Shown here one piece after another: positions 1 through 64,000 of a stretch of 64,000 bases of DNA. How positions within the stretch are numbered: the stretch's first letter is position 1; every line of letters begins with the position of its first letter. Both the position numbers and the translations under genes were made by a program. Location of the stretch: positions 20,587 through 84,586 of the forward strand of contig JAQTXJ010000001.1 in the NCBI GenBank assembly GCA_028688815.1, read 5' to 3'. This DNA is from a bacterium. Lineage in GTDB: Bacteria; Hydrothermota; UBA3073; JACQXS01; JAQTXJ01. Under the pieces are notes generated by a model. That model saw nothing but the letters and a program-made list of their open reading frames with translations. It ran no database searches and was not told where the DNA came from.

Positions 1-231
1 ATGCTTAGATTTTTAGAAAGATATAAAATAAAATCTTGCTATATTCAAAAAGTTTTGGTAAAAATGAGAACAGGTGGAAACAGTAATAAAAATATGAAGA
101 ATATAATCAGGGCAAATATTGAATGTTATAACGCGTGGAAAGTAAATGGATTGCGGGCAAATCCAATAATATTTATTATTAAGCCCTTGTTAAAAGTTTT
201 TCAATATCCATTTTTTAAAAGATCTATATAA
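1..231 (+). CDS. 3' end of a CDS truncated by the window edge (C-terminal 76 aa; possibly the tail of a methyltransferase or other enzyme in the polysaccharide locus)
   Basis: Open frame running in from the window start, stop at 229-231; ...LVKMRTGGNS... motif; sits immediately upstream of the GDP-sugar genes. Confidence 0.3.
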   Translation: MLRFLERYKIKSCYIQKVLVKMRTGGNSNKNMKNIIRANIECYNAWKVNGLRANPIIFIIKPLLKVFQYPFFKRSI

Positions 232-255
232 GGTAATAATAAAGAAGGAGGTTAT

Positions 256-1209
256 ATGAAAATATTAGTTACAGGCGCAGGAGGTTTTATCGGTAGTCAT
301 TTAGCGAAAGAGTTCCACAAAAAAGGATTTTTTGTTCGTGCAGTAGATATAAAATGGGATAATTATATAGAAGAATCTTACTATTCGGAGAAAGCTACTC
401 TTGATTTAAGAATATATGAGAATTGCGTGGAAGCAACAAAAGGCATTGATTATGTTTATAATCTTGCTGCTAACATGGGAGGGATTGGTTTTATAACAGA
501 GGTAGGGGCTGATATTATGTACGATAATACCCTTATTAACTCTTTTGTAATAAAGGCATGCAGCGAGAACAAGATAAAACGTTTATTTTTCTCCTCTTCT
601 GCATGTATATATCCAATACAGAAGCAATGGGATGCAGATGTTAAGCCTCTAAAAGAAGAAGATGCTTATCCTGCGGAACCCGATGAGTTTTATGGCTGGG
701 AAAAACTCTATACAGAGAAAATGATGGAAGCTTTTCAGAGAGATTATGGGGTAGACATACGAATTGCTCGTTTTCATAATATCTATGGGCCCGAAGGAAC
801 CTACAAGGGAGGGAGAGAAAAATCACCGGCTGCGCTCTGCAGGAAAGTAGCTGAAGCAAAATCTCCGGGAGAAATTGAAATTTGGGGGGATGGGAAACAG
901 ACAAGGTCTTATTGTTATATAGATGATTGCATAAGAGGAATAATTATGTTGATGGAATCAAACTATAACAAGCCTTTGAATATAGGGTCTGACAGGTTGG
1001 TGACCATAGAAGAACTTGCAGATATGGCGATTAAAATATCAGGGAAGAAAATAAAGAAAAAATATAATCTATCTGCTCCACAAGGCGTAAGGGGCAGAAA
1101 TGCAGATTTAACAAAAGTAAAAGAAATATTAAACTGGACACCGAATATAAGCTTGGAAGAAGGATTAGAAAAAACATACAAGTGGATTGAACGTCAGCTT
1201 AATAAATAA
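256..1209 (+). CDS. NAD-dependent epimerase of the GDP-mannose 3,5-epimerase (GME) family
   Basis: GAGGFIGSH Rossmann motif; strong blocks shared with plant GME: NLAANMGGIGFI, SSSACIYP, AYPAEPDEFYGWEKL, RIARFHNIYGPEGTYKGGREKSPAALCRK, IWGDGKQTRS, NIGSD, GVRGRNAD. AGGAGG Shine-Dalgarno sequence upstream. Confidence 0.8.
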   Translation: MKILVTGAGGFIGSHLAKEFHKKGFFVRAVDIKWDNYIEESYYSEKATLDLRIYENCVEATKGIDYVYNLAANMGGIGFITEVGADIMYDNTLINSFVIKACSENKIKRLFFSSSACIYPIQKQWDADVKPLKEEDAYPAEPDEFYGWEKLYTEKMMEAFQRDYGVDIRIARFHNIYGPEGTYKGGREKSPAALCRKVAEAKSPGEIEIWGDGKQTRSYCYIDDCIRGIIMLMESNYNKPLNIGSDRLVTIEELADMAIKISGKKIKKKYNLSAPQGVRGRNADLTKVKEILNWTPNISLEEGLEKTYKWIERQLNK

Positions 1210-1339
1210 AACATAATTACGCCAATGAGGTAAGTTAATGAGAAAAACATTTAGTTGCTCGAAAAAGGCAAAAAGTGTAGAATGAAAAACAACTGCCGCA
1301 GGACGATAGAGGAGACACTGAAATAAGCAGGGAGGAATT

Positions 1340-2383
1340 ATGAAAAAGGCACTTATTACAGGAATTACAGGACAGGATGGGTCTTATCTTGCCGAATTGT
1401 TATTATCTAAAGGATATGAGGTTCATGGTATTATAAGGAGGACGAGCACATTTAACACTTCCAGAATAGACCATATTTATACGGACCCGCATGAAAGCAA
1501 CACAAGACTTTTTCTTCATTACGGGGATATTTCTGATTCAGAACAAATTTGTAACATTATATATAACACAAAACCTGATGAGGTATATCATCTTGGAGCC
1601 CAAAGTCATGTCAGAGTAAGTTTTGACATACCGGAATATAGCGGAAATATTACAGCTCTCAGCACAACAAGAATACTTGAAGCAATCAGAAAGAGTAATA
1701 ATAAAATAAAGTTTTACCAGGCATCAAGTAGTGAAATGTTTGGGAAAACACCTCCTCCTCAATCGGAAAAAGCACCTTTTCAACCGAGAAGCCCCTATGC
1801 TTGTGCCAAGGTTTATGCTTACTGGATGACAGTAAATTATAGGGAAGGGTATAATATGTTTAATTGCAATGGAATACTTTTTAACCATGAATCTCCAAGA
1901 AGAGGTGAAACCTTTGTTACAAGGAAAATTACCAGAGGAATTGCCAACATTTTAGCTAATAAACAAAAAAAATTATTTATGGGGAACCTTGAAGCCAAAA
2001 GAGATTGGGGTTTTGCGCCAGAATATGTAGAAATTATGTGGCTTATGTTACAACAAAATATACCCGATGATTATGTTGTAGGAACGGGGGAAAATCATTC
2101 CATAAGGGAATTCTTGGAAGAAGCATTTGGGTATGTTGGCTTGAAGTGGGAAAAATATGTTGAAAAAGACGAAAATTATTTTAGACCTACAGAAGTTGAT
2201 GAGTTAATTGCTGATACTAAAAAAGCAAAGGAAAAATTAAAATGGATTCCCCAAATAAGATTCAAAGAACTTGTAAGGATAATGGTAGATGCTGATTTAC
2301 ATAAAGCCGGAATAAAATCCCCGGGAGAAGGAGCAAAAATTCTTAAAGATAAGTTTCCACAAAAATGGTGGAAAGTAGATTAA
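1340..2383 (+). CDS. gmd: GDP-mannose 4,6-dehydratase
   Basis: [20 protein letters not shown]-terminus, and [18 protein letters not shown] and [11 protein letters not shown] motifs typical of Gmd; GGAGG Shine-Dalgarno sequence. Confidence 0.9.
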
Positions 2384-2390
2384 ATTTTAA

Positions 2391-3362
<972 letters not shown>

Positions 3363-3671
3363 TATTGTTTTACACTATAATAAATTATACTAGTTTATTT
3401 TCGTCTAATAATTATATTAAATATTGCCTTATTTTTAAATATACCAAAAAATATAGAAATTTATGTATTCGGTTATTTAACTATACTTGATGCTGAATAT
3501 TATTATATTTTATAATATGTTTTACTACCTAAAAATATAAATTATACTAAAAAATAAGGATAAAAAAGATTAATGTTAAAAATTTTTGTTGACAATAAAA
3601 TAAAATTGTTTAACTATACAATCATAATGTTTAAGTTTTTGTTCATCAAAAAATAAATAAAGGGGGATTAA

Positions 3672-4310
3672 ATGAACGTTGCTGGAATTAGCTTAGGCGA
3701 AATAATGAAAATTAGTCCGGTATTTGATATTTTGCTTTTTTGTCTTATAGGTGCAATAATTGTTGGAGTAGAGAGAGCTTTGACATATAAACGTTTATCT
3801 ATGGATAAGGTTTCTTTTATGAAAAAAATAAGAGAATCTCTATCAATGAACAGATATGACGAAGCTGCTCAGTACAGTGCACAAGAAAATAAACCATTAC
3901 CAAGAATGGTTAACGTAGCTTTAACAAATAGGGATAAAAGCCCGGAAGACATAGCTGAACTAATGGAAGCTGCCCGTATGGAAGAAAGGGTAAAGCTAGA
4001 AAAATCTCTTGGTATTCTTGGAACACTTGGAAACACATCGCCATTTATTGGTCTATTAGGAACGGTTATTGGTATTATCAGGGCATTTAAATTACTTGAA
4101 CATTCAGCCGGTGACCCAACCGTTATCATGGTCGGTATCGCAGAAGCTCTTATTACAACTGCTATGGGTTTGTTTGTAGCTATTCCATGCGTTATGGTAT
4201 TTAATGCTTTTATGGGAAAAGTAAAAAATTGGTATACTGAAATGGAAGTTGTAAGCAAAGAACTTTTAGCAGAGATGGGTGCAATTCCGGTTAAGGTAGC
4301 AAAAAGATAA
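3672..4310 (+). CDS. exbB: MotA/TolQ/ExbB proton-channel family protein (copy 1)
   Basis: Three-TM topology; LGTLGNTSPFIGLLGTVIGIIRAF and IAEALITTAMGL signature blocks of ExbB/TolQ. Confidence 0.75.
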   Translation: MNVAGISLGEIMKISPVFDILLFCLIGAIIVGVERALTYKRLSMDKVSFMKKIRESLSMNRYDEAAQYSAQENKPLPRMVNVALTNRDKSPEDIAELMEAARMEERVKLEKSLGILGTLGNTSPFIGLLGTVIGIIRAFKLLEHSAGDPTVIMVGIAEALITTAMGLFVAIPCVMVFNAFMGKVKNWYTEMEVVSKELLAEMGAIPVKVAKR

Positions 4311-4343
4311 ATAAATTTTAATTTTTAGAGGAGGGAGGATACT

Positions 4344-4763
4344 ATGGGGATGGGTGGTGGTCATGGTGCGGAAGATCCGATTACCGATATTAATGTAACT
4401 CCTCTTGTAGATATTTGCCTCGTGTTGGTTATTATATTTATGGTAACGGTTCCCATTATGATGACATCTTCTCCTATAGAAGTTAAATTGCCTAGAGCAG
4501 AAACAATGGAATCAAGAGAAGACGTTAATGTCACGGTTGCCATAAATCCAACAGACAGCGTTGCTGTTGACAGTAAATTATGCACAATTATGCAACTACC
4601 GGAATTTATGAAAGAAGCCGTGGATGCAAAAGGAACAGATAAAATGTTAATAATTAAAGCAGACAAAGATGTTAATCATGACAGAGTTTTATTAATAATG
4701 GATATAGCTAAAAAACTAGGCTGTACCAGAATATCAGTTTCTACAACACAACAAAAACAATAA
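4344..4763 (+). CDS. exbD: ExbD/TolR biopolymer transport protein (copy 1)
   Basis: INVTPLVDICLVLVIIFMV N-terminal TM motif of ExbD/TolR; strong GGAGGGAGG Shine-Dalgarno sequence. Confidence 0.75.
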   Translation: MGMGGGHGAEDPITDINVTPLVDICLVLVIIFMVTVPIMMTSSPIEVKLPRAETMESREDVNVTVAINPTDSVAVDSKLCTIMQLPEFMKEAVDAKGTDKMLIIKADKDVNHDRVLLIMDIAKKLGCTRISVSTTQQKQ

Positions 4764-4776
4764 AGGATAAAACAGA

Positions 4777-5523
4777 ATGATTGCAGGCATAAATCTTTTT
4801 GAAATAATGAAGATTAGTCCGGTATTTGACATCCTTTTCGCATGTTCTGCATTAGCTTTAGGTGTATCATTAGAAAGATTATGGACTTTTCATTATTTAA
4901 ATATGAACTTAGACGCTTTTATGGAAAAAGTTAGGGTTTTAATGGCAAACAAAAAATATGATGAGGTAATAGAAGCTTGTGATAATGAGAACAAGCCTCT
5001 TCCAAAGATGCTTAAAGTTGGGGCAATGAATATAACACAGGGAAAAAAGAATATTAATAAACTTATGGAAGCTCAAAAATTATCAGAGAGGGAAGCGTTG
5101 GAAAGATTTTTACCTATTCTTGGAACACTTGGGAACACGGCACCATTTATTGGTTTGTTAGGAACGGTTATTGGTATTATACGATCTTTTAAGTTATTGC
5201 AAACAACTGCATCGGCCGGTCCAATGGCAATTATGGTCGGTATTGCCGAAGCTTTAATTACAACAGCTATGGGGTTGTTAGTGGCTGTTCCATGTGTTAT
5301 TCTTTTTAATTATTTTTCAGATAAAGTAAAAAGGGTTTTTATAGAAATGGAAATTGCAAGCAAAGAATTTATAACTATGGTACCCAAACTAACAGGAGCC
5401 GAACCTCCAGAAATAGAAATTGTTAAAGAGCCTAAGAAAAGGATATTATCTAAAATTATTTCCAAGATAACAAAACCGAGAGTTGTAAAAAAAACATCTT
5501 CGATAAAAGGGAAGAGTAAATGA
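4777..5523 (+). CDS. exbB: MotA/TolQ/ExbB family protein (copy 2) with a lysine-rich C-terminal extension
   Basis: Paralogous to 3672..4310 (same LGTLGNTAPFIGLLGTVIGIIRSF block); about 45 extra K/P-rich residues at the C-terminus. Confidence 0.75.
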   Translation: MIAGINLFEIMKISPVFDILFACSALALGVSLERLWTFHYLNMNLDAFMEKVRVLMANKKYDEVIEACDNENKPLPKMLKVGAMNITQGKKNINKLMEAQKLSEREALERFLPILGTLGNTAPFIGLLGTVIGIIRSFKLLQTTASAGPMAIMVGIAEALITTAMGLLVAVPCVILFNYFSDKVKRVFIEMEIASKEFITMVPKLTGAEPPEIEIVKEPKKRILSKIISKITKPRVVKKTSSIKGKSK

Positions 5524-5984
5524 AAATAGTTTTAAGAGAACGACGATTGAAAAAACATAGTGAGGCTTTTGCACCTCCTATAACAGATATAAACGTTACA
5601 CCATTAGTAGACATATGTTTGGTGTTAGTTATTATATTTCTTGTTTTCGCTCCATTAATGTACTTATCGGGAATAACAGTTACAAGAGCAAAGGCGTCCA
5701 AAAACCAGGAACAGTATGATCCAACAGAATTAAAAGTAGGTGTATATCTTAGAGGAGATGGCAAAATTATTTTAAATGAAAAAGAAATTGATGAGAAAAA
5801 TTTACCCTATCTTATAGAACAACTTTTATTAAGAAGCTTAAATAGGACCGTTACTATAAGCGCTGATCCAAATGTCAAGCATGGGAAAGTAGTGTGGCTT
5901 CTGGACCTTGCAAGGCAAAAAGGAGCAGTGACTCTTTGTATATTAAAACGAAAAGGTGTTGGAACTGCAACAACAACAGAATAG
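5520..5984 (+). CDS. exbD: ExbD/TolR biopolymer transport protein (copy 2)
   Basis: ITDINVTPLVDICLVLVIIFLV motif; start overlaps the upstream stop (ATGA), indicating translational coupling. Confidence 0.7.
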   Translation: MKIVLRERRLKKHSEAFAPPITDINVTPLVDICLVLVIIFLVFAPLMYLSGITVTRAKASKNQEQYDPTELKVGVYLRGDGKIILNEKEIDEKNLPYLIEQLLLRSLNRTVTISADPNVKHGKVVWLLDLARQKGAVTLCILKRKGVGTATTTE

Positions 5985-5989
5985 AATAA

Positions 5990-7000
5990 ATGAAAAAAGT
6001 TAAAAATTTAGGTAAAGAATTCAGTAGTAATAGAAAATTTGCTATTTGTATCTCTGTTTCAGTTTTTCTTCATTTATTATTATTATTCTCCTTTTTTCTA
6101 CAGCAAAAAATGGATGAAATTAGAAGGAATAAATTATTAGCCGTAGAATATGAGGATGAAAAGAAAAAAGAAGAAAAGAAAAAAGAAGAAAAGAAAGAAG
6201 AAGAAAAAAAGCCTGAACCACCAAAAGCACCAACTCCACAAACAGCAATTATAACTCCAAAAGATTTGTTCCAGATACAACAATTAAAAGATAAGATAGA
6301 TGAAAATATGTTGAAAAAATTAGAAAACATTGCTCGTCCAATGGACAATCAATTAACAGATATGAAAATAGATATAGATAAAATGCTTGATATGAACAAA
6401 GACCAGGTAGAACTTGACTTAGACGCGTTTGATGCGGATTTAGATCTTGATGCTCCAACTATACGAATTGGAAAAGGTGTATCGATGGATGATATATTAG
6501 CTCGTGATCAAGTTATGATGCCATTAGAAGCAAAAGCATTACCTGCTCAAGTTGGACTTATTGCAAGACCAGGTTTTTCAGGAACAGGTCCCGGAGAAGG
6601 CGGGATAGAGATAACAAATGGTCCAGCAAAATTAGAAGAAAGTTCTAGAAAGAGTTTGGTAACTACTAAAAATGAAAACAAACAAATTGATACAAAAAGC
6701 AGCGGACCTGTTCAAATAGAAATATCTGGTGCGCTTGCAGATAGAGCCAGAATTGCAGGAGGTCCGCCACCTTATCCTGGTTGGGCACAACAACAAGGAT
6801 TAGCAGCCGTATTTTCGGTTTCATTAAAAGTAGACGCTGAAGGCAAAATAACTGGTTCTACAATAGTAATATCACCTACAGGATATCCTGATTGGGATAA
6901 TGGCGTAATAAAATGGCTTAAGGACCAATGGAGATGGGTAAAAATACCATCTGGGGAAACTCCGGGTTGCATAACAATCAGATTTACAATTGGACAATAA
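5990..7000 (+). CDS. tonB: TonB-family energy transducer (N-terminal TM anchor, E/K-rich and Pro-rich linker, C-terminal TonB domain)
   Basis: N-terminal TM; EEKKKEEKKKEEKKEEEKK and KPEPPKAPTP linker; C-terminal GLAAVFSVSLKVDAEGKITGSTIV...GCITIRFTI block typical of the TonB_C fold. Confidence 0.65.
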   Translation: MKKVKNLGKEFSSNRKFAICISVSVFLHLLLLFSFFLQQKMDEIRRNKLLAVEYEDEKKKEEKKKEEKKEEEKKPEPPKAPTPQTAIITPKDLFQIQQLKDKIDENMLKKLENIARPMDNQLTDMKIDIDKMLDMNKDQVELDLDAFDADLDLDAPTIRIGKGVSMDDILARDQVMMPLEAKALPAQVGLIARPGFSGTGPGEGGIEITNGPAKLEESSRKSLVTTKNENKQIDTKSSGPVQIEISGALADRARIAGGPPPYPGWAQQQGLAAVFSVSLKVDAEGKITGSTIVISPTGYPDWDNGVIKWLKDQWRWVKIPSGETPGCITIRFTIGQ

Positions 7001-7115
7001 ACTTCTTTATTATAGTACCAAGGAAATTCTTGTTGACAAAAAAAGAATATTCGTTATTTTAAGCTATAATTCACTAATGAAATTAAATTAACTGTTTTAA
7101 ACAAGGGGGATTTAT

Positions 7116-8081
7116 ATGAAACGATTTATTCTAATAATCGGATTATTTATTTTTGTTCCAATAATGAGTATTGCACAAACACAAAAAGGTATCGCTCCAC
7201 AGCAAACAAAACAACAAGCAATAGCCCAGGATACTACCGTAAAAAAAGCAGCTGCAGGTGCCGCTGGTGCCACTGGAGATATGAAATCCGAACAGGTAGA
7301 AGTAAAGGGGAAATTTACGGGTAAAATAGAGGAAAAGAAAATACCTCTAAAATTATATTTTGATCCGTTTGATGCTCTCACTGCATATATCCAGAGAGGC
7401 GAATATATTTATGATAAACAATTAGCATTAAATAATGAATTAGCGACTACTTTATATCCTATATTTGCATCCGAACAGGTAATAAAACCCTGGTTATCAG
7501 GAATTGTACGGAAAGAAATAGCATTATTTAATCCTGTGTACGGATCAGATGTATCAAAATGGGAAGTTTTCTTAAGAGACGAGCGCGGTGGTATATTTAA
7601 AACATGGAGTGGAGAAGGACAACCTCCTCAAAATATTTTCTGGGATGGTAGGGGTATAGACGGCAGTATGATAAATCCGGGTATTACTTACTATTATTCA
7701 GCTGAAGCAAGTGATGCGCTTGGAAATGTAGCAAAAATCATAGGGCGTAAACTTGTTTTAAAAGGTGTTCTATATAATGAAATGGGTGAATGGGTGACTA
7801 CTTTAAGGGGAGACAGGGTATGGGCTGGTGAAAATTCCACATCTATAACTCAAGATGGTTTCTTGTTATTAAGAGAAGCTGCAGATATCATAAAAGAAAA
7901 ATATACTAAAAAACTAACTGTACAAGTTTATTCAAGAAATGATGTTTTATCCAGAACAAGAGCACAAATAGTTATGAATTATTTTCTCAATAATGTAATT
8001 GTTCCTCCTTATACTGTTACTCATGTTCAAGGTTTTGTGGATGAGGTATATAATAGTTCATACATTAAAATCATACTTTAG
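7116..8081 (+). CDS. Secreted protein with a degenerate OmpA/Pal-like C-terminal region (Pal-like partner of the ExbBD/TonB module?)
   Basis: Signal peptide MKRFILIIGLFIFVPIMSIAQ; C-terminal SRTRAQIVMNYFLNN resembles the OmpA-family SxxRAxxVxxYL motif; GGGG Shine-Dalgarno sequence. Confidence 0.3.
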   Translation: MKRFILIIGLFIFVPIMSIAQTQKGIAPQQTKQQAIAQDTTVKKAAAGAAGATGDMKSEQVEVKGKFTGKIEEKKIPLKLYFDPFDALTAYIQRGEYIYDKQLALNNELATTLYPIFASEQVIKPWLSGIVRKEIALFNPVYGSDVSKWEVFLRDERGGIFKTWSGEGQPPQNIFWDGRGIDGSMINPGITYYYSAEASDALGNVAKIIGRKLVLKGVLYNEMGEWVTTLRGDRVWAGENSTSITQDGFLLLREAADIIKEKYTKKLTVQVYSRNDVLSRTRAQIVMNYFLNNVIVPPYTVTHVQGFVDEVYNSSYIKIIL

Positions 8082-8194
8082 AAACTCATTTTGGTCTACT
8101 AATAGAGTTGTAAATAATATATAAGTGTATTAGGAAATTCAAATATTAAAAATCCGAAGAATTTTGGTTATAATTTAATCCCTTAAATTTCTAT

Positions 8195-8267
8195 GGGGGC
8201 GTAGCTCAATAGGGAGAGCGCAGGCTTCGCAAGTCTGAGGTCGACGGTTCAAATCCGTTCGCCTCCA
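8195..8267 (+). tRNA. tRNA-Ala (anticodon CGC)
   Basis: Cloverleaf built by hand: acceptor GGGGGCG/CGCCTCC with G3:U70, D-arm GCTC/GAGC, anticodon stem CAGGC/GTCTG with loop TTCGCAA, T-arm GACGG-TTCAAAT-CCGTT, discriminator A; CCA not encoded. Confidence 0.9.
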
Positions 8268-8323
8268 AAAAAAGATTAAGATATATGTCTTTATAATTTT
8301 TTAACTTGCCAAACGGTAAATAT

Positions 8324-9889
8324 ATGAGCTCCTACCAAGGATTAACTATTAAATATAGGCCTAAAAAATTTGAAGACCTTGTTGGGCAGGGACATATAAT
8401 AAAAACTTTAATAAACGAAATACAAAATGATAAACTTGCAAATGCTTACCTTTTTACAGGACATCATGGAACAGGAAAAACGACTACGGCAAGGTTATTA
8501 GGCAGATATTTAAATTGTGAAAACAGGACAGGATCTGAACCATGTAACGAATGTGATTCTTGCAAAGAAATTCAATTTGGAAATTCCATAGATGTTCTTG
8601 AAATAGATGGGGCTTCCAATAGAGGAATTGACGAAATAAGAGAATTAAGAGAAAGGGTAAAATATGCGCCGACAAAAGGTAAATATAAAATATATGTAAT
8701 AGATGAAGCGCATATGCTTACAGAACCTGCTTTTAATGCACTATTAAAAACACTTGAGGAACCACCTTCCCGTGTATTATTTGTATTGGCAACAACTTCT
8801 CCACATAAAATTCCGGTTACAATTAGTTCGAGATGTCAAAGATTTAATTTTAGAAAAGTAAGCACAAAAGAAATAGAATTTCGGATTAAAAATATTGCGC
8901 AAACAGAGTACATAGAAATAGACGATATGGCAATAACGCTAATCGCGCAGAAAGTAGATGGAGCAATGCGAGATGCTATTTCTCTTTTAGAACAATTGGT
9001 TTCTTATGCCGGTGGGAAAATAACAGCAGAGCATATTGAACAATTACTTGGAATGCCAAATGAAACAATAATTTTAAAACTAACAGACTACATAATACAA
9101 AGAAATCCAAACGGCATAATTGAAATATTGCATAATGTATTAAATGAGGGATTATCCCCTGAAGAACTAATCGAGGCAATTATTGAACATTTACACAAAT
9201 TATTCTTAATTAAAACAAAAGTAGAAACTAAAGATAATTCATCTTATAAAACTCAAATAGATAGTTTACAACCAACTCATATATTAAGGCTTTTAGAGTT
9301 TTTATTTGATGCACAAAAAGAATTAAAATTTGCACTTTCTCAGGAAATTTACCTTGAACAAATATTAATAAGAATGGCTATTTCTACACAATTAGAAATA
9401 GATAAATTATTAACTATAGGACAGTCTGAATTTTCAAAAACGGATATTCCTATTCAACCTATTATAAAAAAACCGGCAGATAAGAGGGAAATTCAAACAA
9501 AAGAAATAGAAGTCGAAAAAGAAAGCGTCTCTCCCGATGAACCTTCTACTCCTCTTGATAAAGTCACAGCTACTAGTCTATGGAAAGCGCTTATAGAAAA
9601 AGCGCCGATTTCTCTCAGCAGTTTTTTAAGCGAAGGACTTCCAACCAGATTAGAAGCAGATAAATTATTTGTTTCCTATAAAAACGACTTTCATAGAACA
9701 CAGGCAGAATCCAAAAAATCTAATATAGAAAAAATTTTATCGGATGTTGCCGGGCAATCAATGCGTATTTCATTTGAATCCATAAAATCGGAACATCCCG
9801 TGAGCAAGAGACAAAATGCTATATTAGAGGAACCTATCGTTAAATCTGCAATAAAAATATTAAACGCAGAGGCAATCGGCGGGAGGTAA
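8324..9889 (+). CDS. dnaX: DNA polymerase III subunit gamma/tau
   Basis: YRPKKFEDLVGQ, Walker A GHHGTGKTT, zinc-module cysteines CNECDSC, DEAHML; start chosen at ATG 8324 (MSSYQ...) rather than the upstream TTG. Confidence 0.9.
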   Translation: MSSYQGLTIKYRPKKFEDLVGQGHIIKTLINEIQNDKLANAYLFTGHHGTGKTTTARLLGRYLNCENRTGSEPCNECDSCKEIQFGNSIDVLEIDGASNRGIDEIRELRERVKYAPTKGKYKIYVIDEAHMLTEPAFNALLKTLEEPPSRVLFVLATTSPHKIPVTISSRCQRFNFRKVSTKEIEFRIKNIAQTEYIEIDDMAITLIAQKVDGAMRDAISLLEQLVSYAGGKITAEHIEQLLGMPNETIILKLTDYIIQRNPNGIIEILHNVLNEGLSPEELIEAIIEHLHKLFLIKTKVETKDNSSYKTQIDSLQPTHILRLLEFLFDAQKELKFALSQEIYLEQILIRMAISTQLEIDKLLTIGQSEFSKTDIPIQPIIKKPADKREIQTKEIEVEKESVSPDEPSTPLDKVTATSLWKALIEKAPISLSSFLSEGLPTRLEADKLFVSYKNDFHRTQAESKKSNIEKILSDVAGQSMRISFESIKSEHPVSKRQNAILEEPIVKSAIKILNAEAIGGR

Positions 9890-9894
9890 TAAAA

Positions 9895-10188
9895 ATGTTT
9901 GACAATCTAAAACAAATGTTAGGCAATGCGAAAGAAATGAACACGATGTTAGGCGGGCTTCAAGCAAAATTAAAGGTGGAGAAATTTGAAGGTGTTGCAG
10001 GCGGGGGAATGGTTAAGATTGTAGTTAACGGCATCCAGGAAGTCGTAGAAGTTCATATAGACAGCAGTTCTCTTGCAAAAGATAACAAATTTCTGGAAGA
10101 CCTTATAAAATCGGCATTTAACCAAGCGTTGCAAAAAGCATCTGTAGCATCGCAAAAAATGATGATGGGGCTAATGCAGAAAAAGTAG
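9895..10188 (+). CDS. ybaB: YbaB/EbfC nucleoid-associated protein
   Basis: 97 aa; N-terminal ...MLGNAKEMNTMLGGLQAKL... typical of YbaB; conserved position after dnaX. Confidence 0.85.
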   Translation: MFDNLKQMLGNAKEMNTMLGGLQAKLKVEKFEGVAGGGMVKIVVNGIQEVVEVHIDSSSLAKDNKFLEDLIKSAFNQALQKASVASQKMMMGLMQKK

Positions 10189-10239
10189 CATATAATTAAA
10201 CACAAAAATATAATATTATTGAAACAAAAGGAGGATTGG

Positions 10240-10833
10240 ATGAGCGATATCTTTGAAGTAAGATGGCATGGCCGCGGAGGACAGGGAGCAAAAACAGCGG
10301 CTCTGTTATTTGGAGATGCGATTATGTCGACAGGCAAATATTTCCAGGCTTTCCCGGAATATGGGCCTGAAAGAATGGGTGCTCCGGTTCAGGCATTTAA
10401 CAGGTCTTCTGCCGAGCCGATTACAATGCATTGTGGAATTAAAGAGCCAAAAGTAGTCGTAATATTAGACCCGACTCTAATGGAAACACAACCGGTAACC
10501 GAAGGACTTAAAGCCGACGGCATTATACTTGTAAACACTAATGCTTCGGCAGACAGTCTTCGCCAGAAACTAAAACTCAAAAATCAAAAAATATGCACGG
10601 TAGATGCATCCGGGATTTCACGTGAATTGCTGGGCAAAGAACTTCCCAATACACCAATGCTTGGCGCACTTGTCCGTGTTACAGACGTTATAGGAATTGA
10701 TGACTTAATTAAATTTGTAGAAAAAACGCTGGGAAAGAAATTCAAAGGAAAGCCCGAAGTTATTAAAGGCAATATAGATTCAATTAGACGGGCTTACAAT
10801 GAAGTAAAAGTAACCGATGGAGGTGGAAAATGA
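10240..10833 (+). CDS. porG: 2-oxoacid (probably pyruvate):ferredoxin oxidoreductase, gamma subunit
   Basis: RWHGRGGQGAKTAALLFGDA signature; AAGGAGG Shine-Dalgarno sequence directly before ATG 10240 (the upstream TTG was rejected). Confidence 0.8.
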   Translation: MSDIFEVRWHGRGGQGAKTAALLFGDAIMSTGKYFQAFPEYGPERMGAPVQAFNRSSAEPITMHCGIKEPKVVVILDPTLMETQPVTEGLKADGIILVNTNASADSLRQKLKLKNQKICTVDASGISRELLGKELPNTPMLGALVRVTDVIGIDDLIKFVEKTLGKKFKGKPEVIKGNIDSIRRAYNEVKVTDGGGK

Positions 10834-11111
10834 CAAAGAAAGGCTGGAAAGACCTTCCAACCGGAGGTATAATAACAAAAGCCGGAAGTGCTCTTGATTT
10901 CAAAACCGGAGACTGGCGTTCGGAAAAACCAATCTGGGATAAAGAAAAATGCACTTCTTGCCTTATGTGTTTTATATATTGTCCGGATTCTTCTATTCAG
11001 GTTAAAGATGGAAAAATGACCGGAATAGACTATGACCATTGTAAAGGTTGTGGAATATGCGCAAAAGAATGTCCCGTAAAAGTTATAAAAATGGAAATGG
11101 AGAGGAGGTAA
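10830..11111 (+). CDS. porD: 2-oxoacid:ferredoxin oxidoreductase, delta subunit (2x[4Fe-4S] ferredoxin)
   Basis: Two CxxCxxCxxxCP motifs (CTSCLMCFIYCP, CKGCGICAKECP); ATGA overlap with porG. Confidence 0.8.
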   Translation: MTKKGWKDLPTGGIITKAGSALDFKTGDWRSEKPIWDKEKCTSCLMCFIYCPDSSIQVKDGKMTGIDYDHCKGCGICAKECPVKVIKMEMERR

Positions 11112-11114
11112 AAA

Positions 11115-12284
11115 ATGCCAAGGCGTGCTTTAACAGGAAACGAAGCTATGGCAGAGGCCATGAGACAGATAAATCCTGATGTCGTCGCTGCTTACCCAAT
11201 AACCCCTGCAACTGAAATAGTTCAAATATTTGCAAGCTTTGTATCGGATGGATTAGTAACTACACAATTTATACCTACGGAATCGGAACATTCCGCAATT
11301 TCCGCATGTGTAGGCGCATCTGCCGCAGGCGCAAGAGTAATGACAGGAACATCATCTCAAGGATTAGCTTTAATGCATGAAGTATTATACCAGGCGGCAG
11401 GCTTAAGAGCACCAATAGTTATATGTGAAGTAAACCGCTCTTTGTCCGCACCAATAAATATTCATTGTGACCACTCGGATACTATGGGTTCAAAAGAAGC
11501 AGGATGGATACAAATATATGCAGAAGATTCTCAGGATGCTTATGATTCAGTAATTCAGGCAATTAGAATTGCAGAAACAGTATTTTTACCCACTATGGTT
11601 TCAACAGATGGATTCATAATTTCCCATTGTATGCAGGGCGTAGAAATTCTTGAAGATAAACAGGTCCAGGATTTTATAGGACCTCATCGTTCGGCTTATT
11701 CTCTTTTCGGCGGAGCTCCTATAACCGTTGGTCCGTTAGATTTACAGGATTATTACTTTGAACATAGAAGACAATTAATGGAAGCAATGAATACCTCATT
11801 GACCACACTTGACGCAGTAAATAAAGAATTCAAACAGAAATTCGGAAGAGGTTATGACATAATTGAAGAATACAAAACCGAAGATGCCGACCATATAGTA
11901 ATGGCTATGGGTTCTACTTGCGGGACCGCAAAAGTTGCAATTGATAAAATGAGAGCAAAAGGTGTTAAAGTTGGGCTTATAAAACTCCACGTTTTCAGAC
12001 CATTCCCGCATGAACAGCTGAAAAAAGCTCTCTCAAAAGCCAAATTTGTTACGGTTCTTGACCGTTCCGATACGGCAAGCAGTATGGGTGGACCTATTTT
12101 CGTTGAAACCAGAGCAGCTCTTTACGACCAGATGCCAAAAATACTTTTTGCCGATTATATATACGGCTTGGGTGGCAGGGATATTGATATTGAAGAAATA
12201 GCAACCGTAATAGAAAAAGGTGAAAAGATGAAACTCCAGGGTAAAGTCGAAAAACCTTTAGATTATATAGGATTAAGAGAATAA
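11115..12284 (+). CDS. porA: 2-oxoacid:ferredoxin oxidoreductase, alpha subunit
   Basis: N-terminal LTGNEAMAEAMRQINPDVVAAYPITP, typical of the POR/KOR alpha subunit. Confidence 0.85.
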   Translation: MPRRALTGNEAMAEAMRQINPDVVAAYPITPATEIVQIFASFVSDGLVTTQFIPTESEHSAISACVGASAAGARVMTGTSSQGLALMHEVLYQAAGLRAPIVICEVNRSLSAPINIHCDHSDTMGSKEAGWIQIYAEDSQDAYDSVIQAIRIAETVFLPTMVSTDGFIISHCMQGVEILEDKQVQDFIGPHRSAYSLFGGAPITVGPLDLQDYYFEHRRQLMEAMNTSLTTLDAVNKEFKQKFGRGYDIIEEYKTEDADHIVMAMGSTCGTAKVAIDKMRAKGVKVGLIKLHVFRPFPHEQLKKALSKAKFVTVLDRSDTASSMGGPIFVETRAALYDQMPKILFADYIYGLGGRDIDIEEIATVIEKGEKMKLQGKVEKPLDYIGLRE

Positions 12285-12319
12285 AAAATTGAAAACTATT
12301 TTTAGATAGGAGGAGTAAG

Positions 12320-13237
12320 ATGCCAAACTTAAAGGAACTCTCCAAAAATGCAGGATTGTTCACGGGAGGGCACAGGGCTTGTGCTGGATGCGGAGGAACT
12401 GTCGTAATAAACCAAGCGTTATGCACTGCAGGTAAAAATACCGTAGTTTGTTTTGCAACCGGATGTATGGAAGTAGTGACTACCATTTATCCTTATACGG
12501 CTTGGGGTTTACCTTATGCACACTTAGGATTTGAAAATTCGGCAGCCATCGTATCAGGCGTTGAAGCCACATACAAAGCCCTTAAACAAAAAGGACAGGT
12601 AAAAGAAGATTGGAATTTTATCGCTTTCGGCGGGGACGGCGGCACCTATGATATAGGGCTACAAGCCTTATCCGGAGCAATTGAAAGAGGACATAAATTC
12701 CTTTATATATGCTATGATAACCAGGCTTATATGAATACAGGTATCCAGAGAAGCTCTGCAACGCCTACGGGCGCAAACACGACAACATCTCCTGCAGGAA
12801 CTAAAATCCAGGGGAAAGTCCAGAGACGAAAAAATCTGACAGAAATCATTGCCGCTCATGATACGCCATATGTAGCACAAGCAAACCCGGCATACTGGAT
12901 GGACTTTACGAAAAAAGTTGAAAAAGCGTTGAAAACAGACGGGCCATCTTTTATAAACGTTTTAGCGCCATGCCCGTTAGGTTGGGGTTTTTCACCAAAC
13001 AAGACGATTGAAATAGGGAAACTGGCAGCAGAGTGTAAATTCTGGCCAATGTACGAAGTAGAAAACGGAAAATACACGCTTACATACAAACCCAAAAAAG
13101 AAATGAAAGTCGAAGAATGGATGAAACTGCAGAAGAGATTTTCCCACCTGTTCAAAGAAGGCAACAAAGAATTACTTACCAATATTCAAAAGGATGTAGA
13201 TACAAAATGGGAGACATTGTTAAAAAAATGTGAATGA
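12320..13237 (+). CDS. porB: 2-oxoacid:ferredoxin oxidoreductase, beta subunit (TPP-binding)
   Basis: CAGCGGT and GDGG TPP-binding motifs. Confidence 0.85.
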
Positions 13238-14486
13238 TATGGAAATAACTGAATTACTTACAAAAGAAGAGCCGCTATTGAAAAAAATGGCGCAAAAATT
13301 AGGCATGGAAAATCCTGAAGGCAACAAAGAGGAATTGACATATAAGATTCTTGAAGCTCAGGCAAAAGAAGAAGGAAGCATGTTCGGACAGGGGTTACTT
13401 GAAATCCTGTCCGAACATGGTTTTTTACGTTCATCTCGTAACTCTTACCTCCCTTCCCCGGAAGACATTTACGTTTCTCATACTCAAATAAAAAGATTTG
13501 ACCTGAGAACGGGAGATATGGTTATAGGAAGGGTTCGACCGCCAAAAGATTCCGAAAGATATCCTGCGCTTTTAAAAATAGAAGCCGTTAATATGGAATC
13601 CCCGGAAGGCTGTAAACAAAGAGTTCCTTTTGATGCTCTTACGCCTTATCATCCGACTGAACGATTAAAACTTGAAAGAGCTGATGGAGATTTATCAATG
13701 AGAATTTTGGACCTCGTTTGCCCGATAGGAAAAGGACAGAGAGGACTAATAGTCTCGCCTCCGAGAGCAGGAAAAACTATATTGCTTCAGAAAATAGCCA
13801 ATTCCATTACGGAAAATCATCCTGAAGTCGTACAGCTAATCCTACTTATAGACGAAAGGCCAGAAGAGGTCACCGATACGAGAAGACACGTAAAAGCAGA
13901 AGTTCTTTCTTCTACTTTTGACGAACCGTCCGATAGACACGTGCAAGTTGCTAAAATGGTTATGGAAAAAGCAAAACGGCTTGTAGAAAACAAAAGAGAC
14001 GTTGTTATCCTGTTAGATTCCATAACAAGATTGGCGCGAGCTCACAATACTATTATACCTCATTCCGGGCGTACGTTATCAGGAGGAGTAGATGCCGAAG
14101 CTTTACGCGAACCGAAAAAATTCTTCGGAGCCGCAAGAAACGTTGAAGAAGGCGGGTCATTAACGATAGTCGCCACTGCCCTTGTTGAAACCGGTTCAAG
14201 AATGGATGAAGTAATATTTGAAGAATTCAAAGGCACAGGAAATATGGAACTCGTTCTCGATAGGGAACTCTCAAACAGAGGAATATATCCGGCTATTAAT
14301 CTTAATAAATCGGGAACAAGAAAGATTGAACTTCTCCTCCCGGAAAAAGATTTACACAGGATTCATATATTAAAAAGAGTGCTTTTGGAAATGAACCAGA
14401 TAGAAGCAATGGAACTAATGCGGGACAGGATGAGCAGGACCAAGACAAACCAGGATTTTCTTGAATCAATGAACAGTAACGGTTAG
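13230..14486 (+). CDS. rho: Transcription termination factor Rho
   Basis: N-terminal Rho domain; Walker A PPRAGKT; Q-loop/R-loop region. Start overlaps the porB stop by 8 nt. Confidence 0.9.
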
Positions 14487-14533
14487 CGACTCTTAGCTTA
14501 CAAACCAATTTAAGAGATTAGGGGTTGTTAATG

Positions 14534-14612
14534 CCTTATTTTATCGTTGTAAACCCTATGGTGTTATAAAATAAGGGCTTGACAATTTCGGTATTTTTGT
14601 TATATATAATAT
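14534..14612 (+). promoter_or_regulatory. 11-bp AT-rich inverted repeat (CCTTATTTTAT/ATAAAATAAGG, 21-nt loop) abutting a sigma70-like promoter (TTGACA 14579-14584, TATATA/TATAAT near 14601-14610)
   Basis: Sequence inspection; the -35 box is embedded in the motif TTGACAATTTCGGTATTTT, which recurs upstream of ftsK. Confidence 0.35.
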
Positions 14613-14649
14613 AATTGTTTATGTATTGAAATATAGGATTGAAGGAGAA

Positions 14650-15099
14650 ATGATGAGTGAATTGAATGAAAAAGAGATGTTGGGTGTAATTGAAAAAATA
14701 CGTAAAAGCGTGGAATTCTTTTCCAATTTTGAACCGTATGAACTTGTAGATATGCTAAAGGTCAGCACTACAAAGAAAATAAAACCGGGCGAAGTTATCT
14801 TCAGGGAAGGAGAACAAGGGCAAGAGATGTACATCATCGTTTACGGGTCTGTAAGTATCTACAAAGGGGAAAAAGAGCTTGCCGAATTAGGAACCAATAA
14901 CTATTTTGGCGAGATGGGAATTATCCAGCACGATGCACCCCGAACAGCAAGCGCAAAAGCACTAACGGATACTTTACTTATGATAGTAAATGAGAATATT
15001 CTTTCTTCTACAAATATAACTTTAAAATTGAAGCTATACAAAAACTTCTGCCAGATGTTAGCTCAAAGGTTAAGAGTTACAAACGAAGAACTAACATAA
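14650..15099 (+). CDS. Stand-alone cyclic nucleotide-binding (cNMP) domain protein, no DNA-binding domain
   Basis: FGEMGII...RTASAKAL cNMP-binding signature; GAAGGAG Shine-Dalgarno sequence before ATG 14650; only about 150 aa, so no HTH module. Confidence 0.7.
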   Translation: MMSELNEKEMLGVIEKIRKSVEFFSNFEPYELVDMLKVSTTKKIKPGEVIFREGEQGQEMYIIVYGSVSIYKGEKELAELGTNNYFGEMGIIQHDAPRTASAKALTDTLLMIVNENILSSTNITLKLKLYKNFCQMLAQRLRVTNEELT

Positions 15100-15380
15100 T
15101 CTCTTTTGTCTTCTCTTTTATTCTAATATACCAAACTAACTCACATAAGCGTAATCTCTTGATTATTACTTGTTATCGTCCCAAATCTCTACTATTTCTG
15201 TCCTCTGTGTCCTCTCCCATCCATTCTCTGTTCTTTTTTTTAACTCTAAATTCTCTTTCTTTTTTAGTTGGAGCTTTTTGTTAGAAATATGATATGGAGC
15301 TCTTTCCAGCTTTACTGGATTAGAAATTTTATCCCACTAACAGGACTCTGTGTTCTCTGTGGTTAATCTTTCTGTTTATC

Positions 15381-16172
15381 CTACCAGATTGTTTCTTCCT
15401 GGTACCAAGGGAATGCAAAGATAAATCCGATACCGGCTTCAACTACCGGAATTGTTTCTAATTTTTTATCCGGCGCACTTGGCAATACAGGAATCTCTTT
15501 ATACTCTCCTACAGTATAATTGACCATCAAATAATTTACCCCAACAAACAAATCCAGCGCAAAAGGTCCCCTGAGTTGCCTTATTAATCCCAACTCTGTC
15601 ATACCATACCAACCTGTAACATCCGTAGAAGATTTTTTTGTGGAATCAGTGGGGTCTATTGTCGGCAGCGACTTAGTAAGATCCCATTCTTCTGTTCCTA
15701 TAAGCATACCTCCACCAACAGACCAGTAACTATGCCACGGGGACATCCCGTTAATAAATCCAAAACTACCTCCCATAGGGTATAATTTTGGTATGCTAAA
15801 TTTTCCAAATGCATTATCTTTTGATGCTAAAGAATACATTCCCACATTAAATCCCATATAGAAAGCTTTTGGCGCAAGGAATCTCTGGGTAAATACAATT
15901 GCTCTTCTTAATTTTTCTGTCTCTGCGTATTGATAACCTTCTTTAGGTATAAATCTCGTGACCACCCAATCCAATCTAAAATAAGCTCCTGTAGGCATAC
16001 CGAATTGCAATGCCTCTGCCCCATTTTCCTCAAATACTTTCGTCCAATAATCTTCCTGAACAACCGCGCCTCCCGGAACATATCCGAGTCTGAATATCAT
16101 TGGTTTATCTTTTGGTCCACCCATAATTCCGGACAAACTTACACCTATTAGAAATAATAAATTTAATCCCAT
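15381..16172 (-). CDS. Putative outer-membrane beta-barrel protein (hypothetical)
   Basis: Signal peptide; Gly/aromatic-rich alternating pattern; C-terminal ...ETIW aromatic terminus; strong AGGAGG Shine-Dalgarno sequence. Confidence 0.5.
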   Translation of the reverse strand: MGLNLLFLIGVSLSGIMGGPKDKPMIFRLGYVPGGAVVQEDYWTKVFEENGAEALQFGMPTGAYFRLDWVVTRFIPKEGYQYAETEKLRRAIVFTQRFLAPKAFYMGFNVGMYSLASKDNAFGKFSIPKLYPMGGSFGFINGMSPWHSYWSVGGGMLIGTEEWDLTKSLPTIDPTDSTKKSSTDVTGWYGMTELGLIRQLRGPFALDLFVGVNYLMVNYTVGEYKEIPVLPSAPDKKLETIPVVEAGIGFIFAFPWYQEETIW

Positions 16173-16441
16173 CTTTACCTCCTTATTTTAGTTATCCATT
16201 ATTTAATAATATAGCTTATGATATAAAGTTACATTTTTTTGTCAATTTTAAAATTCTGATTTTTATTTATAATAATAAACATATAACCGAATGCCTAAAA
16301 TACTGGGGTAGATGATTGTAGGGACTTGATTCCTGACTGCCGTTAGGCACATTATCAAGTCCGTCTCTCTCAGATTTGTGAGAATTTCCCGTCTCTGTAA
16401 AATTTGTGGGAAAGGTATCCCGACCTTGATATATTCTGTAG

Positions 16442-16468
16442 GGAACAGGCATGCCTGTTCCAGTTTTT
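16442..16468 (+). terminator. Perfect 20-bp palindrome GGAACAGGCATGCCTGTTCC followed by a TTTTT tract (intrinsic-terminator-like on the + strand)
   Basis: Seen directly; lies in a GC-rich island between divergent genes, with a second perfect 16-bp palindrome CAAGGCTTAAGCCTTG at 16475-16490. Confidence 0.35.
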
Positions 16469-16913
16469 GTAGGACAAGGCTTAAGCCTTGAGTCTGTTTC
16501 TGTAATCTGATTTTCTGCCTTTCCGCCGAAGGAGGGACTTGCCAACTGATTTGCTGATATTCTGATGTGCTTTTTTCTCTCTGCTCTATTCGTCCTATAT
16601 GTCCTATATGACTTATTTCTTTTTATTACAATAAGTTACCACTTGTTACTATAAATTATAGCAAGCCCTTAGAGCTTTAGCTCTGATAAGAAGCTCTTAA
16701 TTTTTTTGTAGAGCTTCTTATCCAGAGTCTTTTACTGGAGGGATTTTTATCCAGAAGCGAAGCCTAGGACTGATGTTCTGATCCTCTGATATACTCTATC
16801 CATGGCTAAGAATTCTTTTTATCGTTTATTCCTCTTTTCTCGTGTAAATCGTGTGGAATCTCGTGGTTACATTTCGTATTTCTGTTTCTATCACCCCCTA
16901 CCATACAAAAAAA

Positions 16914-16942
16914 TTGACAATTACGGTATTTCATATTAGAAA
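16914..16942 (+). promoter_or_regulatory. Putative ftsK promoter; the -35 TTGACA is embedded in TTGACAATTACGGTATTTC (17 of 19 identical to the motif at 14579)
   Basis: Sequence inspection; weak -10. Confidence 0.3.
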
Positions 16943-16985
16943 AATGGGACATCCCGTCCGCTTCAAAAGGAACGGGAATTGAAAT

Positions 16986-19562
16986 ATGAGCTATTGGATG
17001 GAAACCGTTTTAAAAACTATCCTCTATATGATTATGGGAACATTATCCTTATTTGCAATTTCCGTTATAATCCTCGCTTTAATCAAGTCTTTTCTCAAAT
17101 TATCTACCGTTCGCCAGATACAAACAATTCGTATATTTTTCATAACCGCTGCAGCTCTTATAATTACAAGTATCATCACTTTTAACTCTTACGATTACTC
17201 CCAATTAAATCCTTTTTATTTTCACATCCAGCCGGTTGTTTTGAATAAATGCGGCATCGTAGGCGCAATAACAAGTTTATGGTTCAAATCAATTTTCGGA
17301 ATCTGCGCATGGCTGATTCCGTTTTTACTTCTATTATGGGGACTAATGCCTTATAGATACTGGGCAATTCTACCGCTAAAAACTCTTTTCATCATCGGCG
17401 TAAGTTTATTGTTATGTTTATCTTTTTCCAGCTTCCCCCAGCTTAATACAGACGGGGGTCTTTTAGGCAATAATCTTAAGATATTCTTAAATAGATATTT
17501 TGGAGTCGGCAAATGGTTTGTTATATTTGCCATCTTATTCGGGATGGCGTTAACGTTTGACGTTTTCCGCAATGCTGTTTTTAGTTTCTTCGCCAACCTC
17601 TTCAATCGCATTTTCAGACGCCATAAAAGTAACTCAAGCTTCCAGCTTGAGACTCAGGATATTAGTACTACACTACCAAAAGAAAATATAGTAGAACAGC
17701 CAACGGAAATTTCCACTCCACTTCAGGCAGACGAATCCATTCCTCCAATAAAATCGGATGAACCTGTTCCCTGCGAAATTCAAAGCGAATTAACGCCCCC
17801 GGAAACTCAACAACAACCGGAAATAATTCCCCAATCCAATCCGCCTCAGGCAGACCAAATTCCTCTAAATCCTTTAGATGCAGCACTCAAAGACACTACA
17901 AAATTCAAAGAGATGTATCTTGAAAAATTAAAATTACCCGATAATAACGCTACTCCTGTGGAGGATGAACAGGTATTAAAGAACAATGCAAATCTTCTGG
18001 AATCCAAGTTTGCTGAGTTCGGCGTTAAAGGAAGAATAACTAATGCCGCTCCGGGACCTGTAATTACTCGCTACGAACTTGAACTTGATCCCGGTATAAA
18101 AGTTTCCCAGGTTGCCTCTTTAGCCGATGATATCGCGCTGTCAATGAAATCCGCAAGGATAAGAATAGAAGCGCCTATTCCCGGCAAAGCCGCAATTGGT
18201 ATAGAAGTTCCAAACCAGCACAGGCAAAGTGTTTATATACGAGAACTCTTAAGCTCAAAGGAATTTGATTCCGACCCTGCAACATTATGCACAGCTCTTG
18301 GTAAAGACATTGCAGGCGAGCCCGTTTACGCGGATGCCGCAGAATTTCCACACTTATTAGTCGCAGGAACTACCGGTTCAGGAAAAAGCGTCTTCATAAA
18401 TACGATAATCGCAAGCATATTATATCGTGCATCTCCTGCGGACGTTCGTTTTCTGATGATAGATCCAAAACGGCTTGAATTGCGCCTTTACAACGGGATA
18501 CCACATCTTGTCAGACCTGTAATTTCGGACGCGAAGGAGTCACTCGGCGCACTAAAAGAAGCTCTTAGCTGGATGGAAATCCGTTATAAAGAATTTGCTA
18601 TTGCCGGAGTCAGGGATATTGCCGGCTACAACCAAAAAGCTTCCGTTCCGAAACCCTATATTGTCATATTGATAGATGAACTTGCCGACTTGATGCTTAC
18701 GGCGCCACGAGACATAGAAATAATTTTAACCCGTCTTGCGCAAATGTCACGCGCAGTCGGGATTCACCTTGTTATCGCTACTCAGCGTCCAAGCGTAGAT
18801 ATAATCACCGGTTTAATAAAAGCAAATTTCCCTGCAAGAATAGCATTTCAGGTAGCATCAAAAACTGACTCAAGAACGATTCTTGATATGAACGGCGCAG
18901 AAAAATTATTAGGCAAAGGAGATATGTTGTTTTTGCCACCTGGCGAAGGAGTAACCAAAAGAGTACACAGTGCATACATTTCAACGCAAGAGTCCAAACA
19001 TATAACGGATTTATGGGCATTAAAATGGCTTAAAGAATTATTAGAAGATAAAATAGAAAACTCCTCGCAAATCTCAGATGACATAGTTCGTCAGGATTTG
19101 GTAGAATCATTGGTATGTATAGACACACTCCCCGGTGCCGCTGAACGGATAGAAATGTTTGCTAAAGCTACGGAATCGAAATATGGGTTAAGCGGAGTGT
19201 CTGATTTATTATTGTCCCTTGATTATTATCCCGAACTTCCCGAAAGAAACCACATTCTTGAAACAAGACCTATAGATTTTCGCCAGGGAGGGAATGAATC
19301 CGTCTCAAGTAGCAATGAATCCAACTCAAACGGAGCTCAAGGCATAACTAATAACAATGAAAAAGATGAACTGTTTAATGAAGCAAAAGAACTTGTAATC
19401 CGTCATAGAGTTGCATCTGTATCGCTATTACAAAGGCAATTTAAAATAGGTTATGCGCGGGCAGGAAGATTAATAGATGAATTGGAAAAAGCGGGAGTTG
19501 TTGGACCTTATGTTGGCAGTAAATCCAGAGAAGTAATACTTCAACCGTCCTCCGCCAACTAA
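16986..19562 (+). CDS. ftsK: DNA translocase FtsK/SpoIIIE
   Basis: N-terminal multi-TM region, Pro/Gln-rich linker, Walker A GTTGSGKS, and a C-terminal gamma domain (...LLQRQFKIGYARAGRLIDELE...). Confidence 0.9.
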   Translation: MSYWMETVLKTILYMIMGTLSLFAISVIILALIKSFLKLSTVRQIQTIRIFFITAAALIITSIITFNSYDYSQLNPFYFHIQPVVLNKCGIVGAITSLWFKSIFGICAWLIPFLLLLWGLMPYRYWAILPLKTLFIIGVSLLLCLSFSSFPQLNTDGGLLGNNLKIFLNRYFGVGKWFVIFAILFGMALTFDVFRNAVFSFFANLFNRIFRRHKSNSSFQLETQDISTTLPKENIVEQPTEISTPLQADESIPPIKSDEPVPCEIQSELTPPETQQQPEIIPQSNPPQADQIPLNPLDAALKDTTKFKEMYLEKLKLPDNNATPVEDEQVLKNNANLLESKFAEFGVKGRITNAAPGPVITRYELELDPGIKVSQVASLADDIALSMKSARIRIEAPIPGKAAIGIEVPNQHRQSVYIRELLSSKEFDSDPATLCTALGKDIAGEPVYADAAEFPHLLVAGTTGSGKSVFINTIIASILYRASPADVRFLMIDPKRLELRLYNGIPHLVRPVISDAKESLGALKEALSWMEIRYKEFAIAGVRDIAGYNQKASVPKPYIVILIDELADLMLTAPRDIEIILTRLAQMSRAVGIHLVIATQRPSVDIITGLIKANFPARIAFQVASKTDSRTILDMNGAEKLLGKGDMLFLPPGEGVTKRVHSAYISTQESKHITDLWALKWLKELLEDKIENSSQISDDIVRQDLVESLVCIDTLPGAAERIEMFAKATESKYGLSGVSDLLLSLDYYPELPERNHILETRPIDFRQGGNESVSSSNESNSNGAQGITNNNEKDELFNEAKELVIRHRVASVSLLQRQFKIGYARAGRLIDELEKAGVVGPYVGSKSREVILQPSSAN

Positions 19563-19583
19563 TAACTTTCTCTTTTTTTCTCA

Positions 19584-20510
19584 ATGAAAGACAATACAAA
19601 CAGTATAATAAAATGGCTGCTTGCCGGTGACCCTTCAATTATTTATCAGACAAACCGTGATTTACTAAATACCGATATAGAAAAATTAAACCACTTAAGA
19701 AAAGCTATTGCAAAAAGCGGCTGGGGCAAAAAATTCCTTGATAGACGCAATAATGAAAATGGATTATGGGGAAATGGAATTTATTCACCTAAATGGATTT
19801 CAACTACTTATACACTGCTTGACCTGAAAAATATTGCAATACCTCCCGAAACAAAAGAATATATAGAAAGTAGTAAAATACTAATTAATACGCTTTGGAA
19901 AATACCACAAAAAAAGAAGGAAAGATATGGGGATTTATGCGTATGTGGAATGATATTAAATATATGTTGTTATGCAAAAATCTCTTCACCAAAAATAGAT
20001 GAAATTATTGATTTTATTCTGGGAAAACAATTCCCTGATGGAGGTTGGAACTGCAGGTGGGAATTCGATAAAAATCACAGCTCCCTTCATACAACAATCA
20101 ATATATTGGAAGGATTAAAAGAATATCTGGACAATAATTACTCCTATAAAAATAAAGAAATTATTCCCTCCATAAAAAAAGCTCATGAATTTATCTTAAT
20201 GCATAAACTATATAAATCCGACAAAACCGATGAAATAATTGACAAAAAGATGACAATGTTATCCTATCCTGTCCGGTGGAAATATGATATTCTAAGATGT
20301 ATGGATTATTTTAGGTCTTCTTGTCAAAAATATGACAATAGAATGGAAGAAGCATTAGAAATCATACTAGGAAAGAAGTTAATAAATAATCATTGGCCCG
20401 TGCAACAGAAATATGCGGGAAGAGTACATTTTGAGATGGAAGCAATAGGTAAAGAAAGCAGATGGAATACATTAAGAGTATTAAGGGTATTAAAAAAATA
20501 CAAAAATTAG
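19584..20510 (+). CDS. Hypothetical protein with prenyltransferase/squalene-cyclase-like repeat motifs (GKQFPDGGW)
   Basis: ORF lies 22 nt after ftsK; QxxxGxW-like motif; no confident family assignment. Confidence 0.45.
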   Translation: MKDNTNSIIKWLLAGDPSIIYQTNRDLLNTDIEKLNHLRKAIAKSGWGKKFLDRRNNENGLWGNGIYSPKWISTTYTLLDLKNIAIPPETKEYIESSKILINTLWKIPQKKKERYGDLCVCGMILNICCYAKISSPKIDEIIDFILGKQFPDGGWNCRWEFDKNHSSLHTTINILEGLKEYLDNNYSYKNKEIIPSIKKAHEFILMHKLYKSDKTDEIIDKKMTMLSYPVRWKYDILRCMDYFRSSCQKYDNRMEEALEIILGKKLINNHWPVQQKYAGRVHFEMEAIGKESRWNTLRVLRVLKKYKN

Positions 20511-20761
20511 GCAAATAAAACAACTCTCGTTTTTGATCCCTCTTCCCCGCCCCCTCCGTTCTCTTCCGTTACAACAACTACTATAGTCCGGAATCTTTTA
20601 CAGGAGAGTTGGATAAACCGGGCTTCAGGCAGGCAATTCCAACATAATTAGAATAACGTTTATCCATTACAAACTCTACCTAAAAAAATGGATTTTACCT
20701 CTTGACAATTACGAGTAAAAAAGATACTCTATATGCTATTATATATGAAGCATAAAGGTTA

Positions 20762-23700
20762 ATGTTTGTTTTGTTTTTTATTTTAATCCAGTCTAATATT
20801 ACTTTCCTGTTTGGTATACAGGCAAGCAGCTTAAAAGCTCTATCAGATACCACGGGAACTGCGACATACGGCATCAGTAGGACAGATTCAGTTTCTATTC
20901 CCTCAAAAGATACTACCAATACTTCAATAGATAGTTTACAATCAAACGATACGCTTCACATCGTTTCTCAACCTGATACTGGTATCGATATGTCTAGAAC
21001 TATAACTCTTTCGCCGGACTCCCTTTCTAATTCCGCCAAACAAAAGACAGACAGGGATACAAACTCTCTTGCTTTCTCGGACACCGCTTATAAGGATACA
21101 ACCACCCCTATTTTCCCGGATACTATTCCATTATTAAAAGCTTCTGATATCCTGCTAAAAGAAGTTTCAGGCTTTGAAACAAAATCAGAGATTTCTTTTC
21201 CAAAAGGAACATCCGGTTTTGGCGACAACACAGCATCCCACCCTAGTGATGAAAGCTTTATTATTAATTATAACACAAAAGACAGCGTATTTGTTACATT
21301 AAAAGCTACCCCATTATCGGAATTGTATAAAAATATGATGTTGTCGGGGTTTAAGTCAACATATTCGGAAATATTTACTGCAGGGGCACAAACAAGTAGA
21401 GGAACCGGATTAATTAAAGACATAGAATTACCAATAAATTTTCCAAAACCCATAGCCGGGATAATAGGACAAGGAGGAAAGCTTGATGTTTCAGGCAGTC
21501 AAAGAGTAGAGCTTGGAGGAAGTAAGCCAAAAAATTTTGATTATAAGCCCACAGAACAGACACACGAAAGTTGGTTTCCAAATCTTTCAATGAAACAACA
21601 TCTTACTGTAGACTTAAAAGGAACTATAGGAGAAAAAGTAAACGTATACATTAATCATGACTCCGAGCGTGAATTTGAGCTTGATAATACAATAAAACTT
21701 GAATATAAAGGAGATGAAGACGAGATAATACAGTCAATTAATGCCGGGAACACGGAACTTTCCTTACCCGGAGTACTTTTAATAGGAGGATCAACTCCGC
21801 ATAAAGGATTGTTTGGGATAAAAAGTCAGGCAAAAATAGGCCCCCTAAGCTTAACAACTATTGCTTCCAGGGAAGCAACAGAAAACCAGAGCACGACATG
21901 GGCAGGAGGTGGGAAAACAACTCAGGAAATAAAAATAGAAGATATAGACTTTGTGAAATCCAGGTTTTTCGCACTATTGCCACCCGATTATGTTAAAAGT
22001 CTGACAGATAGACACGATATATATTCCGGGAAAGTTGATTTATTGCCCCGACAAATATTAGATTTTAAAGTTTATAGAAGCAAAGAAGAACCAACTGCGC
22101 AGGACCAGACAAGAGCGGGGACAGCATTTGATATTGCAATCGATTCTAGTATTCCGGACACGTCTCTCCAATATCGATTTGTTCAGGAATTAGAAAATAG
22201 TTTCTTTTTGCTTGATACGGCTGGGATAGGAAGCGATTCAAGAATTCCCGTATTACAGCTGAATTATTCTTTATATTCCGGAGATTTATTAGCAGTACGG
22301 TGGACATATGTAAACAGGCTTGGAGAAACCGTTATGGTAGGAACGTATGACAGCACACAGACGATTTCAATTCAGAACGCGCAGGTAATTAAAAAAGATA
22401 GACATTTGGGACCAGCCGATACTGCCTATGCAAGCTGGTGGTATGAATTCAAAAATATATACTCATTGGGTTCTGACAGCCTTGATTTAACTAATTTTGA
22501 TATAAAAATATATAAACATAGTTATGGTGGAGGAGTAGATGAAGAAATAGACCCGACACATAACAATAAGCCCTATGTAACTCTATTAGGAATAAAAGAT
22601 ACGCTTAGGAACTTGGTAAATGGAAGACTAGATACGAGGTATGGTTTGATAGTATTTCCACAAAATTTTCCATTTATTGACACTGTATTAACAAGTAAAG
22701 ATTCGATTTATAATAAACCGGATTTATCGCCCGATAAAATTCAACCTAAATATTATATATGGGTACAATATAAAGGAACAACGAGAGATTATTCGCTTGG
22801 AATGATGAATATAATGCCAGGCAGTGAAGTAATAAAAGTAGGAGACATCACATTAAAAAGTGGCGAAGATTATGACATAGACTACGATATTGGACATATC
22901 ACATTTAAAACACCTCTTGTAGATAACCCAAATGCAAAAATAAGCGCTAATTTTCAGTATGTTCCATTTTTTCAGGCAGCGAGTAAAAATTTACTTGGCA
23001 TGAGAGGTGAAACAAAAATAGGAGAAAATGCACAATTATCTTCGGCTTTTATATATTATTCAACAAACTCGTTTGACACAAGACCACGATTAGGTTCAGA
23101 GCCGACAAGAATTCTATTAGGCGAATTAGTAGGAAGTGCCTCGTATAAACCCGATTTTCTAACAAAACTTGCGGATGGGTTACCTTTAGTTACTGCATCT
23201 GCCCCATCTTCTTTTACGATTCAGGGAAATGTAGGAACATCATTGCCTGATGCTAATACTAAAGGAGATGTATATATAGATGATATGGAAGGCGCAAAGT
23301 CTTCCACATCATTAGGAGTAACAAGAGGCGATTGGATTTTTGGAAGTAAACCAACTGGAATGGAGGATAATAATTTTGCACACCCCCAATGGTATAACCC
23401 TCATGATAATTTGCCCGATACAATTCTTTATCCTAATCTATCCGACCAAAAAAGAAAGGATACACGAACTTATTTAGTTTTACGAACACCTTCAGATAAT
23501 TGGAGATATGGAAATATGACTGATTCTTGCTGGACTACTCTACAAACCTGTTTGTCAGAGCGAGGAATGAGCTTTGCAGAAGAACAATACGTTGAAATAT
23601 GGGTAAAAGGCAACTCAGGTAAACTCCATCTTGATATTGGAAGTTATATACCTGAAGATGGAATGAGACGAGATATTAACGGTCAACTAAGGGGCAGAGG

Positions 23701-26695
23701 AGTATTAGATACGGAAGACAAAAACGGTGACCAGTTAAGAGGATCAGATGAAGATGTGGGGCTTGATGGAGTTGCAGGAACAGACGGAGAAAATATTCCG
23801 GGAGACGAAGGAAATGACGATTGGGCATATGATTCCAAGTATCCTGATGATTATTCGCACATCAATGGAACAGAAGGAAATGGAAACCTTGACGGAGAGG
23901 ACCTTGACAAAGACAGCACCCTTGATGACCAATCCGATTTTTTCACTTACAGCATTGACCTATCAAATCCTCAATCTTCCCAGTATCATATTGACGAAAG
24001 GAGTGAATGGCATTTTTTCCGTATTCCACTTACTGCTTTTGAAACAAATAAAATTGGAGTTCCTCAATGGGAATATATCAGATACTCGCGATTATGGATA
24101 GAACAAATATCCCCGGGCTACGAGATAGCCATAGCCGCTTTAGATGTCGTAGGCAATAAATGGAAACATAAAGGAAGTGATAATGTAAAGATAGCAACAA
24201 AAAATACAAACGAAGATCCGGATTATAATGCTGACCCGCCACCGGTAAAACGAGAAAAAGATTCTTATGGCAGGTTAGAACAAGAACAATCTTTAGTGCT
24301 AAAATACGAAAACCTTTCAAATACCGAAGGAAGTTGTTATACAACCTATTCCGTTCCAAGAAATTTCATTCAATATAAGAATTTCTCTTTCCTGACAAAA
24401 GGAACAGGGGGCGCTAAACTTTTTATTAGATTAATAGGAGATAATTTTAACTTCTATGAATACCGTGATTCTATAAATACAAGTTGGGAAGAGAAAAAAA
24501 TAGATTTTGAGGCTATGGCTCAGTTGAAATTAACTCGTACCTTAGATACTTCTGCTATTGATACCTGTATTGATGGACATCGTTACATCATACACGGCAA
24601 TCCAACAATTACAAATATTTCTCGCATTGAACTTGGCGTTATTGCAGACTCAAATACCCTACCTTATTCCGGAGAAGATTCCGGAGAAGTTTATTTTGAT
24701 GAACTCAGACTTTCCGATGTAAGACGAGACGTTGGAGTTGCCGGTACGATAGGTATTTCTTGTGGTATTTCGGATTTTGCAGCCTTAAATCTTAGCTATA
24801 CTTCTACCAGTCCTTATTTTAAGAGCCTTGCCATGTTTTCTTCAGAGGCAGGTCGTATGGCAACAAGCTCTCAAAAAACAGTTGCTTTTAATGGAAGTTT
24901 TAAAGCGGACAGATTTTTGCCTACTGCATGGGGATTTTCCTTACCTATAAACTTCGGTATTACAAACGGAACTTCAGCACCAATACATAAAGATGATATA
25001 TTGCTTAATTCTCTTGAACAGAAAAAACAAACTTCCTTAAACAAACAACGAAATTTTGGCTTAAGCAATATTAGTAAAACCGGCTCTAAAAATCCTTTTC
25101 TACGATTAACTCTTGATAACCTAAAAGGAGCATTTAATTACAGCGACAACGCATCAAATCTGCCAACACAAATAGATTCTTCTTTTACTCATACTTCATC
25201 TGCAAGTTACGGATATTCTCCGAATCTACCGGCATTAAAAATCAAGAATTTAGCATTTAATTATTTCCCTCAATCAGTAAACATAGGAGGAAGTTACACT
25301 CATTCTGAAGCTCGTAAATATACTATTATAGAAAAAGTTGATACTCTCACTCAAACCACAAAATTGGATACAATATATGATAAATATACGGTCCCGGGAG
25401 CTCAAACTTTTTTATGGAATAGGGGAATTACATACAAGCCTATTAATCCTCTCCTGCTTAACTACTCCAGTAATCATACAAAAAACCTTTATTTTGACCG
25501 AAAAGATAAAGAAATAGGGATGAATGAACATATTGGAGTTGGCTTTAATCCCAGTTTATTTGGTATACTTTCCCCGGGAATATCTTATAGTGCCGCTTAT
25601 GCCGAAGACCACAGTAAAATGTTGGATTCTGTAAGAAACGTAGGTACGACAAATAGCGTTACATATACATTGCCTGTTAATCTCTATAAGATTATTACCT
25701 TAGGAACAAAAATTAGAAATGAAAAATTGGATTCTTTGGCAAAACCATTAAGTTTTAACTGGAGCTTGATTCAAATCGAAAAATTAGTAGGCACATTACA
25801 AAACCCTTCTCTCTCTTACTCTATAGGCAAAGGGAACAACTTTTATTCCCTCATCGACAGACCATCCTATAAATATAGATGGGGATTCAAAGAAAACCCT
25901 GATACAAGAATTGCTTCAGATTCAATTGACCACAGTTCCTTTTTCAATCAAACAAAATCTTATGGCATTACCGGAATTGGAATTTCTATGAAAAATATTT
26001 CCTTGAGAGGAAGCGCAAGTAGAACGCTCAGCGATAACGGAAAATCAGGCAGTAATATTACTACTTCATCTCAAACTCAGTATCCTAATTTCTCAGTTGA
26101 CATAGGAAATATAGAAAAATTCTTCTTATTAAAAAAAATATTTAATTCTTTTAATGCAAGTTATACTTACGCATTAAACACTAGCGAATCAGGATCAAAA
26201 ACCACGCTTGCCGGCACGCCTATCCTTACAAGCATATCTAAAAATATAAATACTTCTTACGAAATTAATGGAGAATTTAAAGACAAAACCGGGGCAAGAG
26301 CCTCTATTAATGTTAACAAAGGACGAGAGGAATTAAAAACAGAAACAGGTAATATTACCGCTTCGCAAAAAATTAGTTATAGCATTAGTTTGAACCGTTC
26401 TATTAATGCTTCGGAAGGGATAAAATTTCCGGGATTATATAACGTCAAACTTAAAAGTAATTTGGATGCAAGCGTTACGACCGACCTTAATTTTGAGACT
26501 AAAGAAAATGCCATTACTAATGAGAAAAAAATAGATACAAAATCAATAAAAGTATCTCCTGCGTTGAATTATAATTTTTCTGAAAGTATAACCGGTGGTG
26601 CCACTGCTTTCTATACTCAACAATGGTCAAAAATTGGCTACGGGGGTAACTTAAGAGATGTGGGCCTTAAATTTTCTGTTGAATTTACTTTCTAA
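20762..26695 (+). CDS. sprA: Cell-surface protein SprA (T9SS translocon, very large outer-membrane beta-barrel)
   Basis: About 1977 aa, signal peptide, Asp-rich calcium-binding-like stretch (DKNGDQLRGSDEDVGLDGVAGTDGEN...), long C-terminal region of alternating beta-strand pattern; size and composition typical of SprA/Sov. Confidence 0.8.
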   Translation: MFVLFFILIQSNITFLFGIQASSLKALSDTTGTATYGISRTDSVSIPSKDTTNTSIDSLQSNDTLHIVSQPDTGIDMSRTITLSPDSLSNSAKQKTDRDTNSLAFSDTAYKDTTTPIFPDTIPLLKASDILLKEVSGFETKSEISFPKGTSGFGDNTASHPSDESFIINYNTKDSVFVTLKATPLSELYKNMMLSGFKSTYSEIFTAGAQTSRGTGLIKDIELPINFPKPIAGIIGQGGKLDVSGSQRVELGGSKPKNFDYKPTEQTHESWFPNLSMKQHLTVDLKGTIGEKVNVYINHDSEREFELDNTIKLEYKGDEDEIIQSINAGNTELSLPGVLLIGGSTPHKGLFGIKSQAKIGPLSLTTIASREATENQSTTWAGGGKTTQEIKIEDIDFVKSRFFALLPPDYVKSLTDRHDIYSGKVDLLPRQILDFKVYRSKEEPTAQDQTRAGTAFDIAIDSSIPDTSLQYRFVQELENSFFLLDTAGIGSDSRIPVLQLNYSLYSGDLLAVRWTYVNRLGETVMVGTYDSTQTISIQNAQVIKKDRHLGPADTAYASWWYEFKNIYSLGSDSLDLTNFDIKIYKHSYGGGVDEEIDPTHNNKPYVTLLGIKDTLRNLVNGRLDTRYGLIVFPQNFPFIDTVLTSKDSIYNKPDLSPDKIQPKYYIWVQYKGTTRDYSLGMMNIMPGSEVIKVGDITLKSGEDYDIDYDIGHITFKTPLVDNPNAKISANFQYVPFFQAASKNLLGMRGETKIGENAQLSSAFIYYSTNSFDTRPRLGSEPTRILLGELVGSASYKPDFLTKLADGLPLVTASAPSSFTIQGNVGTSLPDANTKGDVYIDDMEGAKSSTSLGVTRGDWIFGSKPTGMEDNNFAHPQWYNPHDNLPDTILYPNLSDQKRKDTRTYLVLRTPSDNWRYGNMTDSCWTTLQTCLSERGMSFAEEQYVEIWVKGNSGKLHLDIGSYIPEDGMRRDINGQLRGRGVLDTEDKNGDQLRGSDEDVGLDGVAGTDGENIPGDEGNDDWAYDSKYPDDYSHINGTEGNGNLDGEDLDKDSTLDDQSDFFTYSIDLSNPQSSQYHIDERSEWHFFRIPLTAFETNKIGVPQWEYIRYSRLWIEQISPGYEIAIAALDVVGNKWKHKGSDNVKIATKNTNEDPDYNADPPPVKREKDSYGRLEQEQSLVLKYENLSNTEGSCYTTYSVPRNFIQYKNFSFLTKGTGGAKLFIRLIGDNFNFYEYRDSINTSWEEKKIDFEAMAQLKLTRTLDTSAIDTCIDGHRYIIHGNPTITNISRIELGVIADSNTLPYSGEDSGEVYFDELRLSDVRRDVGVAGTIGISCGISDFAALNLSYTSTSPYFKSLAMFSSEAGRMATSSQKTVAFNGSFKADRFLPTAWGFSLPINFGITNGTSAPIHKDDILLNSLEQKKQTSLNKQRNFGLSNISKTGSKNPFLRLTLDNLKGAFNYSDNASNLPTQIDSSFTHTSSASYGYSPNLPALKIKNLAFNYFPQSVNIGGSYTHSEARKYTIIEKVDTLTQTTKLDTIYDKYTVPGAQTFLWNRGITYKPINPLLLNYSSNHTKNLYFDRKDKEIGMNEHIGVGFNPSLFGILSPGISYSAAYAEDHSKMLDSVRNVGTTNSVTYTLPVNLYKIITLGTKIRNEKLDSLAKPLSFNWSLIQIEKLVGTLQNPSLSYSIGKGNNFYSLIDRPSYKYRWGFKENPDTRIASDSIDHSSFFNQTKSYGITGIGISMKNISLRGSASRTLSDNGKSGSNITTSSQTQYPNFSVDIGNIEKFFLLKKIFNSFNASYTYALNTSESGSKTTLAGTPILTSISKNINTSYEINGEFKDKTGARASINVNKGREELKTETGNITASQKISYSISLNRSINASEGIKFPGLYNVKLKSNLDASVTTDLNFETKENAITNEKKIDTKSIKVSPALNYNFSESITGGATAFYTQQWSKIGYGGNLRDVGLKFSVEFTF

Positions 26696-26755
26696 ACGGG
26701 AAAGTAGACGTGCCCATTTATTATTTTTAACGGAGAGCTTTTTTATTTAAATAAA

Positions 26756-28492
26756 ATGCAGGAAGATAGAACTAAAATAGTAGTTTTTGTATTGCCAATT
26801 GCTTTTTTATTGATTATCTTACGATTAGCATTCTTACAACTATGGAGCGGCAAAGAGTATAAAAGGCAGGCATCCAACAATTGTCTCAAGGAAGACATTA
26901 TATCCGCTCCAAGAGGAGTTATTTACACTAGAGATGGTAAGATAATTGCTGATAATATAGCCACTTATACAATAATTATCGATTCCCTTTCCAAATTATC
27001 TACTTCTACGCGAACTTATCTTACTGATATAATATCTCCTCTTTACTCAAAAGGATACGTTCCATCTTCAAAAAAAGATACTATAAAAAATGCTCCTTTT
27101 AATATTATATGTAAATTAGAAGAACAAAGGGAACAATTTCCTAACCTCAAAGTAAAAGCTCAGCCTTCCCGAAGATACTTATACGGTGAAACCTTTGCTC
27201 ATTTAATTGGATACACCGGTGAACTCTCTAAAAAGGAACTCAAAAATATAAAAGATAAAACCCGAGATAAGATTTACAGATTAGGGGGCAACATTGGAAA
27301 ATCCGGGCTTGAGAAACAATATGAGGAATTCTTAAAAGGCAAAAACGGAGCTCGTTACATAGAAGTAGATGCGCGCGGGCGCGAACTCGGACTCCTTTCT
27401 TATGATCCCCCTGAACCGGGTTATGACACGTGGCTTAACATTGATTTTGACCTGCAAATCTTAGCTGACTCTATATTCACCGCTTCAAATTTTTCCGGAT
27501 GTTGTGTTGCTATGAATCCTTATACGGGAGAAATCCTTGTCTGGGTATCCAGACCGGCATTTGACCCTAACTTATTTTCTACAAGTTTAACTTATAATGT
27601 ATGGAAGCAATTTGTAGAAGACCCAAACGCTCCCCTATACGATAGAGTTATGGGACCTAATGCTCCAGGCTCTATTTTTAAATTAGTTACCTCTGCTGCT
27701 GCTATTGATTTAGGGAAGTTGCATGCCGACACTTATCAATTACTTTCCTGTAATGGGGCTATGTTAATCGGCAACAGAAGTTTTAATTGCTGGGACGTTC
27801 ACGGCTCTAAAAATTTGATTGAAGCTATTACGGTATCTTGTGACGTTTTCTTTTACCAGGTCGGGATGAATCTCGGCATAGAACCTCTTTGTTCCAAAGC
27901 CAAAGATGTGGGGTTCGGTAAAGTTACGGGAGTTGATATCCCAAGAGAAAGCAAGGGTTTTGTTCCTTCCGAACAATGGTATAAACAAAAATATGGCGGT
28001 ATCTGGGGAAAAGGGCTTGTAGCTAATTTATCTATAGGTCAGGGAGAAATCCTTGCCACTCCAATTCAAATACTATCTCTTGTATCAGGCGTTGCAACAA
28101 AAGGCCTAATGTATACTCCAAGAATCGTATCTAAAATAGTTAATTCTTCGGGAGAATTAATTTATTCGACTCCCGCTCATTATAGAACTTTGCCTTTTTC
28201 CCAAGAAGCAATTAACGTTGCGCGCGAAGGAATGTTAGGAGCAGTTAACGCTCCCGAGGGAACTGCCAGAGCTGCCATAATTCCGGAAATACAAGTTGCG
28301 GGGAAAACCGGGACTGCTCAAAACCCCCACGGCACACCTCACGCATGGTTTACTGCTTTTGCGCCGTATGAAAACCCGGAAATCTGTATCGTCGTTCTTA
28401 TTGAAAACGGCGGACACGGAGGCAGTATAGCTGCCCCTATCGCAAAAAGAATAATTCAAAAATATCTCTCAAAACAACACTCTCCAACTTAG
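26756..28492 (+). CDS. mrdA: Penicillin-binding protein 2 (peptidoglycan D,D-transpeptidase)
   Basis: N-terminal TM; SxxK (GSIFKL), SxD (SCD), KTGT motifs. Confidence 0.85.
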   Translation: MQEDRTKIVVFVLPIAFLLIILRLAFLQLWSGKEYKRQASNNCLKEDIISAPRGVIYTRDGKIIADNIATYTIIIDSLSKLSTSTRTYLTDIISPLYSKGYVPSSKKDTIKNAPFNIICKLEEQREQFPNLKVKAQPSRRYLYGETFAHLIGYTGELSKKELKNIKDKTRDKIYRLGGNIGKSGLEKQYEEFLKGKNGARYIEVDARGRELGLLSYDPPEPGYDTWLNIDFDLQILADSIFTASNFSGCCVAMNPYTGEILVWVSRPAFDPNLFSTSLTYNVWKQFVEDPNAPLYDRVMGPNAPGSIFKLVTSAAAIDLGKLHADTYQLLSCNGAMLIGNRSFNCWDVHGSKNLIEAITVSCDVFFYQVGMNLGIEPLCSKAKDVGFGKVTGVDIPRESKGFVPSEQWYKQKYGGIWGKGLVANLSIGQGEILATPIQILSLVSGVATKGLMYTPRIVSKIVNSSGELIYSTPAHYRTLPFSQEAINVAREGMLGAVNAPEGTARAAIIPEIQVAGKTGTAQNPHGTPHAWFTAFAPYENPEICIVVLIENGGHGGSIAAPIAKRIIQKYLSKQHSPT

Positions 28493-28546
28493 ATTTTTGT
28501 TATCTTAGGGCATCCATCTATTTTGTAATCTACGCGCGGTTTACAA

Positions 28547-28573
28547 AACCCGAAGTTTATCTTATCTTCGGTT
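28547..28573. terminator. Hairpin (CCGAAG...CTTCGG) between convergent mrdA and plsY, overlapping the plsY stop; candidate bidirectional terminator
   Basis: Inverted repeat seen directly; no strong U tract. Confidence 0.3.
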
Positions 28574-29141
28574 CCTGGTGCTTAATAAGACGCTGAATGT
28601 TTTTCCGATGCGCAAATACTATTAACAAAAATCCCAACGAAACCATAAAAAACAGCGCCCCTACTCCATTCTTTAAAAAGACAAGAATAACGAGAACCAA
28701 CGCCGCACTCATAGATGCCAGAGATACCCAACCAAAAACCAAAACAAAAAGTCCCCACACGCCAAAAGCTATAATCGCCTGAACCGTTACAAGTCCAAGA
28801 AACACACCAAGTCCTGTAGCCGCGCCTTTTCCACCCCTGCCTTTAAGCCACGGAGAGAATACGTGACCTAATATTGATGCAAAACCGCATATAATAGCTA
28901 GATTAACTCCAAACTTTTGGGAATGCATTATTATAAACGTAGGCAAAAAACCTTTTAAAATATCCAGAATAGAAACTATAAAACCGTATTTCTTTCCGCA
29001 GACCCGACCCACATTTGTCGCACCTATATTACCGCTTCCTACTTTGCGGATATCTTCTATGCCTCGCATCCTAGCAATAATGTATCCAAATGGAATGCTT
29101 CCGCACAGAAAACCAAAAACAACCGAAATTATGAAATTCAT
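28557..29141 (-). CDS. plsY: Glycerol-3-phosphate acyltransferase PlsY
   Basis: GSIPFGYIIAR...GSGNIGATNV signature; multi-TM. Confidence 0.9.
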   Translation of the reverse strand: MNFIISVVFGFLCGSIPFGYIIARMRGIEDIRKVGSGNIGATNVGRVCGKKYGFIVSILDILKGFLPTFIIMHSQKFGVNLAIICGFASILGHVFSPWLKGRGGKGAATGLGVFLGLVTVQAIIAFGVWGLFVLVFGWVSLASMSAALVLVILVFLKNGVGALFFMVSLGFLLIVFAHRKNIQRLIKHQEPKIR

Positions 29142-29150
29142 ATTTTCTCC

Positions 29151-31730
29151 CTATGTCTTGCCGGATAATAATTCAATCGCCTCTTTTATGCTTTCCACTT
29201 TTTTCTTCAACATTTCCGTAGTCTCTTTTGTTTTGCTAACTACATCAGGATGCGCCTTTAAACAAAAAGCAGGCGAGTTCAACTTGCTTTCATTTGCTTT
29301 GATAATCGGATTCAACTTTTCCAGTTCAGCATTTGCTTTTGACAATTCTTCTTTCACGTCTACCAGCCCTTCTATAGGAATAGAAATCCCTACACCCTTT
29401 AACTGTCTTATAACACCCTTTGGCAGGGAATCCGTGAAAATAATATTATTTACTTTTGCAAGTGTCTTTATATATTCCGCATTATTTTCAATCGTTTTCC
29501 TATCTTTGTTTTCACATTTTATATTTATGTCCAGCGCCTGAGTCTGGGAAATATGCAACTCCGCGCGAATCATTCTCGTAACTGTTATGATGTCTTTTAT
29601 AAGTTCAAACTCTTCTTCTGCCGTGGCATCACACCATTTCGCTTTTACGCAGGGCCAACTACTTGTCATAATAGACACTTCTTTAGGTTCCAGATTTTTC
29701 CATATTTCTTCAGTTATGAAAGGCATAAACGGATGCAGCAACTGCAAAAAATTACTCATTACTTTTTCCGCTACTCCTTTTTTCCTGCGTAATTTAGCTA
29801 TTTCAAGATACCAGTCACAAAAATCGTGCCAGAAGAAATCATAAATCCGCATACCGGGTTCCTGTAATTTATATTTTGAAAGCATACGCGTAACATCCTG
29901 TATAAGCGTAGACAGTTTTGTCATTATCCACTTATCTGAAACTTCTTCTTCAAAGCCTTCCGGGTTATCGGGGATGGAACTTATCAGTCTATAAGCGTTC
30001 CATATTTTATTTGCAAAATCTCTTCCTGTAAAGAATGTATTTTCCTGTATATGCGGGTCCTGTCCTTCTCCGGCGGCAGTAATCAACGAAAACCTCAACG
30101 CATCCGTGCCGTATTTCTTTATAATTTCTCTCGGGTCTATGCCGTTTCCCAGGGACTTTGACATTTTTCTGCCAATAGAATCTCTCACTGTCCCATGAAC
30201 GTAAACATCGGTAAAAGGAAGTTTCCCGATAAATTTATACCCCGCCATCACCATTCTCGCCACCCAGAAAAATATTATTTCCGAAGCAGTAGAAAGCAAA
30301 GTAGTAGGATAAAAATATCCCAATTCTTGTGTTCTTTTGGGCCATCCGAATACTGCAAACGGCCATAGCCAGCTTGAAAACCACGTATCGAGCACGTCTT
30401 CATCCTGGTGGATATCGGTGCCGCCACATTTAGGACACACCTTTGGCGTAAAAGCTTCTACAATCGGCAGGCATCCGTTACTGCAATAAAACACGGGTAT
30501 GGGATGTCCCCAGGTTATTTGTCTTGAAATGCACCAATCCCTGACGTTGTTCATCCAGTTTAAGTATACTCCCGTCCACCTGTCGGGATAAAATTTTATT
30601 TCTCCCGTTTCCACTGCTTTAATTGCAGGCGCGGCAAGTTCTCTCTGGTTCACGAACCATTGTTTTGAAAGCAGAGGTTCTATTATTGATTTGCATCGGT
30701 AACAACGCCCGATAGTATTTTCATAAGGTTCCGTTTTTAATAATAAATTTTCCGATTCCAGTTGTTCCAAAACTTTTTTACGCGCTTCTTTCACCGTTAA
30801 CCCGCGATACTTCCCGGCGTTTTCGTTAAGAATACCGTAATTATCCATTATGCGAATCTTCTGCAGGTTGTGCCTTTCCGCGACTTCAAAGTCCATTGCA
30901 TCGTGCGCGGGAGTGATTTTCACAACACCCGTTCCGAAGTTCGGGTCAACCGCATCATCCGAAACAACCTTTATTTCGCGGGTCATAATCGGAAGGATTA
31001 ACGTTTTACCGATAAACTTTTTATTTTTTTCGTCCGAAGGATTTACTGCGCAAGCAGTATCTCCAAGCATTGTTTCGGGTCTAGTCGTAGCCACAACAAT
31101 GTATTCGTCTTCATTTTTTATTGGATATTTTATATAATATAACGACCCTTTATTCGCTTCATTGTCAACCTCTTCATCGGATATTGCGGTTGCACATTTG
31201 GGACACCAGTTAACGATATAATCGCCCTTGTAAATCAACCCGTCTTTATACAATCTTACAAAAGCTTCCTGCACGGCAAGCTGAAATCCCGGGTCCATTG
31301 TATATCTTGTATGGTCCCAATCGCAGGAACAACCTAATGATTTGAGTTGTTCAAGTATGATTGATTTTTTTTCTTCCGCCCAATTAGTGGCGTGTTCCAA
31401 AAACTCTTCCTTCCCGATATCGCTTTTGGATTTACCTTTCAGGACTTCCGCTATTACCATAACTTCGGTAGCGATACCTGCGTGGTCAACACCGGGAATC
31501 CATTCCGCTTCATATCCCTGCATTCTTTTAAAACGTACGAATATATCCTGGATTGTGTTGTTTAAAGCCTGCCCAAGATGTAAAATATTAGTAACGTTCG
31601 GCGGCGGGATAACAACCGTAAACGGTTTACGTTCAAGGTTAGGAACGGCATTGAATAGTTTATTGTCTATCCAATATTTGTACCACTTTTTTTCTACGTT
31701 TTCCGCATTATATATTTTATCTAATTCCAT
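29151..31730 (-). CDS. valS: Valine--tRNA ligase
   Basis: HLGQALN (HIGH-like), KMSKSLGN, and a C-terminal coiled-coil domain. Confidence 0.95.
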   Translation of the reverse strand: MELDKIYNAENVEKKWYKYWIDNKLFNAVPNLERKPFTVVIPPPNVTNILHLGQALNNTIQDIFVRFKRMQGYEAEWIPGVDHAGIATEVMVIAEVLKGKSKSDIGKEEFLEHATNWAEEKKSIILEQLKSLGCSCDWDHTRYTMDPGFQLAVQEAFVRLYKDGLIYKGDYIVNWCPKCATAISDEEVDNEANKGSLYYIKYPIKNEDEYIVVATTRPETMLGDTACAVNPSDEKNKKFIGKTLILPIMTREIKVVSDDAVDPNFGTGVVKITPAHDAMDFEVAERHNLQKIRIMDNYGILNENAGKYRGLTVKEARKKVLEQLESENLLLKTEPYENTIGRCYRCKSIIEPLLSKQWFVNQRELAAPAIKAVETGEIKFYPDRWTGVYLNWMNNVRDWCISRQITWGHPIPVFYCSNGCLPIVEAFTPKVCPKCGGTDIHQDEDVLDTWFSSWLWPFAVFGWPKRTQELGYFYPTTLLSTASEIIFFWVARMVMAGYKFIGKLPFTDVYVHGTVRDSIGRKMSKSLGNGIDPREIIKKYGTDALRFSLITAAGEGQDPHIQENTFFTGRDFANKIWNAYRLISSIPDNPEGFEEEVSDKWIMTKLSTLIQDVTRMLSKYKLQEPGMRIYDFFWHDFCDWYLEIAKLRRKKGVAEKVMSNFLQLLHPFMPFITEEIWKNLEPKEVSIMTSSWPCVKAKWCDATAEEEFELIKDIITVTRMIRAELHISQTQALDINIKCENKDRKTIENNAEYIKTLAKVNNIIFTDSLPKGVIRQLKGVGISIPIEGLVDVKEELSKANAELEKLNPIIKANESKLNSPAFCLKAHPDVVSKTKETTEMLKKKVESIKEAIELLSGKT

Positions 31731-31843
31731 AATATTTTTATTACCTCAGGGGAATAATGCTACTCTTTGTTTTTCTCTCTACAACAAATTACTACCGTTT
31801 ACAATTAGTTGCTGCTTAATTACTGGTTATTTCTTTCCCCTAT

Positions 31844-32092
31844 TTACTTCTCGTATCCTTCAACCGGGTTACACAAAGAGGTTCTGGTAGAAGCCGATGG
31901 TGTAAATTTTAGGACAAACTCCAATGCTTCAGATTCGTTCGGAGCTTCATACACTATTACAAAATCATGCGCTCCCAATAACTTAAGGAATTCTTTTATT
32001 TTTATATTTTCCGGCGCTTTATTTTTTTTAGTCAAATAAAATAAGTCTTCTGATTTCCCCGGTATTACATCCAGTGTGGTCATAAAAAGCAT
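31844..32092 (-). CDS. GYD-domain family small protein (copy 1)
   Basis: 82 aa; pattern MxxFxTLxxIPG...LLGAHDFVIVYEAPNESEA...STRTSL resembles the GYD domain (GxYDxVxIxEAPDxExA...TRT); AAGGGGG Shine-Dalgarno sequence. Confidence 0.5.
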   Translation of the reverse strand: MLFMTTLDVIPGKSEDLFYLTKKNKAPENIKIKEFLKLLGAHDFVIVYEAPNESEALEFVLKFTPSASTRTSLCNPVEGYEK

Positions 32093-32320
32093 TTTTCCCC
32101 CTTTTTAGTTTTTCTCTGTGAACTCTCTATTTAGTTAGAGTTCGTGACGAAAGAGCGTTTCCGCCTCAGGCGGAAACGTTACTCTGACTTATCCGACTTT
32201 GTTGGGCTCTTATTTCCATTTTGTTATCTGTTATTTTTTAAACCCTCAATTTTCCGTTTTCTGTGGACGGAGTTTACCCCGCCTTGGCGGGGTAGTTGAT
32301 CCTTCTGCCCCCTATTTCTC

Positions 32321-32560
32321 TTATCCTTCAACCGGGCTTGATAAAGAAGTCCTGGTAGAAGCTGCCGTTGTGAATTTCAAAACAAAATCCAATGCTTCAG
32401 ATTCATTCGGGGCTTCATATATAATCACAAAATCATGCGCTCCCAATAATTTGAGAAACTGTTTTATTTTTATGTTTTCCGGTGCCTTAACTTTTTTAGT
32501 CAAGTAAAGCAAATCTTCTATCTTCCCCGGTATCACATCAAGTGTGGTCATAAAAAGCAT
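32321..32560 (-). CDS. GYD-domain family small protein (copy 2, tandem paralog)
   Basis: 79 aa, about 85 percent identical to copy 1; same Shine-Dalgarno sequence. Confidence 0.5.
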   Translation of the reverse strand: MLFMTTLDVIPGKIEDLLYLTKKVKAPENIKIKQFLKLLGAHDFVIIYEAPNESEALDFVLKFTTAASTRTSLSSPVEG

Positions 32561-33033
32561 TCTTCCCCCTTTTTTATTTGTTTAATTTCTTTTATCTAAT
32601 ATAAAACAATTGCAATAAAACTTATATTTTAGCTAAAAATATTGTATTTTCAAAAAATGTCAACATTTTACTATAGTTTTTCTTTTTTTATCGGATAGGG
32701 TTTGGGGACGCAACCAAACTTTCATATGGTATACGGGTTCTAGCAAGCTCAAATCTGTGCTCCTACGATTCATATTTACAAGAACCTAAATTTTGTTCCA
32801 CCCTTTAATAGAAAATAAAATTCTTTCATACATTCCTTTCGAGTAAATTCTGCAAATTCAGATATGAAAAAGTGGTAGTAGATAGAATTACCACCATTTA
32901 CTTTAAATTTCTTTCAAAAAATATTTGACATCCATATGGGAAAATATATCTACGCTATAATCAATGTAAAAGAGTTTAAAACTGTTGACAATAGATTATA
33001 AAGGTACTATGAATTAGAAATAGAGAAAGCAAT

Positions 33034-34236
33034 ATGAACAAACGAGAAGAACTTTTATTTACGGCAGTTAAAACCGGTGATTTAGAAAAAGTAAAAGAAG
33101 CAATTAAATTTTCACTTCTATCCGGCAACGCAGATGTTAATATAAAAGACAGATACGGATATACCCCGCTAATCTGGGCATTAGAAAGAGGTTACAAAGA
33201 AATCGCAGAACTGCTTATTATTAAAGGCGCTGATGTTAGCGCAAAAAACAGGCAAGGCGACACCCCGCTAAACTTTGCATTGGACTATGGTTACGAAGAA
33301 ATCACAGAATTGCTTATTAATGAAGGCGCGGATGTTAATGCAAAAAACAGATATGGCGACACCCCGCTAATCCAAGCGTTGGAAAAAGGCTACAAGGAAA
33401 TCGCAGAATTACTCATCGATGAAGGCGCGGATGTTAATGCAAAAAACAGATACGGCGACATCCCCCTAATTCAGGCATTGGAAAAAGGCTACAAAGGAAT
33501 CGCAGAGTTACTTATTGATGAAGGGGCTGATGTTAATGTAAAAAATAATGACGGTGTTACCCCACTAATCTACGCCTTAGAAAAAGGCTACAAAGAAATA
33601 ATAGAACTACTTATCACTAAAGGCGCAGATGTTAACGTGAAAGACAAACAAGGCAACACTCCGCTAATCTGGGTGTTGGAAAAAGGCTATAAGAAAATCG
33701 CTGACTTGCTTATTAATAAAGGCGCAGATGTCAACGCTAAAGACAGATACGGGTATACCGTACTAATCCGGGCGTCGGAAAAAGGATACAAAGAAATAGT
33801 AGAATTGCTTCTTGCTAAAGGCGCAGATATCAATGCTAAAAATAATAATGGCGTTACCCCACTAATCCAGGTATCAGAAAACGGGCACAAAGAAATCGCA
33901 GAATTGCTTATCTCCAAAGGAGCAGATGTTAATGCAAAAACCATATATTACAATACCTCGCTAATTTGGGCATTGGGAAACGGGTACAAAGAAATTGCAG
34001 AATTGCTTATCACAAAGGATGCAGATGTCAATGCTAAAAATAATAATGGCATTACTCCGCTAATCCAAGCGTCGGAAAAAGGCTATAGAGGAATAGTAGA
34101 ATTACTCATTATTAAAGGCGCAGATGTTAACGTGAAAGACAGATACGGTAATACCCCGCTAATCTGGGCATTGGAAAAAGGCTATAAAGAAATCGCGGAA
34201 TTGCTTGTCAATAATGGGGCATACAGGAACTTATAA
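33034..34236 (+). CDS. Ankyrin-repeat protein (about 11 near-identical 33-aa repeats)
   Basis: Repeats of GYTPLIWALEKGYKEIAELLIxKGADVNAKNxxG; the repeats are also near-identical at the DNA level (99-nt period). Confidence 0.85.
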   Translation: MNKREELLFTAVKTGDLEKVKEAIKFSLLSGNADVNIKDRYGYTPLIWALERGYKEIAELLIIKGADVSAKNRQGDTPLNFALDYGYEEITELLINEGADVNAKNRYGDTPLIQALEKGYKEIAELLIDEGADVNAKNRYGDIPLIQALEKGYKGIAELLIDEGADVNVKNNDGVTPLIYALEKGYKEIIELLITKGADVNVKDKQGNTPLIWVLEKGYKKIADLLINKGADVNAKDRYGYTVLIRASEKGYKEIVELLLAKGADINAKNNNGVTPLIQVSENGHKEIAELLISKGADVNAKTIYYNTSLIWALGNGYKEIAELLITKDADVNAKNNNGITPLIQASEKGYRGIVELLIIKGADVNVKDRYGNTPLIWALEKGYKEIAELLVNNGAYRNL

Positions 34237-34289
34237 CCCCCGACTAAAAAACTTGTATCCGGGAAATCCGTTACCGCAATCCTTTATTT

Positions 34290-35786
34290 CTATTCTCCTT
34301 TCCTCATAAAATCCAATATATATCTTACGGAAAAGTAAACCACAGTCAAGCTAACCATCCAATAAACCGCTATCCATAAAGGATTAACACCTATAAACAT
34401 TAACCTGTTCCACCATGTAAATACCGTGTTGGAAGCATATAGAGACTCGTTAGATATCGCCGGAGGTGTATATTTGGCGCTTTCAAAAGTATGCAATGTT
34501 CCTAAAAATAAATTCCATAAATTTATAAATAAAATCTTTACGGTATCCCATAATTGTGGGTACCTGTAATAAAATACATATTCCATATCCTTATCCCAAA
34601 AGTAGCGTATTCTCCCGTGCCAGTTAACCAATGTCCCCGCAAATTGAATAAGCAAACTGTAAGCAGATAAAATATAAATAAAAAATCTTTTACTTGGCGG
34701 AAATTTGGGTTTTAACCAGTATCCTAAAGGCAGAATCAATAACGGAGTAATTTCGAGCGTATACCTTGGTCCCCAGCTAAAAAAATCCGACCACAGCAAA
34801 GTGCTTCCCAAAAGATAAAAAATCACAACGGATAATATTAATATGCATTCTTTCTTCTTTTCTCTAAAAAATTGATTCCAACCCAATATCGATAATATTA
34901 AAATTGGTGAATATAAAAATATGTTCTTATTCTTATTAAAAACTGTTTTTTGGACTCCTATCGCAATAGAGTCGATATAGTAATACCCTTTATTTAATAC
35001 TGTTCTTGCGCTTGGACTTATGAAAAAACCACCGGTCCTTATCCAATTATACCATCCCCAAAGAAAAAAGAAAGGAGCCACTCCTATTAAAAAAACAAAT
35101 ATTATCTTGAAGTTTTTTTCCCTTAACGCAATCAAAAATATAAAAACAAAAACAAAGAAAAGAAAAACATACGAGAGGTCCCTTGTATTAATAGTTAATC
35201 CTGCAAAAACTCCACAAAAAACTAAATACCATAATCTCTGTTTTTTTAAAAATTCAAATAAGAAATATAATGAGCTCACTATAAACAACATATTTAGATT
35301 CCCTTCGTAATTCGTAGAAGAATAAGGAAAAACAATTGTTAAAAAAGCTAAACATAATGTAGTATAAAAAGATACTTTAAGCGACATTCCAAGGGAACAA
35401 AGCAGTGAAAAGAAAACCACACATGCTAATGCATTAACGACAACACCGGTTAATGCTCCCCAAAAAGATATAACCTGTTTAACACCCCCATCCTTATGTA
35501 TTACTTTACTTACAATTGGTTCGCACATAGCTATAGGAGTCATTAGGAAAACATTTGTAATCCCATGCCAATCATACCAATCTCCGTTTTTCCCCTGGAC
35601 TAATAAAGTATCATTTGTCTGTTTAGCCAGAGACGGAGAATGTCGTTGAACTAAATTTCGGGATATTTCCAACTGAAAATCCGCTTCGACCCAAGGAAGC
35701 CCCTTGGCAAACAACAAATATATCGCTGCTATTAAAAAGAAAAGAGAAGTTTTGAATTTCAATAAACTATTACACGGAATTGACAT
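34290..35786 (-). CDS. Polytopic membrane protein, GT-C-fold glycosyltransferase-like (ArnT/PMT-family-like)
   Basis: 498 aa with more than 10 predicted TM helices and an N-proximal GDWYDW loop motif; divergent from the adjacent deacetylase/formyltransferase/GT2 genes. Confidence 0.4.
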   Translation of the reverse strand: MSIPCNSLLKFKTSLFFLIAAIYLLFAKGLPWVEADFQLEISRNLVQRHSPSLAKQTNDTLLVQGKNGDWYDWHGITNVFLMTPIAMCEPIVSKVIHKDGGVKQVISFWGALTGVVVNALACVVFFSLLCSLGMSLKVSFYTTLCLAFLTIVFPYSSTNYEGNLNMLFIVSSLYFLFEFLKKQRLWYLVFCGVFAGLTINTRDLSYVFLFFVFVFIFLIALREKNFKIIFVFLIGVAPFFFLWGWYNWIRTGGFFISPSARTVLNKGYYYIDSIAIGVQKTVFNKNKNIFLYSPILILSILGWNQFFREKKKECILILSVVIFYLLGSTLLWSDFFSWGPRYTLEITPLLILPLGYWLKPKFPPSKRFFIYILSAYSLLIQFAGTLVNWHGRIRYFWDKDMEYVFYYRYPQLWDTVKILFINLWNLFLGTLHTFESAKYTPPAISNESLYASNTVFTWWNRLMFIGVNPLWIAVYWMVSLTVVYFSVRYILDFMRKGE

Positions 35787-36146
35787 TTTCTTCTGCTCCC
35801 GCTTGTTAACTTTTTTCTGTAACCAAACAATAAACTATAATTTTATTAAAATTTTTTGTCAACCTTAATAAGAAAACAGGAAGAAAATATTGACAGAATG
35901 CTATTCTTTAGTAATTTATTAAAACATAGGGTATACTCAGACTACTGACAATAAGCTGTAAAACAAGGATAAAAACTGAAAAAGATTAGAATTTTAATAG
36001 GTAGCGATACGGCATTTACGCTGCAAGCGCCTGAAATAAAATATACTCTTCAAACACTACTTACCATCGCCGGATTCCCATGGGAATTTGTAAAAGAAGA
36101 GAATTCAAACAATGAAATTGATGTTTATTATGGGCACGATAAAAAT

Positions 36147-37421
36147 GTGAAGTGCAAGCTTCATATTATACCGTTATGTTTAAACTCTATTATGATAGAT
36201 ACGCCTATTAAGATAATTTACGATAAAGAAATCCCATTCCTTTTTTTTGACGAAATTAGCATTAAAGATAAAGTCTATTATTTAGATAATGATAAAACGC
36301 TTTTGGCAAATGATATAATTTTTTCTTCTTTCTATTTGCTGACAGGTTGGAATGAAAAATTTATAAATAGGGACAAAAAAGACAGGCACAATATTCAACA
36401 ATCGTTTCTCTACCAAAACAATCTACTGCACACGCCAATCGTAAATAAATATGCAGACATATTGTTAAATGTTTTCAGTAAAAGTCACCGGCCTCTTCCA
36501 TCCTGGCCTTACGGTAAAAAATACGCCGTTGCTTTGTCCCACGATATTGATTACCCGGTGATGATAAAATGGATAGAAGCAATAAGATATTGCGCAAAAA
36601 ACAAACCAAATATTAATCCTGTTAAAATATTCGATATATTGTTCGGGAAAGAAACTTTCTGGAACTTTGAAAAATGTATGGAATTGGAAACAAGCCACTG
36701 TCTGAAATCTGCTTTTTATTTTTGCGGGTATAAAGGAAACCTATTACGCTATTTATTATACGCGCCAGACCCATTTTATGATGTCTCCGATAAAAAGTTC
36801 TATCAATTGTTTGAGACTCTGAAAAATCACGGTTTTGAAATAGGAATGCATGCAAGTTATCTTGCATACAAATCTGTGAATTCTTTTAAATCCGAAAAAC
36901 AAAAAATAGAATCCGTCCTGGGCAAAAACATTACAGGCAATCGTCATCACTACTGGCACTGGAACCAAAACGATGCTGCACAGACATCGATAATTCACAA
37001 TGAAATAGGACTGGTATACGATTCCAGCATTTGTTTCGAAAAACACAGCGGGTTCCGTTACGGCATAAGCAGCCCTTTTCATTTGTACGATTCTAATACC
37101 TCTTCCCGGGTTGATACTTTACAACTGCCACCGAGTTTGATGGATGCTCAATTATTTGATTTTAGAAAAGAATCGAATTTTACAAAATATGAAGATATGA
37201 TAGATTCGCTTATAAATAATGCCAGGTCTTCGAGCGGAGTTTTTGTTGTTGACTTTCATCCAAGAACACTGAATAATACGCTTTTCCCTGAATGGGGAGA
37301 TAGTTACACGTATTTACTAAATGCAGTCTGCAAAAATGATGATTTCTTTTGCGATACTCCCGGGGGAATAGCCAATTACTGGTTGGAAAGAGAAAAAAAA
37401 TTATTAGAGGCATCCCTATGA
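36147..37421 (+). CDS. Polysaccharide deacetylase (NodB-homology) family protein, ArnD-like
   Basis: ALSHDIDYP (hydrophobic-x-x-D-h-D) and a His-rich NRHHYWHW block reminiscent of NodB/ArnD motifs; GTG start at 36147 (alternative ATG 36192). Confidence 0.35.
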   Translation: MKCKLHIIPLCLNSIMIDTPIKIIYDKEIPFLFFDEISIKDKVYYLDNDKTLLANDIIFSSFYLLTGWNEKFINRDKKDRHNIQQSFLYQNNLLHTPIVNKYADILLNVFSKSHRPLPSWPYGKKYAVALSHDIDYPVMIKWIEAIRYCAKNKPNINPVKIFDILFGKETFWNFEKCMELETSHCLKSAFYFCGYKGNLLRYLLYAPDPFYDVSDKKFYQLFETLKNHGFEIGMHASYLAYKSVNSFKSEKQKIESVLGKNITGNRHHYWHWNQNDAAQTSIIHNEIGLVYDSSICFEKHSGFRYGISSPFHLYDSNTSSRVDTLQLPPSLMDAQLFDFRKESNFTKYEDMIDSLINNARSSSGVFVVDFHPRTLNNTLFPEWGDSYTYLLNAVCKNDDFFCDTPGGIANYWLEREKKLLEASL

Positions 37422-38191
37422 ATATTGTCGTTTTAACAAATAAAAATAGCAATTTTGGTAAAAAAGTATTGAACAGGTTAATCCTTGACGGCCTCAAAGC
37501 TAATGCCGTAATCGTAATTAAACAACCACCAAGCTATAACCTAAAATTATTTAATTCCGTAAAAAAAAGAGTAGGTATTTGGGATGCTTTATGCTTTTCC
37601 ATAGAAAAAATATTCCAGGGAGAAAAACACCTAAGAGATGAAAAACCAATAATAACCGACTATTCTAAATTAGCACAACAGGTATTTTTTACCCGAGGAA
37701 CAAATACTATCCAAACAATAAATATCCTTAAAATGCTGAGCCCTGATATTTTAATCCTAGGACAAACCGGAATAGTTAAAAAGGAAATCCTTGAAATACC
37801 AAAACTTGGGACATTGAATGCACATCCCGGGATTCTACCGTTTTATCGCGGTATAGATTGCTGGAAATGGGCTGTTTATAATAACGAATTTGATAAAATA
37901 GGATGCAGTGTCCACTGGGTAGATACAGGTGTTGATACGGGAAACATAATTGCCGTAAAGAGGAACGATATTAGCAACCCGGATTTTGCTTGTATTGAAA
38001 ATACGCTTTACGATAATTGTATTTTATTGCTTTCCAATGTGTTACAAAGATTAAAAACTTCTTATATTGAAGGGACTAAACAAGAAAAAGAAACCGGCAA
38101 ACAATACTATAAAATGTCTAAAAAGTTAGAAAAAACAGTTAAAGATAAATTAGAAAATATTGCAGTAAGAACCGACCGTAAAAAAATATAA
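37418..38191 (+). CDS. Formyltransferase-domain protein (Fmt/PurN/ArnA-N or sugar N-formyltransferase-like)
   Basis: NAHPGILPFYRG matches the formyl-transferase catalytic motif (N..H..SLLPxxRG); ATGA overlap with the upstream gene. Confidence 0.6.
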   Translation: MNIVVLTNKNSNFGKKVLNRLILDGLKANAVIVIKQPPSYNLKLFNSVKKRVGIWDALCFSIEKIFQGEKHLRDEKPIITDYSKLAQQVFFTRGTNTIQTINILKMLSPDILILGQTGIVKKEILEIPKLGTLNAHPGILPFYRGIDCWKWAVYNNEFDKIGCSVHWVDTGVDTGNIIAVKRNDISNPDFACIENTLYDNCILLLSNVLQRLKTSYIEGTKQEKETGKQYYKMSKKLEKTVKDKLENIAVRTDRKKI

Positions 38192-38196
38192 TTGTT

Positions 38197-39141
38197 ATGA
38201 AGCCATCCGTTATTATACCTAAAGACAAAGGAGTATTAAAAAATCATATTGATTTAAGCATATCTATCGTTCATCATAAAAATAAAGAATTTTTAGAAAA
38301 ATGTCTCGACTCTATATTTAAGGAAACTAAAAACATAACCTTTGAAATATTTGTAATAGATAATTGTTCGAATGATAAAATACCGGAATTGATTGAAAAA
38401 AAATACCCCGGAATTACCTTAATCAGGAACAATCAGTCAGAAGGATTTGCAAGCAATCACAACAAAGCATTAAAACTGGCAAACGGGCGGTATTTACTTA
38501 TCCTGAATAACGATACTATTATTTTAGATTCTGCCTTCGATAAAATGGTAAAATTTATGGATACAAACTCAATCATAGGAGCGCTTGGATGTAAAATGTA
38601 CTTAACAGAAAAAATGGATTCCGCATCCCCGCCACCTTCAAAGTACTCTTTTACCCCTTTTAGAGAATTCTGGGACAGTTTAGTCGGACATTCCGGGATA
38701 CAAAAAATATTCTACAATTCCCCTCTGATTTACAACCCCGGATGCAGTACCGCAGGTCCGAAAGCAGTTGACACGGAAAACGAAGTGGCACATATAAGCG
38801 GGGCATGTATGATGGTGCGCAAAGAAGTAGCAACGCAAGTAGGGTTAATGGACGAAAACTATATGATGTTTCTTGAGGAAACGGATTGGTGTTATCGAAT
38901 AAAAAAACAAGGTTGGAAAATGTATTATTATCCGAAAGCTTATATAATCCATTACGGCTCAAAATCATTAGGTTACTTTGAAAACACCAGAAAAAAACTA
39001 CACGAGGAAAGCCTTGCTTATTTTTTCAAAAAACACTACGGTGCCGGTGGATTTCTTTTATTCAAGATGTTAAGAATTGTCCTATTTCCCATAATGTCTA
39101 TTCATAAATTATACTTAAAAATAACATACCCTCAAAAATAA
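38197..39141 (+). CDS. Family 2 glycosyltransferase
   Basis: LSISIVHHKNKEFLEKCLDSI...FVIDNCSNDK (GT-A fold, DxD region). Confidence 0.7.
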   Translation: MKPSVIIPKDKGVLKNHIDLSISIVHHKNKEFLEKCLDSIFKETKNITFEIFVIDNCSNDKIPELIEKKYPGITLIRNNQSEGFASNHNKALKLANGRYLLILNNDTIILDSAFDKMVKFMDTNSIIGALGCKMYLTEKMDSASPPPSKYSFTPFREFWDSLVGHSGIQKIFYNSPLIYNPGCSTAGPKAVDTENEVAHISGACMMVRKEVATQVGLMDENYMMFLEETDWCYRIKKQGWKMYYYPKAYIIHYGSKSLGYFENTRKKLHEESLAYFFKKHYGAGGFLLFKMLRIVLFPIMSIHKLYLKITYPQK

Positions 39142-39146
39142 AACTT

Positions 39147-40271
39147 ATGAAAATCTTACTGGCCGGAAATTTTCCTTGTGATGAGAAACTTGGTTCACCC
39201 AAAATACTCATTAAACTCGGGAAAGAATTAGAAAAAAAGGGACACTTTGTTAAGTATATATTTAGCGAAGACTTAAAAACCGCCTTGCCGACAAAACATT
39301 TACGATACTTTAATTCTCCCCTTGCCGTGTTTTTTGCAGTCAGAAAATATTATAAGTTATACAAGGGGTTTGATATTGTCCAGATTGCCTCGGGAGATGG
39401 TTTTATATGGGGACTCTATAAAAGACTTCTAAAACTGAATAACAAATATATATGTTTATCCATAGGACTTGAACACCTGGATGAAAAAATCAGGAAAGAA
39501 AACGAAAAACTCGGATTGCTGAAATTATCTTTAATACATAAAATAGGGTTTAGCGTAAGGCTTAGAAGCGTGGAATTATCAATAAAACTAAGTGATACGA
39601 CAATATGTTTAAACAGCGTTGATAAAGATTTTATCGTTCAGCATTGTTCCATAAAAGCAGAAAAAATAAAAGTAATACCTGCCGGAGTGTCTAAAAAGTT
39701 TTTTCTAAAACAAAAAAAATCCTCTTCCGGCAAAAATTCATTATTGTATGTCGGGACGTGGATTCCAAGAAAAGGAGTAAAATACCTTGCTGATGCATAT
39801 TCGATACTTGCAAATAAAATTGATAATCTGAGTTTGACTATAGTCGGCGGCGTAGAAACAGAAGAAACAATTAAATCCGAATTTTCACAAAACATAAGAA
39901 ATAAAGTTCAGATAATTCCGTTAGTTCCTGAAGAAGAGTTGGTTAATATATACGGGAATTATACTATTTTTGTTTTCCCTACTCTTTGCGAAGGTTTCGG
40001 TATGGTATTTTTAGAAGCTATGGCATCAGGACTTGCAGTAATAACAACAAACGCGGGTGGAGCAATAGATATAATAGAAAATAACATAGACGGGATTATC
40101 ATTCCTGAACGGAATACTGACGCTATTGTTTCTGCAGTTGAAAAACTCATATATGACAACAATCTATTGTTGGAAATTGGAACAAAAGCAAGAGAAAAAG
40201 CTAGAAATTTTGTATGGGAAAATATGGCAGAAAAAATAATCAAGACATACGAAAAAATAACCTTGCGATGA
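39147..40271 (+). CDS. Family 4 (group 1) glycosyltransferase
   Basis: C-terminal FVFPTLCEGFGMVFLEAMASGLAVITTNAGG (E-x7-E-like GT-B motif). Confidence 0.75.
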   Translation: MKILLAGNFPCDEKLGSPKILIKLGKELEKKGHFVKYIFSEDLKTALPTKHLRYFNSPLAVFFAVRKYYKLYKGFDIVQIASGDGFIWGLYKRLLKLNNKYICLSIGLEHLDEKIRKENEKLGLLKLSLIHKIGFSVRLRSVELSIKLSDTTICLNSVDKDFIVQHCSIKAEKIKVIPAGVSKKFFLKQKKSSSGKNSLLYVGTWIPRKGVKYLADAYSILANKIDNLSLTIVGGVETEETIKSEFSQNIRNKVQIIPLVPEEELVNIYGNYTIFVFPTLCEGFGMVFLEAMASGLAVITTNAGGAIDIIENNIDGIIIPERNTDAIVSAVEKLIYDNNLLLEIGTKAREKARNFVWENMAEKIIKTYEKITLR

Positions 40272-40360
40272 AATATGGAGAATTCTCAAGTTAAAATTGA
40301 CAAAAGACTTCGGTGAAATTATATTTATTAAAAACTCTTAGGGATTAAAAATTACTTAAT

Positions 40361-41137
40361 ATGATACTATTTATTATTCCGGCATACAATGAAGAGAAGA
40401 ACATTCCTACTCTATTAAAAGAGATAGAATGCTTTGCTAAAAATTACAAATGCCGGATAATTATTGTTAATGACGGGAGCACAGACAAAACCGAAGAGAT
40501 AGCAACATCTTTCAAAAATAAACTTCCGGTAGAAGTTCTTACTCATCCTACGAATAAAGGTCCCGGGGAAGCTTTTAAAACAGGTTTTTCTTATGTTTTA
40601 AAAGAGGCAAAAGAGGAAGACATTATCATAACTAAAGAAGCTGATAATACCGGGGATGATTCCATATTACCGGTTATGATAAAAAAAATATTGGAAGGAA
40701 ACAATTTAGTTATCGCCTCCTGTTATGCAAGGGATGGAGAAATAATCGGCACTACATTTATCCGTAAAGCTTTAAGCTATGCCGCGAATATATTCTTAAG
40801 AATACTTTACCCGCATCTAAAAGTAAAAACTTACAGTTCCTTCTATCGCGCTTATTCTGTTAAGCTCTTAAAAAAGGCATATAAAATTTACGGGAATAAC
40901 TTCATAAAAGAAAAAGGATTTATTGTTATGACAGAAATACTAATAAAATTAAGTAGATTAAAAGATACAAAGATAGCGGAAATTCCCACAGTATTGAAAT
41001 GTGATAATAGGGTAGGCAAAAGCAAAATGATTGTATTAAAAAACATCCTTGATTATTTATGTTTTATTCTTAAAGACACCCTTGATAGGATTTACAAAGT
41101 TGATATAAACAATAGATACCAAGATTACCCGGATTAA
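40361..41137 (+). CDS. Polyprenol-phosphate glycosyltransferase, DPM1/ArnC-like GT2
   Basis: IIPAYNEEKNIPTLL...IIIVNDGSTDKTEEIA N-terminus typical of Dpm1/ArnC/GtrB-like enzymes; own TTGACA promoter upstream. Confidence 0.7.
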   Translation: MILFIIPAYNEEKNIPTLLKEIECFAKNYKCRIIIVNDGSTDKTEEIATSFKNKLPVEVLTHPTNKGPGEAFKTGFSYVLKEAKEEDIIITKEADNTGDDSILPVMIKKILEGNNLVIASCYARDGEIIGTTFIRKALSYAANIFLRILYPHLKVKTYSSFYRAYSVKLLKKAYKIYGNNFIKEKGFIVMTEILIKLSRLKDTKIAEIPTVLKCDNRVGKSKMIVLKNILDYLCFILKDTLDRIYKVDINNRYQDYPD

Positions 41138-41139
41138 GA

Positions 41140-42498
41140 ATGAAAAAATTACTTGGTTTTTCCGCATTTACAATTAGCATAATCATCATATATTCTTTAA
41201 TTAATTTTATTGGAATATCCCTAACAAAAACAGGAGTAGAAAATAAACTGTTATTTGGGATACTAATTCTTTTTAAGACAATTTTAATAACACTCTGGTT
41301 ATCGGGAATTACTTATAAAAAACTCTGGGATAAAAATACTTTAAGAAACAAAACTTCCCGAATTATCTGGAGTTTAACACTAATCGTTGTTTTTATACTC
41401 CTTAACTCTTCTTTATTATTATTAGATAGAACAAGTAAATTATATAAACATATAAAGGGACCGTCTTGTGGATGGAAAGGAAAACTGTGGCAGTCAGACA
41501 CAACATTAGGCACCAGGCCAATACCGAATGCAAAAGGATTTGAGACTTTTGTGATAAGTAAAGACGTGCCAATAAAGTTTGACAGGAATGGATTTAGGGT
41601 TCCCGTTTTCTGCACTGATACAACAATTAAAAGGCCTTTATTTTTATTTCTGGGATGCTCATTTACTTTCGGAATGGCTTGCCCGGCAGAAGAAAGTTTT
41701 CCCTACATAGTTTCCCAGGATACAAAAGGTTCCTCAATGAATGCCGGAATATGCGCAGGCGGACTTTCCCAGATGCTTTTATTATCCCGGGAATTAGTCC
41801 CTCATTATAAACCTGATTTTGTAATAGTGCAATACTCGCCGTGGTTAGCCCAAAGAGCCACATTGATGGGAGCCCCGACATATATTGCAGTAACACCGGT
41901 ACCTTATATCTCTAAAACTAAAGACGGAAAAAATGTAATAAGTCCAATTGCTTTTAATTCAAAAACGCTTGATTTAAATATAGAAAAGTTTAGAGGAACT
42001 CCCAAAAACATAAGAGACTATACTTGTTTTTTGTTTGAAATAGCAATACCTTTATACTTACACGATGTTTATTATAGAACTATAACAGCCTTAAAAAAAA
42101 TACTGGGGAAAATTCCAAAACCGGATAAAAACATTAAAGATATAGAACAATTTGCATACAGCAATATTTATGATGTTTGCAAACAAAATAACAGTAAAAT
42201 GATTATTCTTAACCTCGGGGATATTACATATACAAAAAATTCCCATACCCTTATATTGCCTGATAGTAATATTATTTTTGCAGAAGCGGATTCTCTCTTG
42301 TTCCGCAGACTGAAGTCTCCCGACGAATACAATAAAGAATATATGCACTGGTGTTTTAATGGGAAGGATTCCGTTATAGAAGATGTACACCCGACATATA
42401 AAGCAAACAAAATAATAGCAGAAGCTATAGTCACCACGATAAAAGAAAACACCCCAAAAACGAATCTCTCTTATAGCTGCGATAAGACAAAAAAATAG
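41140..42498 (+). CDS. Membrane-anchored SGNH/GDSL-hydrolase-like protein (possible polysaccharide O-acyl transferase/esterase)
   Basis: Two N-terminal TM segments; LFLFLGCSFTFG resembles SGNH block I (GDSxxxG with Asp replaced by Cys). Confidence 0.35.
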   Translation: MKKLLGFSAFTISIIIIYSLINFIGISLTKTGVENKLLFGILILFKTILITLWLSGITYKKLWDKNTLRNKTSRIIWSLTLIVVFILLNSSLLLLDRTSKLYKHIKGPSCGWKGKLWQSDTTLGTRPIPNAKGFETFVISKDVPIKFDRNGFRVPVFCTDTTIKRPLFLFLGCSFTFGMACPAEESFPYIVSQDTKGSSMNAGICAGGLSQMLLLSRELVPHYKPDFVIVQYSPWLAQRATLMGAPTYIAVTPVPYISKTKDGKNVISPIAFNSKTLDLNIEKFRGTPKNIRDYTCFLFEIAIPLYLHDVYYRTITALKKILGKIPKPDKNIKDIEQFAYSNIYDVCKQNNSKMIILNLGDITYTKNSHTLILPDSNIIFAEADSLLFRRLKSPDEYNKEYMHWCFNGKDSVIEDVHPTYKANKIIAEAIVTTIKENTPKTNLSYSCDKTKK

Positions 42499-42509
42499 AA
42501 TCTTCTTCA

Positions 42510-42617
42510 ATGCCCCTGAGAAAGATTATACTGAGTTTTAAAGGCAAAATGGCTGTAATGAAAAATATTCTTGACTATTTGCGCTTTATCGTTAAAGATA
42601 ATATTGAGAGGAATTGA
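42510..42617 (+). pseudogene. Remnant (35 codons) of the C-terminus of a second DPM1/ArnC-like GT2 gene
   Basis: The translation ...ILSFKGKMAVMKNILDYLRFIVKDNIERN aligns to the C-terminus of the 40361..41137 product (VLKCDNRVGKSKMIVLKNILDYLCFILKDTLDR), and the two DNAs are about 70 percent identical over about 80 nt. Confidence 0.6.
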
Positions 42618-42634
42618 GGGGATATTTAATTAAA

Positions 42635-45613
42635 ATGAGGAACAAATTATTTGCAGGAGGAATATTATTTTTCTTCTGTTTGAATGTTAATGCAAATTCG
42701 TGGGTTCAAAATGACTGGAGTAATGGCGATTCCCAGCTTATCTGGACGGATTCCACAAAATACCTGTCCGCAAATAACATTGAAACGAATAATGGCGTTT
42801 CATTATCCACAGAAACACCTTTAAAAGCTACCCCTTTATTAAATACCAATAAAGTATGGAGTATGACAAAAGGAGTTCGAGGAGATACAAATTTAATTTT
42901 TGCAGGGGTAGAAAGTACTGGGATAGACGTATGGATGAGTTTGGACAATGGAGAAACATATCAACTGGGGTGGCACTCTTTATATGGTGGGGAAGATATT
43001 GTCAAAAAAGTAACCACTTTATGTTGGAACAACTCTAATTCCTCCCTGTTAGTTGGCTGTTATATTCACGAATGGGGAGAGGAATATTATATCGAACCTA
43101 TTACAGAATTTGGCAAAATGAATTTCCCCAATCTTTTAACATACGGAAGTAATCCTAAATATACTTATTCTATGATAGCTTTTTCTGATACTATACTTAT
43201 CGGGGGCGGGGAGAATTCTTATATCCTTCGTTCCGTGAATAACGGGGCAAACTGGTCAAGTATTTCTATGGCAGACACCAGGATAATTTCTTTGCTCAAA
43301 TCTCTTGATGGAAACGTATATGCCGGTTCGGGCACCAATCTTGGATTGGTACTAAAATCCGTAGATAACGGGGCAAACTGGACTGCCGTGTTTGCTACTA
43401 CTCAAAAATCCGTTTTTTCATTAATCGAGGGACCGGACAGCACAATTTATGCCTCCACAGGCGACAGCGGAAAAATCTTCAAAACTAAAAACGGCTGGGG
43501 CACTCACGATACTACTACGCCTATCCCAAATGCCCGTGAAGTCAGATTGATTTGCGATTCGCTGGGAACTCTTTATGCAGGTGTGTCCTGCATGGATGAC
43601 AGCGCACGAGTCTTTTATTCTTCGGATAAAGGAACCAGCTGGACACAAATAGGCGGGACTCTTTGCCAGGGGAAAATCTCATCAATGATATTCACAAGTA
43701 ATCAATGCCTTCTGGTAGGGACTGACCACAATGGAACAATATTCAGATTGGCAAAATATGTTCCCGCAGGAAGTCTTATATCTTCTATATATAATACCGG
43801 AGAAAGCAATAGAAATGCTACAAGGTATTACACTAAAATAGAATGGGACGGGGATTACAACGGTCAAGATATTATCGTAAAAATTAGAAGTTTTCAGGAC
43901 ACTATCGGCTTTAGCGATACTCTTTCCTGGACAAATTGCCCTCCTTGCACAAGCGGACAATTGCTGTCAACCGTATCATCGGTGGATAATAACGACCAGT
44001 TTATTCAATATAAAATAGATTTTCTTGCTTCCCCATCATTCGTTACTCCCGTACTTCATAATATCACTACGACATATTCTTTCGTTGATACCGCAGGCCC
44101 TCTACTTACCAGCGCAACCGCTACCGGAGATGAAATTTACAATCCTCCGAATTCTTTTACACCAAATGATAAAGTTACTCTTTCCTTCGACGAGAGAATA
44201 GATACCCTTATCGTAAATAACTCAAATATTGATTCTATACTTAAATTAAGTGGCGGACATAAATGGATAAGTGATTCTGCGGTCTGGGATACGGCTTATA
44301 AAAATCTTACCGTTACTTTAAGCGATATTTCACAGGTTATGATAGGAGACACCGTTTTCCCACGCAAATCCCAAACCGACAGTTTAACGGATAAATGGGG
44401 AAACCAGTGCGTCTCCCCTTGTATTATTACGGGAACTTTTGCTCCCTATATTGATTCCATCGTTGCATACGACGGGCAGGATTCCATTGAATACATTGAT
44501 TCCGACGATTACATAACTCTTTACTTTTCAAAACGCACAAACAAAAAAAGTATCAATGCCGCAAACATAAATAATATACTCCGCCTTCGCAATCATTCAT
44601 GGCTGGATGCCAAAGCGCATATGGGGTCCTGCGTATGGGATTCCCTTGGGTTTGCTCTGGTTTGCAGCCTAAAAACAGACAGTCTCCGACCAACGATTGC
44701 AGTCGGTGATACGATATTCCCGGATTCCGTTAACATAAAAGATAAATTTCTTAAGGGCGCAGTAATCGCTCCCTGTATAATTAAAGGAACTTTCGGGCAA
44801 TACGGTCCTGTTCCCGACAGCGCAATTGCTTATGAAGGCAGTCCACAAGAAAGCGGAATAGGCAACGGGGATTATATTCTCGTTTACTTTAACAAGCTTA
44901 TACAAGATATTCAATGGGGAAACTTAGATCTGGATACCGTTTTGACTCTTAAAAAAGCAGGCGTCCAACACACATGGTATCCTCCTACCGAAAGTCTTAT
45001 TTGTACGGCTCAGGCAGTTGAACAACAAGACTTGATGGGCATTAAATACACATTACTTTTCATATCTTTTGTAGACACTACTACGGGAACAGAAGAAACA
45101 ATCATCCAATATAATGCTGGTTTATCCGTGTTTCCAAATCCTTCTAACTCTCAGGCATCCATATCTTTTACCGTACCGGGACTTGCAATCGGCAATAATC
45201 CAAAATCCGTAATCCAAAATCTAAAATCTAAAATCCAAAATCCTTTAATATCCATAGGGGATACTATTTTCCCGGATTCTAATCTGATTAAAGACACAAG
45301 CAACAGAAAATGCAAAAAGGCAGTATGCATTACCGGGGGATTTTCCAAATCCGACATTAAATCTTTCCTCTTAAAATCTTCCGTTAAAAAATCTCAGCCG
45401 ACATTATCCGGATCTTTGGTGTCCATAAAAATATACAATGTAAGCGGACAGCTTGTAAGAACACTTATGAACACTCCCCAAAAATCCGGTACATATACCG
45501 CATTGTGGGACGGCAAAGATGACCATTCGCATAAAGTAAACGCAGGTATGTATATATGCAAATTAAGCCTTAACAATCAAACGCTTACGCAAAAAATAGT
45601 TCTCTTGAAATAA
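42635..45613 (+). CDS. Secreted BNR/Asp-box repeat protein with a T9SS C-terminal sorting domain
   Basis: Signal peptide; Asp-box motifs SLDNGETY, SVNNGANWS, SVDNGANWT, SSDKGTSWT; C-terminal KIYNVSGQLVRTL...GMYICKL...KIVLLK typical of the Por secretion tail; ATG 42635 chosen. Confidence 0.7.
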   Translation: MRNKLFAGGILFFFCLNVNANSWVQNDWSNGDSQLIWTDSTKYLSANNIETNNGVSLSTETPLKATPLLNTNKVWSMTKGVRGDTNLIFAGVESTGIDVWMSLDNGETYQLGWHSLYGGEDIVKKVTTLCWNNSNSSLLVGCYIHEWGEEYYIEPITEFGKMNFPNLLTYGSNPKYTYSMIAFSDTILIGGGENSYILRSVNNGANWSSISMADTRIISLLKSLDGNVYAGSGTNLGLVLKSVDNGANWTAVFATTQKSVFSLIEGPDSTIYASTGDSGKIFKTKNGWGTHDTTTPIPNAREVRLICDSLGTLYAGVSCMDDSARVFYSSDKGTSWTQIGGTLCQGKISSMIFTSNQCLLVGTDHNGTIFRLAKYVPAGSLISSIYNTGESNRNATRYYTKIEWDGDYNGQDIIVKIRSFQDTIGFSDTLSWTNCPPCTSGQLLSTVSSVDNNDQFIQYKIDFLASPSFVTPVLHNITTTYSFVDTAGPLLTSATATGDEIYNPPNSFTPNDKVTLSFDERIDTLIVNNSNIDSILKLSGGHKWISDSAVWDTAYKNLTVTLSDISQVMIGDTVFPRKSQTDSLTDKWGNQCVSPCIITGTFAPYIDSIVAYDGQDSIEYIDSDDYITLYFSKRTNKKSINAANINNILRLRNHSWLDAKAHMGSCVWDSLGFALVCSLKTDSLRPTIAVGDTIFPDSVNIKDKFLKGAVIAPCIIKGTFGQYGPVPDSAIAYEGSPQESGIGNGDYILVYFNKLIQDIQWGNLDLDTVLTLKKAGVQHTWYPPTESLICTAQAVEQQDLMGIKYTLLFISFVDTTTGTEETIIQYNAGLSVFPNPSNSQASISFTVPGLAIGNNPKSVIQNLKSKIQNPLISIGDTIFPDSNLIKDTSNRKCKKAVCITGGFSKSDIKSFLLKSSVKKSQPTLSGSLVSIKIYNVSGQLVRTLMNTPQKSGTYTALWDGKDDHSHKVNAGMYICKLSLNNQTLTQKIVLLK
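45202..45243 (+). repeat. Heptanucleotide microsatellite (AAAATCY)x6 inside the BNR/T9SS cargo CDS
   Basis: aaaatcc gtaatcc aaaatct aaaatct aaaatcc aaaatcc, read directly; the 42 nt are currently in frame. Confidence 0.8.
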
Positions 45614-45631
45614 TCCTTCTCCCCTATTAAT

Positions 45632-46951
45632 ATGCAACTTTTCGATAATCTTTCTCAACAGGACGGCAATAAATCCATTAACAAACCTCTCGCGGAAAGG
45701 ATTCGCCCGCAGAACCTCGAAGAGTTTATAGGGCAAACCGGGCTTGTCGGAGAAAACGGGCACATACGAAAAGTCATAGAAACAGGTGAAGTCCAGAGTA
45801 TGATATTCTGGGGACCGCCCGGCACGGGAAAGACTACTCTTGCAAGACTCATCGCGGGAATAAAAAACTACGAGTTCAAAGAGTTCAGCGCGGTTCTCTC
45901 GGGAGTAAGCGACGTCCGCAGGATAGCTGAGGAAACCAAAATCTCAAGGTCAAGAGGAAAAAGAACGATATTATTCGTTGACGAAATTCACAGGTTTAAC
46001 AAGGCTCAACAGGATGCGTTCCTCCCGCACGTGGAAGACGGCACGATTATTTTGGTCGGGAGCACGACCGAGAATCCTTCCTTTTCCATAATAGCACCGC
46101 TGCTTTCGAGGGCAACGGTATACGTGTTCAAGTCGCTTGATGAAAAAGACATAATGAAAATAATTGACCGCGCAATAAATCTGGAAAGCGGTCTCAAAAA
46201 ATTCAACGTTAAAATATCCGACGAAGTAAAAGAATATCTCGCGGGAATGAGTGACGGCGATGCGCGAACTGCTTTGAACATTCTTGAGTCGGCGGTTTTT
46301 ACGACCAAACCCGTGAATAACGTCCGTGAATTAACTCTTGAAACAATCAAATCCGCAACCGAGCACTGTCCTCTTTTGTATGATAAAAAAGGCGAAGAAC
46401 ATTACAACATAATTTCGGCTTTCATAAAAAGTATGCGTGGCAGCGACCCGGATGCGGCGTTGTACTGGCTTGCGCGAATGATAGAAAGCGGGGAAGACCC
46501 GTTGTTCATAGTAAGACGAATGGTAATTTTTGCGTCCGAAGACGTAGGAAACGCCGATCCACAAGCTTTAATATTGGCATCCGCTTGTAAATCCGCGATT
46601 GAGTTTGTCGGTTTACCGGAAGGCTATTTACCGCTTTCCCAGACGGTAATTTATCTTGCAACTGCCCCAAAAAGCAACTCTGCGCTGGTATCTTATGGAA
46701 ATGCAATGAACGATGTAAAGAAATACGGTTCTCTTCCCGTGCCTCTACATTTAAGGAATGCGGTAACTTCGTTTATGGAAGGTTTGGGATATGGAAAAGA
46801 CTACAAGTATCCGCACAATCATAAAGAAGGGGATTTGAAAGATGAAACCTATTTACCGGATAAACTAAAAGGCAGTCATTATTTTCTTCCTTCTGATATT
46901 GCCTTTGAACAAGAAATAAAACAGAGAATGGAAAAAAGAAAAAAAGGATAA
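45632..46951 (+). CDS. rarA: Replication-associated recombination protein A (AAA+ ATPase)
   Basis: Walker A GPPGTGKTT, FVDEIHRFNK, MgsA_C-type C-terminal region. Confidence 0.9.
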   Translation: MQLFDNLSQQDGNKSINKPLAERIRPQNLEEFIGQTGLVGENGHIRKVIETGEVQSMIFWGPPGTGKTTLARLIAGIKNYEFKEFSAVLSGVSDVRRIAEETKISRSRGKRTILFVDEIHRFNKAQQDAFLPHVEDGTIILVGSTTENPSFSIIAPLLSRATVYVFKSLDEKDIMKIIDRAINLESGLKKFNVKISDEVKEYLAGMSDGDARTALNILESAVFTTKPVNNVRELTLETIKSATEHCPLLYDKKGEEHYNIISAFIKSMRGSDPDAALYWLARMIESGEDPLFIVRRMVIFASEDVGNADPQALILASACKSAIEFVGLPEGYLPLSQTVIYLATAPKSNSALVSYGNAMNDVKKYGSLPVPLHLRNAVTSFMEGLGYGKDYKYPHNHKEGDLKDETYLPDKLKGSHYFLPSDIAFEQEIKQRMEKRKKG

Positions 46952-47107
46952 AATCCATTCCTTATTATTTTCTATATATACATCTTACCCTGTCCTATAT
47001 GACTTAACTTTTATGACATTTCAATCTAATAATCATTGAAAATAAATAAAAAAACTTATGCTGCTATTTATAATATTTCTATTTTTTCTATTACAACTAC
47101 AATTACC

Positions 47108-47135
47108 TTGACATAATTAAACAATATGATATAAA
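47108..47135 (+). promoter_or_regulatory. Sigma70-like promoter for tRNA-Leu (TTGACA, 16-nt spacer, TATAAA)
   Basis: Sequence inspection, about 35 nt upstream of the tRNA 5' end. Confidence 0.35.
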
Positions 47136-47168
47136 GCAGGATATTAATACCTTAATTTAACAATTAAG

Positions 47169-47255
47169 GGGCAGATGGCGGAATTTGGCATACGCGCCAG
47201 GCTTAGGACCTGGTTCCTATAAAATGGAGTGTGGGTTCAAATCCCACTCTGCCCA
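47169..47255 (+). tRNA. tRNA-Leu (anticodon TAG), type II with long variable arm
   Basis: Acceptor GGGCAGA/TCTGCCC, anticodon stem CCAGG/CCTGG with loop CTTAGGA, long variable arm, T-arm GTGGG-TTCAAAT-CCCAC, discriminator A. Confidence 0.9.
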
Positions 47256-47295
47256 AAAAAGAAGATTTGTTCCGTCAAGGCGGAAAAAGGATATT

Positions 47296-48537
47296 ATGGA
47301 ATTTGAAATAAAAAAAATAAATGAATGTGAGAGATCTTTAGAATTTAGCATTCCTGCCACAGAAGTAAATAAAAAAATAGAATCCCTTTATTCCGAGTAT
47401 CAGGCATCGGCAAAACTAGACGGCTTCAGGAAAGGGAAAGTCCCTATGAATATCATAAAGTCAAAATATAGCGCCACCATACAAGAAGAAGCAATAAATG
47501 AATGCATCAGGGAAACATACAGAGGAATAGCGGAAAAAGAAAAAATCTCCCCGGTATCGGACATACGGTTAGAAGATAAAAAATTCGACCCCGCAAAGGA
47601 ACTTAAAGTTAAATTATCTTATGAAATTATGCCTGATTTGAAACTTCAACATTATAAAGGCATAAAAATAAAAAAACTATCTACGGAAGTCACGGAAAAA
47701 GAAATAGAAATGGTAATGTCCAAATTAACGGATTCAAAAGCTACTTATGTGCCTACGGCTATGAGAGCAGCGTCCAGCGAAGATATGCTTATCGTTAGTT
47801 ATGACATATTATGGGAAGAAAAGGGCGTTTATCGCAAAAATCATGTCTCTAACTATACCGTTTTAATGGATGCTCCTGAAACTCCTGAAGAAATAAGAAA
47901 TGCCCTGAAAAATACAGTTCCGGGTGATAAGAAAACGGTGAAAATTAAATACCCGCCTGACCATAAAGACGAAAACCTGAGAGACAAATCGGTAGAATAT
48001 GCATTTGTCGTCCATGAAATAAAAGAAAAAAGATTGCCTCCGATAGATGATGAATTTGCAAAAAACATAGGGTTTAAGTCTATGGAAGAGTTAAAAACCA
48101 ATATAACTACCAGTATAGCAAGAGATAAAGAAACGGAAGCTCGTTCAAGGATGAGAACTCAAATTATCAATTCCCTTATAGATAGCAACCCTTTCAAACC
48201 GTTGAATTCTCTTGTTGCAGATTATATGGAGTCAATGCTCAAACAGGCAGGTAAAAATATAGACGATAAAACAAAAAGTCAGTTAGAAGAAATTGCCATA
48301 TGGCGCGCAAAAAGAGATATGATATTGCAGCAACTATCCGAAGTAGAACACATTGAAATAACGGCAGAAGAATTGAAAGCAAAGTTACTTGATACGGAAG
48401 AAGGAAGAAAATTAGGATACGAAAAACTCGTAAAAGACTTGCAAAAGAAAGGAATCTTTAGTTCAATTGTGTGGGAATTTACAGTAGATAAAACAATGAA
48501 TTTCCTTATAGAAAACGCAGAGATAAGTCCGGAATAA
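47296..48537 (+). CDS. tig: Trigger factor
   Basis: N-terminal ribosome-binding domain, FRKGKVP motif, PPIase-like middle domain; start moved to ATG 47296 because the tracked ORF start lies inside tRNA-Leu. Confidence 0.85.
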   Translation: MEFEIKKINECERSLEFSIPATEVNKKIESLYSEYQASAKLDGFRKGKVPMNIIKSKYSATIQEEAINECIRETYRGIAEKEKISPVSDIRLEDKKFDPAKELKVKLSYEIMPDLKLQHYKGIKIKKLSTEVTEKEIEMVMSKLTDSKATYVPTAMRAASSEDMLIVSYDILWEEKGVYRKNHVSNYTVLMDAPETPEEIRNALKNTVPGDKKTVKIKYPPDHKDENLRDKSVEYAFVVHEIKEKRLPPIDDEFAKNIGFKSMEELKTNITTSIARDKETEARSRMRTQIINSLIDSNPFKPLNSLVADYMESMLKQAGKNIDDKTKSQLEEIAIWRAKRDMILQQLSEVEHIEITAEELKAKLLDTEEGRKLGYEKLVKDLQKKGIFSSIVWEFTVDKTMNFLIENAEISPE

Positions 48538-48539
48538 AT

Positions 48540-51017
48540 ATGCTTAAAACCAAATTATATATATCTGGAATATTTTCCCTCTTTTTAATGTCAAGTATCT
48601 TCGCAGATACTACTTATGTAAGTACAGATATTACCTCAAATACAATATGGACAAAATCCGCAAGTCCATACTTTATAACAAATGACATAACTGTTGATAA
48701 TTCCATAACCCTGAGTATTGAACCCGGGGCAAAAATACTTATAGGAGATTCTAAACAATTAACGGTAAATGGAAATTTGTATGCAATTGGAGAGTTAACG
48801 GATTTCATCTTAATAACAGCACAGGACACATCCAAAAGATGGGATAATATTTTAGTTGCATCAACAGCAAAATGTTCCTTACAATATTGTAAAATAGAAT
48901 TCGCAGGAAATTCCGCAATAAGTAATATGAATTCTAATTCGGTTTATATCTCCAATAGCACTATTTCTAATAATACTACTGAACTTTGCGGTGGAGGAAT
49001 ATATAATAATGGTTCCTGCGTCATAACAAATAATACTATCTCCTACAATACAGCTAAATATGGTGGTGGAGGGATATTCAACAGTAAAACCGCAATCATA
49101 ACAAATAATACTATCTCTTTCAATACAAATACGGATACTACAGCAGTTGGCGGAGGGATATGGAATAATTATAAAGGAACGGCGTATATAACAGGAAATA
49201 CTTTCCTGCATAATACCTCTATGTATAATGGGGGAGCCATATTTAATGAAGGGACTGCATCTATAACTTATGACACCATTTCCAATAATACCACAACCGT
49301 TAACTGGGGAAGTGGAGCTGGGATTTCCAACAAAGGTTCAGCCGAAATAACAAACAATAATATATCTTGCAATATTTCTAATTATGGGATAGGCGGGGGA
49401 ATACATAATTATTCCGGGACTGCCAACATAAGAAACAATTCCGTATTCAACAATACTGCCAAATATAATGGCGGGGGCGTGTCTAATGAAAGCGCTATAA
49501 ATGTTTTTCATAATAACATATATGATAATGCCACGGAAGGGAACGGTGGAGGAATATACAATTACAATTCAGCCGTAGTAGAAAGCAATAATGTATATCA
49601 TAATTTTGCCTATGGCATTGGTGGGGGAATACATAATTACAAAAAACTTATTTGCAGCAATAATTATATATATAGCAATAATGCACAAAAAGGCGGCGGC
49701 ATATCTAATTCTAATGGGATTGCTACTATAGAAAAAGATAGCATATACAATAATACAGCTGCTGAATATGGTGGCGGAATATATAATTGCGATACGGCTA
49801 ATATACAAAACAATACTCTAATTAATAATAGCGCTAAATACGGCGGAGCTATATGTGATTATAAAACAACAACAATTAGTTTTAATTCTATAGTAGATAC
49901 AACTGCTTCTGCTATTTATAATGCAGGAAAAACTTTCATTAGAGAGAATAATATTCAAGCTACGGGTTATTCTGTCTACAATAATGCAAGCAACCGGATA
50001 GATGCCAGCTATAACTACTGGAATACAACAGATACTACCGTTATAAAAACAAAACTATATGATTATTACGATAATGTAAGCAAAGGGAAGATATTTTATA
50101 AACCATTTCTTTATTCGGAATTGGAAGATATTATAGTCCCGGGAGCACCTACTGATATTATAGTTAAACCATTATCTACAACCCTCTATGTAATGAATTG
50201 GACAAATCCTTTTGATGCAAGTGGAATAGCAGAATACTATTACAAATTAAATTCAAGTCCCGCAGAAGAATTTGATACCACAGGAACAATGCATTCTTCC
50301 CCGGATACGCTTTCCGTAACAGCCAACGATTCCCTAATATATATATGGCTGGTAGATAGCAGCGGAAATGTGGAAGAAGATAATATGGGATACGCCTATA
50401 TCAGATATGATATAATTCCTCCCGTAATAAGCAACACTACTGTATGGGAAGACACACTAGGTTTTACGGGACCATTCGACATAACGACAAGAATAACGGA
50501 TAACTTTGTAGTTTATGCCCCTGTTCTGTTTTATAAAACAAGCATGGATACTAACTGGATATCCAGTACTATGAATTCCTTCGCCAACAGTTTTTATAAA
50601 GATACTATCCCACTGCAAACCGTTGTAGATAGTTTATTAATTGAATATTATATAACCGTTATGGACCAAGCAGGTAACTGCTCGAGAGAGCCTGACAGCG
50701 CAACATATTCATTCTTTATTTATCCCCTGGCAATTGAAGAAGGTAAAACACTTCCAATTAAATTTGCATTGTTTTCTCCAACTCCAAACCCCGGTTCAGC
50801 GAAAATAAACATAAAATACGGAATACCTGAAAAAGCTTCAATAAAACTAAGCGTTTATGACATAACAGGAAGACTTGTTATTCCTGTCTATAAAGGAACC
50901 CAGGAAAGAGGAATTTATACTATTGAGCTGAAAAACAAACTTAGGAAAGGTGTTTATTTTGTTGTCTTTAATGCAAACAACTTTAAGCAAGTGCAAAAAA
51001 TGATAATCTCGCAATAG
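48540..51017 (+). CDS. Secreted right-handed beta-helix repeat protein with a T9SS C-terminal sorting domain
   Basis: Signal peptide; more than 15 repeats of GGGIYN...NNTISxN (parallel beta-helix / pectate-lyase-like); C-terminal ...KLSVYDITGRLVIPVYKG...GVYFVVFNANNF... Por secretion tail. Confidence 0.65.
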   Translation: MLKTKLYISGIFSLFLMSSIFADTTYVSTDITSNTIWTKSASPYFITNDITVDNSITLSIEPGAKILIGDSKQLTVNGNLYAIGELTDFILITAQDTSKRWDNILVASTAKCSLQYCKIEFAGNSAISNMNSNSVYISNSTISNNTTELCGGGIYNNGSCVITNNTISYNTAKYGGGGIFNSKTAIITNNTISFNTNTDTTAVGGGIWNNYKGTAYITGNTFLHNTSMYNGGAIFNEGTASITYDTISNNTTTVNWGSGAGISNKGSAEITNNNISCNISNYGIGGGIHNYSGTANIRNNSVFNNTAKYNGGGVSNESAINVFHNNIYDNATEGNGGGIYNYNSAVVESNNVYHNFAYGIGGGIHNYKKLICSNNYIYSNNAQKGGGISNSNGIATIEKDSIYNNTAAEYGGGIYNCDTANIQNNTLINNSAKYGGAICDYKTTTISFNSIVDTTASAIYNAGKTFIRENNIQATGYSVYNNASNRIDASYNYWNTTDTTVIKTKLYDYYDNVSKGKIFYKPFLYSELEDIIVPGAPTDIIVKPLSTTLYVMNWTNPFDASGIAEYYYKLNSSPAEEFDTTGTMHSSPDTLSVTANDSLIYIWLVDSSGNVEEDNMGYAYIRYDIIPPVISNTTVWEDTLGFTGPFDITTRITDNFVVYAPVLFYKTSMDTNWISSTMNSFANSFYKDTIPLQTVVDSLLIEYYITVMDQAGNCSREPDSATYSFFIYPLAIEEGKTLPIKFALFSPTPNPGSAKINIKYGIPEKASIKLSVYDITGRLVIPVYKGTQERGIYTIELKNKLRKGVYFVVFNANNFKQVQKMIISQ

Positions 51018-51032
51018 AGGAGGATATAAACT

Positions 51033-51641
51033 ATGAACTTAGTTCCTATGGTAATAGAAAAAACTGCTTTTGGCGAAAGAGCTTATGATATCTTTTCAAG
51101 ACTTTTAAGAGATCGAATAATAATGATTAACGGGGAAATAAACGATAACGTCGCAGGGACGGTAATTGCCCAGTTATTATTACTTGCCTCCGAAGACCCT
51201 GAAAAAGACATTCATCTTTATATTGATTCGGCAGGAGGAGTTGTTTCTTCGGGATTGGCAATATACGATACGATACAATACGTTAAGCCGGATGTTTCTA
51301 CTATCTGTATGGGAATGTGCGCATCTATGGCAGCTTTGTTACTTACGGCAGGAACAAAAGGAAAAAGATACGCGCTACCGCATTCACGGATATTGATACA
51401 CCAGCCTATGGGTGGAGTTTCGGGACAGGCAACCGATATCGCTTTGCATGCGCAGGAAATTGTCAAAGTCCGTCAGGAAATCAATGAAATAATTTCTTTC
51501 CACACAGGTCAGACTATTGAAAAAATAGAAAAAGACACGGATAGAAATTTCTGGATGTCTCCGAAAGAAGCAAAAGAGTATAATCTTATTGATAAAGTTA
51601 TAGTAAAGGGGTCGGAAATAACCCCTCAAAAACAAAAATGA
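51033..51641 (+). CDS. clpP: ATP-dependent Clp protease proteolytic subunit
   Basis: Catalytic-triad context GMCASMAA (Ser) and ...IHQPMGG (His); [10 protein letters not shown]-terminus. Confidence 0.95.
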
Positions 51642-51675
51642 TTTGCCCCGTTTGCGGGGAAAGGTGTGAAAAACT

Positions 51676-51849
51676 ATGTCAGAACCAACATATAAACCTT
51701 CGCGAATTCGTTGTCGCAGAACTCATGGCTTTAGAGCCCGTATGGAAACTGCTAAAGGCAGACAGGTACTAAAACGCCGCAGAGCAAAAGGCAGGAAAAA
51801 ACTTACCGTTTCTGATGAATTCAGAGCATCACCAAAAGCGGATAAATAG
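51676..51849 (+). CDS. rpmH: 50S ribosomal protein L34
   Basis: 57 aa (below the ORF-track cutoff, found by hand): ...[32 protein letters not shown] matches the L34 consensus. Confidence 0.9.
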
Positions 51850-51911
51850 ACCTGATTTTGTGCTATGCATTGTAACACAAGCATCTTGCTTGTGAAATAA
51901 GCCTGATTGCT

Positions 51912-52280
51912 ATGCCATTAGACGAGCGCTTTACGAAGAATGAGCGATTAAGAAAAGAAAAAGAGTTTAAAAAAGTTTTTAATTGCGGCAGGAAAAAACG
52001 AGATAAAAGTTTTACTGTCTTCAACGTTTCGACCCCTGATAAAAAAGTAGGTATTATTATCAGCAGGTACATAAAAGGCTCCATAATAAGAAACAAACTA
52101 AAACGCCGTTTAAGAGATATCTACAGGAAAAATAAAGCTTGCTTCAAAGGGGAAACTATCGTTATCGCTTATCCCGGTGCGGAAAAACTAACCTATTCCG
52201 AAATAAAAAATGATGTTCTGAAACTAATCTCCCCGACAAAAGATAGAAAACACAAGATTAAAACAGAACGGGCAACCTAA
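51912..52280 (+). CDS. rnpA: Ribonuclease P protein component
   Basis: 122 aa, basic; conserved position after rpmH; RLRKEKEFKKVF and KRRLR motifs. Confidence 0.8.
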   Translation: MPLDERFTKNERLRKEKEFKKVFNCGRKKRDKSFTVFNVSTPDKKVGIIISRYIKGSIIRNKLKRRLRDIYRKNKACFKGETIVIAYPGAEKLTYSEIKNDVLKLISPTKDRKHKIKTERAT

Positions 52281-52411
52281 AGAATTCATCCGCGAATGAG
52301 CACGAATGGACACGAATTTAAACAGAGAATAGAAAACGAAGAGTTTTAAAACAAAAATAGAAAACCTCTTCCTTAAAAAATCATTGACTAAATAGAAAAA
52401 CTCAATATTTT

Positions 52412-52600
52412 ATGAATATGAATAATCGTCCGCTGTTTGGAAGAAACCCTACTCTTATGAACACAAACAACCGTCAATTGTTTCAGAAGAAACCCATAAA
52501 ACCCAATACCGTGCCTATGCTTTTAGGAATAGCTGTTTTTTTCTTTTTATTTTTTATCGCCCGTAAATTTCTGTTAAAAATGATAACCTTACAACAATGA
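52412..52600 (+). CDS. Small single-TM membrane protein (hypothetical)
   Basis: 62 aa; N-terminal tandem NNRxLFxxxP repeats and a C-terminal TM helix; its stop overlaps the trpS start (ATGA). Confidence 0.35.
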   Translation: MNMNNRPLFGRNPTLMNTNNRQLFQKKPIKPNTVPMLLGIAVFFFLFFIARKFLLKMITLQQ

Positions 52601-53610
52601 AAAGAATCCTCTCCGGAAGCAGACCAACAGGCAGAACCCATATTGGCCACTTATTTGGAGCGCTTTCAAACTGGGCAAAACTGCAGGACACTTACGAATG
52701 TTTTTTTGAAGTAGCCGACATTCACGCTTTAACTACAAGCATCAATAAAGAAGAAATGCGACCGGTAATTCGCGAACTTGTTGCAGATTGGATTGCTTGC
52801 GGAATTGACCCCCAAAAATCTACACTGTTTATCCAATCCCTTGTTCCTCAACATTCCGAATTGCATTTGTTCTTGTCAATGCTTATGCCCGTAAACTGGC
52901 TTAAACAAAATCCAACCCTTAAAGATAGGATAAGAAATTATACCCCTCCAAAAGAAGACACAAATACTCCGGAAATAATAGAAGACCTGTATTCAAATTT
53001 AAATTATGGTTTGTTAGGGTATCCCGTTTTGCAAGCAGCAGACATACTTATTTACAAAGCGGATGCTGTGCCTGTAGGCGAAGACCAGCTTCCTCATATA
53101 GAGATGACACGAGAAATCGCCCGCAAATTTAACAATGCTTACAGGAATATATTTCCCGAACCCGAATCTATAATTAATACCACTACAAGAGTTCCCGGTC
53201 TGGATGGACGGAAAATGTCAAAATCACTAAACAATACAATCATTATAAATGAATCTTTGGAATCCATTAAATCTAAAATATCTCAGGCATTTACCGACCC
53301 GCTGAAAATTCGTAAAACCGACCCGGGGCATACGGATGGGTGCATTGTTTTTGCATATCATAAACTTGTTGCAAGTTCAGAAGCCATTCCCATAATAAAA
53401 AAAGAATGCGAAGAAGGAACTCGTGGATGCGTAAGCTGCAAAGCTGAATGCTCGGGAGCAATGAATAAATTTATTGAACCATTCAGAGAAAAAAGAGCGC
53501 ATATAAACATAAACGATGTAGACAATATCCTTGAAGCAGGTTCAAAAAAAGCAAGAGAAGTGGCTAACACTACTCTCAAAGAAGTAAAAGAAGCAATGAA
53601 ATTGTGGTAA
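52597..53610 (+). CDS. trpS: Tryptophan--tRNA ligase
   Basis: PTGRTHIGH (HIGH) and KMSKS motifs. Confidence 0.9.
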   Translation: MKRILSGSRPTGRTHIGHLFGALSNWAKLQDTYECFFEVADIHALTTSINKEEMRPVIRELVADWIACGIDPQKSTLFIQSLVPQHSELHLFLSMLMPVNWLKQNPTLKDRIRNYTPPKEDTNTPEIIEDLYSNLNYGLLGYPVLQAADILIYKADAVPVGEDQLPHIEMTREIARKFNNAYRNIFPEPESIINTTTRVPGLDGRKMSKSLNNTIIINESLESIKSKISQAFTDPLKIRKTDPGHTDGCIVFAYHKLVASSEAIPIIKKECEEGTRGCVSCKAECSGAMNKFIEPFREKRAHININDVDNILEAGSKKAREVANTTLKEVKEAMKLW

Positions 53611-53898
53611 CCTCATTCAAAAACAGAAAATTTTGGGCAGATCAACGCAGATAACAAAAAGATTAAGAAAAAATATAAAAATTGAAAAACTACAAACAAA
53701 TAACGAATACAAAAAGGATCAGGAATTTTAGACAGGATTAACAGGATAAAAGATTAAACAAAGAACAAATTTATAGACACAAATTAAAGAAAACAGTTTA
53801 TAGTTAACGAATAACAAAAACAGAGCGCGGAAAAAATTTTATAAATCCTGACAATCTGCGTTCATCAGCGTCCTAAGAAAGGTGTTTCTTAATAATAT

Positions 53899-54921
53899 AT
53901 GTTAATAAAAGATTTTTCTTATGAGTTGCCGGAGTCTCTTATCGCACAGTATCCTGCCAAACGAGGAGAATCAAGATTATTAGTCCTGCATAAAGATACA
54001 GGCAAAATTGAGCATAGAACTTTTCCCGAAATAATAGAATATCTTAACAATAGAGACGTGCTTGTCCTGAACGAAACCAAAGTTATGCCGGCTCGTCTTA
54101 TCGGCAAACGAACGGATACAGGTGGAAAAGTAGAAATACTGTTAACTAACAAAACATCGGAATCCTGCTGGTCTTTTATTGGCAAACCCACCCGTTCAAT
54201 GAAACCGGGAGTTAAAATTGAGTTTGGCCCCGATTTCAGCGGAGAAATAATTTCCGTGAATGATGCTATAAAGTTCAAGTTTCCTGTTATGGAGAATTTT
54301 GAACTCAAACTCAACAAATACGGAAAGATGCCTCTTCCACCTTATATAAAAAGAGAGGCTTTTTCTGAAGATAAAACGACTTATCAAACGGTATATGCAA
54401 AGACAGAAGGCGCCTGCGCTGCACCAACTGCTGGTTTACATTTCACAGAATCCATATTAAATAAAATAGAAACAAAAGGAATAAACATATCAAAGATTTT
54501 ATTGCATACCGGGTTAGGCAGTTTTAGTCCCATACGGTGTGAAAACGTAGAAGAACATAAAATGATGTCTGAATACTATGAGATTCCTGAATCATCCGCG
54601 GATAAAATTAACTCCGTTAATACTGGTTCCATAATCGCGGTAGGAACCACTACCGTGAGAACTCTTGAGAGTATGGCAGAAGTAAGAAACAGTAAAAAAC
54701 ACTTAAAATCAGGAGAAGGATGGACGAATAAATTTATATATCCGGGTTACAAATTCCAAATGATAGACAAATTAATTACAAATTTTCATCTCCCGGAATC
54801 CTCATTATTTTTACTCGTTTGCGCTTTTGCAGGACAAAAGATTATACAGAAAGCATATAAAGAAGCTATAGATAAAAAATACAGATTCTATTCTTACGGC
54901 GACGCAATGTTTATATTATGA
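53899..54921 (+). CDS. queA: S-adenosylmethionine:tRNA ribosyltransferase-isomerase
   Basis: N-terminal FSYELPESLIAQYPAKRGESRLLV and PPYI motifs typical of QueA. Confidence 0.9.
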   Translation: MLIKDFSYELPESLIAQYPAKRGESRLLVLHKDTGKIEHRTFPEIIEYLNNRDVLVLNETKVMPARLIGKRTDTGGKVEILLTNKTSESCWSFIGKPTRSMKPGVKIEFGPDFSGEIISVNDAIKFKFPVMENFELKLNKYGKMPLPPYIKREAFSEDKTTYQTVYAKTEGACAAPTAGLHFTESILNKIETKGINISKILLHTGLGSFSPIRCENVEEHKMMSEYYEIPESSADKINSVNTGSIIAVGTTTVRTLESMAEVRNSKKHLKSGEGWTNKFIYPGYKFQMIDKLITNFHLPESSLFLLVCAFAGQKIIQKAYKEAIDKKYRFYSYGDAMFIL

Positions 54922-57732
54922 GCCCACTAACGGCAAAGGCATCGGTTGTTTCATTTCCTTATTCAGTTCTTTTATTAATTGCACTGCAACAGAATCATAA
55001 GGATGATAAACTACCCATTTCTCTAATAATATTTTTGCAAGTTCGGTTTGTTGTCCCATTCTGAACAAAGACAATATCTTTCCCGCAAGCATCTGATTTT
55101 TCATACACTGGTCAAGAATCTTATTCATTTCAAATATTTTATTCGTGGATTGATACACTCTAATCAGTCCTGCATATCCTGCTGCCGGGTCTTCCGGACT
55201 CATCTCAATTGCTTTATTAAAAGCTTCCACTGCTTTGTCCACGTTCTTTGAATTCAGATAAGCTTCCCCTATGGTATACCATTCCATCGGGTCTTTTGCA
55301 ACTTTTGCCAGTTCATTTATATTTTCCATCGCCTCTGTCTGTCTACCTGTTAATTGGTATAGCGCAGCAAGATGATAATTGAAAGGCAATACATCTTCGG
55401 ACTGGAATTTTTTACCGTCTTCCAGAGCTTTTATGGCTTTATCCAAATCTCCTTTTTCTCTGTAGGCTAATCCGAGCGCGAAATAAGAAGCGGCGTAATT
55501 AGTAAGCAATCTTTTATCATTTTCACTCTTATAAACTTTAGGGTCAAATAATGACCTATATTTATATACTTTATTTAATAACGAGTCTGAAACTTGTATA
55601 TTAAACCTCTGTGCACCGGGACCAACCACTCTATACGCCATTGCTTCCATTTGAACATAAGGCGTAAGAGCTTCCATGTTATCCATAGAAACCGTTACTG
55701 CAAAGAATATAGGTATTTTAGGTTTGTAACTTTTCATAACTATATTAGCAAAGTCTTCTGCGGGCAGAAAGTATTCTTCGGGTAACCTGACCCAGTATTC
55801 TCTTGGAATGCGTCTCACATAATAATCCGGGCGAATAAGTTCCATATCTGCCGGGATTTTGTCTCTATATTTTTTAGGTAATGCGGCTCTTTTTATTGGC
55901 ATAAAGATTTTAGGTTCAAACTTAAATCCGCTATTAGTGGCAAGCATATCTCTTACCGCCAAATCTTTTACGAATAAAGTTTTATCTTTTACGGGTTCGC
56001 CATTTTTAATCACAGGGAAAGGAATAAGATTTTCGGCTTCATAATCTGTAAAGGAGATAGGCGCCCCCCAGCTTTTCAGTTGTTTTATATACCAGTCCGT
56101 ATTAAGCAACGATAAGTTTGCTACCATTAACTTAGGCTTAACGTTCTTCACCAGTTGTGCAAACCATAATGGGAATGTATCATTATCCCCGTTTGTAAAT
56201 ATTACGGCACCGTCATCACAAGAACTTAGCATATTATAGGCATAATCATCCGGAATCCAGTTCCCCCGTCTATTTATATGCGAGTGGAAATTTCCAAAAA
56301 TAGGTACTAAAACAAGCAATCCCAAAATCGGAGACATAATTCTCTGGTACCACTTATTTTTTAACAACATTAATAATCCCCATACCCCGATACCAATATA
56401 CCATCCAAATAAAGTAAATGCTGAGTCATAGAAATAATGTCGTTCTCTTACTTCTACGGGTCTGTGCAGAGGATTAGTGTCGGAAGGAGAGAACTTAAAA
56501 TTCATATAAAAAGTAAGAACAAAAGTTAATGTAATTAACAATGTAAACATTAACCAGAATGTACGCTTTTCTTTTTTATAATGTGTCCATATACCAAATA
56601 ATCCGATTCCTATAAAAATAATATTAAAGAATAAGCTTGATAGTTTAGTAAAATTAGAAGCGATTTCTCCTTCCCATCTTGACTGTCTTGGATACGGAAC
56701 CCACTGCCATGTCAGATAATCCGTAAAAAACTTGATCTGATATACAAAAGCCTGCACCATATTATATTTATTTTCCGGAGTTTCGGTTTCTCTTTTAAGT
56801 ATCGTGCTTACTCCAAGCTTTGCAGGACCATATTGTGTTCTTGAAAAGACATCCCATAATTTTGGAATGTTAGTAGGAGCAGCTTCATTAATATACGGAT
56901 TATGATGTGATCTTATCATAAGATAAGAATAACTTCCTATCCCCAATAAAAACCCAATTACTACAAGCCCAATAAATTTCCCATCAAACATTTCTTTACG
57001 GTAAGTCACTATAAGGAAAATTATTACGGCTATTCCCATTATTCCAACCATAATGAGTGACATTCCCATAAAAACGGCAAGGAATGGCAATGTTATTGCT
57101 ATAAATCTTAAACTGTCCCAATCTCTTTTATTTAATAATATAAATAAGAATATTGCAGGAGCAGTAAGTATTGGCATTAACTGTATTCCGATTGAAATTG
57201 CAAACATATAAGTAATCAGGAATAAATATCTTTTATTATAAGAAGTATGCAGTTCATCCTGCCATCTTAATATCCAGAACACGCATAATATAACCATTAA
57301 AGATGCTAATCTATAAACTTCGGCTTCTACCGCGCCCCACCAGCAGGTATATGCAAAAGACCCAATCATAGCTCCTACGCCGGAGCTTAATGATATTATA
57401 AAATGCTCCATTTTGGTTTGGGGAGCTTTAATTTTTACAAGTATTTTCGCAGCTATTACCCATAACAAGCCTGCAGTAATTGCTCCGCTTATTACCGACC
57501 CCATATTTACCCTGAATGCAATTTCCTTTCCAAAAGGAATAAAGCATAATATTTTATTAAGGAGGGTATATAATGGTGAGCCCGGTGGATGGGGGACTCC
57601 CAAAGAATAACCACAGGCAATAAATTCTCCACAGTCCCAGAAAGACAAAGAAGGCTGGACTGTATAAAGATAAATACCGAATACGGCTAAAGTGGAGATA
57701 ATAAATCCCCACATATATTCTTTTTTACTCAT
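54916..57732 (-). CDS. DUF2723-family polytopic membrane protein with C-terminal TPR repeats
   Basis: N-terminal FWDCGEFIA...GVPHPPGSPLY motif typical of DUF2723; more than 10 TM helices; C-terminal third consists of TPR-like repeats. Confidence 0.65.
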   Translation of the reverse strand: MSKKEYMWGFIISTLAVFGIYLYTVQPSLSFWDCGEFIACGYSLGVPHPPGSPLYTLLNKILCFIPFGKEIAFRVNMGSVISGAITAGLLWVIAAKILVKIKAPQTKMEHFIISLSSGVGAMIGSFAYTCWWGAVEAEVYRLASLMVILCVFWILRWQDELHTSYNKRYLFLITYMFAISIGIQLMPILTAPAIFLFILLNKRDWDSLRFIAITLPFLAVFMGMSLIMVGIMGIAVIIFLIVTYRKEMFDGKFIGLVVIGFLLGIGSYSYLMIRSHHNPYINEAAPTNIPKLWDVFSRTQYGPAKLGVSTILKRETETPENKYNMVQAFVYQIKFFTDYLTWQWVPYPRQSRWEGEIASNFTKLSSLFFNIIFIGIGLFGIWTHYKKEKRTFWLMFTLLITLTFVLTFYMNFKFSPSDTNPLHRPVEVRERHYFYDSAFTLFGWYIGIGVWGLLMLLKNKWYQRIMSPILGLLVLVPIFGNFHSHINRRGNWIPDDYAYNMLSSCDDGAVIFTNGDNDTFPLWFAQLVKNVKPKLMVANLSLLNTDWYIKQLKSWGAPISFTDYEAENLIPFPVIKNGEPVKDKTLFVKDLAVRDMLATNSGFKFEPKIFMPIKRAALPKKYRDKIPADMELIRPDYYVRRIPREYWVRLPEEYFLPAEDFANIVMKSYKPKIPIFFAVTVSMDNMEALTPYVQMEAMAYRVVGPGAQRFNIQVSDSLLNKVYKYRSLFDPKVYKSENDKRLLTNYAASYFALGLAYREKGDLDKAIKALEDGKKFQSEDVLPFNYHLAALYQLTGRQTEAMENINELAKVAKDPMEWYTIGEAYLNSKNVDKAVEAFNKAIEMSPEDPAAGYAGLIRVYQSTNKIFEMNKILDQCMKNQMLAGKILSLFRMGQQTELAKILLEKWVVYHPYDSVAVQLIKELNKEMKQPMPLPLVGS

Positions 57733-57749
57733 TCTAAACGCTCCTTTTT

Positions 57750-58484
57750 TTATACTGCTTGTTTATATAGTTCTTGTTTTACTTTTGTTTTAGGTATATT
57801 TGTAATTAATTCTCCTTTTACTGCAATACTTATGTTACCTGTTTCTTCAGATACTATAATACATACTGCGTCCGTTTCTTCTGATAAACCAAGCGCGGCC
57901 CTATGCCTTGTCCCGATTTCAGTTACCAATGGTTTTTCAGAAACAGGTAAAATACATGCGGCAGCCACTAACATATTTCCTCTTACAATAACGGCTCCAT
58001 CGTGTAAAGGAGAAAGAGGAGTAAAAACGGTAAGTATAATTTCGCTTGATAATCTTGATTCCATAAGTTGTCCCGTATCTATATAATCTTTAAGGGAAAC
58101 TTCCCTTTCTATTACAATTATTGCGCCTTCTTTTTTTTCTGATAACGCAAATACCGTTTTTGCAAGTTCATCAATAGGCATTTTTATTTCTTGTGTAAAT
58201 ACTTTTCCAAATCTCGCCCCAAGTCTTGCAAGTGCATTTCTAAGTTCCGGTTGAAATAAAAACACTAAGATTATTATCCATGCAGTTCCTAACCCCTTAA
58301 ATATAAATGAAAGTGTTTCAAATTTAAGAAAATCGGATACAACGGCAAGGACAAATAAGCTTACTACTCCAAACATCATTTGAAGCGCTTTTGTCCCTTT
58401 AATGAAAGAAAAGAAATAATAAATAAAAGCAGAAAGTATTATAATTTCTAATGCATTTACTGCTCTAAATTTAATAAATCCCAT
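57750..58484 (-). CDS. cdaA: Diadenylate cyclase (c-di-AMP synthase), CdaA-type
   Basis: Three N-terminal TM helices plus the DAC domain (DGAVIV, RHRAALGLSEETDA). Confidence 0.8.
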   Translation of the reverse strand: MGFIKFRAVNALEIIILSAFIYYFFSFIKGTKALQMMFGVVSLFVLAVVSDFLKFETLSFIFKGLGTAWIIILVFLFQPELRNALARLGARFGKVFTQEIKMPIDELAKTVFALSEKKEGAIIVIEREVSLKDYIDTGQLMESRLSSEIILTVFTPLSPLHDGAVIVRGNMLVAAACILPVSEKPLVTEIGTRHRAALGLSEETDAVCIIVSEETGNISIAVKGELITNIPKTKVKQELYKQAV

Positions 58485-58524
58485 TTTTAATTAGAAGTTC
58501 TTAGGCTCTAGCCCATAGAGCTTC

Positions 58525-60477
58525 TTATCCGGACTTTCCGGATTTTTTCTTCGTTATTTTCGATATTTGTTTACTTACGGGCTTCGGTGGTTTAGAAGTT
58601 TGTGTTAATCCCAATATTTCATCTATTTCATCTCCCGTAAGGACTTCTCTTTCCAATAATTTCTTTGCAAGACTATGCAAACCCTTCATATGTTCTTTAA
58701 TTATGTTCTTAGCTTTGGTTTCGCCCATTCTGACAAACTTACTAATTTCCTTATCTATGCTTTTTGCAGTTTCTTCGGAAAAATCTCTGTGTTGCGAAAT
58801 TTCCCTTCCAAGGAATATTTCTTCATTCTTTTTCCCGAAAGCTATCGGTCCAAGCACATCACTCATACCCCATCTGCAAACCATTTTATGGGCAAGTTCG
58901 GTAGCCTGTTCAATGTCATTCCTTGCTCCTGTTGTTTCGGTATTAATGGCGCTAACTTCGGCTGCCCTTCCGCCACATAAAACTGCAAGTTGGGTAAAAC
59001 AGTATTCCCTGGAATAATTTTTCCGTTCATCGACAGGCAATTGTTGTGTAATACCGAGAGCCATGCCTCTCGGTATAATAGTAACCTTGTGTATAGGGTC
59101 TGCCCCGGGTGTAAATTTCGCCACAATTACGTGTCCTGCCTCATGATAAGCCGTATTTTTACGTTCATTTTCCGACAAGACAAGGCTCTTTCTTTCTACT
59201 CCCATAAGAACTTTATCTTTAGCTTCTTCAAAGTCTTCCATTTCTACTTTATCTTTACCTTTTTTAGCCGCAAGAAGCGCTGACTCGTTAACCGTATTGG
59301 CAATATCTGCACCTGAAAAACCAGGTGTCCCACGAGCCAATACCTTTAGGTCAACATCTTCCGACATAGGAATTTTCTTTATATGAACTTTAAAAATCAT
59401 TTCCCTTCCAAGTATATCCGGTCTATCCACTACGATTTGTCTGTCAAATCTTCCCGGCCTTAAAAGAGCAGGGTCAAGTATGTCCGGGCGATTGGTTGCC
59501 GCCATTACAATAATCCCTTTATTTGCCTCGAAGCCATCCATTTCCACTAGTAAGGCGTTTAAGGTTTGTTCTCTTTCGTCGTGTCCGCCACCGATTCCCG
59601 CTCCACGGTATCTTCCGACGGCATCAAGCTCATCTATAAATATAATACAGGGTGCGCTTTTCTTTCCTTTATTGAATAAATCCCTGACTCTTGAAGCTCC
59701 AATCCCTACAAACAATTCAACGAAGTCCGAACCTGACATAGAGAAAAAAGGCACGCCGGCTTCTCCTGCGGTAGCACGGGCAAGTAAAGTTTTCCCGGTT
59801 CCGGGAGCTCCGAGAAGTAACGCGCCTTTTGGAATTTTGGCTCCAAGACGTTCAAATTTTTTAGGGAATTTCAAAAATTCAACTATTTCACGTAATTCGT
59901 TTTTAGCTTCCTCCACGCCTGCTACATCTTCAAAAGTTATTTTGTCCCCTTTGTTATCTACTCTTCTTGCTTTACTTTGTCCGAAACTCATTGCATCTTT
60001 AGGCACTTTCCCCATATTTCTAAACATAAAAAACCAGAAAACAATTAAAATCACAAGAAAAAAAAGGGTCGGGCCAAATCTGGAAAAAACGTTAGAAAAT
60101 GCACGGGCATCAACCTTAACTCCCTGCATTATGAGTTCAGATATTGTAGTTTCATCCGCAAAGGGCATAAGAGTTTTAAAATACCGGGATTCTATGTTGT
60201 TCTGTTTGATTGGGGTTTTGAATTCTCCTTGAATCTCCCTATCCGCAATAACTACTATATTGGCTATGTTATTTGAATCCACTTGCGACCGAAATTGTGA
60301 ATACGGTATTTCCATTGTTTTTGCAGTCCCGAACTGTGAAAGCATAAGAATAAGTCCCAAGATAAACAATATCCAGATAAATATTCCTCCAACAAATGGC
60401 TTTGGAGGAAGTTTCTTATTTGAATTTTTACGATCCCCGCCTGAGCGGGATGCACCATTCTTATTATTCATTTTCAT
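58525..60477 (-). CDS. ftsH: ATP-dependent zinc metalloprotease FtsH
   Basis: Walker A GAPGTGKT, second region of homology (SRH), HEAGH zinc motif. Confidence 0.95.
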
Positions 60478-61927
60478 TCATTGCCTTTACCTTTACTTCA
60501 AGGATTTTTTTTGTATTGTCTTCTATAAGCGCTCTATACGCTCTTCTTCCACCTATAATCCATAAAATTCCAAGTTTGTCTATTAATAAAGGGATTTCCA
60601 TTCTTTTTTCTGCTGGAATCCTATCATCAATAAAAACTTTTTTTAGACTTTTACTGTATCCTGCTCCCAAAAATTTATCTCCTATTTTTTTTGCCCTTAT
60701 GCATAACGGTAAATTCAGTTTATCAAAATCAAAATATTCTTTATGTTTATCGTCAAAAGTTAACGTTTTGCAATTCCTTCCACTTTTTGCGCCATGAAAG
60801 TTATATTTTTTCATTTTAGTACAAATTTTGTATTTGCCAACTTTTATTTCTCCCGGGATAGGTAATATAACTTGCCTGAGCGCAGTCAGGGGTTCCGACA
60901 ACTTATCCACTGCTCCACCTGAAACGGGTCTTATCGTATGAAGAGAAGTTTTTTCATTTACAAAGTTCATGGAGGAAAATGATTTTGTAACTTGAAGGTT
61001 GTGTGATACAAAAACATTTCCGGGTTTGGCTTTTGCTATATACCTTATTATATTTTCCGTTTCTTCAAAGTTAGGAATTACAGAACTTAGTTTTTCTACT
61101 AATTTACGGATTACCCTTCTTTTTATTGCTACATCTTCGTTTAAAAATGCGGTCAGGTTTAATTTAATCCCTTGGAACATCCCGTCATTGTTGTTTTTTT
61201 CTATTAGCAACTTATTGAGTGATTTTTCCGTAAGCTTTTCCAGAAGTTTTTCCTCTTGCTCCATAATTTCTCTGAATTGAATTATTTTTTTCCCGAAAGA
61301 AGATGACAATTGTTTAACAATTTTATGTCTTACAAAGTTACGAGTATATTTACAATTATAATTTGAATAATCTGTTTCGTATTTTATTTTTTCATTTTTA
61401 AGGAAACGAGTTATATCACTGTGTTCAATCTCAATTAAAGGTCTTATAATGTTGCCCCTTATAGGTGGAATCAAAGATAATCCTTTACGCCCAGTCCCTC
61501 TTGCAAGCCTCATAAAAAAAGTCTCGACTTCATCCGTCATTGTATGTCCTGTAGCAATTTTAGTTGCGCCAATTTTTGACACTATTTTATTCAAAAATGC
61601 GTATCTTGCTTCACGCCCTGCTTCTTCTAAGGTTAATTTGTTTTCTCTGGCATATGCTTTTATATCTATTTTTCCCGTTGTAATCGGGATTTTATAATTT
61701 CGCGCGATTGATTTAACGAATTCCATTTCCCTGTCTGCTTTTTTTCGAAGTCCGTGATTCAGGTGAGCTATATGAAGAGTAAGGGAATATTTCTTTTGTA
61801 AGTTTTTTAGTGCCCACAAAAGAAACACAGAATCTGCGCCTCCGGATACGGCAACCAAAACTTTATCCCCGGGGCTAATAAGCCCATATTTTTCAATCGT
61901 TAATATAATCTTTCCCTGCATAAGCAT
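60464..61927 (-). CDS. tilS: tRNA(Ile)-lysidine synthetase
   Basis: PP-loop SGGADS; 14-nt overlap with ftsH (conserved tilS-ftsH linkage). Confidence 0.85.
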   Translation of the reverse strand: MLMQGKIILTIEKYGLISPGDKVLVAVSGGADSVFLLWALKNLQKKYSLTLHIAHLNHGLRKKADREMEFVKSIARNYKIPITTGKIDIKAYARENKLTLEEAGREARYAFLNKIVSKIGATKIATGHTMTDEVETFFMRLARGTGRKGLSLIPPIRGNIIRPLIEIEHSDITRFLKNEKIKYETDYSNYNCKYTRNFVRHKIVKQLSSSFGKKIIQFREIMEQEEKLLEKLTEKSLNKLLIEKNNNDGMFQGIKLNLTAFLNEDVAIKRRVIRKLVEKLSSVIPNFEETENIIRYIAKAKPGNVFVSHNLQVTKSFSSMNFVNEKTSLHTIRPVSGGAVDKLSEPLTALRQVILPIPGEIKVGKYKICTKMKKYNFHGAKSGRNCKTLTFDDKHKEYFDFDKLNLPLCIRAKKIGDKFLGAGYSKSLKKVFIDDRIPAEKRMEIPLLIDKLGILWIIGGRRAYRALIEDNTKKILEVKVKAMNENE

Positions 61928-62059
61928 AATTGTTAAAAATAAATTAAAATAGCCGTTTTGTCAAATTATTTAATTGTATAATAAAGCTATGTTTTTAATA
62001 AGAAGAAAGATACTGCAAGCAGGTTTCTTTGAGTTGTTTTCAACCTTTATTAATTATTT

Positions 62060-63637
62060 TCAGAAATTAATACTAATTAAAGACCCGCTAAACGGCATAT
62101 TTTCTTTTTTACTCATCAACAAGTTCAATAAGTTTTGGGGTTGCAGTTGCAGGTTAAGCCCCATAGAGTGTTCTCCCTGTCCGCGACTTATGAGAGCATT
62201 TGTAACAAGGTATCCTGCCCATCCCCCGGTAAGCCCCATTGAAAATTTAACTTTTCCGTCTTCAGGTTTTGTTACCATCATAACGCCTGCGCCGACAAGA
62301 GTCCCTGCCAGGGTTCCACCTGTCAAGGCTACACCATCTACAAGTGTAAGGTCAGGTGTTTTAAAAAGCCGCATCCCTTTCCATAATCCCAAAAGGTTAA
62401 TTGCGCCTGCCGTACCGGCATATAACTTCTGTTTTGTAGCAGTCATTCCAGAATCCAGATCTCCCCAGAGATATGAAGAAACGTTCATACTTGTTGCCGC
62501 AGATAATGCCGCAAACGTTGTAAATCCAAGCCAATCCCCATAAGTATATACGTCTTTTGCTTTGTTGTACCACCAATATTCCCCGCATCCCAGTCCGCAA
62601 AGCGTAAAAGCTTCCAACGTTCTCTTTTCCCAACCAAGATGTTCCCAGTCTTCAAACTTACCAGGGATTACAAGATACGGGACAAGAGCACCATAAAATC
62701 CACCCCAGTAACCCATTTCAGCCATCATCGCAGCTCTGCCTTCATTTAATTTATGCCTTCCCGCAAACGAGTAACCTGCAAAATCTCCTAAGATTCCACC
62801 CGCAAGTGCGCTTACCTTATAGATTTTAGAATAATCCGTCGAGCCCGAAAATCTTGTTATATCTGCCAAAAGAAGCCCTACTCCATACCCCTGGTGAGTC
62901 CATGACCAGGAAAAACCGGCCTGACCAAGAGTCACAGGTTTGTTAATTGTCAGAGCGAGAGGGATAAAGAATCCGGCCGCCGAAGTAAATAATTGAACTG
63001 CTGCCGCTACGGTGTTTGTTTCTTGCATTGAATCCGGTTTTGTTGAATCCATTGGCATTGTATCGATAATATTAGTAGTGACAAGTTGAGCCATCAAAGG
63101 AGCCCATTCGGTTGTTGATGATTGAAGAGAGGTAAGCGCAAAGAGTCCCCAACCGCTTCTATCCAATTTTGGATGAGCCAAAAACAACTTGTTTATTTTT
63201 AACTGCAACGCTTTAAATTCTCCCTCATTAATAGTTTCCCGCGTTCTTAAGAGTCTTGAGTTTTCTTTGTGAAGTATTTCTATATTATAGGAGACGGTGG
63301 ATATTTTATAAACTTCTATTTTTACCAATCCTTTTATATCCTGAAAAACACCTATTCTTTTTGCGTCCTGTGCGGTCAATGTCATTAACGTCCCTTTAGT
63401 GTCAAATGATACTTGTTCTTCTTGGAATGGAGTCATAGATACGAGGGTTCCTCTGGCATCAAAAGAGACTTGTTCTTCCCGGGATGGAAATTGTTTGCCG
63501 CTATCACCTAAAATTAAAGATTGAGAGTCGGGAGAACTTGACAGAAAAGAATATTTTATATCTGCATCTTTTGAAGTTGGTTTTACAATTTGTGAACTTG
63601 CGTTTATTAACAACGTAACTATTAATAGTATCTGCAT
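62060..63637 (-). CDS. Secreted/outer-membrane hypothetical protein with an internal duplicated EEQVSFDxxGTL motif and a Gly/aromatic-rich C-terminal half ending in Phe
   Basis: Signal peptide; repeats SREEQVSFDARGTLVSMTP and FQEEQVSFDTKGTLMTLT; C-terminal residue F. Confidence 0.45.
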   Translation of the reverse strand: MQILLIVTLLINASSQIVKPTSKDADIKYSFLSSSPDSQSLILGDSGKQFPSREEQVSFDARGTLVSMTPFQEEQVSFDTKGTLMTLTAQDAKRIGVFQDIKGLVKIEVYKISTVSYNIEILHKENSRLLRTRETINEGEFKALQLKINKLFLAHPKLDRSGWGLFALTSLQSSTTEWAPLMAQLVTTNIIDTMPMDSTKPDSMQETNTVAAAVQLFTSAAGFFIPLALTINKPVTLGQAGFSWSWTHQGYGVGLLLADITRFSGSTDYSKIYKVSALAGGILGDFAGYSFAGRHKLNEGRAAMMAEMGYWGGFYGALVPYLVIPGKFEDWEHLGWEKRTLEAFTLCGLGCGEYWWYNKAKDVYTYGDWLGFTTFAALSAATSMNVSSYLWGDLDSGMTATKQKLYAGTAGAINLLGLWKGMRLFKTPDLTLVDGVALTGGTLAGTLVGAGVMMVTKPEDGKVKFSMGLTGGWAGYLVTNALISRGQGEHSMGLNLQLQPQNLLNLLMSKKENMPFSGSLISINF

Positions 63638-63866
63638 TTTTCCTCCCGTTGGGCAAAGCGCCCAACCTTACCTCAAATTTATAATAACAAGTATTTACAC
63701 CTAAAATATATTATTAATTACAACCTGAATAACCAATTTATGAATTTATACTGAGATTTGTTTCGCTGTCAATCAAATTTTTCAAACTTCCATCTTTAAC
63801 AAAAAATAACTTGCAAAATAAACAATTCAGTATAGATAATTTAGATAATTCTTTACAAATAAATCA

Positions 63867-64000
63867 ATGAATAAAATACTAAAAAAACAGGTGTTGTCGC
63901 CGGGAATAAAGTTGTTCAACGTAGAAAACAAGGACATTGCAGAAAAAGTTCTGCCCGGACAATTTGTGGTCATACGGGCTTATGCACAAGGAGAAAGGAT
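63867..64000 (+). CDS. 5' end of a CDS for an FAD/NAD(P)-binding oxidoreductase of the sulfide dehydrogenase / NfnA / PyrK-like family (truncated by the window edge)
   Basis: MNKILKKQVLSPGIKLFNVEN...PGQFVVIRAYAQGER resembles the N-terminus of this family. Confidence 0.45.
   Translation, partial: MNKILKKQVLSPGIKLFNVENKDIAEKVLPGQFVVIRAYAQGER

Follow-up and report, generated by a model that had tools for sequence, protein, structure and literature searches.

A candidate N-acyl editing operon for envelope glycan decoration that pairs a deacetylase-like enzyme with a formyltransferase

Introduction

Does a locus that carries the enzyme classes of the lipid A aminoarabinose (Arn) toolkit encode the Arn pathway, or something else? 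This question is raised by seven open reading frames (positions 34290-42498) within the 64-kb stretch of bacterial DNA analysed here, hereafter the window, all of which were recovered in an ORF check of the window. An initial annotation likened four of the products to Arn enzymes, while hedging that the locus might specify a formylated amino-sugar decoration rather than a canonical Arn pathway. We find that the four enzyme assignments stand at the level of family or fold, that membership in the Arn pathway does not, and that comparative data favor the hedge. Our tentative proposal is that these genes form an operon for decorating a surface glycan or a glycolipid, organized around an 'N-acyl editing' pair of enzymes, which would deacetylate a sugar and then re-acylate it.

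A six-gene operon and a divergent membrane glycosyltransferase gene

Six of the seven genes form a compact plus-strand operon, in the order DAC, FMT, GT2a, GT4, GT2b and U452, with successive gaps of -4 (DAC/FMT), 5 (FMT/GT2a), 5 (GT2a/GT4), 89 and 2 bp (GT2b/U452). The 4-bp overlap is the tetranucleotide ATGA, formed by the FMT start codon (ATG, 37418-37420) and the DAC stop codon (TGA, 37419-37421), in agreement with the translational coupling proposed earlier for these two genes. The seventh gene, GT-C (34290-35786, minus strand), is divergently transcribed as annotated, and is separated from the operon by 189 bp (35787-35975). Conservation of this intergenic region stands at 96% in the relatives L001 and L002. 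On its minus strand lies a -35/-10-like site (TTGACA-17-TATAGT, 35862-35834); counts of promoter-like sites within the 189 bp show no excess over shuffled expectation. The entire cluster is syntenic in one relative, whose DAC is 96% identical.

A Pfam scan of those ORFs in the window that encode 150 aa or more (45 listed) revealed no DegT-type aminotransferase and no UDP-GlcA decarboxylase, as the initial annotation had reported. Likewise, the cluster includes no flippase or ArnE/F gene, and profile scans of the window found no ArnB, ArnA-C or ArnE/F. A suggested link to upstream GDP-sugar genes did not hold up. Those genes lie at 256-3362, 31 kb from the cluster and behind housekeeping genes (the interval holds ExbBD/TonB, DnaX, POR, Rho, FtsK, SprA, PBP, PlsY and ValRS), and we therefore consider them to be outside the cluster and unrelated to it.

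The deacetylase-like enzyme and its formyltransferase partner

DAC (35976-37421, plus strand) is a two-domain protein of about 481 aa, in which a DUF7033 domain is joined to a CE4-fold, N-deacetylase-like domain. The gene had been recognized previously, but with a length of 424 aa that proved too short. Homologues of about 486 aa align across 100% of the translated 35976-37421 interval, with their Met1 at CTG 35976, and both this CTG and the open frame that follows TAA 35970-72 are kept in three independent assemblies, indicating that the conserved, non-canonical CTG is the predicted start codon. The product of 36147-37421 matches the Pfam model DUF7033 (56.3 bits), a family for which a literature search returned no mention. 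The protein is predicted to be cytoplasmic, having no signal peptide and no transmembrane (TM) segment.

The description of DAC as a NodB/ArnD-like deacetylase needs to be narrowed, because its CE4/ArnD likeness exists only at the level of fold and the Pfam model Polysacc_deac_1 gives no match. At the sequence level the protein is nearer to VimE than to NodB or ArnD: the NCBIfam VimE model aligns over profile positions 66-416 of 431 (107 bits, E 9e-31), well under its equivalog cutoff of 440. VimE is itself only a putative deacetylase (PMC7468200).

FMT (37418-38191, plus strand) is a stand-alone N-formyltransferase of 257 aa when counted from its ATG, not 280 aa as first given for this gene. 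Its family assignment holds, with a Formyl_trans_N match of 73 bits and an intact catalytic triad (N134, H136 and D173) that is invariant in 12 orthologues. The signature annotated as HxSLLPxxRG is recognizable as H-P-G-I-L-P-F-Y-R-G, or HxxxLPxxRG, G-I standing where S-L had been given. The equivalog models for PurN, Fmt and ArnA all score far under their cutoffs, and the best PDB matches are the GDP-perosamine N-formyltransferase WbkC (5vyt, 44.8 bits), which is the best solved match, and ArnA (39.5 bits). These comparisons place FMT, as judged by sequence, nearest to the sugar N-formyltransferases. It shares the Formyl_trans_N fold and the Asn-His-Asp triad with WbkC, ArnA-N, PseJ, WlaRD and FdtF, although its similarity to any characterized member is low (45 bits or less).

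To our knowledge, characterized nucleotide-sugar N-formyltransferases act on amines that a PLP aminotransferase has introduced into a 3- or 4-keto sugar. FMT differs in that the cluster has no linked aminotransferase. Since none was found in the window, deacetylation is the sole source of a formylatable amine within the cluster, and this is where we propose that the FMT substrate comes from.

A proposed route to a decorated envelope glycan

Two further products suggest how an edited sugar might reach the cell surface. GT2b (40361-41137, plus strand, 258 aa) matches Glycos_transf_2 (85.7 bits), and its best PDB match is the dolichol-P-mannose synthase (DPMS) of P. furiosus (5mlz, 72 bits, residues 4-238), followed by ArnC (9bhc, 8vxh) and GtrB (5ekp). 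These matches bear out, at family or fold level, its annotation as a DPM1/ArnC-like polyprenol-phosphate sugar transferase, and we presume that it is a polyprenyl-phosphate sugar synthase. Its NCBIfam matches to PpgS (41 bits) and ArnC (36.5 bits) are below cutoff and, unlike ArnC and GtrB, it has no TM segment. The GT-C protein (498 aa) is GT39/PMT_2-like, exceeding the gathering cutoff for Pfam PMT_2 (27.8 versus 26.1 bits), and NCBI annotates it as 'glycosyltransferase family 39 protein'; a match to the NCBIfam LA_3751/LA_3752 putative glycosyltransferase family (68.6 bits) falls under the cutoff of 200. Its AF2 model (pLDDT 82.9) is all-helical with multiple TM segments, and the top Foldseek matches in the PDB are all GT-C enzymes (STT3, ArnT 5f15 with E 1.1e-4, AglB, Pmt4 and PglB), which confirms the GT-C fold assigned to it. 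We presume that the protein faces the periplasm and takes its sugar from a polyprenyl-phosphate donor.

Three operon genes remain. GT2a (38197-39141, plus strand, 314 aa) is a Leloir-type GT2 enzyme (Glycos_transf_2, 77.7 bits; Glyco_tranf_2_3, 61.9 bits) with weak NCBIfam matches to MftF-like and rhamnosyltransferase models, and its position beside DAC is not conserved beyond the close relative L002. GT4 (39147-40271, plus strand, 374 aa) matches Glycos_transf_1 (124.7 bits) and weakly resembles, below cutoff, the models for MshA, BshA and EpsE. U452 (41140-42498, plus strand, 452 aa) is a membrane-anchored protein with no Pfam or NCBIfam match. Among its homologues, which number at least 251, two carry PF13472 (Lipase_GDSL_2) and one is named SGNH/GDSL by UniRef; the family profile matches the SGNH thioesterase TesA weakly (E 8.6e-4), and its invariant residues are G172-x-S174-x-T176-x-G178, N201 and D415-x-H417. 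U452 is thus probably an SGNH-type esterase or acyltransferase.

In the route that we propose, cytoplasmic DAC would act first on a sugar of the hexosamine type (UDP-HexNAc being the simplest candidate), stripping it of its N-acetyl group, and the coupled FMT would re-acylate the freed amine with formate from N10-formyl-tetrahydrofolate. GT2b would load the sugar onto polyprenyl phosphate, the lipid-linked sugar would cross the membrane via a putative flippase, and GT-C, working at the outer face of the cytoplasmic membrane, would hand the sugar on to an acceptor there. The acceptor glycan itself would be built or further decorated by GT2a, GT4 and the SGNH-like protein. We infer the acetyl-to-formyl chemistry and the sequence of the first three steps, as well as the identity of substrate and acceptor, and DAC could act on a nucleotide sugar, a lipid-linked sugar or a finished glycoconjugate.

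Several elements of this route have precedents. Three-component amino-sugar decoration systems include FlmF2/NaxD/FlmK of Francisella, LgmA/LgmC/LgmB of Bordetella and PpgS/Rv3779 of mycobacteria, wherein a GT2 enzyme makes polyprenyl-P-HexNAc, a cytoplasmic deacetylase acts on that product and, on the far side of the membrane, a GT-C enzyme carries out the sugar transfer. The weak PpgS match of GT2b is a point of similarity, whereas the NaxD and LgmC deacetylases belong to the YdjC family rather than to CE4/DUF7033. As far as we know, the amine stays free in these systems, which have no enzyme that would re-acylate it.

Comparative genomics favors N-acyl exchange over Arn-type logic

The Arn system (PmrHFIJKLM), which adds 4-amino-4-deoxy-L-arabinose to lipid A, assembles the same four enzyme classes in one locus (ArnA-N, ArnC, ArnD and ArnT), and the implied route is similar, in that a sugar is edited in the cytoplasm, placed on a lipid carrier and transferred in the periplasm. 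We nevertheless reject the cluster as an Arn pathway, given that it lacks an aminotransferase, a decarboxylase and a flippase and that every Arn-specific model scores far under cutoff (ArnA, 55 bits versus 777; ArnC, 36.5 versus 529). The architecture differs as well, in that FMT stands alone, GT2b is free of TM helices and the CE4 enzyme has an extra DUF7033 N-terminal domain.

Arn-type logic might still operate with non-orthologous enzymes. FMT would then formylate a UDP-amino sugar whose synthesis is encoded outside the cluster, elsewhere in the genome. GT2b would move the N-formyl sugar to polyprenyl phosphate, DAC would deformylate it as an ArnD analogue, and the sugar, now cationic with its amine free, would be attached by GT-C to lipid A or to some other acceptor in the envelope. 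A formyltransferase, an ArnC-like GT2, a CE4 enzyme and a GT-C enzyme are exactly the Arn set, and the Arn CE4 enzyme does remove formyl. We nonetheless regard this explanation as rather unlikely: the window scans found none of the missing Arn genes noted above, VimE rather than ArnD is the nearer of the two to DAC in sequence, and the company that DAC keeps in other genomes argues against it.

Among 79 non-redundant DAC loci from many phyla, an N-acyltransferase adjoins or is fused to DAC in 57, and the family of this partner varies: Formyl_trans_N in 13 loci, hexapeptide (LbH) proteins in at least 21 and the membrane acyltransferase HGSNAT/Acyl_transf_3 in 12. Long or split forms of DAC occur in at least 11 loci, and in the sole one checked by Pfam (L049) DAC is fused to a VimA-like domain of the Acetyltransf_6/FemAB type. 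Where LbH is the partner in Chloroflexota, the locus also encodes an AMP-binding enzyme, an SDR and an ACP-like protein that bears the motif LLDSLGL, a dedicated acyl-donor supply that fits permanent re-acylation. Pairing with four families of N-acyltransferase points to N-acyl exchange rather than to a protect/deprotect cycle of the Arn type, and the acyl-ACP-supplied hexapeptide and FemAB-like partners make a transient role especially implausible. The pairing with non-formyl acyltransferases also suggests the order opposite to that of Arn, namely deacylation and then formylation.

Gene order strengthens the functional link among DAC, FMT, GT2b and GT-C. The DAC-FMT pair is conserved in at least six phyla with recurring GT2b and GT-C genes, and the order GT2b-deacetylase-FMT-GT-C, or a close variant, turns up in MAGs assigned to Bacteroidia, Planctomycetia, Nitrospinota, Dependentiae and Spirochaetales. 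In 39 of the 79 loci, GT2b homologues scoring 130-234 bits sit no more than 7 kb from DAC, and GT-C genes of the PMT_2 or YfhO kind are recurrent neighbors of DAC whatever the locus type. Three loci share one architecture, L013 (NADepi-GT2b-WecB-DAC-LbH-GT-C), L038 (WecB-NADepi-MT-GT2b-DAC-FMT-GT-C) and L012 (NADepi-GT2b-DAC-FMT-GT-C), such that LbH and FMT swap at a single, isofunctional position. A DegT aminotransferase and an ArnA-C/UXS-like SDR do appear in some FMT-type loci (L012 and L038), as Arn-type logic would have it. However, the DegT protein of L012 is a WecE-type dTDP-Fuc4N transaminase (564 bits, over cutoff) rather than ArnB, and the WecB (UDP-GlcNAc 2-epimerase) of L038 (322 bits, over cutoff) implies an N-acetylated precursor, which would offer no free amine unless it were first deacetylated. 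Other observations also count against our reading: in the loci of the closest DAC homologues (L003, L006 and L007) the next gene is a GT4 or a methyltransferase rather than an acyltransferase, and orthologues of the window GT-C occur elsewhere in unrelated contexts. The same holds for the subcutoff VimE score of DAC, the lack of a flippase gene in the cluster and the lack of TM helices in GT2b.

The GT4 neighbors bear on a further, decidedly improbable explanation, in which editing follows transfer. GT4 (as an MshA/BshA/PIG-A-like enzyme) or GT2a would attach GlcNAc to an acceptor that is either a lipid or a small molecule, DAC would deacetylate the GlcNAc-conjugate in the manner of MshB, BshB and PIG-L, FMT would formylate the resulting GlcN-conjugate, and GT2b and GT-C would be a separate branch. 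GT4 of the window shares an operon with DAC, a GT4 gene immediately follows DAC in L003 and L007 (where DAC is about 50% identical), and the window GT4 weakly resembles the models for MshA (78 bits), BshA (70) and GlcNAc-phosphatidylglycerol synthase (54). All of these scores are far under cutoff, however, and in the family as a whole it is GT2b and GT-C, not GT4, whose linkage to DAC is conserved. Furthermore, the deacetylases MshB, BshB and PIG-L have another fold, and their family is absent from the structural matches of DAC.

Relationship to the Wbp/Vim system

In the Wbp/Vim system of Porphyromonas gingivalis and Tannerella forsythia, the putative deacetylase VimE is accompanied by VimA, a FemAB-like aminoacyl transferase, and a scheme proposed for P. 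gingivalis has VimE deacetylate before VimA transfers a new acyl group (PMC7468200). DAC is homologous to VimE over nearly its full length, and the logic that we propose is the same, with a 2-N-acetyl group removed and a different N-acyl group installed; the DAC relative fused to a FemAB/VimA-like domain mirrors the VimE-to-VimA scheme. The cluster differs in its subcutoff VimE score, its formyltransferase in place of FemAB and its lack of Wbp genes, and its product would travel via a DPMS-like GT2 and a GT-C enzyme rather than through the GT4 protein VimF into an Und-PP-linked repeat.

Might the cluster make a Vim-like 'linking sugar' that anchors type IX secretion system (T9SS) cargo, including the cargo encoded next door? 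The organism has a T9SS (SprA, 20762-26695; Por_Secre_tail cargo, 42614-45613 and 48540-51017), and a cargo gene lies directly downstream of the operon here and in L002. The amine of the P. gingivalis linking sugar is the attachment point for cargo. That sugar offers a free amino-acid amine (PMC7468200), whereas an N-formyl group leaves no nucleophilic amine. The window has no VimA/FemAB or Wbp gene, most DAC-FMT loci are in phyla that lack a T9SS (for example Planctomycetota, Nitrospinota, Dependentiae and Acidobacteriota), and the adjacency to cargo is shared with one close relative only, making this role very improbable despite the kinship of DAC to VimE. We give equally little credence to a mosaic locus of adjacent, independently acting glycan-synthesis genes without pathway logic, since the failure of GT2a, GT4 and U452 to accompany DAC elsewhere and the varied contexts of GT-C orthologues are set against the DAC/FMT overlap and the conservation of that pair, with GT2b and GT-C, across phyla.

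Taken together, these comparisons indicate that the cluster is most likely an uncharacterized relative of known envelope-modification pathways and a copy of none of them.

Organization of the gene cluster

Seven genes at positions 34290-42498 were upheld by an ORF listing combined with profile searches. One of these (34290-35786, minus strand) encodes GT-C, a membrane glycosyltransferase of 498 amino acids with multiple transmembrane (TM) segments, and it diverges across a 189-bp spacer from a six-gene operon. In order, the operon encodes a two-domain DUF7033 protein with a CE4-fold deacetylase-like domain (DAC), a stand-alone Formyl_trans_N protein of 257 amino acids (FMT; 37418-38191, plus strand), a GT2 enzyme (GT2a; 38197-39141), a GT4 enzyme (39147-40271), a second GT2 enzyme (GT2b; 40361-41137), and a 452-aa protein (U452; 41140-42498). 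The genes are tightly packed, with intergenic gaps of -4, 5, 5, 89, and 2 bp. Only the gap of 89 bp between the GT4 and GT2b genes is sizeable, and it carries a near-consensus TTGACA-17-TATATT element at 40297-40325 (plus strand), a possible internal promoter for GT2b-U452; site counts in our promoter and terminator scans did not exceed shuffled expectation, and such sites are descriptive only. Proteins of the window are recorded at NCBI as MDD2889049-068.

The flanks of the cluster are composed of housekeeping or unrelated genes, with ValRS, PlsY, a PBP, and an 11-repeat ankyrin protein on the upstream side, and a T9SS cargo protein, MgsA, trigger factor, and ClpP on the downstream side. The initial annotation had linked the cluster to GDP-mannose dehydratase/epimerase genes at 256-3362. 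We reject this link, since these genes are located 31 kb away and are excluded as part of the cluster by at least 15 intervening housekeeping genes, in a region that includes ExbBD/TonB, DnaX, POR, Rho, FtsK, SprA, and other genes. Its statement that the window lacks an aminotransferase and a decarboxylase was borne out when ORFs of at least 150 amino acids were scanned with Pfam.

Several other features of the window merit description. Between the GYD genes and GT-C, positions 33034-34236 (plus strand) encode a 400-aa protein in which 11 near-identical ankyrin repeats account for nearly the whole sequence; the close relative L002 retains it as well. Arrays of ankyrin repeats are uncommon in free-living bacteria. 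A tandem duplication (31845-32111 and 32313-32579; 267 nt, 83% identity, 468-nt spacing) corresponds in position to a pair of minus-strand genes in L002, each encoding an 82-aa GYD-domain protein; the Pfam test of this duplication covered the first copy in the window (31844-32092). The T9SS translocon protein SprA (1977 aa, with an SprA_N domain) is encoded at 20762-26695, two large T9SS cargo proteins with C-terminal Por_Secre_tail/FlgD_ig sorting domains are encoded at 42614-45613 and 48540-51017, and one cargo gene lies directly downstream of the operon. The presence of these T9SS components suggests that the source organism belongs in or near the FCB group. Finally, a second and unrelated GT-C enzyme (54916-57732, minus strand; 938 aa) combines a TMEM260-like protein O-mannosyltransferase domain with TPR repeats.

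The deacetylase-like protein and its gene start

The size of 424 amino acids first given for DAC, based on an ORF beginning at GTG 36147, must be replaced. Among approximately 280 homologues, full-length representatives are typically about 486 amino acids long, and the translation of 35976-37421 aligns with them along its entire length (100%). In an alignment of 20 sequences, the initiating methionine of the homologues (MKPVRIIIG...) falls exactly on CTG 35976 (LKKIRILIG...), and the 57 codons preceding GTG 36147 match homologue N-termini. The frame is closed by an in-frame TAA at 35970-72, and there is no ATG, GTG, or TTG codon between this stop and GTG 36147. CTG 35976 and the coding sequence after it are also conserved in three independent assemblies. 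Given this conservation and the position of the homologue methionine, we assign the gene to 35976-37421 (481 aa); on the Logan and JGI contigs it has been called too short, at 424 and 443 aa. Translation thus appears to begin at a non-canonical codon, either CTG 35976 or possibly ATT 35985.

Judged from its sequence, DAC shares homology with VimE, a putative deacetylase of P. gingivalis, without qualifying as an equivalog. Of the sequence models, NCBIfam 'UDP-2,3-diacetamido-2,3-dideoxy-glucuronate deacetylase VimE' fits best (106.9 bits, E 9e-31); it is matched over profile positions 66-416 of 431, yet the score does not reach the equivalog cutoff of 440. Searches of PDB sequences with DAC, both singly and as a profile, gave no match, and only fold searches succeeded; the AF2 model built from the alignment has a pLDDT of 91.8. 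The histidine and aspartate residues that are invariant in the 20-sequence alignment (H189, D190, D192, H292, H324, H325, D349, D390, and H428) would fit a metal-dependent amidohydrolase. Because the protein has neither a signal peptide nor a TM segment, it is predicted to be cytoplasmic. Counted as representatives at 50% identity, the surrounding family is large, numbering 236 at E ≤ 1e-30 and 3230 at E ≤ 1e-10, and a literature search for DUF7033 found no papers.

A sugar-type formyltransferase

FMT matches Formyl_trans_N with 73 bits (cutoff 26.1), and residues N134, H136, and D173, which align with the WbkC motif, are invariant across 12 orthologues. With this domain above its gathering score and the catalytic Asn, His, and Asp in place, FMT belongs with the sugar N-formyltransferases, and its nearest solved relatives are two such enzymes, WbkC and ArnA-N. 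We also considered the possibility, raised at the outset, that the protein is a purine-biosynthesis GART. Profile searches exclude a purine or Met-tRNA formyltransferase, as the scores for PurN (47.5 versus 150) and Fmt (45.7 versus 201.5) fall far short, and the PurU equivalog model is likewise below its cutoff. A purine or tRNA function is also at odds with the best solved matches of FMT, which are to sugar formyltransferases, and with the translational coupling of its gene to one for a sugar-modifying enzyme.

Glycosyltransferases and the 452-aa protein

The best solved match to GT2b is the P. furiosus dolichol-phosphate mannose synthase 5mlz (72 bits, residues 4-238), followed among PDB matches by ArnC (32.8 bits) and GtrB. 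All three (DPMS, ArnC, and GtrB) are polyprenyl-phosphate glycosyltransferases. These matches uphold the initial assignment, and because GT2b is nearest the DPMS/GtrB/ArnC clade and many loci hold PMT_2 GT-C genes together with its homologues, we predict that it is a polyprenyl-phosphate glycosyltransferase of the DPMS/GtrB/ArnC/PpgS type.

The assignment of GT-C was likewise confirmed by structure prediction and a PMT_2 search. The protein scores just above the PMT_2 gathering score (27.8 versus 26.1) and is annotated at NCBI as GT family 39, and all 12 of the Foldseek PDB matches to its AF2 model (pLDDT 82.9) at E ≤ 1e-3 are GT-C enzymes, led by STT3, ArnT, AglB, Pmt4, and PglB. Its multi-TM fold and PMT_2 match therefore place it in the GT-C superfamily as a GT39/PMT_2-like member. 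The acidic residue E34, which lies in periplasmic loop 1 (consensus PWVEA), is conserved at the level of the alignment consensus. Orthologues with 37-47% identity reside beside radical-SAM, methyltransferase, or GT genes, or in unrelated contexts, with no DAC or FMT gene nearby, and hence this GT-C subfamily is not dedicated to the system.

U452 matches no Pfam or NCBIfam model. Among at least 251 homologues, a few are annotated as GDSL/SGNH and two carry PF13472. The invariant residues of the family are G-x-S174, N201, and D415-x-H417, and its profile weakly matches TesA (E 8.6e-4) over blocks I-II alone. From these residues and matches, it is plausible that U452 is an SGNH protein.

Comparison with known systems

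In the Arn pathway for lipid A L-Ara4N modification, a formyl group is first placed on the UDP-amino sugar and is later removed by ArnD. Between these steps, undecaprenyl phosphate receives the formylated sugar in a reaction catalyzed by ArnC (PMC12690121). The resemblance to Arn noted earlier stands with respect to the set of enzymes encoded, but it does not extend further, because ArnB and ArnA-C do not appear among the scanned ORFs of the window and Arn models score far below their cutoffs. FMT has the Formyl_trans_N domain and the N-H-D triad, and scores only 55 versus 777 with the ArnA equivalog model. The UDP-GlcA oxidative decarboxylase (ArnA-C) and ArnB are not found by Pfam among window ORFs of at least 150 amino acids. 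GT2b (258 aa) lacks the C-terminal TM helices of ArnC and scores 36.5 versus 529 with the NCBIfam ArnC model. The GT39/PMT_2-like GT-C matches the fold of ArnT (5f15, E 1.1e-4), but PDB sequence searches conducted singly and as a profile gave no match, ArnT included. Also, no small multi-TM ORF that could correspond to an ArnE/F-type flippase exists in the cluster.

A second relevant system is that of P. gingivalis, wherein VimE is proposed to remove the 2-N-acetyl group and VimA to install Ser or Gly (Veith et al.; PMC7468200). The window lacks both VimA (FemAB/Acetyltransf_6) and WbpA/B/E/D, which make UDP-GlcNAc3NAcA, and a FemAB domain is fused to DAC only in distant relatives. Our literature search for the combination of a formyltransferase, a deacetylase, and undecaprenyl phosphate returned only a lipid A review. 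The cluster resembles Arn in its lipid carrier, GT-C delivery, and formyltransferase, resembles Vim in having a VimE-like deacetylase followed by proposed re-acylation, and resembles FlmF2/NaxD/FlmK-type systems in combining a GT2, a deacetylase, and a GT-C enzyme. It would work much like a hybrid of these schemes and is a member of none, since their defining components are absent or far below curated cutoffs.

DAC loci in other genomes

A scan of one genome per species yielded 131 DAC relatives, from which 80 loci (79 non-redundant) were kept; ORFs were called, neighbors were clustered, and cluster representatives were annotated. The loci are distributed among Chloroflexota, Gemmatimonadota, Acidobacteriota, Bacteroidota, Planctomycetota, Nitrospirota, Nitrospinota, Dependentiae, Spirochaetota, and other phyla, and cultured carriers include Anaerolinea thermolimosa IMO-1 and Chloroflexus sp. 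MS-G. An N-acyltransferase adjoins or is fused to DAC in at least 57 of the 79 non-redundant loci, a lower bound given crude gene calling, and the family of this partner varies. Formyl_trans_N proteins are present in 13 loci, hexapeptide (LbH) acyltransferases in at least 21, and HGSNAT/Acyl_transf_3 membrane acyltransferases in 12, with long (843-895 aa) or split forms of DAC in at least 11. The long form is encoded in ten loci (L049, L029, L030, L040, L043, L055, L071, L072, L077, and L085), and the one that was scanned (L049, a Nitrospira MAG; 9989-12520, 843 aa) ends in a VimA-like Acetyltransf_6/FemAB domain. An approximate NJ tree separates three DAC clades that track partner type, and the DAC of the window is positioned inside the FMT clade.

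Homologues of GT2b (130-234 bits) reside within 7 kb of DAC in 39 of the 79 loci. Among the 40 loci whose flanks extend at least 5 kb to each side, 22 have such a homologue. GT-C enzymes are a recurrent feature across all locus types and are mostly PMT_2, with the exceptions of YfhO in L014, DUF2298 in L006, and DUF6798 in L008. The core GT2b-DAC-FMT-GT-C is almost contiguous in L012 (Bacteroidia) and L038 (Planctomycetia), and partial versions are found in L008, L009, L010, and L014.

Some loci have distinctive arrangements. In the Anaerolineae MAG locus L006 (310-2513), a DAC gene that is among the closest homologues overlaps a SAM-dependent methyltransferase gene in place of an acyltransferase. 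N-methylation could be the fate of the unmasked amine in some lineages. Eight Chloroflexales loci (L044, L050, L052, L059, L060, L070, L074, and L082) share a conserved cluster of about 12 genes, found among cultured Chloroflexus and Chloroploca relatives, and its content suggests a pathway devoted to some unusual N-acyl amino sugar. It encodes an ACP-like protein, an SDR, an AMP-binding enzyme, DAC, an LbH, a WecB-like 2-epimerase, and another LbH, as well as a TM-anchored DPMS-like GT2, a B12-radical SAM protein, and a PMT_2 GT-C; the ACP-like (c19) proteins match no Pfam model and are so named only from an LLDSLGL motif. In the Bacteroidetes MAG locus L004/L033 (11436-17900), DAC-FMT is followed on the opposite strand by genes for a UbiA prenyltransferase, an HAD phosphatase, a 9-TM protein, GT4 enzymes, and a classical Polysacc_deac_1 protein, a set reminiscent of decaprenyl-phosphate-pentose type pathways. 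Lastly, twin loci L041 and L042 on one contig of A. thermolimosa IMO-1 (NZ_DF967970.1, ~6.1 kb and ~62.4 kb) have identical scores and gene spacing, and stem either from duplication of a segment of at least 9 kb or from an assembly artefact.

The direction of the chemistry

We considered whether DAC removes an N-acetyl group that FMT then replaces with N-formyl, or whether, as in Arn, DAC removes a formyl group that was only transient. We judge the exchange of N-acetyl for N-formyl to have a nearly even chance of being correct, and consider an Arn-type role to be unlikely. Several observations favor exchange and count against a transient formyl group. First, DAC-FemAB fusions can be viewed as a 'Rosetta stone' for VimE and VimA, and therefore favor the VimE-to-VimA logic of deacetylation followed by re-acylation. 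Second, the Chloroflexota LbH enzymes are accompanied by an AMP-binding enzyme, an SDR, and an ACP-like protein, suggesting an acyl-donor supply for an N-acyl group that is permanent. Third, LbH and FMT occupy matching slots in L013 (NADepi-GT2b-WecB-DAC-LbH-GT-C) and L038 (WecB-NADepi-MT-GT2b-DAC-FMT-GT-C), and so these partners look isofunctional. Fourth, the WecB of L038 scores above its cutoff (322 bits), which implies an N-acetylated precursor that has no formylatable amine before deacetylation. We also count the lack of an aminotransferase in the window toward exchange.

The Arn-type alternative draws on the match between the enzyme set of the cluster and that of Arn, and on the presence in L012 and L038 of a DegT aminotransferase together with an SDR that is best matched, at sub-cutoff scores, by the UDP-4-keto-pentose synthase and ArnA-C models. 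A full Arn pathway is not established in either locus, given these sub-cutoff matches and a WecE-type aminotransferase in L012. Also counted against exchange is that, in the closest relatives of DAC, the next gene encodes a GT4 or a methyltransferase and no acyltransferase.

The putative substrates of DAC are a nucleotide sugar, a polyprenyl-phosphate sugar, or a finished conjugate, and we regard editing after glycosyl transfer as quite improbable. A role in making the T9SS linking sugar and a non-specific mosaic locus share the small weight left over.

In favoring the exchange of N-acyl groups, we tentatively propose, while recognizing that the chances are somewhat against it, that DUF7033/CE4 enzymes may form the core of a widespread N-acyl editing cassette. 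The deacetylase would free the amine of an N-acetyl sugar, and an interchangeable partner would then add a formyl group, a 3-hydroxyacyl or other acyl group (LbH with its own ACP), an aminoacyl group (FemAB), or possibly a methyl group. The edited sugar would be delivered via polyprenyl phosphate and then by a GT-C enzyme. For the source organism, this would provide a way to place an N-formyl hexosamine on the cell surface without recourse to an aminotransferase.

Implications

To our knowledge, the established route to N-formyl sugars is formylation of an amine placed by a PLP aminotransferase, and we know of no characterized member of the DUF7033/VimE-like family. If our proposal is true, the use of a deacetylase and a formyltransferase on ordinary N-acetyl sugars would constitute a second, simpler route to N-formyl sugars. 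The pairing of DAC with four N-acyltransferase families, a DPMS-like GT2, and GT-C suggests a general means to diversify the N-acyl groups of envelope sugars in many phyla. Such groups govern antigenicity and susceptibility to phages and antimicrobial peptides, and in Bacteroidota they govern protein anchoring. Furthermore, the DAC-FemAB fusions provide independent genomic support for the still-unproven order in which VimE precedes VimA on the A-LPS linking sugar of P. gingivalis. The main interest of these findings is a large, uncharacterized enzyme family with a testable modular logic, and the aminotransferase-independent route to N-formyl sugars that the cluster implies.

Follow-up and report, generated by a model that had tools for sequence, protein, structure and literature searches.

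Organization of the locus

The DNA analyzed here is a single 64-kb stretch, referred to as the window. Within it lies a variable glycan island whose conserved left border is formed by a PMT_2/ArnT-like GT-C glycosyltransferase gene on the reverse strand (34290..35786). This border gene was found in all three lineages that carry the locus; its orthologs in two related loci (L004 and L005) contain PF13231, and its NCBIfam name is LA_3751/3752 family putative glycosyltransferase. The genes that follow are all on the forward strand. They comprise a DUF7033 gene (36147), a formyltransferase (37349), a GT2 (38197), a GT4 (39147), an intact DPM1/ArnC-like GT2 of 258 residues (40361..41137) and a membrane-anchored, SGNH-like gene of 452 residues (41140..42498). 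The next large gene encodes a T9SS cargo protein of 992 residues counted from its ATG (42635..45613), with a signal peptide, BNR-like repeats and a FlgD_ig/Por_Secre_tail C-terminal domain. The listed open reading frame of the cargo gene opens at a TTG (42614), whereas the ATG at 42635 is where the signal peptide starts. Between the SGNH-like gene and the cargo gene is a forward-strand frame of 35 codons that opens with ATG and occupies 42510-42617, with its TGA stop codon at 42615-42617.

To the right of the cargo gene are MgsA (45632), a tRNA-Leu with anticodon TAG (47169-47255) and trigger factor (47296), all on the forward strand. A spurious 450-residue trigger factor reading frame begins at a TTG and runs through the tRNA-Leu; the real start is the ATG at 47296. 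The region upstream of the tRNA-Leu, which contains TTGACA...TATAAA, is nearly identical in L004.

Parts of the island (34290-42498) resemble the Arn (Ara4N/Ara4FN) lipid-modification pathway, namely the PMT_2/ArnT-like GT-C enzyme, the DUF7033 protein, the formyltransferase, the GT2, the GT4, the DPM1/ArnC-like GT2 and the SGNH-like protein. The island may build a formylated or acylated amino sugar and transfer it by way of a polyprenol-phosphate carrier.

The intact GT2 at 40361..41137 contains the PF00535 domain (E=4.7e-24), and its closest characterized relatives are polyprenol-phosphate sugar synthases. The best solved homolog was the Dol-P-Man synthase of P. furiosus (5mlz, E=4.7e-19), in an alignment that continued through residue 238 and included the RVGKSKMIVLKNILDYLCFILK segment, and the next matches in the PDB were ArnC and then the GtrB-like protein sll0501. 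Homologs of this GT2 are named dolichol-phosphate mannosyltransferase in the JGI collection. Among the NCBIfam equivalogs, all scores for the protein were far below the cut-offs, and a look-up of the exact protein returned no record. Judged from these matches, the label DPM1/ArnC-like seems fair. A sigma-70-like site, TTGACA-17-TATATT, lies on the forward strand 36 nt upstream of the gene (40297..40325) and agrees with the consensus at 11 of 12 positions, a match to consensus only. Given this near-consensus site, the GT2 and the SGNH-like gene, perhaps together with the cargo gene, may be a transcription unit of their own within the island.

The 35-codon frame ends in a remnant of a GT2 gene

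The sequence-only reading had described the 35-codon frame as homologous, at both the protein and the DNA level, to the 3' end of the intact GT2, and this was borne out by blastn, blastp and Smith-Waterman alignment. When the fragment was compared by blastn with the whole 64-kb window, the sole significant match other than itself was 41018-41093, inside the intact GT2. Nucleotides 42540-42615 aligned to this segment on the same strand and without gaps at 57 of 76 positions (75%, E=2.4e-9). The Smith-Waterman score was 84, whereas 2000 shuffled sequences averaged 26 and did not exceed 47. Of the 24 residues aligned between KGKMAVMKNILDYLRFIVKDNIER in the stub and KSKMIVLKNILDYLCFILKDTLDR in the GT2, 16 are identical and the replacements are all conservative. 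The two copies of the repeat are both in codon register, with 6, 3 and 10 mismatches at codon positions 1, 2 and 3, respectively. Masking of low-complexity sequence had been proposed as a check on this similarity, which remained significant both for the nucleotide match with DUST (pairwise E=2.5e-11) and for the protein match with SEG turned on (blastp, E=1.2e-8). The similarity is therefore real and not a low-complexity artefact.

The extent of the homology was narrower than had been claimed. The frame was thought to match the last 30 or so codons of the GT2, and while the homology itself held, it covers only codons 11-35 of the frame and residues 220-244 of the 258 residues of the GT2, the intact gene extending 14 residues beyond the matched segment. 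For codons 1-10, which include the ATG (42510-42539), no GT2 similarity was detected and the local alignment scored no better than shuffled sequences. The hexamer ATGCCC upstream of 42540 was considered as a counterpart of ATTCCC, the Ile-Pro codons of the GT2, but the resemblance was not significant and was rejected. These ten codons belong to a forward-strand stretch of junction filler (42499..42539) without detectable homology to GT2 or to L004, and this filler matched only the copies of the same junction in L001, L002, L003 and L007.

The homologous portion, referred to below as the stub, consists of two parts on the forward strand. The 5' part (42540..42563) encodes KGKMAVMK and has decayed at about the neutral rate, and the 3' part (42564..42617) encodes NILDYLRFIVKDNIERN followed by the TGA and is strongly conserved between lineages. 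The leader that connects the stub to the cargo start (42616..42634) begins with a purine-rich GAGGGG (42616-21), which overlaps the stub stop codon and is located 13 nt before the cargo ATG. The distance of 17 nt given earlier between the end of the fragment and the cargo gene was correct, with the TGA at 42615-42617 and the ATG at 42635.

The stub is not an enzyme. It lacks a catalytic domain, only the equivalents of residues 220-244 being present, and in comparison with DPM1-type enzymes the segment corresponds approximately to residues 225-245 of PfDPMS, past the catalytic domain. We consider 42540-42617 to be a non-functional 3' remnant of a DPM1-like polyprenol-phosphate GT2 gene whose end lay 17 nt ahead of the cargo gene, consisting of its last 25 or so codons and the stop codon, with a probability of about 0.95.

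The stub and its neighbors in related lineages

The cargo protein was used to search 185,579 species genomes, the JGI metagenomes and 5.8 billion proteins, and only three lineages that carry the locus were identified. The first is represented by the window's own genome (the window and L001). The second comprises L002, L003 and L007, in which the GT2 and the cargo protein are 96% and 89% identical to those of the window. The third comprises L004, L005 and L006 (GCA_028716385.1), with corresponding identities of 86% and 74%. The fourfold identity of the GT2 between the window and L004 is 0.65, similar to that of the flanks, and the GT2 neighbor upstream is also shared; the intact GT2 thus looks orthologous across the lineages.

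In all three lineages the stub is located directly upstream of the same T9SS cargo gene. Stub, cargo gene, MgsA and trigger factor are collinear throughout, and the PMT_2 gene is the common left flank. The collinearity indicates that the linkage of stub and cargo gene predates the split of the lineages. Moreover, because the intact GT2 is orthologous and the stub is present in every lineage, both were already present in the common ancestor, which makes the truncation old.

The slot that separates the GT2 from the stub is not filled in the same way in every lineage. The gene order of L002 is that of the window, and the slot is occupied by the SGNH-like gene in both. The L004 island has three GT2 genes followed by the orthologous DPM1-like GT2, and its slot (10783-14204, reverse strand) contains another DPM1-like GT2, a class I methyltransferase and a B12-binding radical SAM gene, transcribed convergently with the main GT2. 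Beyond these reverse-strand genes there are 367 nt of non-coding DNA, and the stub comes next, directly before the cargo ATG. The reverse-strand GT2 is 41% identical to the window GT2. When the slots of the window and L004 were compared, no remnants of the cassette of one were found in the other. The proposal that the fragment marks a rearrangement junction therefore stands, as the slot varies by lineage and the SGNH-like gene abuts the junction. The accompanying proposal that the cargo gene may have entered there does not, because the order stub, cargo gene, MgsA and trigger factor is syntenic in all three. Related genomes had also been suggested as a place to look for an intact second GT2, and none was present on the same strand next to the cargo gene in any of the three lineages.

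The stub of the window is at least 20 nt shorter on its 5' side than the stub of L004, which would fit a recutting of the stub by insertion of the SGNH-like gene.

The C-terminus of the GT2 differs in length among the orthologs (258, 252 and 243 residues). The GT2 of L004 and the stub each terminate no more than 1-2 codons from the end of the repeat. The 9-15 additional GT2 codons in the window and L002 may derive from the left insertion junction (window 41094-41137, L002 10734-10759, L004 10730-10732).

Over 33034-54921, the fourfold identity between the window and the L002 lineage (L002 and L007) is a mosaic. The gene at 33034 has a value of 0.65 and the island, from 34290 to approximately 42800, values of 0.83-0.88; the cargo gene follows with 0.76, MgsA with 0.60 and the DNA further to the right with 0.53-0.68. 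In these two lineages the common ancestry of the island seems to be more recent than that of its flanks, and the breakpoint would lie within the cargo gene, close to 42800.

The cargo protein of L004 is annotated with 1021 residues, from an ATG that lies within the stub and in a different frame (14606-14690, JAQUPX010000001.1). The signal peptide starts at the ATG at 14690, so the 28 N-terminal residues probably reflect an annotation error to which the pseudogene gave rise.

Origin of the stub

Two routes to a truncated 3' end were considered, displacement of the 3' end of the resident GT2 and deletion of a full paralog. Displacement is given an even chance. By this route, a segment carrying a closely related GT2 allele together with one or more downstream genes would have integrated by homology within the GT2. 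An illegitimate join approximately 100 nt before the stop codon of the resident GT2 would have completed the integration and pushed the resident 3' end downstream, where it would have become the stub. The two GT2-derived copies bracket the slot, whose contents have since been exchanged. The layout that such an event leaves behind was found in the window, where the first copy of the repeat (GT2 codons 220-244, 41018-41093, forward strand) is followed by the insert (41094-42539) and by the second copy (42540-42615), and it was found again in L004 with a different insert. The stub is also nearest to the GT2 clade of its own lineage, with BLOSUM62 scores of 75-104 compared with 58 or less for the other GT2 homologs that were fetched.

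The second route, on which a complete tandem paralogous GT2 once lay before the cargo gene and lost its first 220 or so codons by deletion or replacement, is the less likely of the two but retains some support. The 25% divergence in DNA, the conservative changes and the concentration of mismatches at codon position 3 suggest that the two copies diverged while both were coding. Furthermore, paralogs of the DPM1-like GT2 do occur in the slot, as the reverse-strand gene of L004 demonstrates. However, none of the three lineages retains an intact copy in the same orientation beside the cargo gene, and divergence between alleles before the displacement can account for the coding-like pattern. Allelic divergence suffices because the stub is as close to the window GT2 (57-61 of 76 positions) as the GT2 orthologs are to each other (51 of 76). 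Neither an empty site, nor a donor allele, nor an intact tandem copy was found in the genome, metagenome and protein collections.

The reverse-strand DPM1-like GT2 of L004 was itself tried as the parent of the stub. It was rejected on account of its low identity and of a C-terminus unlike the stub.

Decay and constraint within the stub

The window and L004 were compared against a neutral yardstick provided by their fourfold identity, which is 0.58-0.65; intergenic DNA outside the tRNA-Leu and its promoter could not be aligned between them. The two parts of the stub behaved differently. In the 3' 52 nt, 48 positions (92%) are identical between the stubs of the window and L004, compared with 31 of 52 (60%) for the same codons of the living GT2 orthologs (Fisher p=1.6e-4). 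In the 5' 24 nt the relation is reversed, with 16 of 24 identical in the stubs (67%) and 20 of 24 in the living orthologs, and L004 has a 2-nt insertion there. The difference between the 3' part of the stub and its own 5' part gave p=0.007. Conservation extends through the leader, such that the 73 nt up to the cargo ATG (42562-42634) are identical to L004 at 66 positions (90%; P=6e-7 against p=0.65), and falls away within the cargo gene, whose first 20 or so codons are only 52-72% identical with many amino acid changes.

The comparison of the window with L002 gave the same result. The segment 42564-42617 is identical in L002, the stub and leader together differ at 1 of 136 nt, and the stub stretch is the best conserved, flanking coding bins being 84-92% identical. 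The conservation is thus based on two independent comparisons among three lineages, and a non-neutral constraint on the 3' half of the stub is highly probable. This constraint had been overlooked in the sequence-only reading.

The possibility was considered that the 3' half has no function and that recent recombination or gene conversion homogenized about 75 nt at the right border of the island. Exchange in this region has clearly left traces, as the block of high fourfold identity between the window and L002 (0.83-0.88 from 34290 to approximately 42800, compared with 0.60 in MgsA and 0.65 in the gene at 33034) gives way to the mosaic pattern within the cargo gene, and the slot contents have been swapped. 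However, the block conserved between the window and L004 is short and stands alone, with the stub 5' part on one side of it and the early cargo codons on the other both diverged, a pattern that speaks against a recombination tract of recent date. A tract would need to be only about 75 nt long and to end exactly at the start codon, and the same stretch is also the most conserved in the independent comparison of the window with L002. Homogenization is accordingly regarded as improbable.

The 35-codon frame was also considered as a real small gene that encodes a microprotein or a leader peptide with translational coupling to the cargo gene. The frame is indeed intact in the window, L001, L002 and L003, where it is initiated by ATG and ends 17 nt before the cargo ATG. 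The L004 homolog decides against this explanation. It aligns to the GT2 over approximately 97 nt (14572-14668) with a score of 71, where the best shuffle reached 39, and it contains a 1-nt deletion, the 2-nt insertion and an in-frame stop, while a start codon (ATG, GTG or TTG) is missing. One frame reads RKSKMIML and another NILDYLCFIVKDNIERN*; a stop codon directly precedes NILDYL. In addition, the ATG and the first ten codons of the window frame are located in the non-homologous junction filler, the sole difference from L002 is non-synonymous, and the 35-residue product was not called by gene callers in any collection and has no Pfam match. A small gene is very unlikely. Because of the frame-breaking indels and the missing start in L004, the stub is a pseudogene remnant rather than a conserved small open reading frame, and it is predicted not to be translated as a conserved peptide.

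The stub thus has most of the properties of a gene remnant. It is homologous to part of a functional gene of which the rest is missing, it carries disabling lesions and its frame is not conserved; only its rate of change departs from expectation, being about neutral in the 5' 24 nt and constrained in the 3' 52 nt. Since the stub is frame-broken in L004, the constraint cannot be protein-coding. Coding having failed to explain the conservation, a structured RNA such as a riboswitch or thermosensor in the 5' untranslated region of the cargo gene might be invoked, but it is very unlikely, given no Rfam match at E values up to 1, a minimum free energy of -11.7 kcal/mol compared with -11.8 for shuffled sequences (z=0.06), and a weak consensus fold (-8 kcal/mol) with one compensatory pair among 27.

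A putative expression signal for the cargo gene

The 3' 52 or so nt of the stub and the 17-nt leader are very probably held by purifying selection, and we propose that this conserved half carries cis-acting signals for expression of the cargo gene, in the form of a promoter and a translation-initiation region. A regulatory role of this kind is considered likely.

A candidate promoter, TTGACT-N17-AAAGAT, is located within the stub on the forward strand (42571..42599), with TTGACT at 42571-76 and AAAGAT at 42594-99. Both hexamers and the length of the 17-nt spacer are invariant in the three lineages, while the sequence of the spacer varies, as expected of a promoter. Of the four substitutions within the conserved part, three are located in the spacer, at 42582, 42584 and 42590; this distribution is not significant taken alone (about p=0.1). 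The candidate matches the consensus at only 8 of 12 positions. A consensus scan of the window and of L004, with a threshold of 9 of 12 and 4 of 6 per hexamer, did not call it. Moreover, the -35-like TTGACT is partly a by-product of the Leu-Asp-Tyr codons and is also present in the intact GT2 of L002. The assignment of the promoter to exactly these hexamers is tentative, with odds slightly short of even. Sites of the sigma-70 type as such plainly appear to be in use in this genome; 8 of the 18 best sites, among them the ones before the GT2 and before the tRNA-Leu, are located in the small intergenic fraction.

Because the genes upstream point the other way in L004, the cargo gene there must have a nearby promoter of its own, and the signals in the stub would be indispensable. 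In the window, read-through into the cargo gene from the promoter-like site at 40297 could be an alternative.

It is conceivable, although doubtful, that the stub is maintained by selection as a dual element in a long-lived slot bounded by direct repeats, serving both as promoter or leader of the cargo gene and as the right homology anchor for swaps of glycan cassettes. If so, the cargo gene would stay expressed whatever lands upstream of the stub, and the swappable cassettes would be the SGNH-like gene or the set of GT2, methyltransferase and radical SAM genes.

Comparison with known systems

Gene remnants in the O-antigen clusters of E. coli have been described as an anomaly that indicates a genetic event (PMC7685785). 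The stub shares with the remnants of O-antigen and capsule loci a truncated glycosyltransferase between intact genes, a variable glycan locus with conserved flanks and a past cassette replacement. Those remnants are read as relatively recent, whereas the stub is older than the divergence of lineages whose synonymous sites are roughly saturated, and one half of it has changed less than the gene that is still alive.

[quoted passage not shown] In these loci, as here, an intact gene upstream is followed by an insert and by an old 3' end of the same family in the same orientation, and the inserts are lineage-specific. However, the stub locus has no toxin-immunity logic and contains one displaced end instead of an array. 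The likeness is an analogy only, as neither a donor nor a microhomology junction was found at the stub locus.

With internal operon promoters the stub has in common a conserved stretch in a former coding end and a pair of -35- and -10-like hexamers at a fixed 17-nt spacing, although the match of the candidate to the consensus is weak.

The stub is a remnant at a glycan-locus cassette junction, a well-known kind of feature, and does not represent a new class of system. The novelty is modest and consists in the age of the remnant and in the conservation of one of its halves, which exceeds that of the corresponding codons of the living GT2. It marks where, and roughly how, a glycan-modification island was remodeled in an uncultured, T9SS-bearing lineage, and it would be a clean natural case of dead coding sequence that was kept, or co-opted, to serve as regulatory DNA for the neighboring gene. 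To our knowledge, no promoters have been described in this lineage; if the regulatory reading is true, the stub would supply one, or a leader, for a T9SS cargo gene. Two annotation traps are also corrected, the spurious 35-residue reading frame and the N-terminally over-extended cargo gene in GCA_028716385.1.

The SGNH-like occupant of the slot

Neither Pfam nor NCBIfam gave a match for the 452-residue protein encoded in the slot. Among 120 listed homologs, two contain PF13472, and one UniRef name is SGNH/GDSL. The residues G172-C-S174-F-T-F-G178, D415 and H417-P418 are invariant in nine members of the family, down to 37% identity; the GCSFTFG and D-x-H-P motifs correspond to the Gly-x-Ser nucleophile of SGNH block I and the Asp/His of block V. 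The name SGNH-like is reasonable for the family, because a few of its members do carry PF13472. The family is widespread and consists of hypothetical proteins with N-terminal transmembrane segments.

The gene is a lineage-specific occupant, absent from the slot of L004, and a look-up of the exact protein returned only one 2-kb contig. Its paralogs in related genomes are 57-65% identical and sit after a carbamoyltransferase gene. A joint import of the GT2 and the SGNH-like gene was considered and rejected, since the paralogs follow the carbamoyltransferase and not a GT2. Because they are not normally found beside a GT2, the present occupant of the slot did not arrive with the GT2 allele.

The carbamoyltransferase is of the NodU/CmcH type (PF02543/PF16861), and the SGNH-like paralogs follow it directly (L008 8001-9407; L010 and L011 8001-9323). 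In L010 and L011 the paralog is in turn followed by a DUF5989 gene. The carbamoyltransferase context hints at a role of the SGNH-like protein in carbamoyl or acyl modification of glycans.
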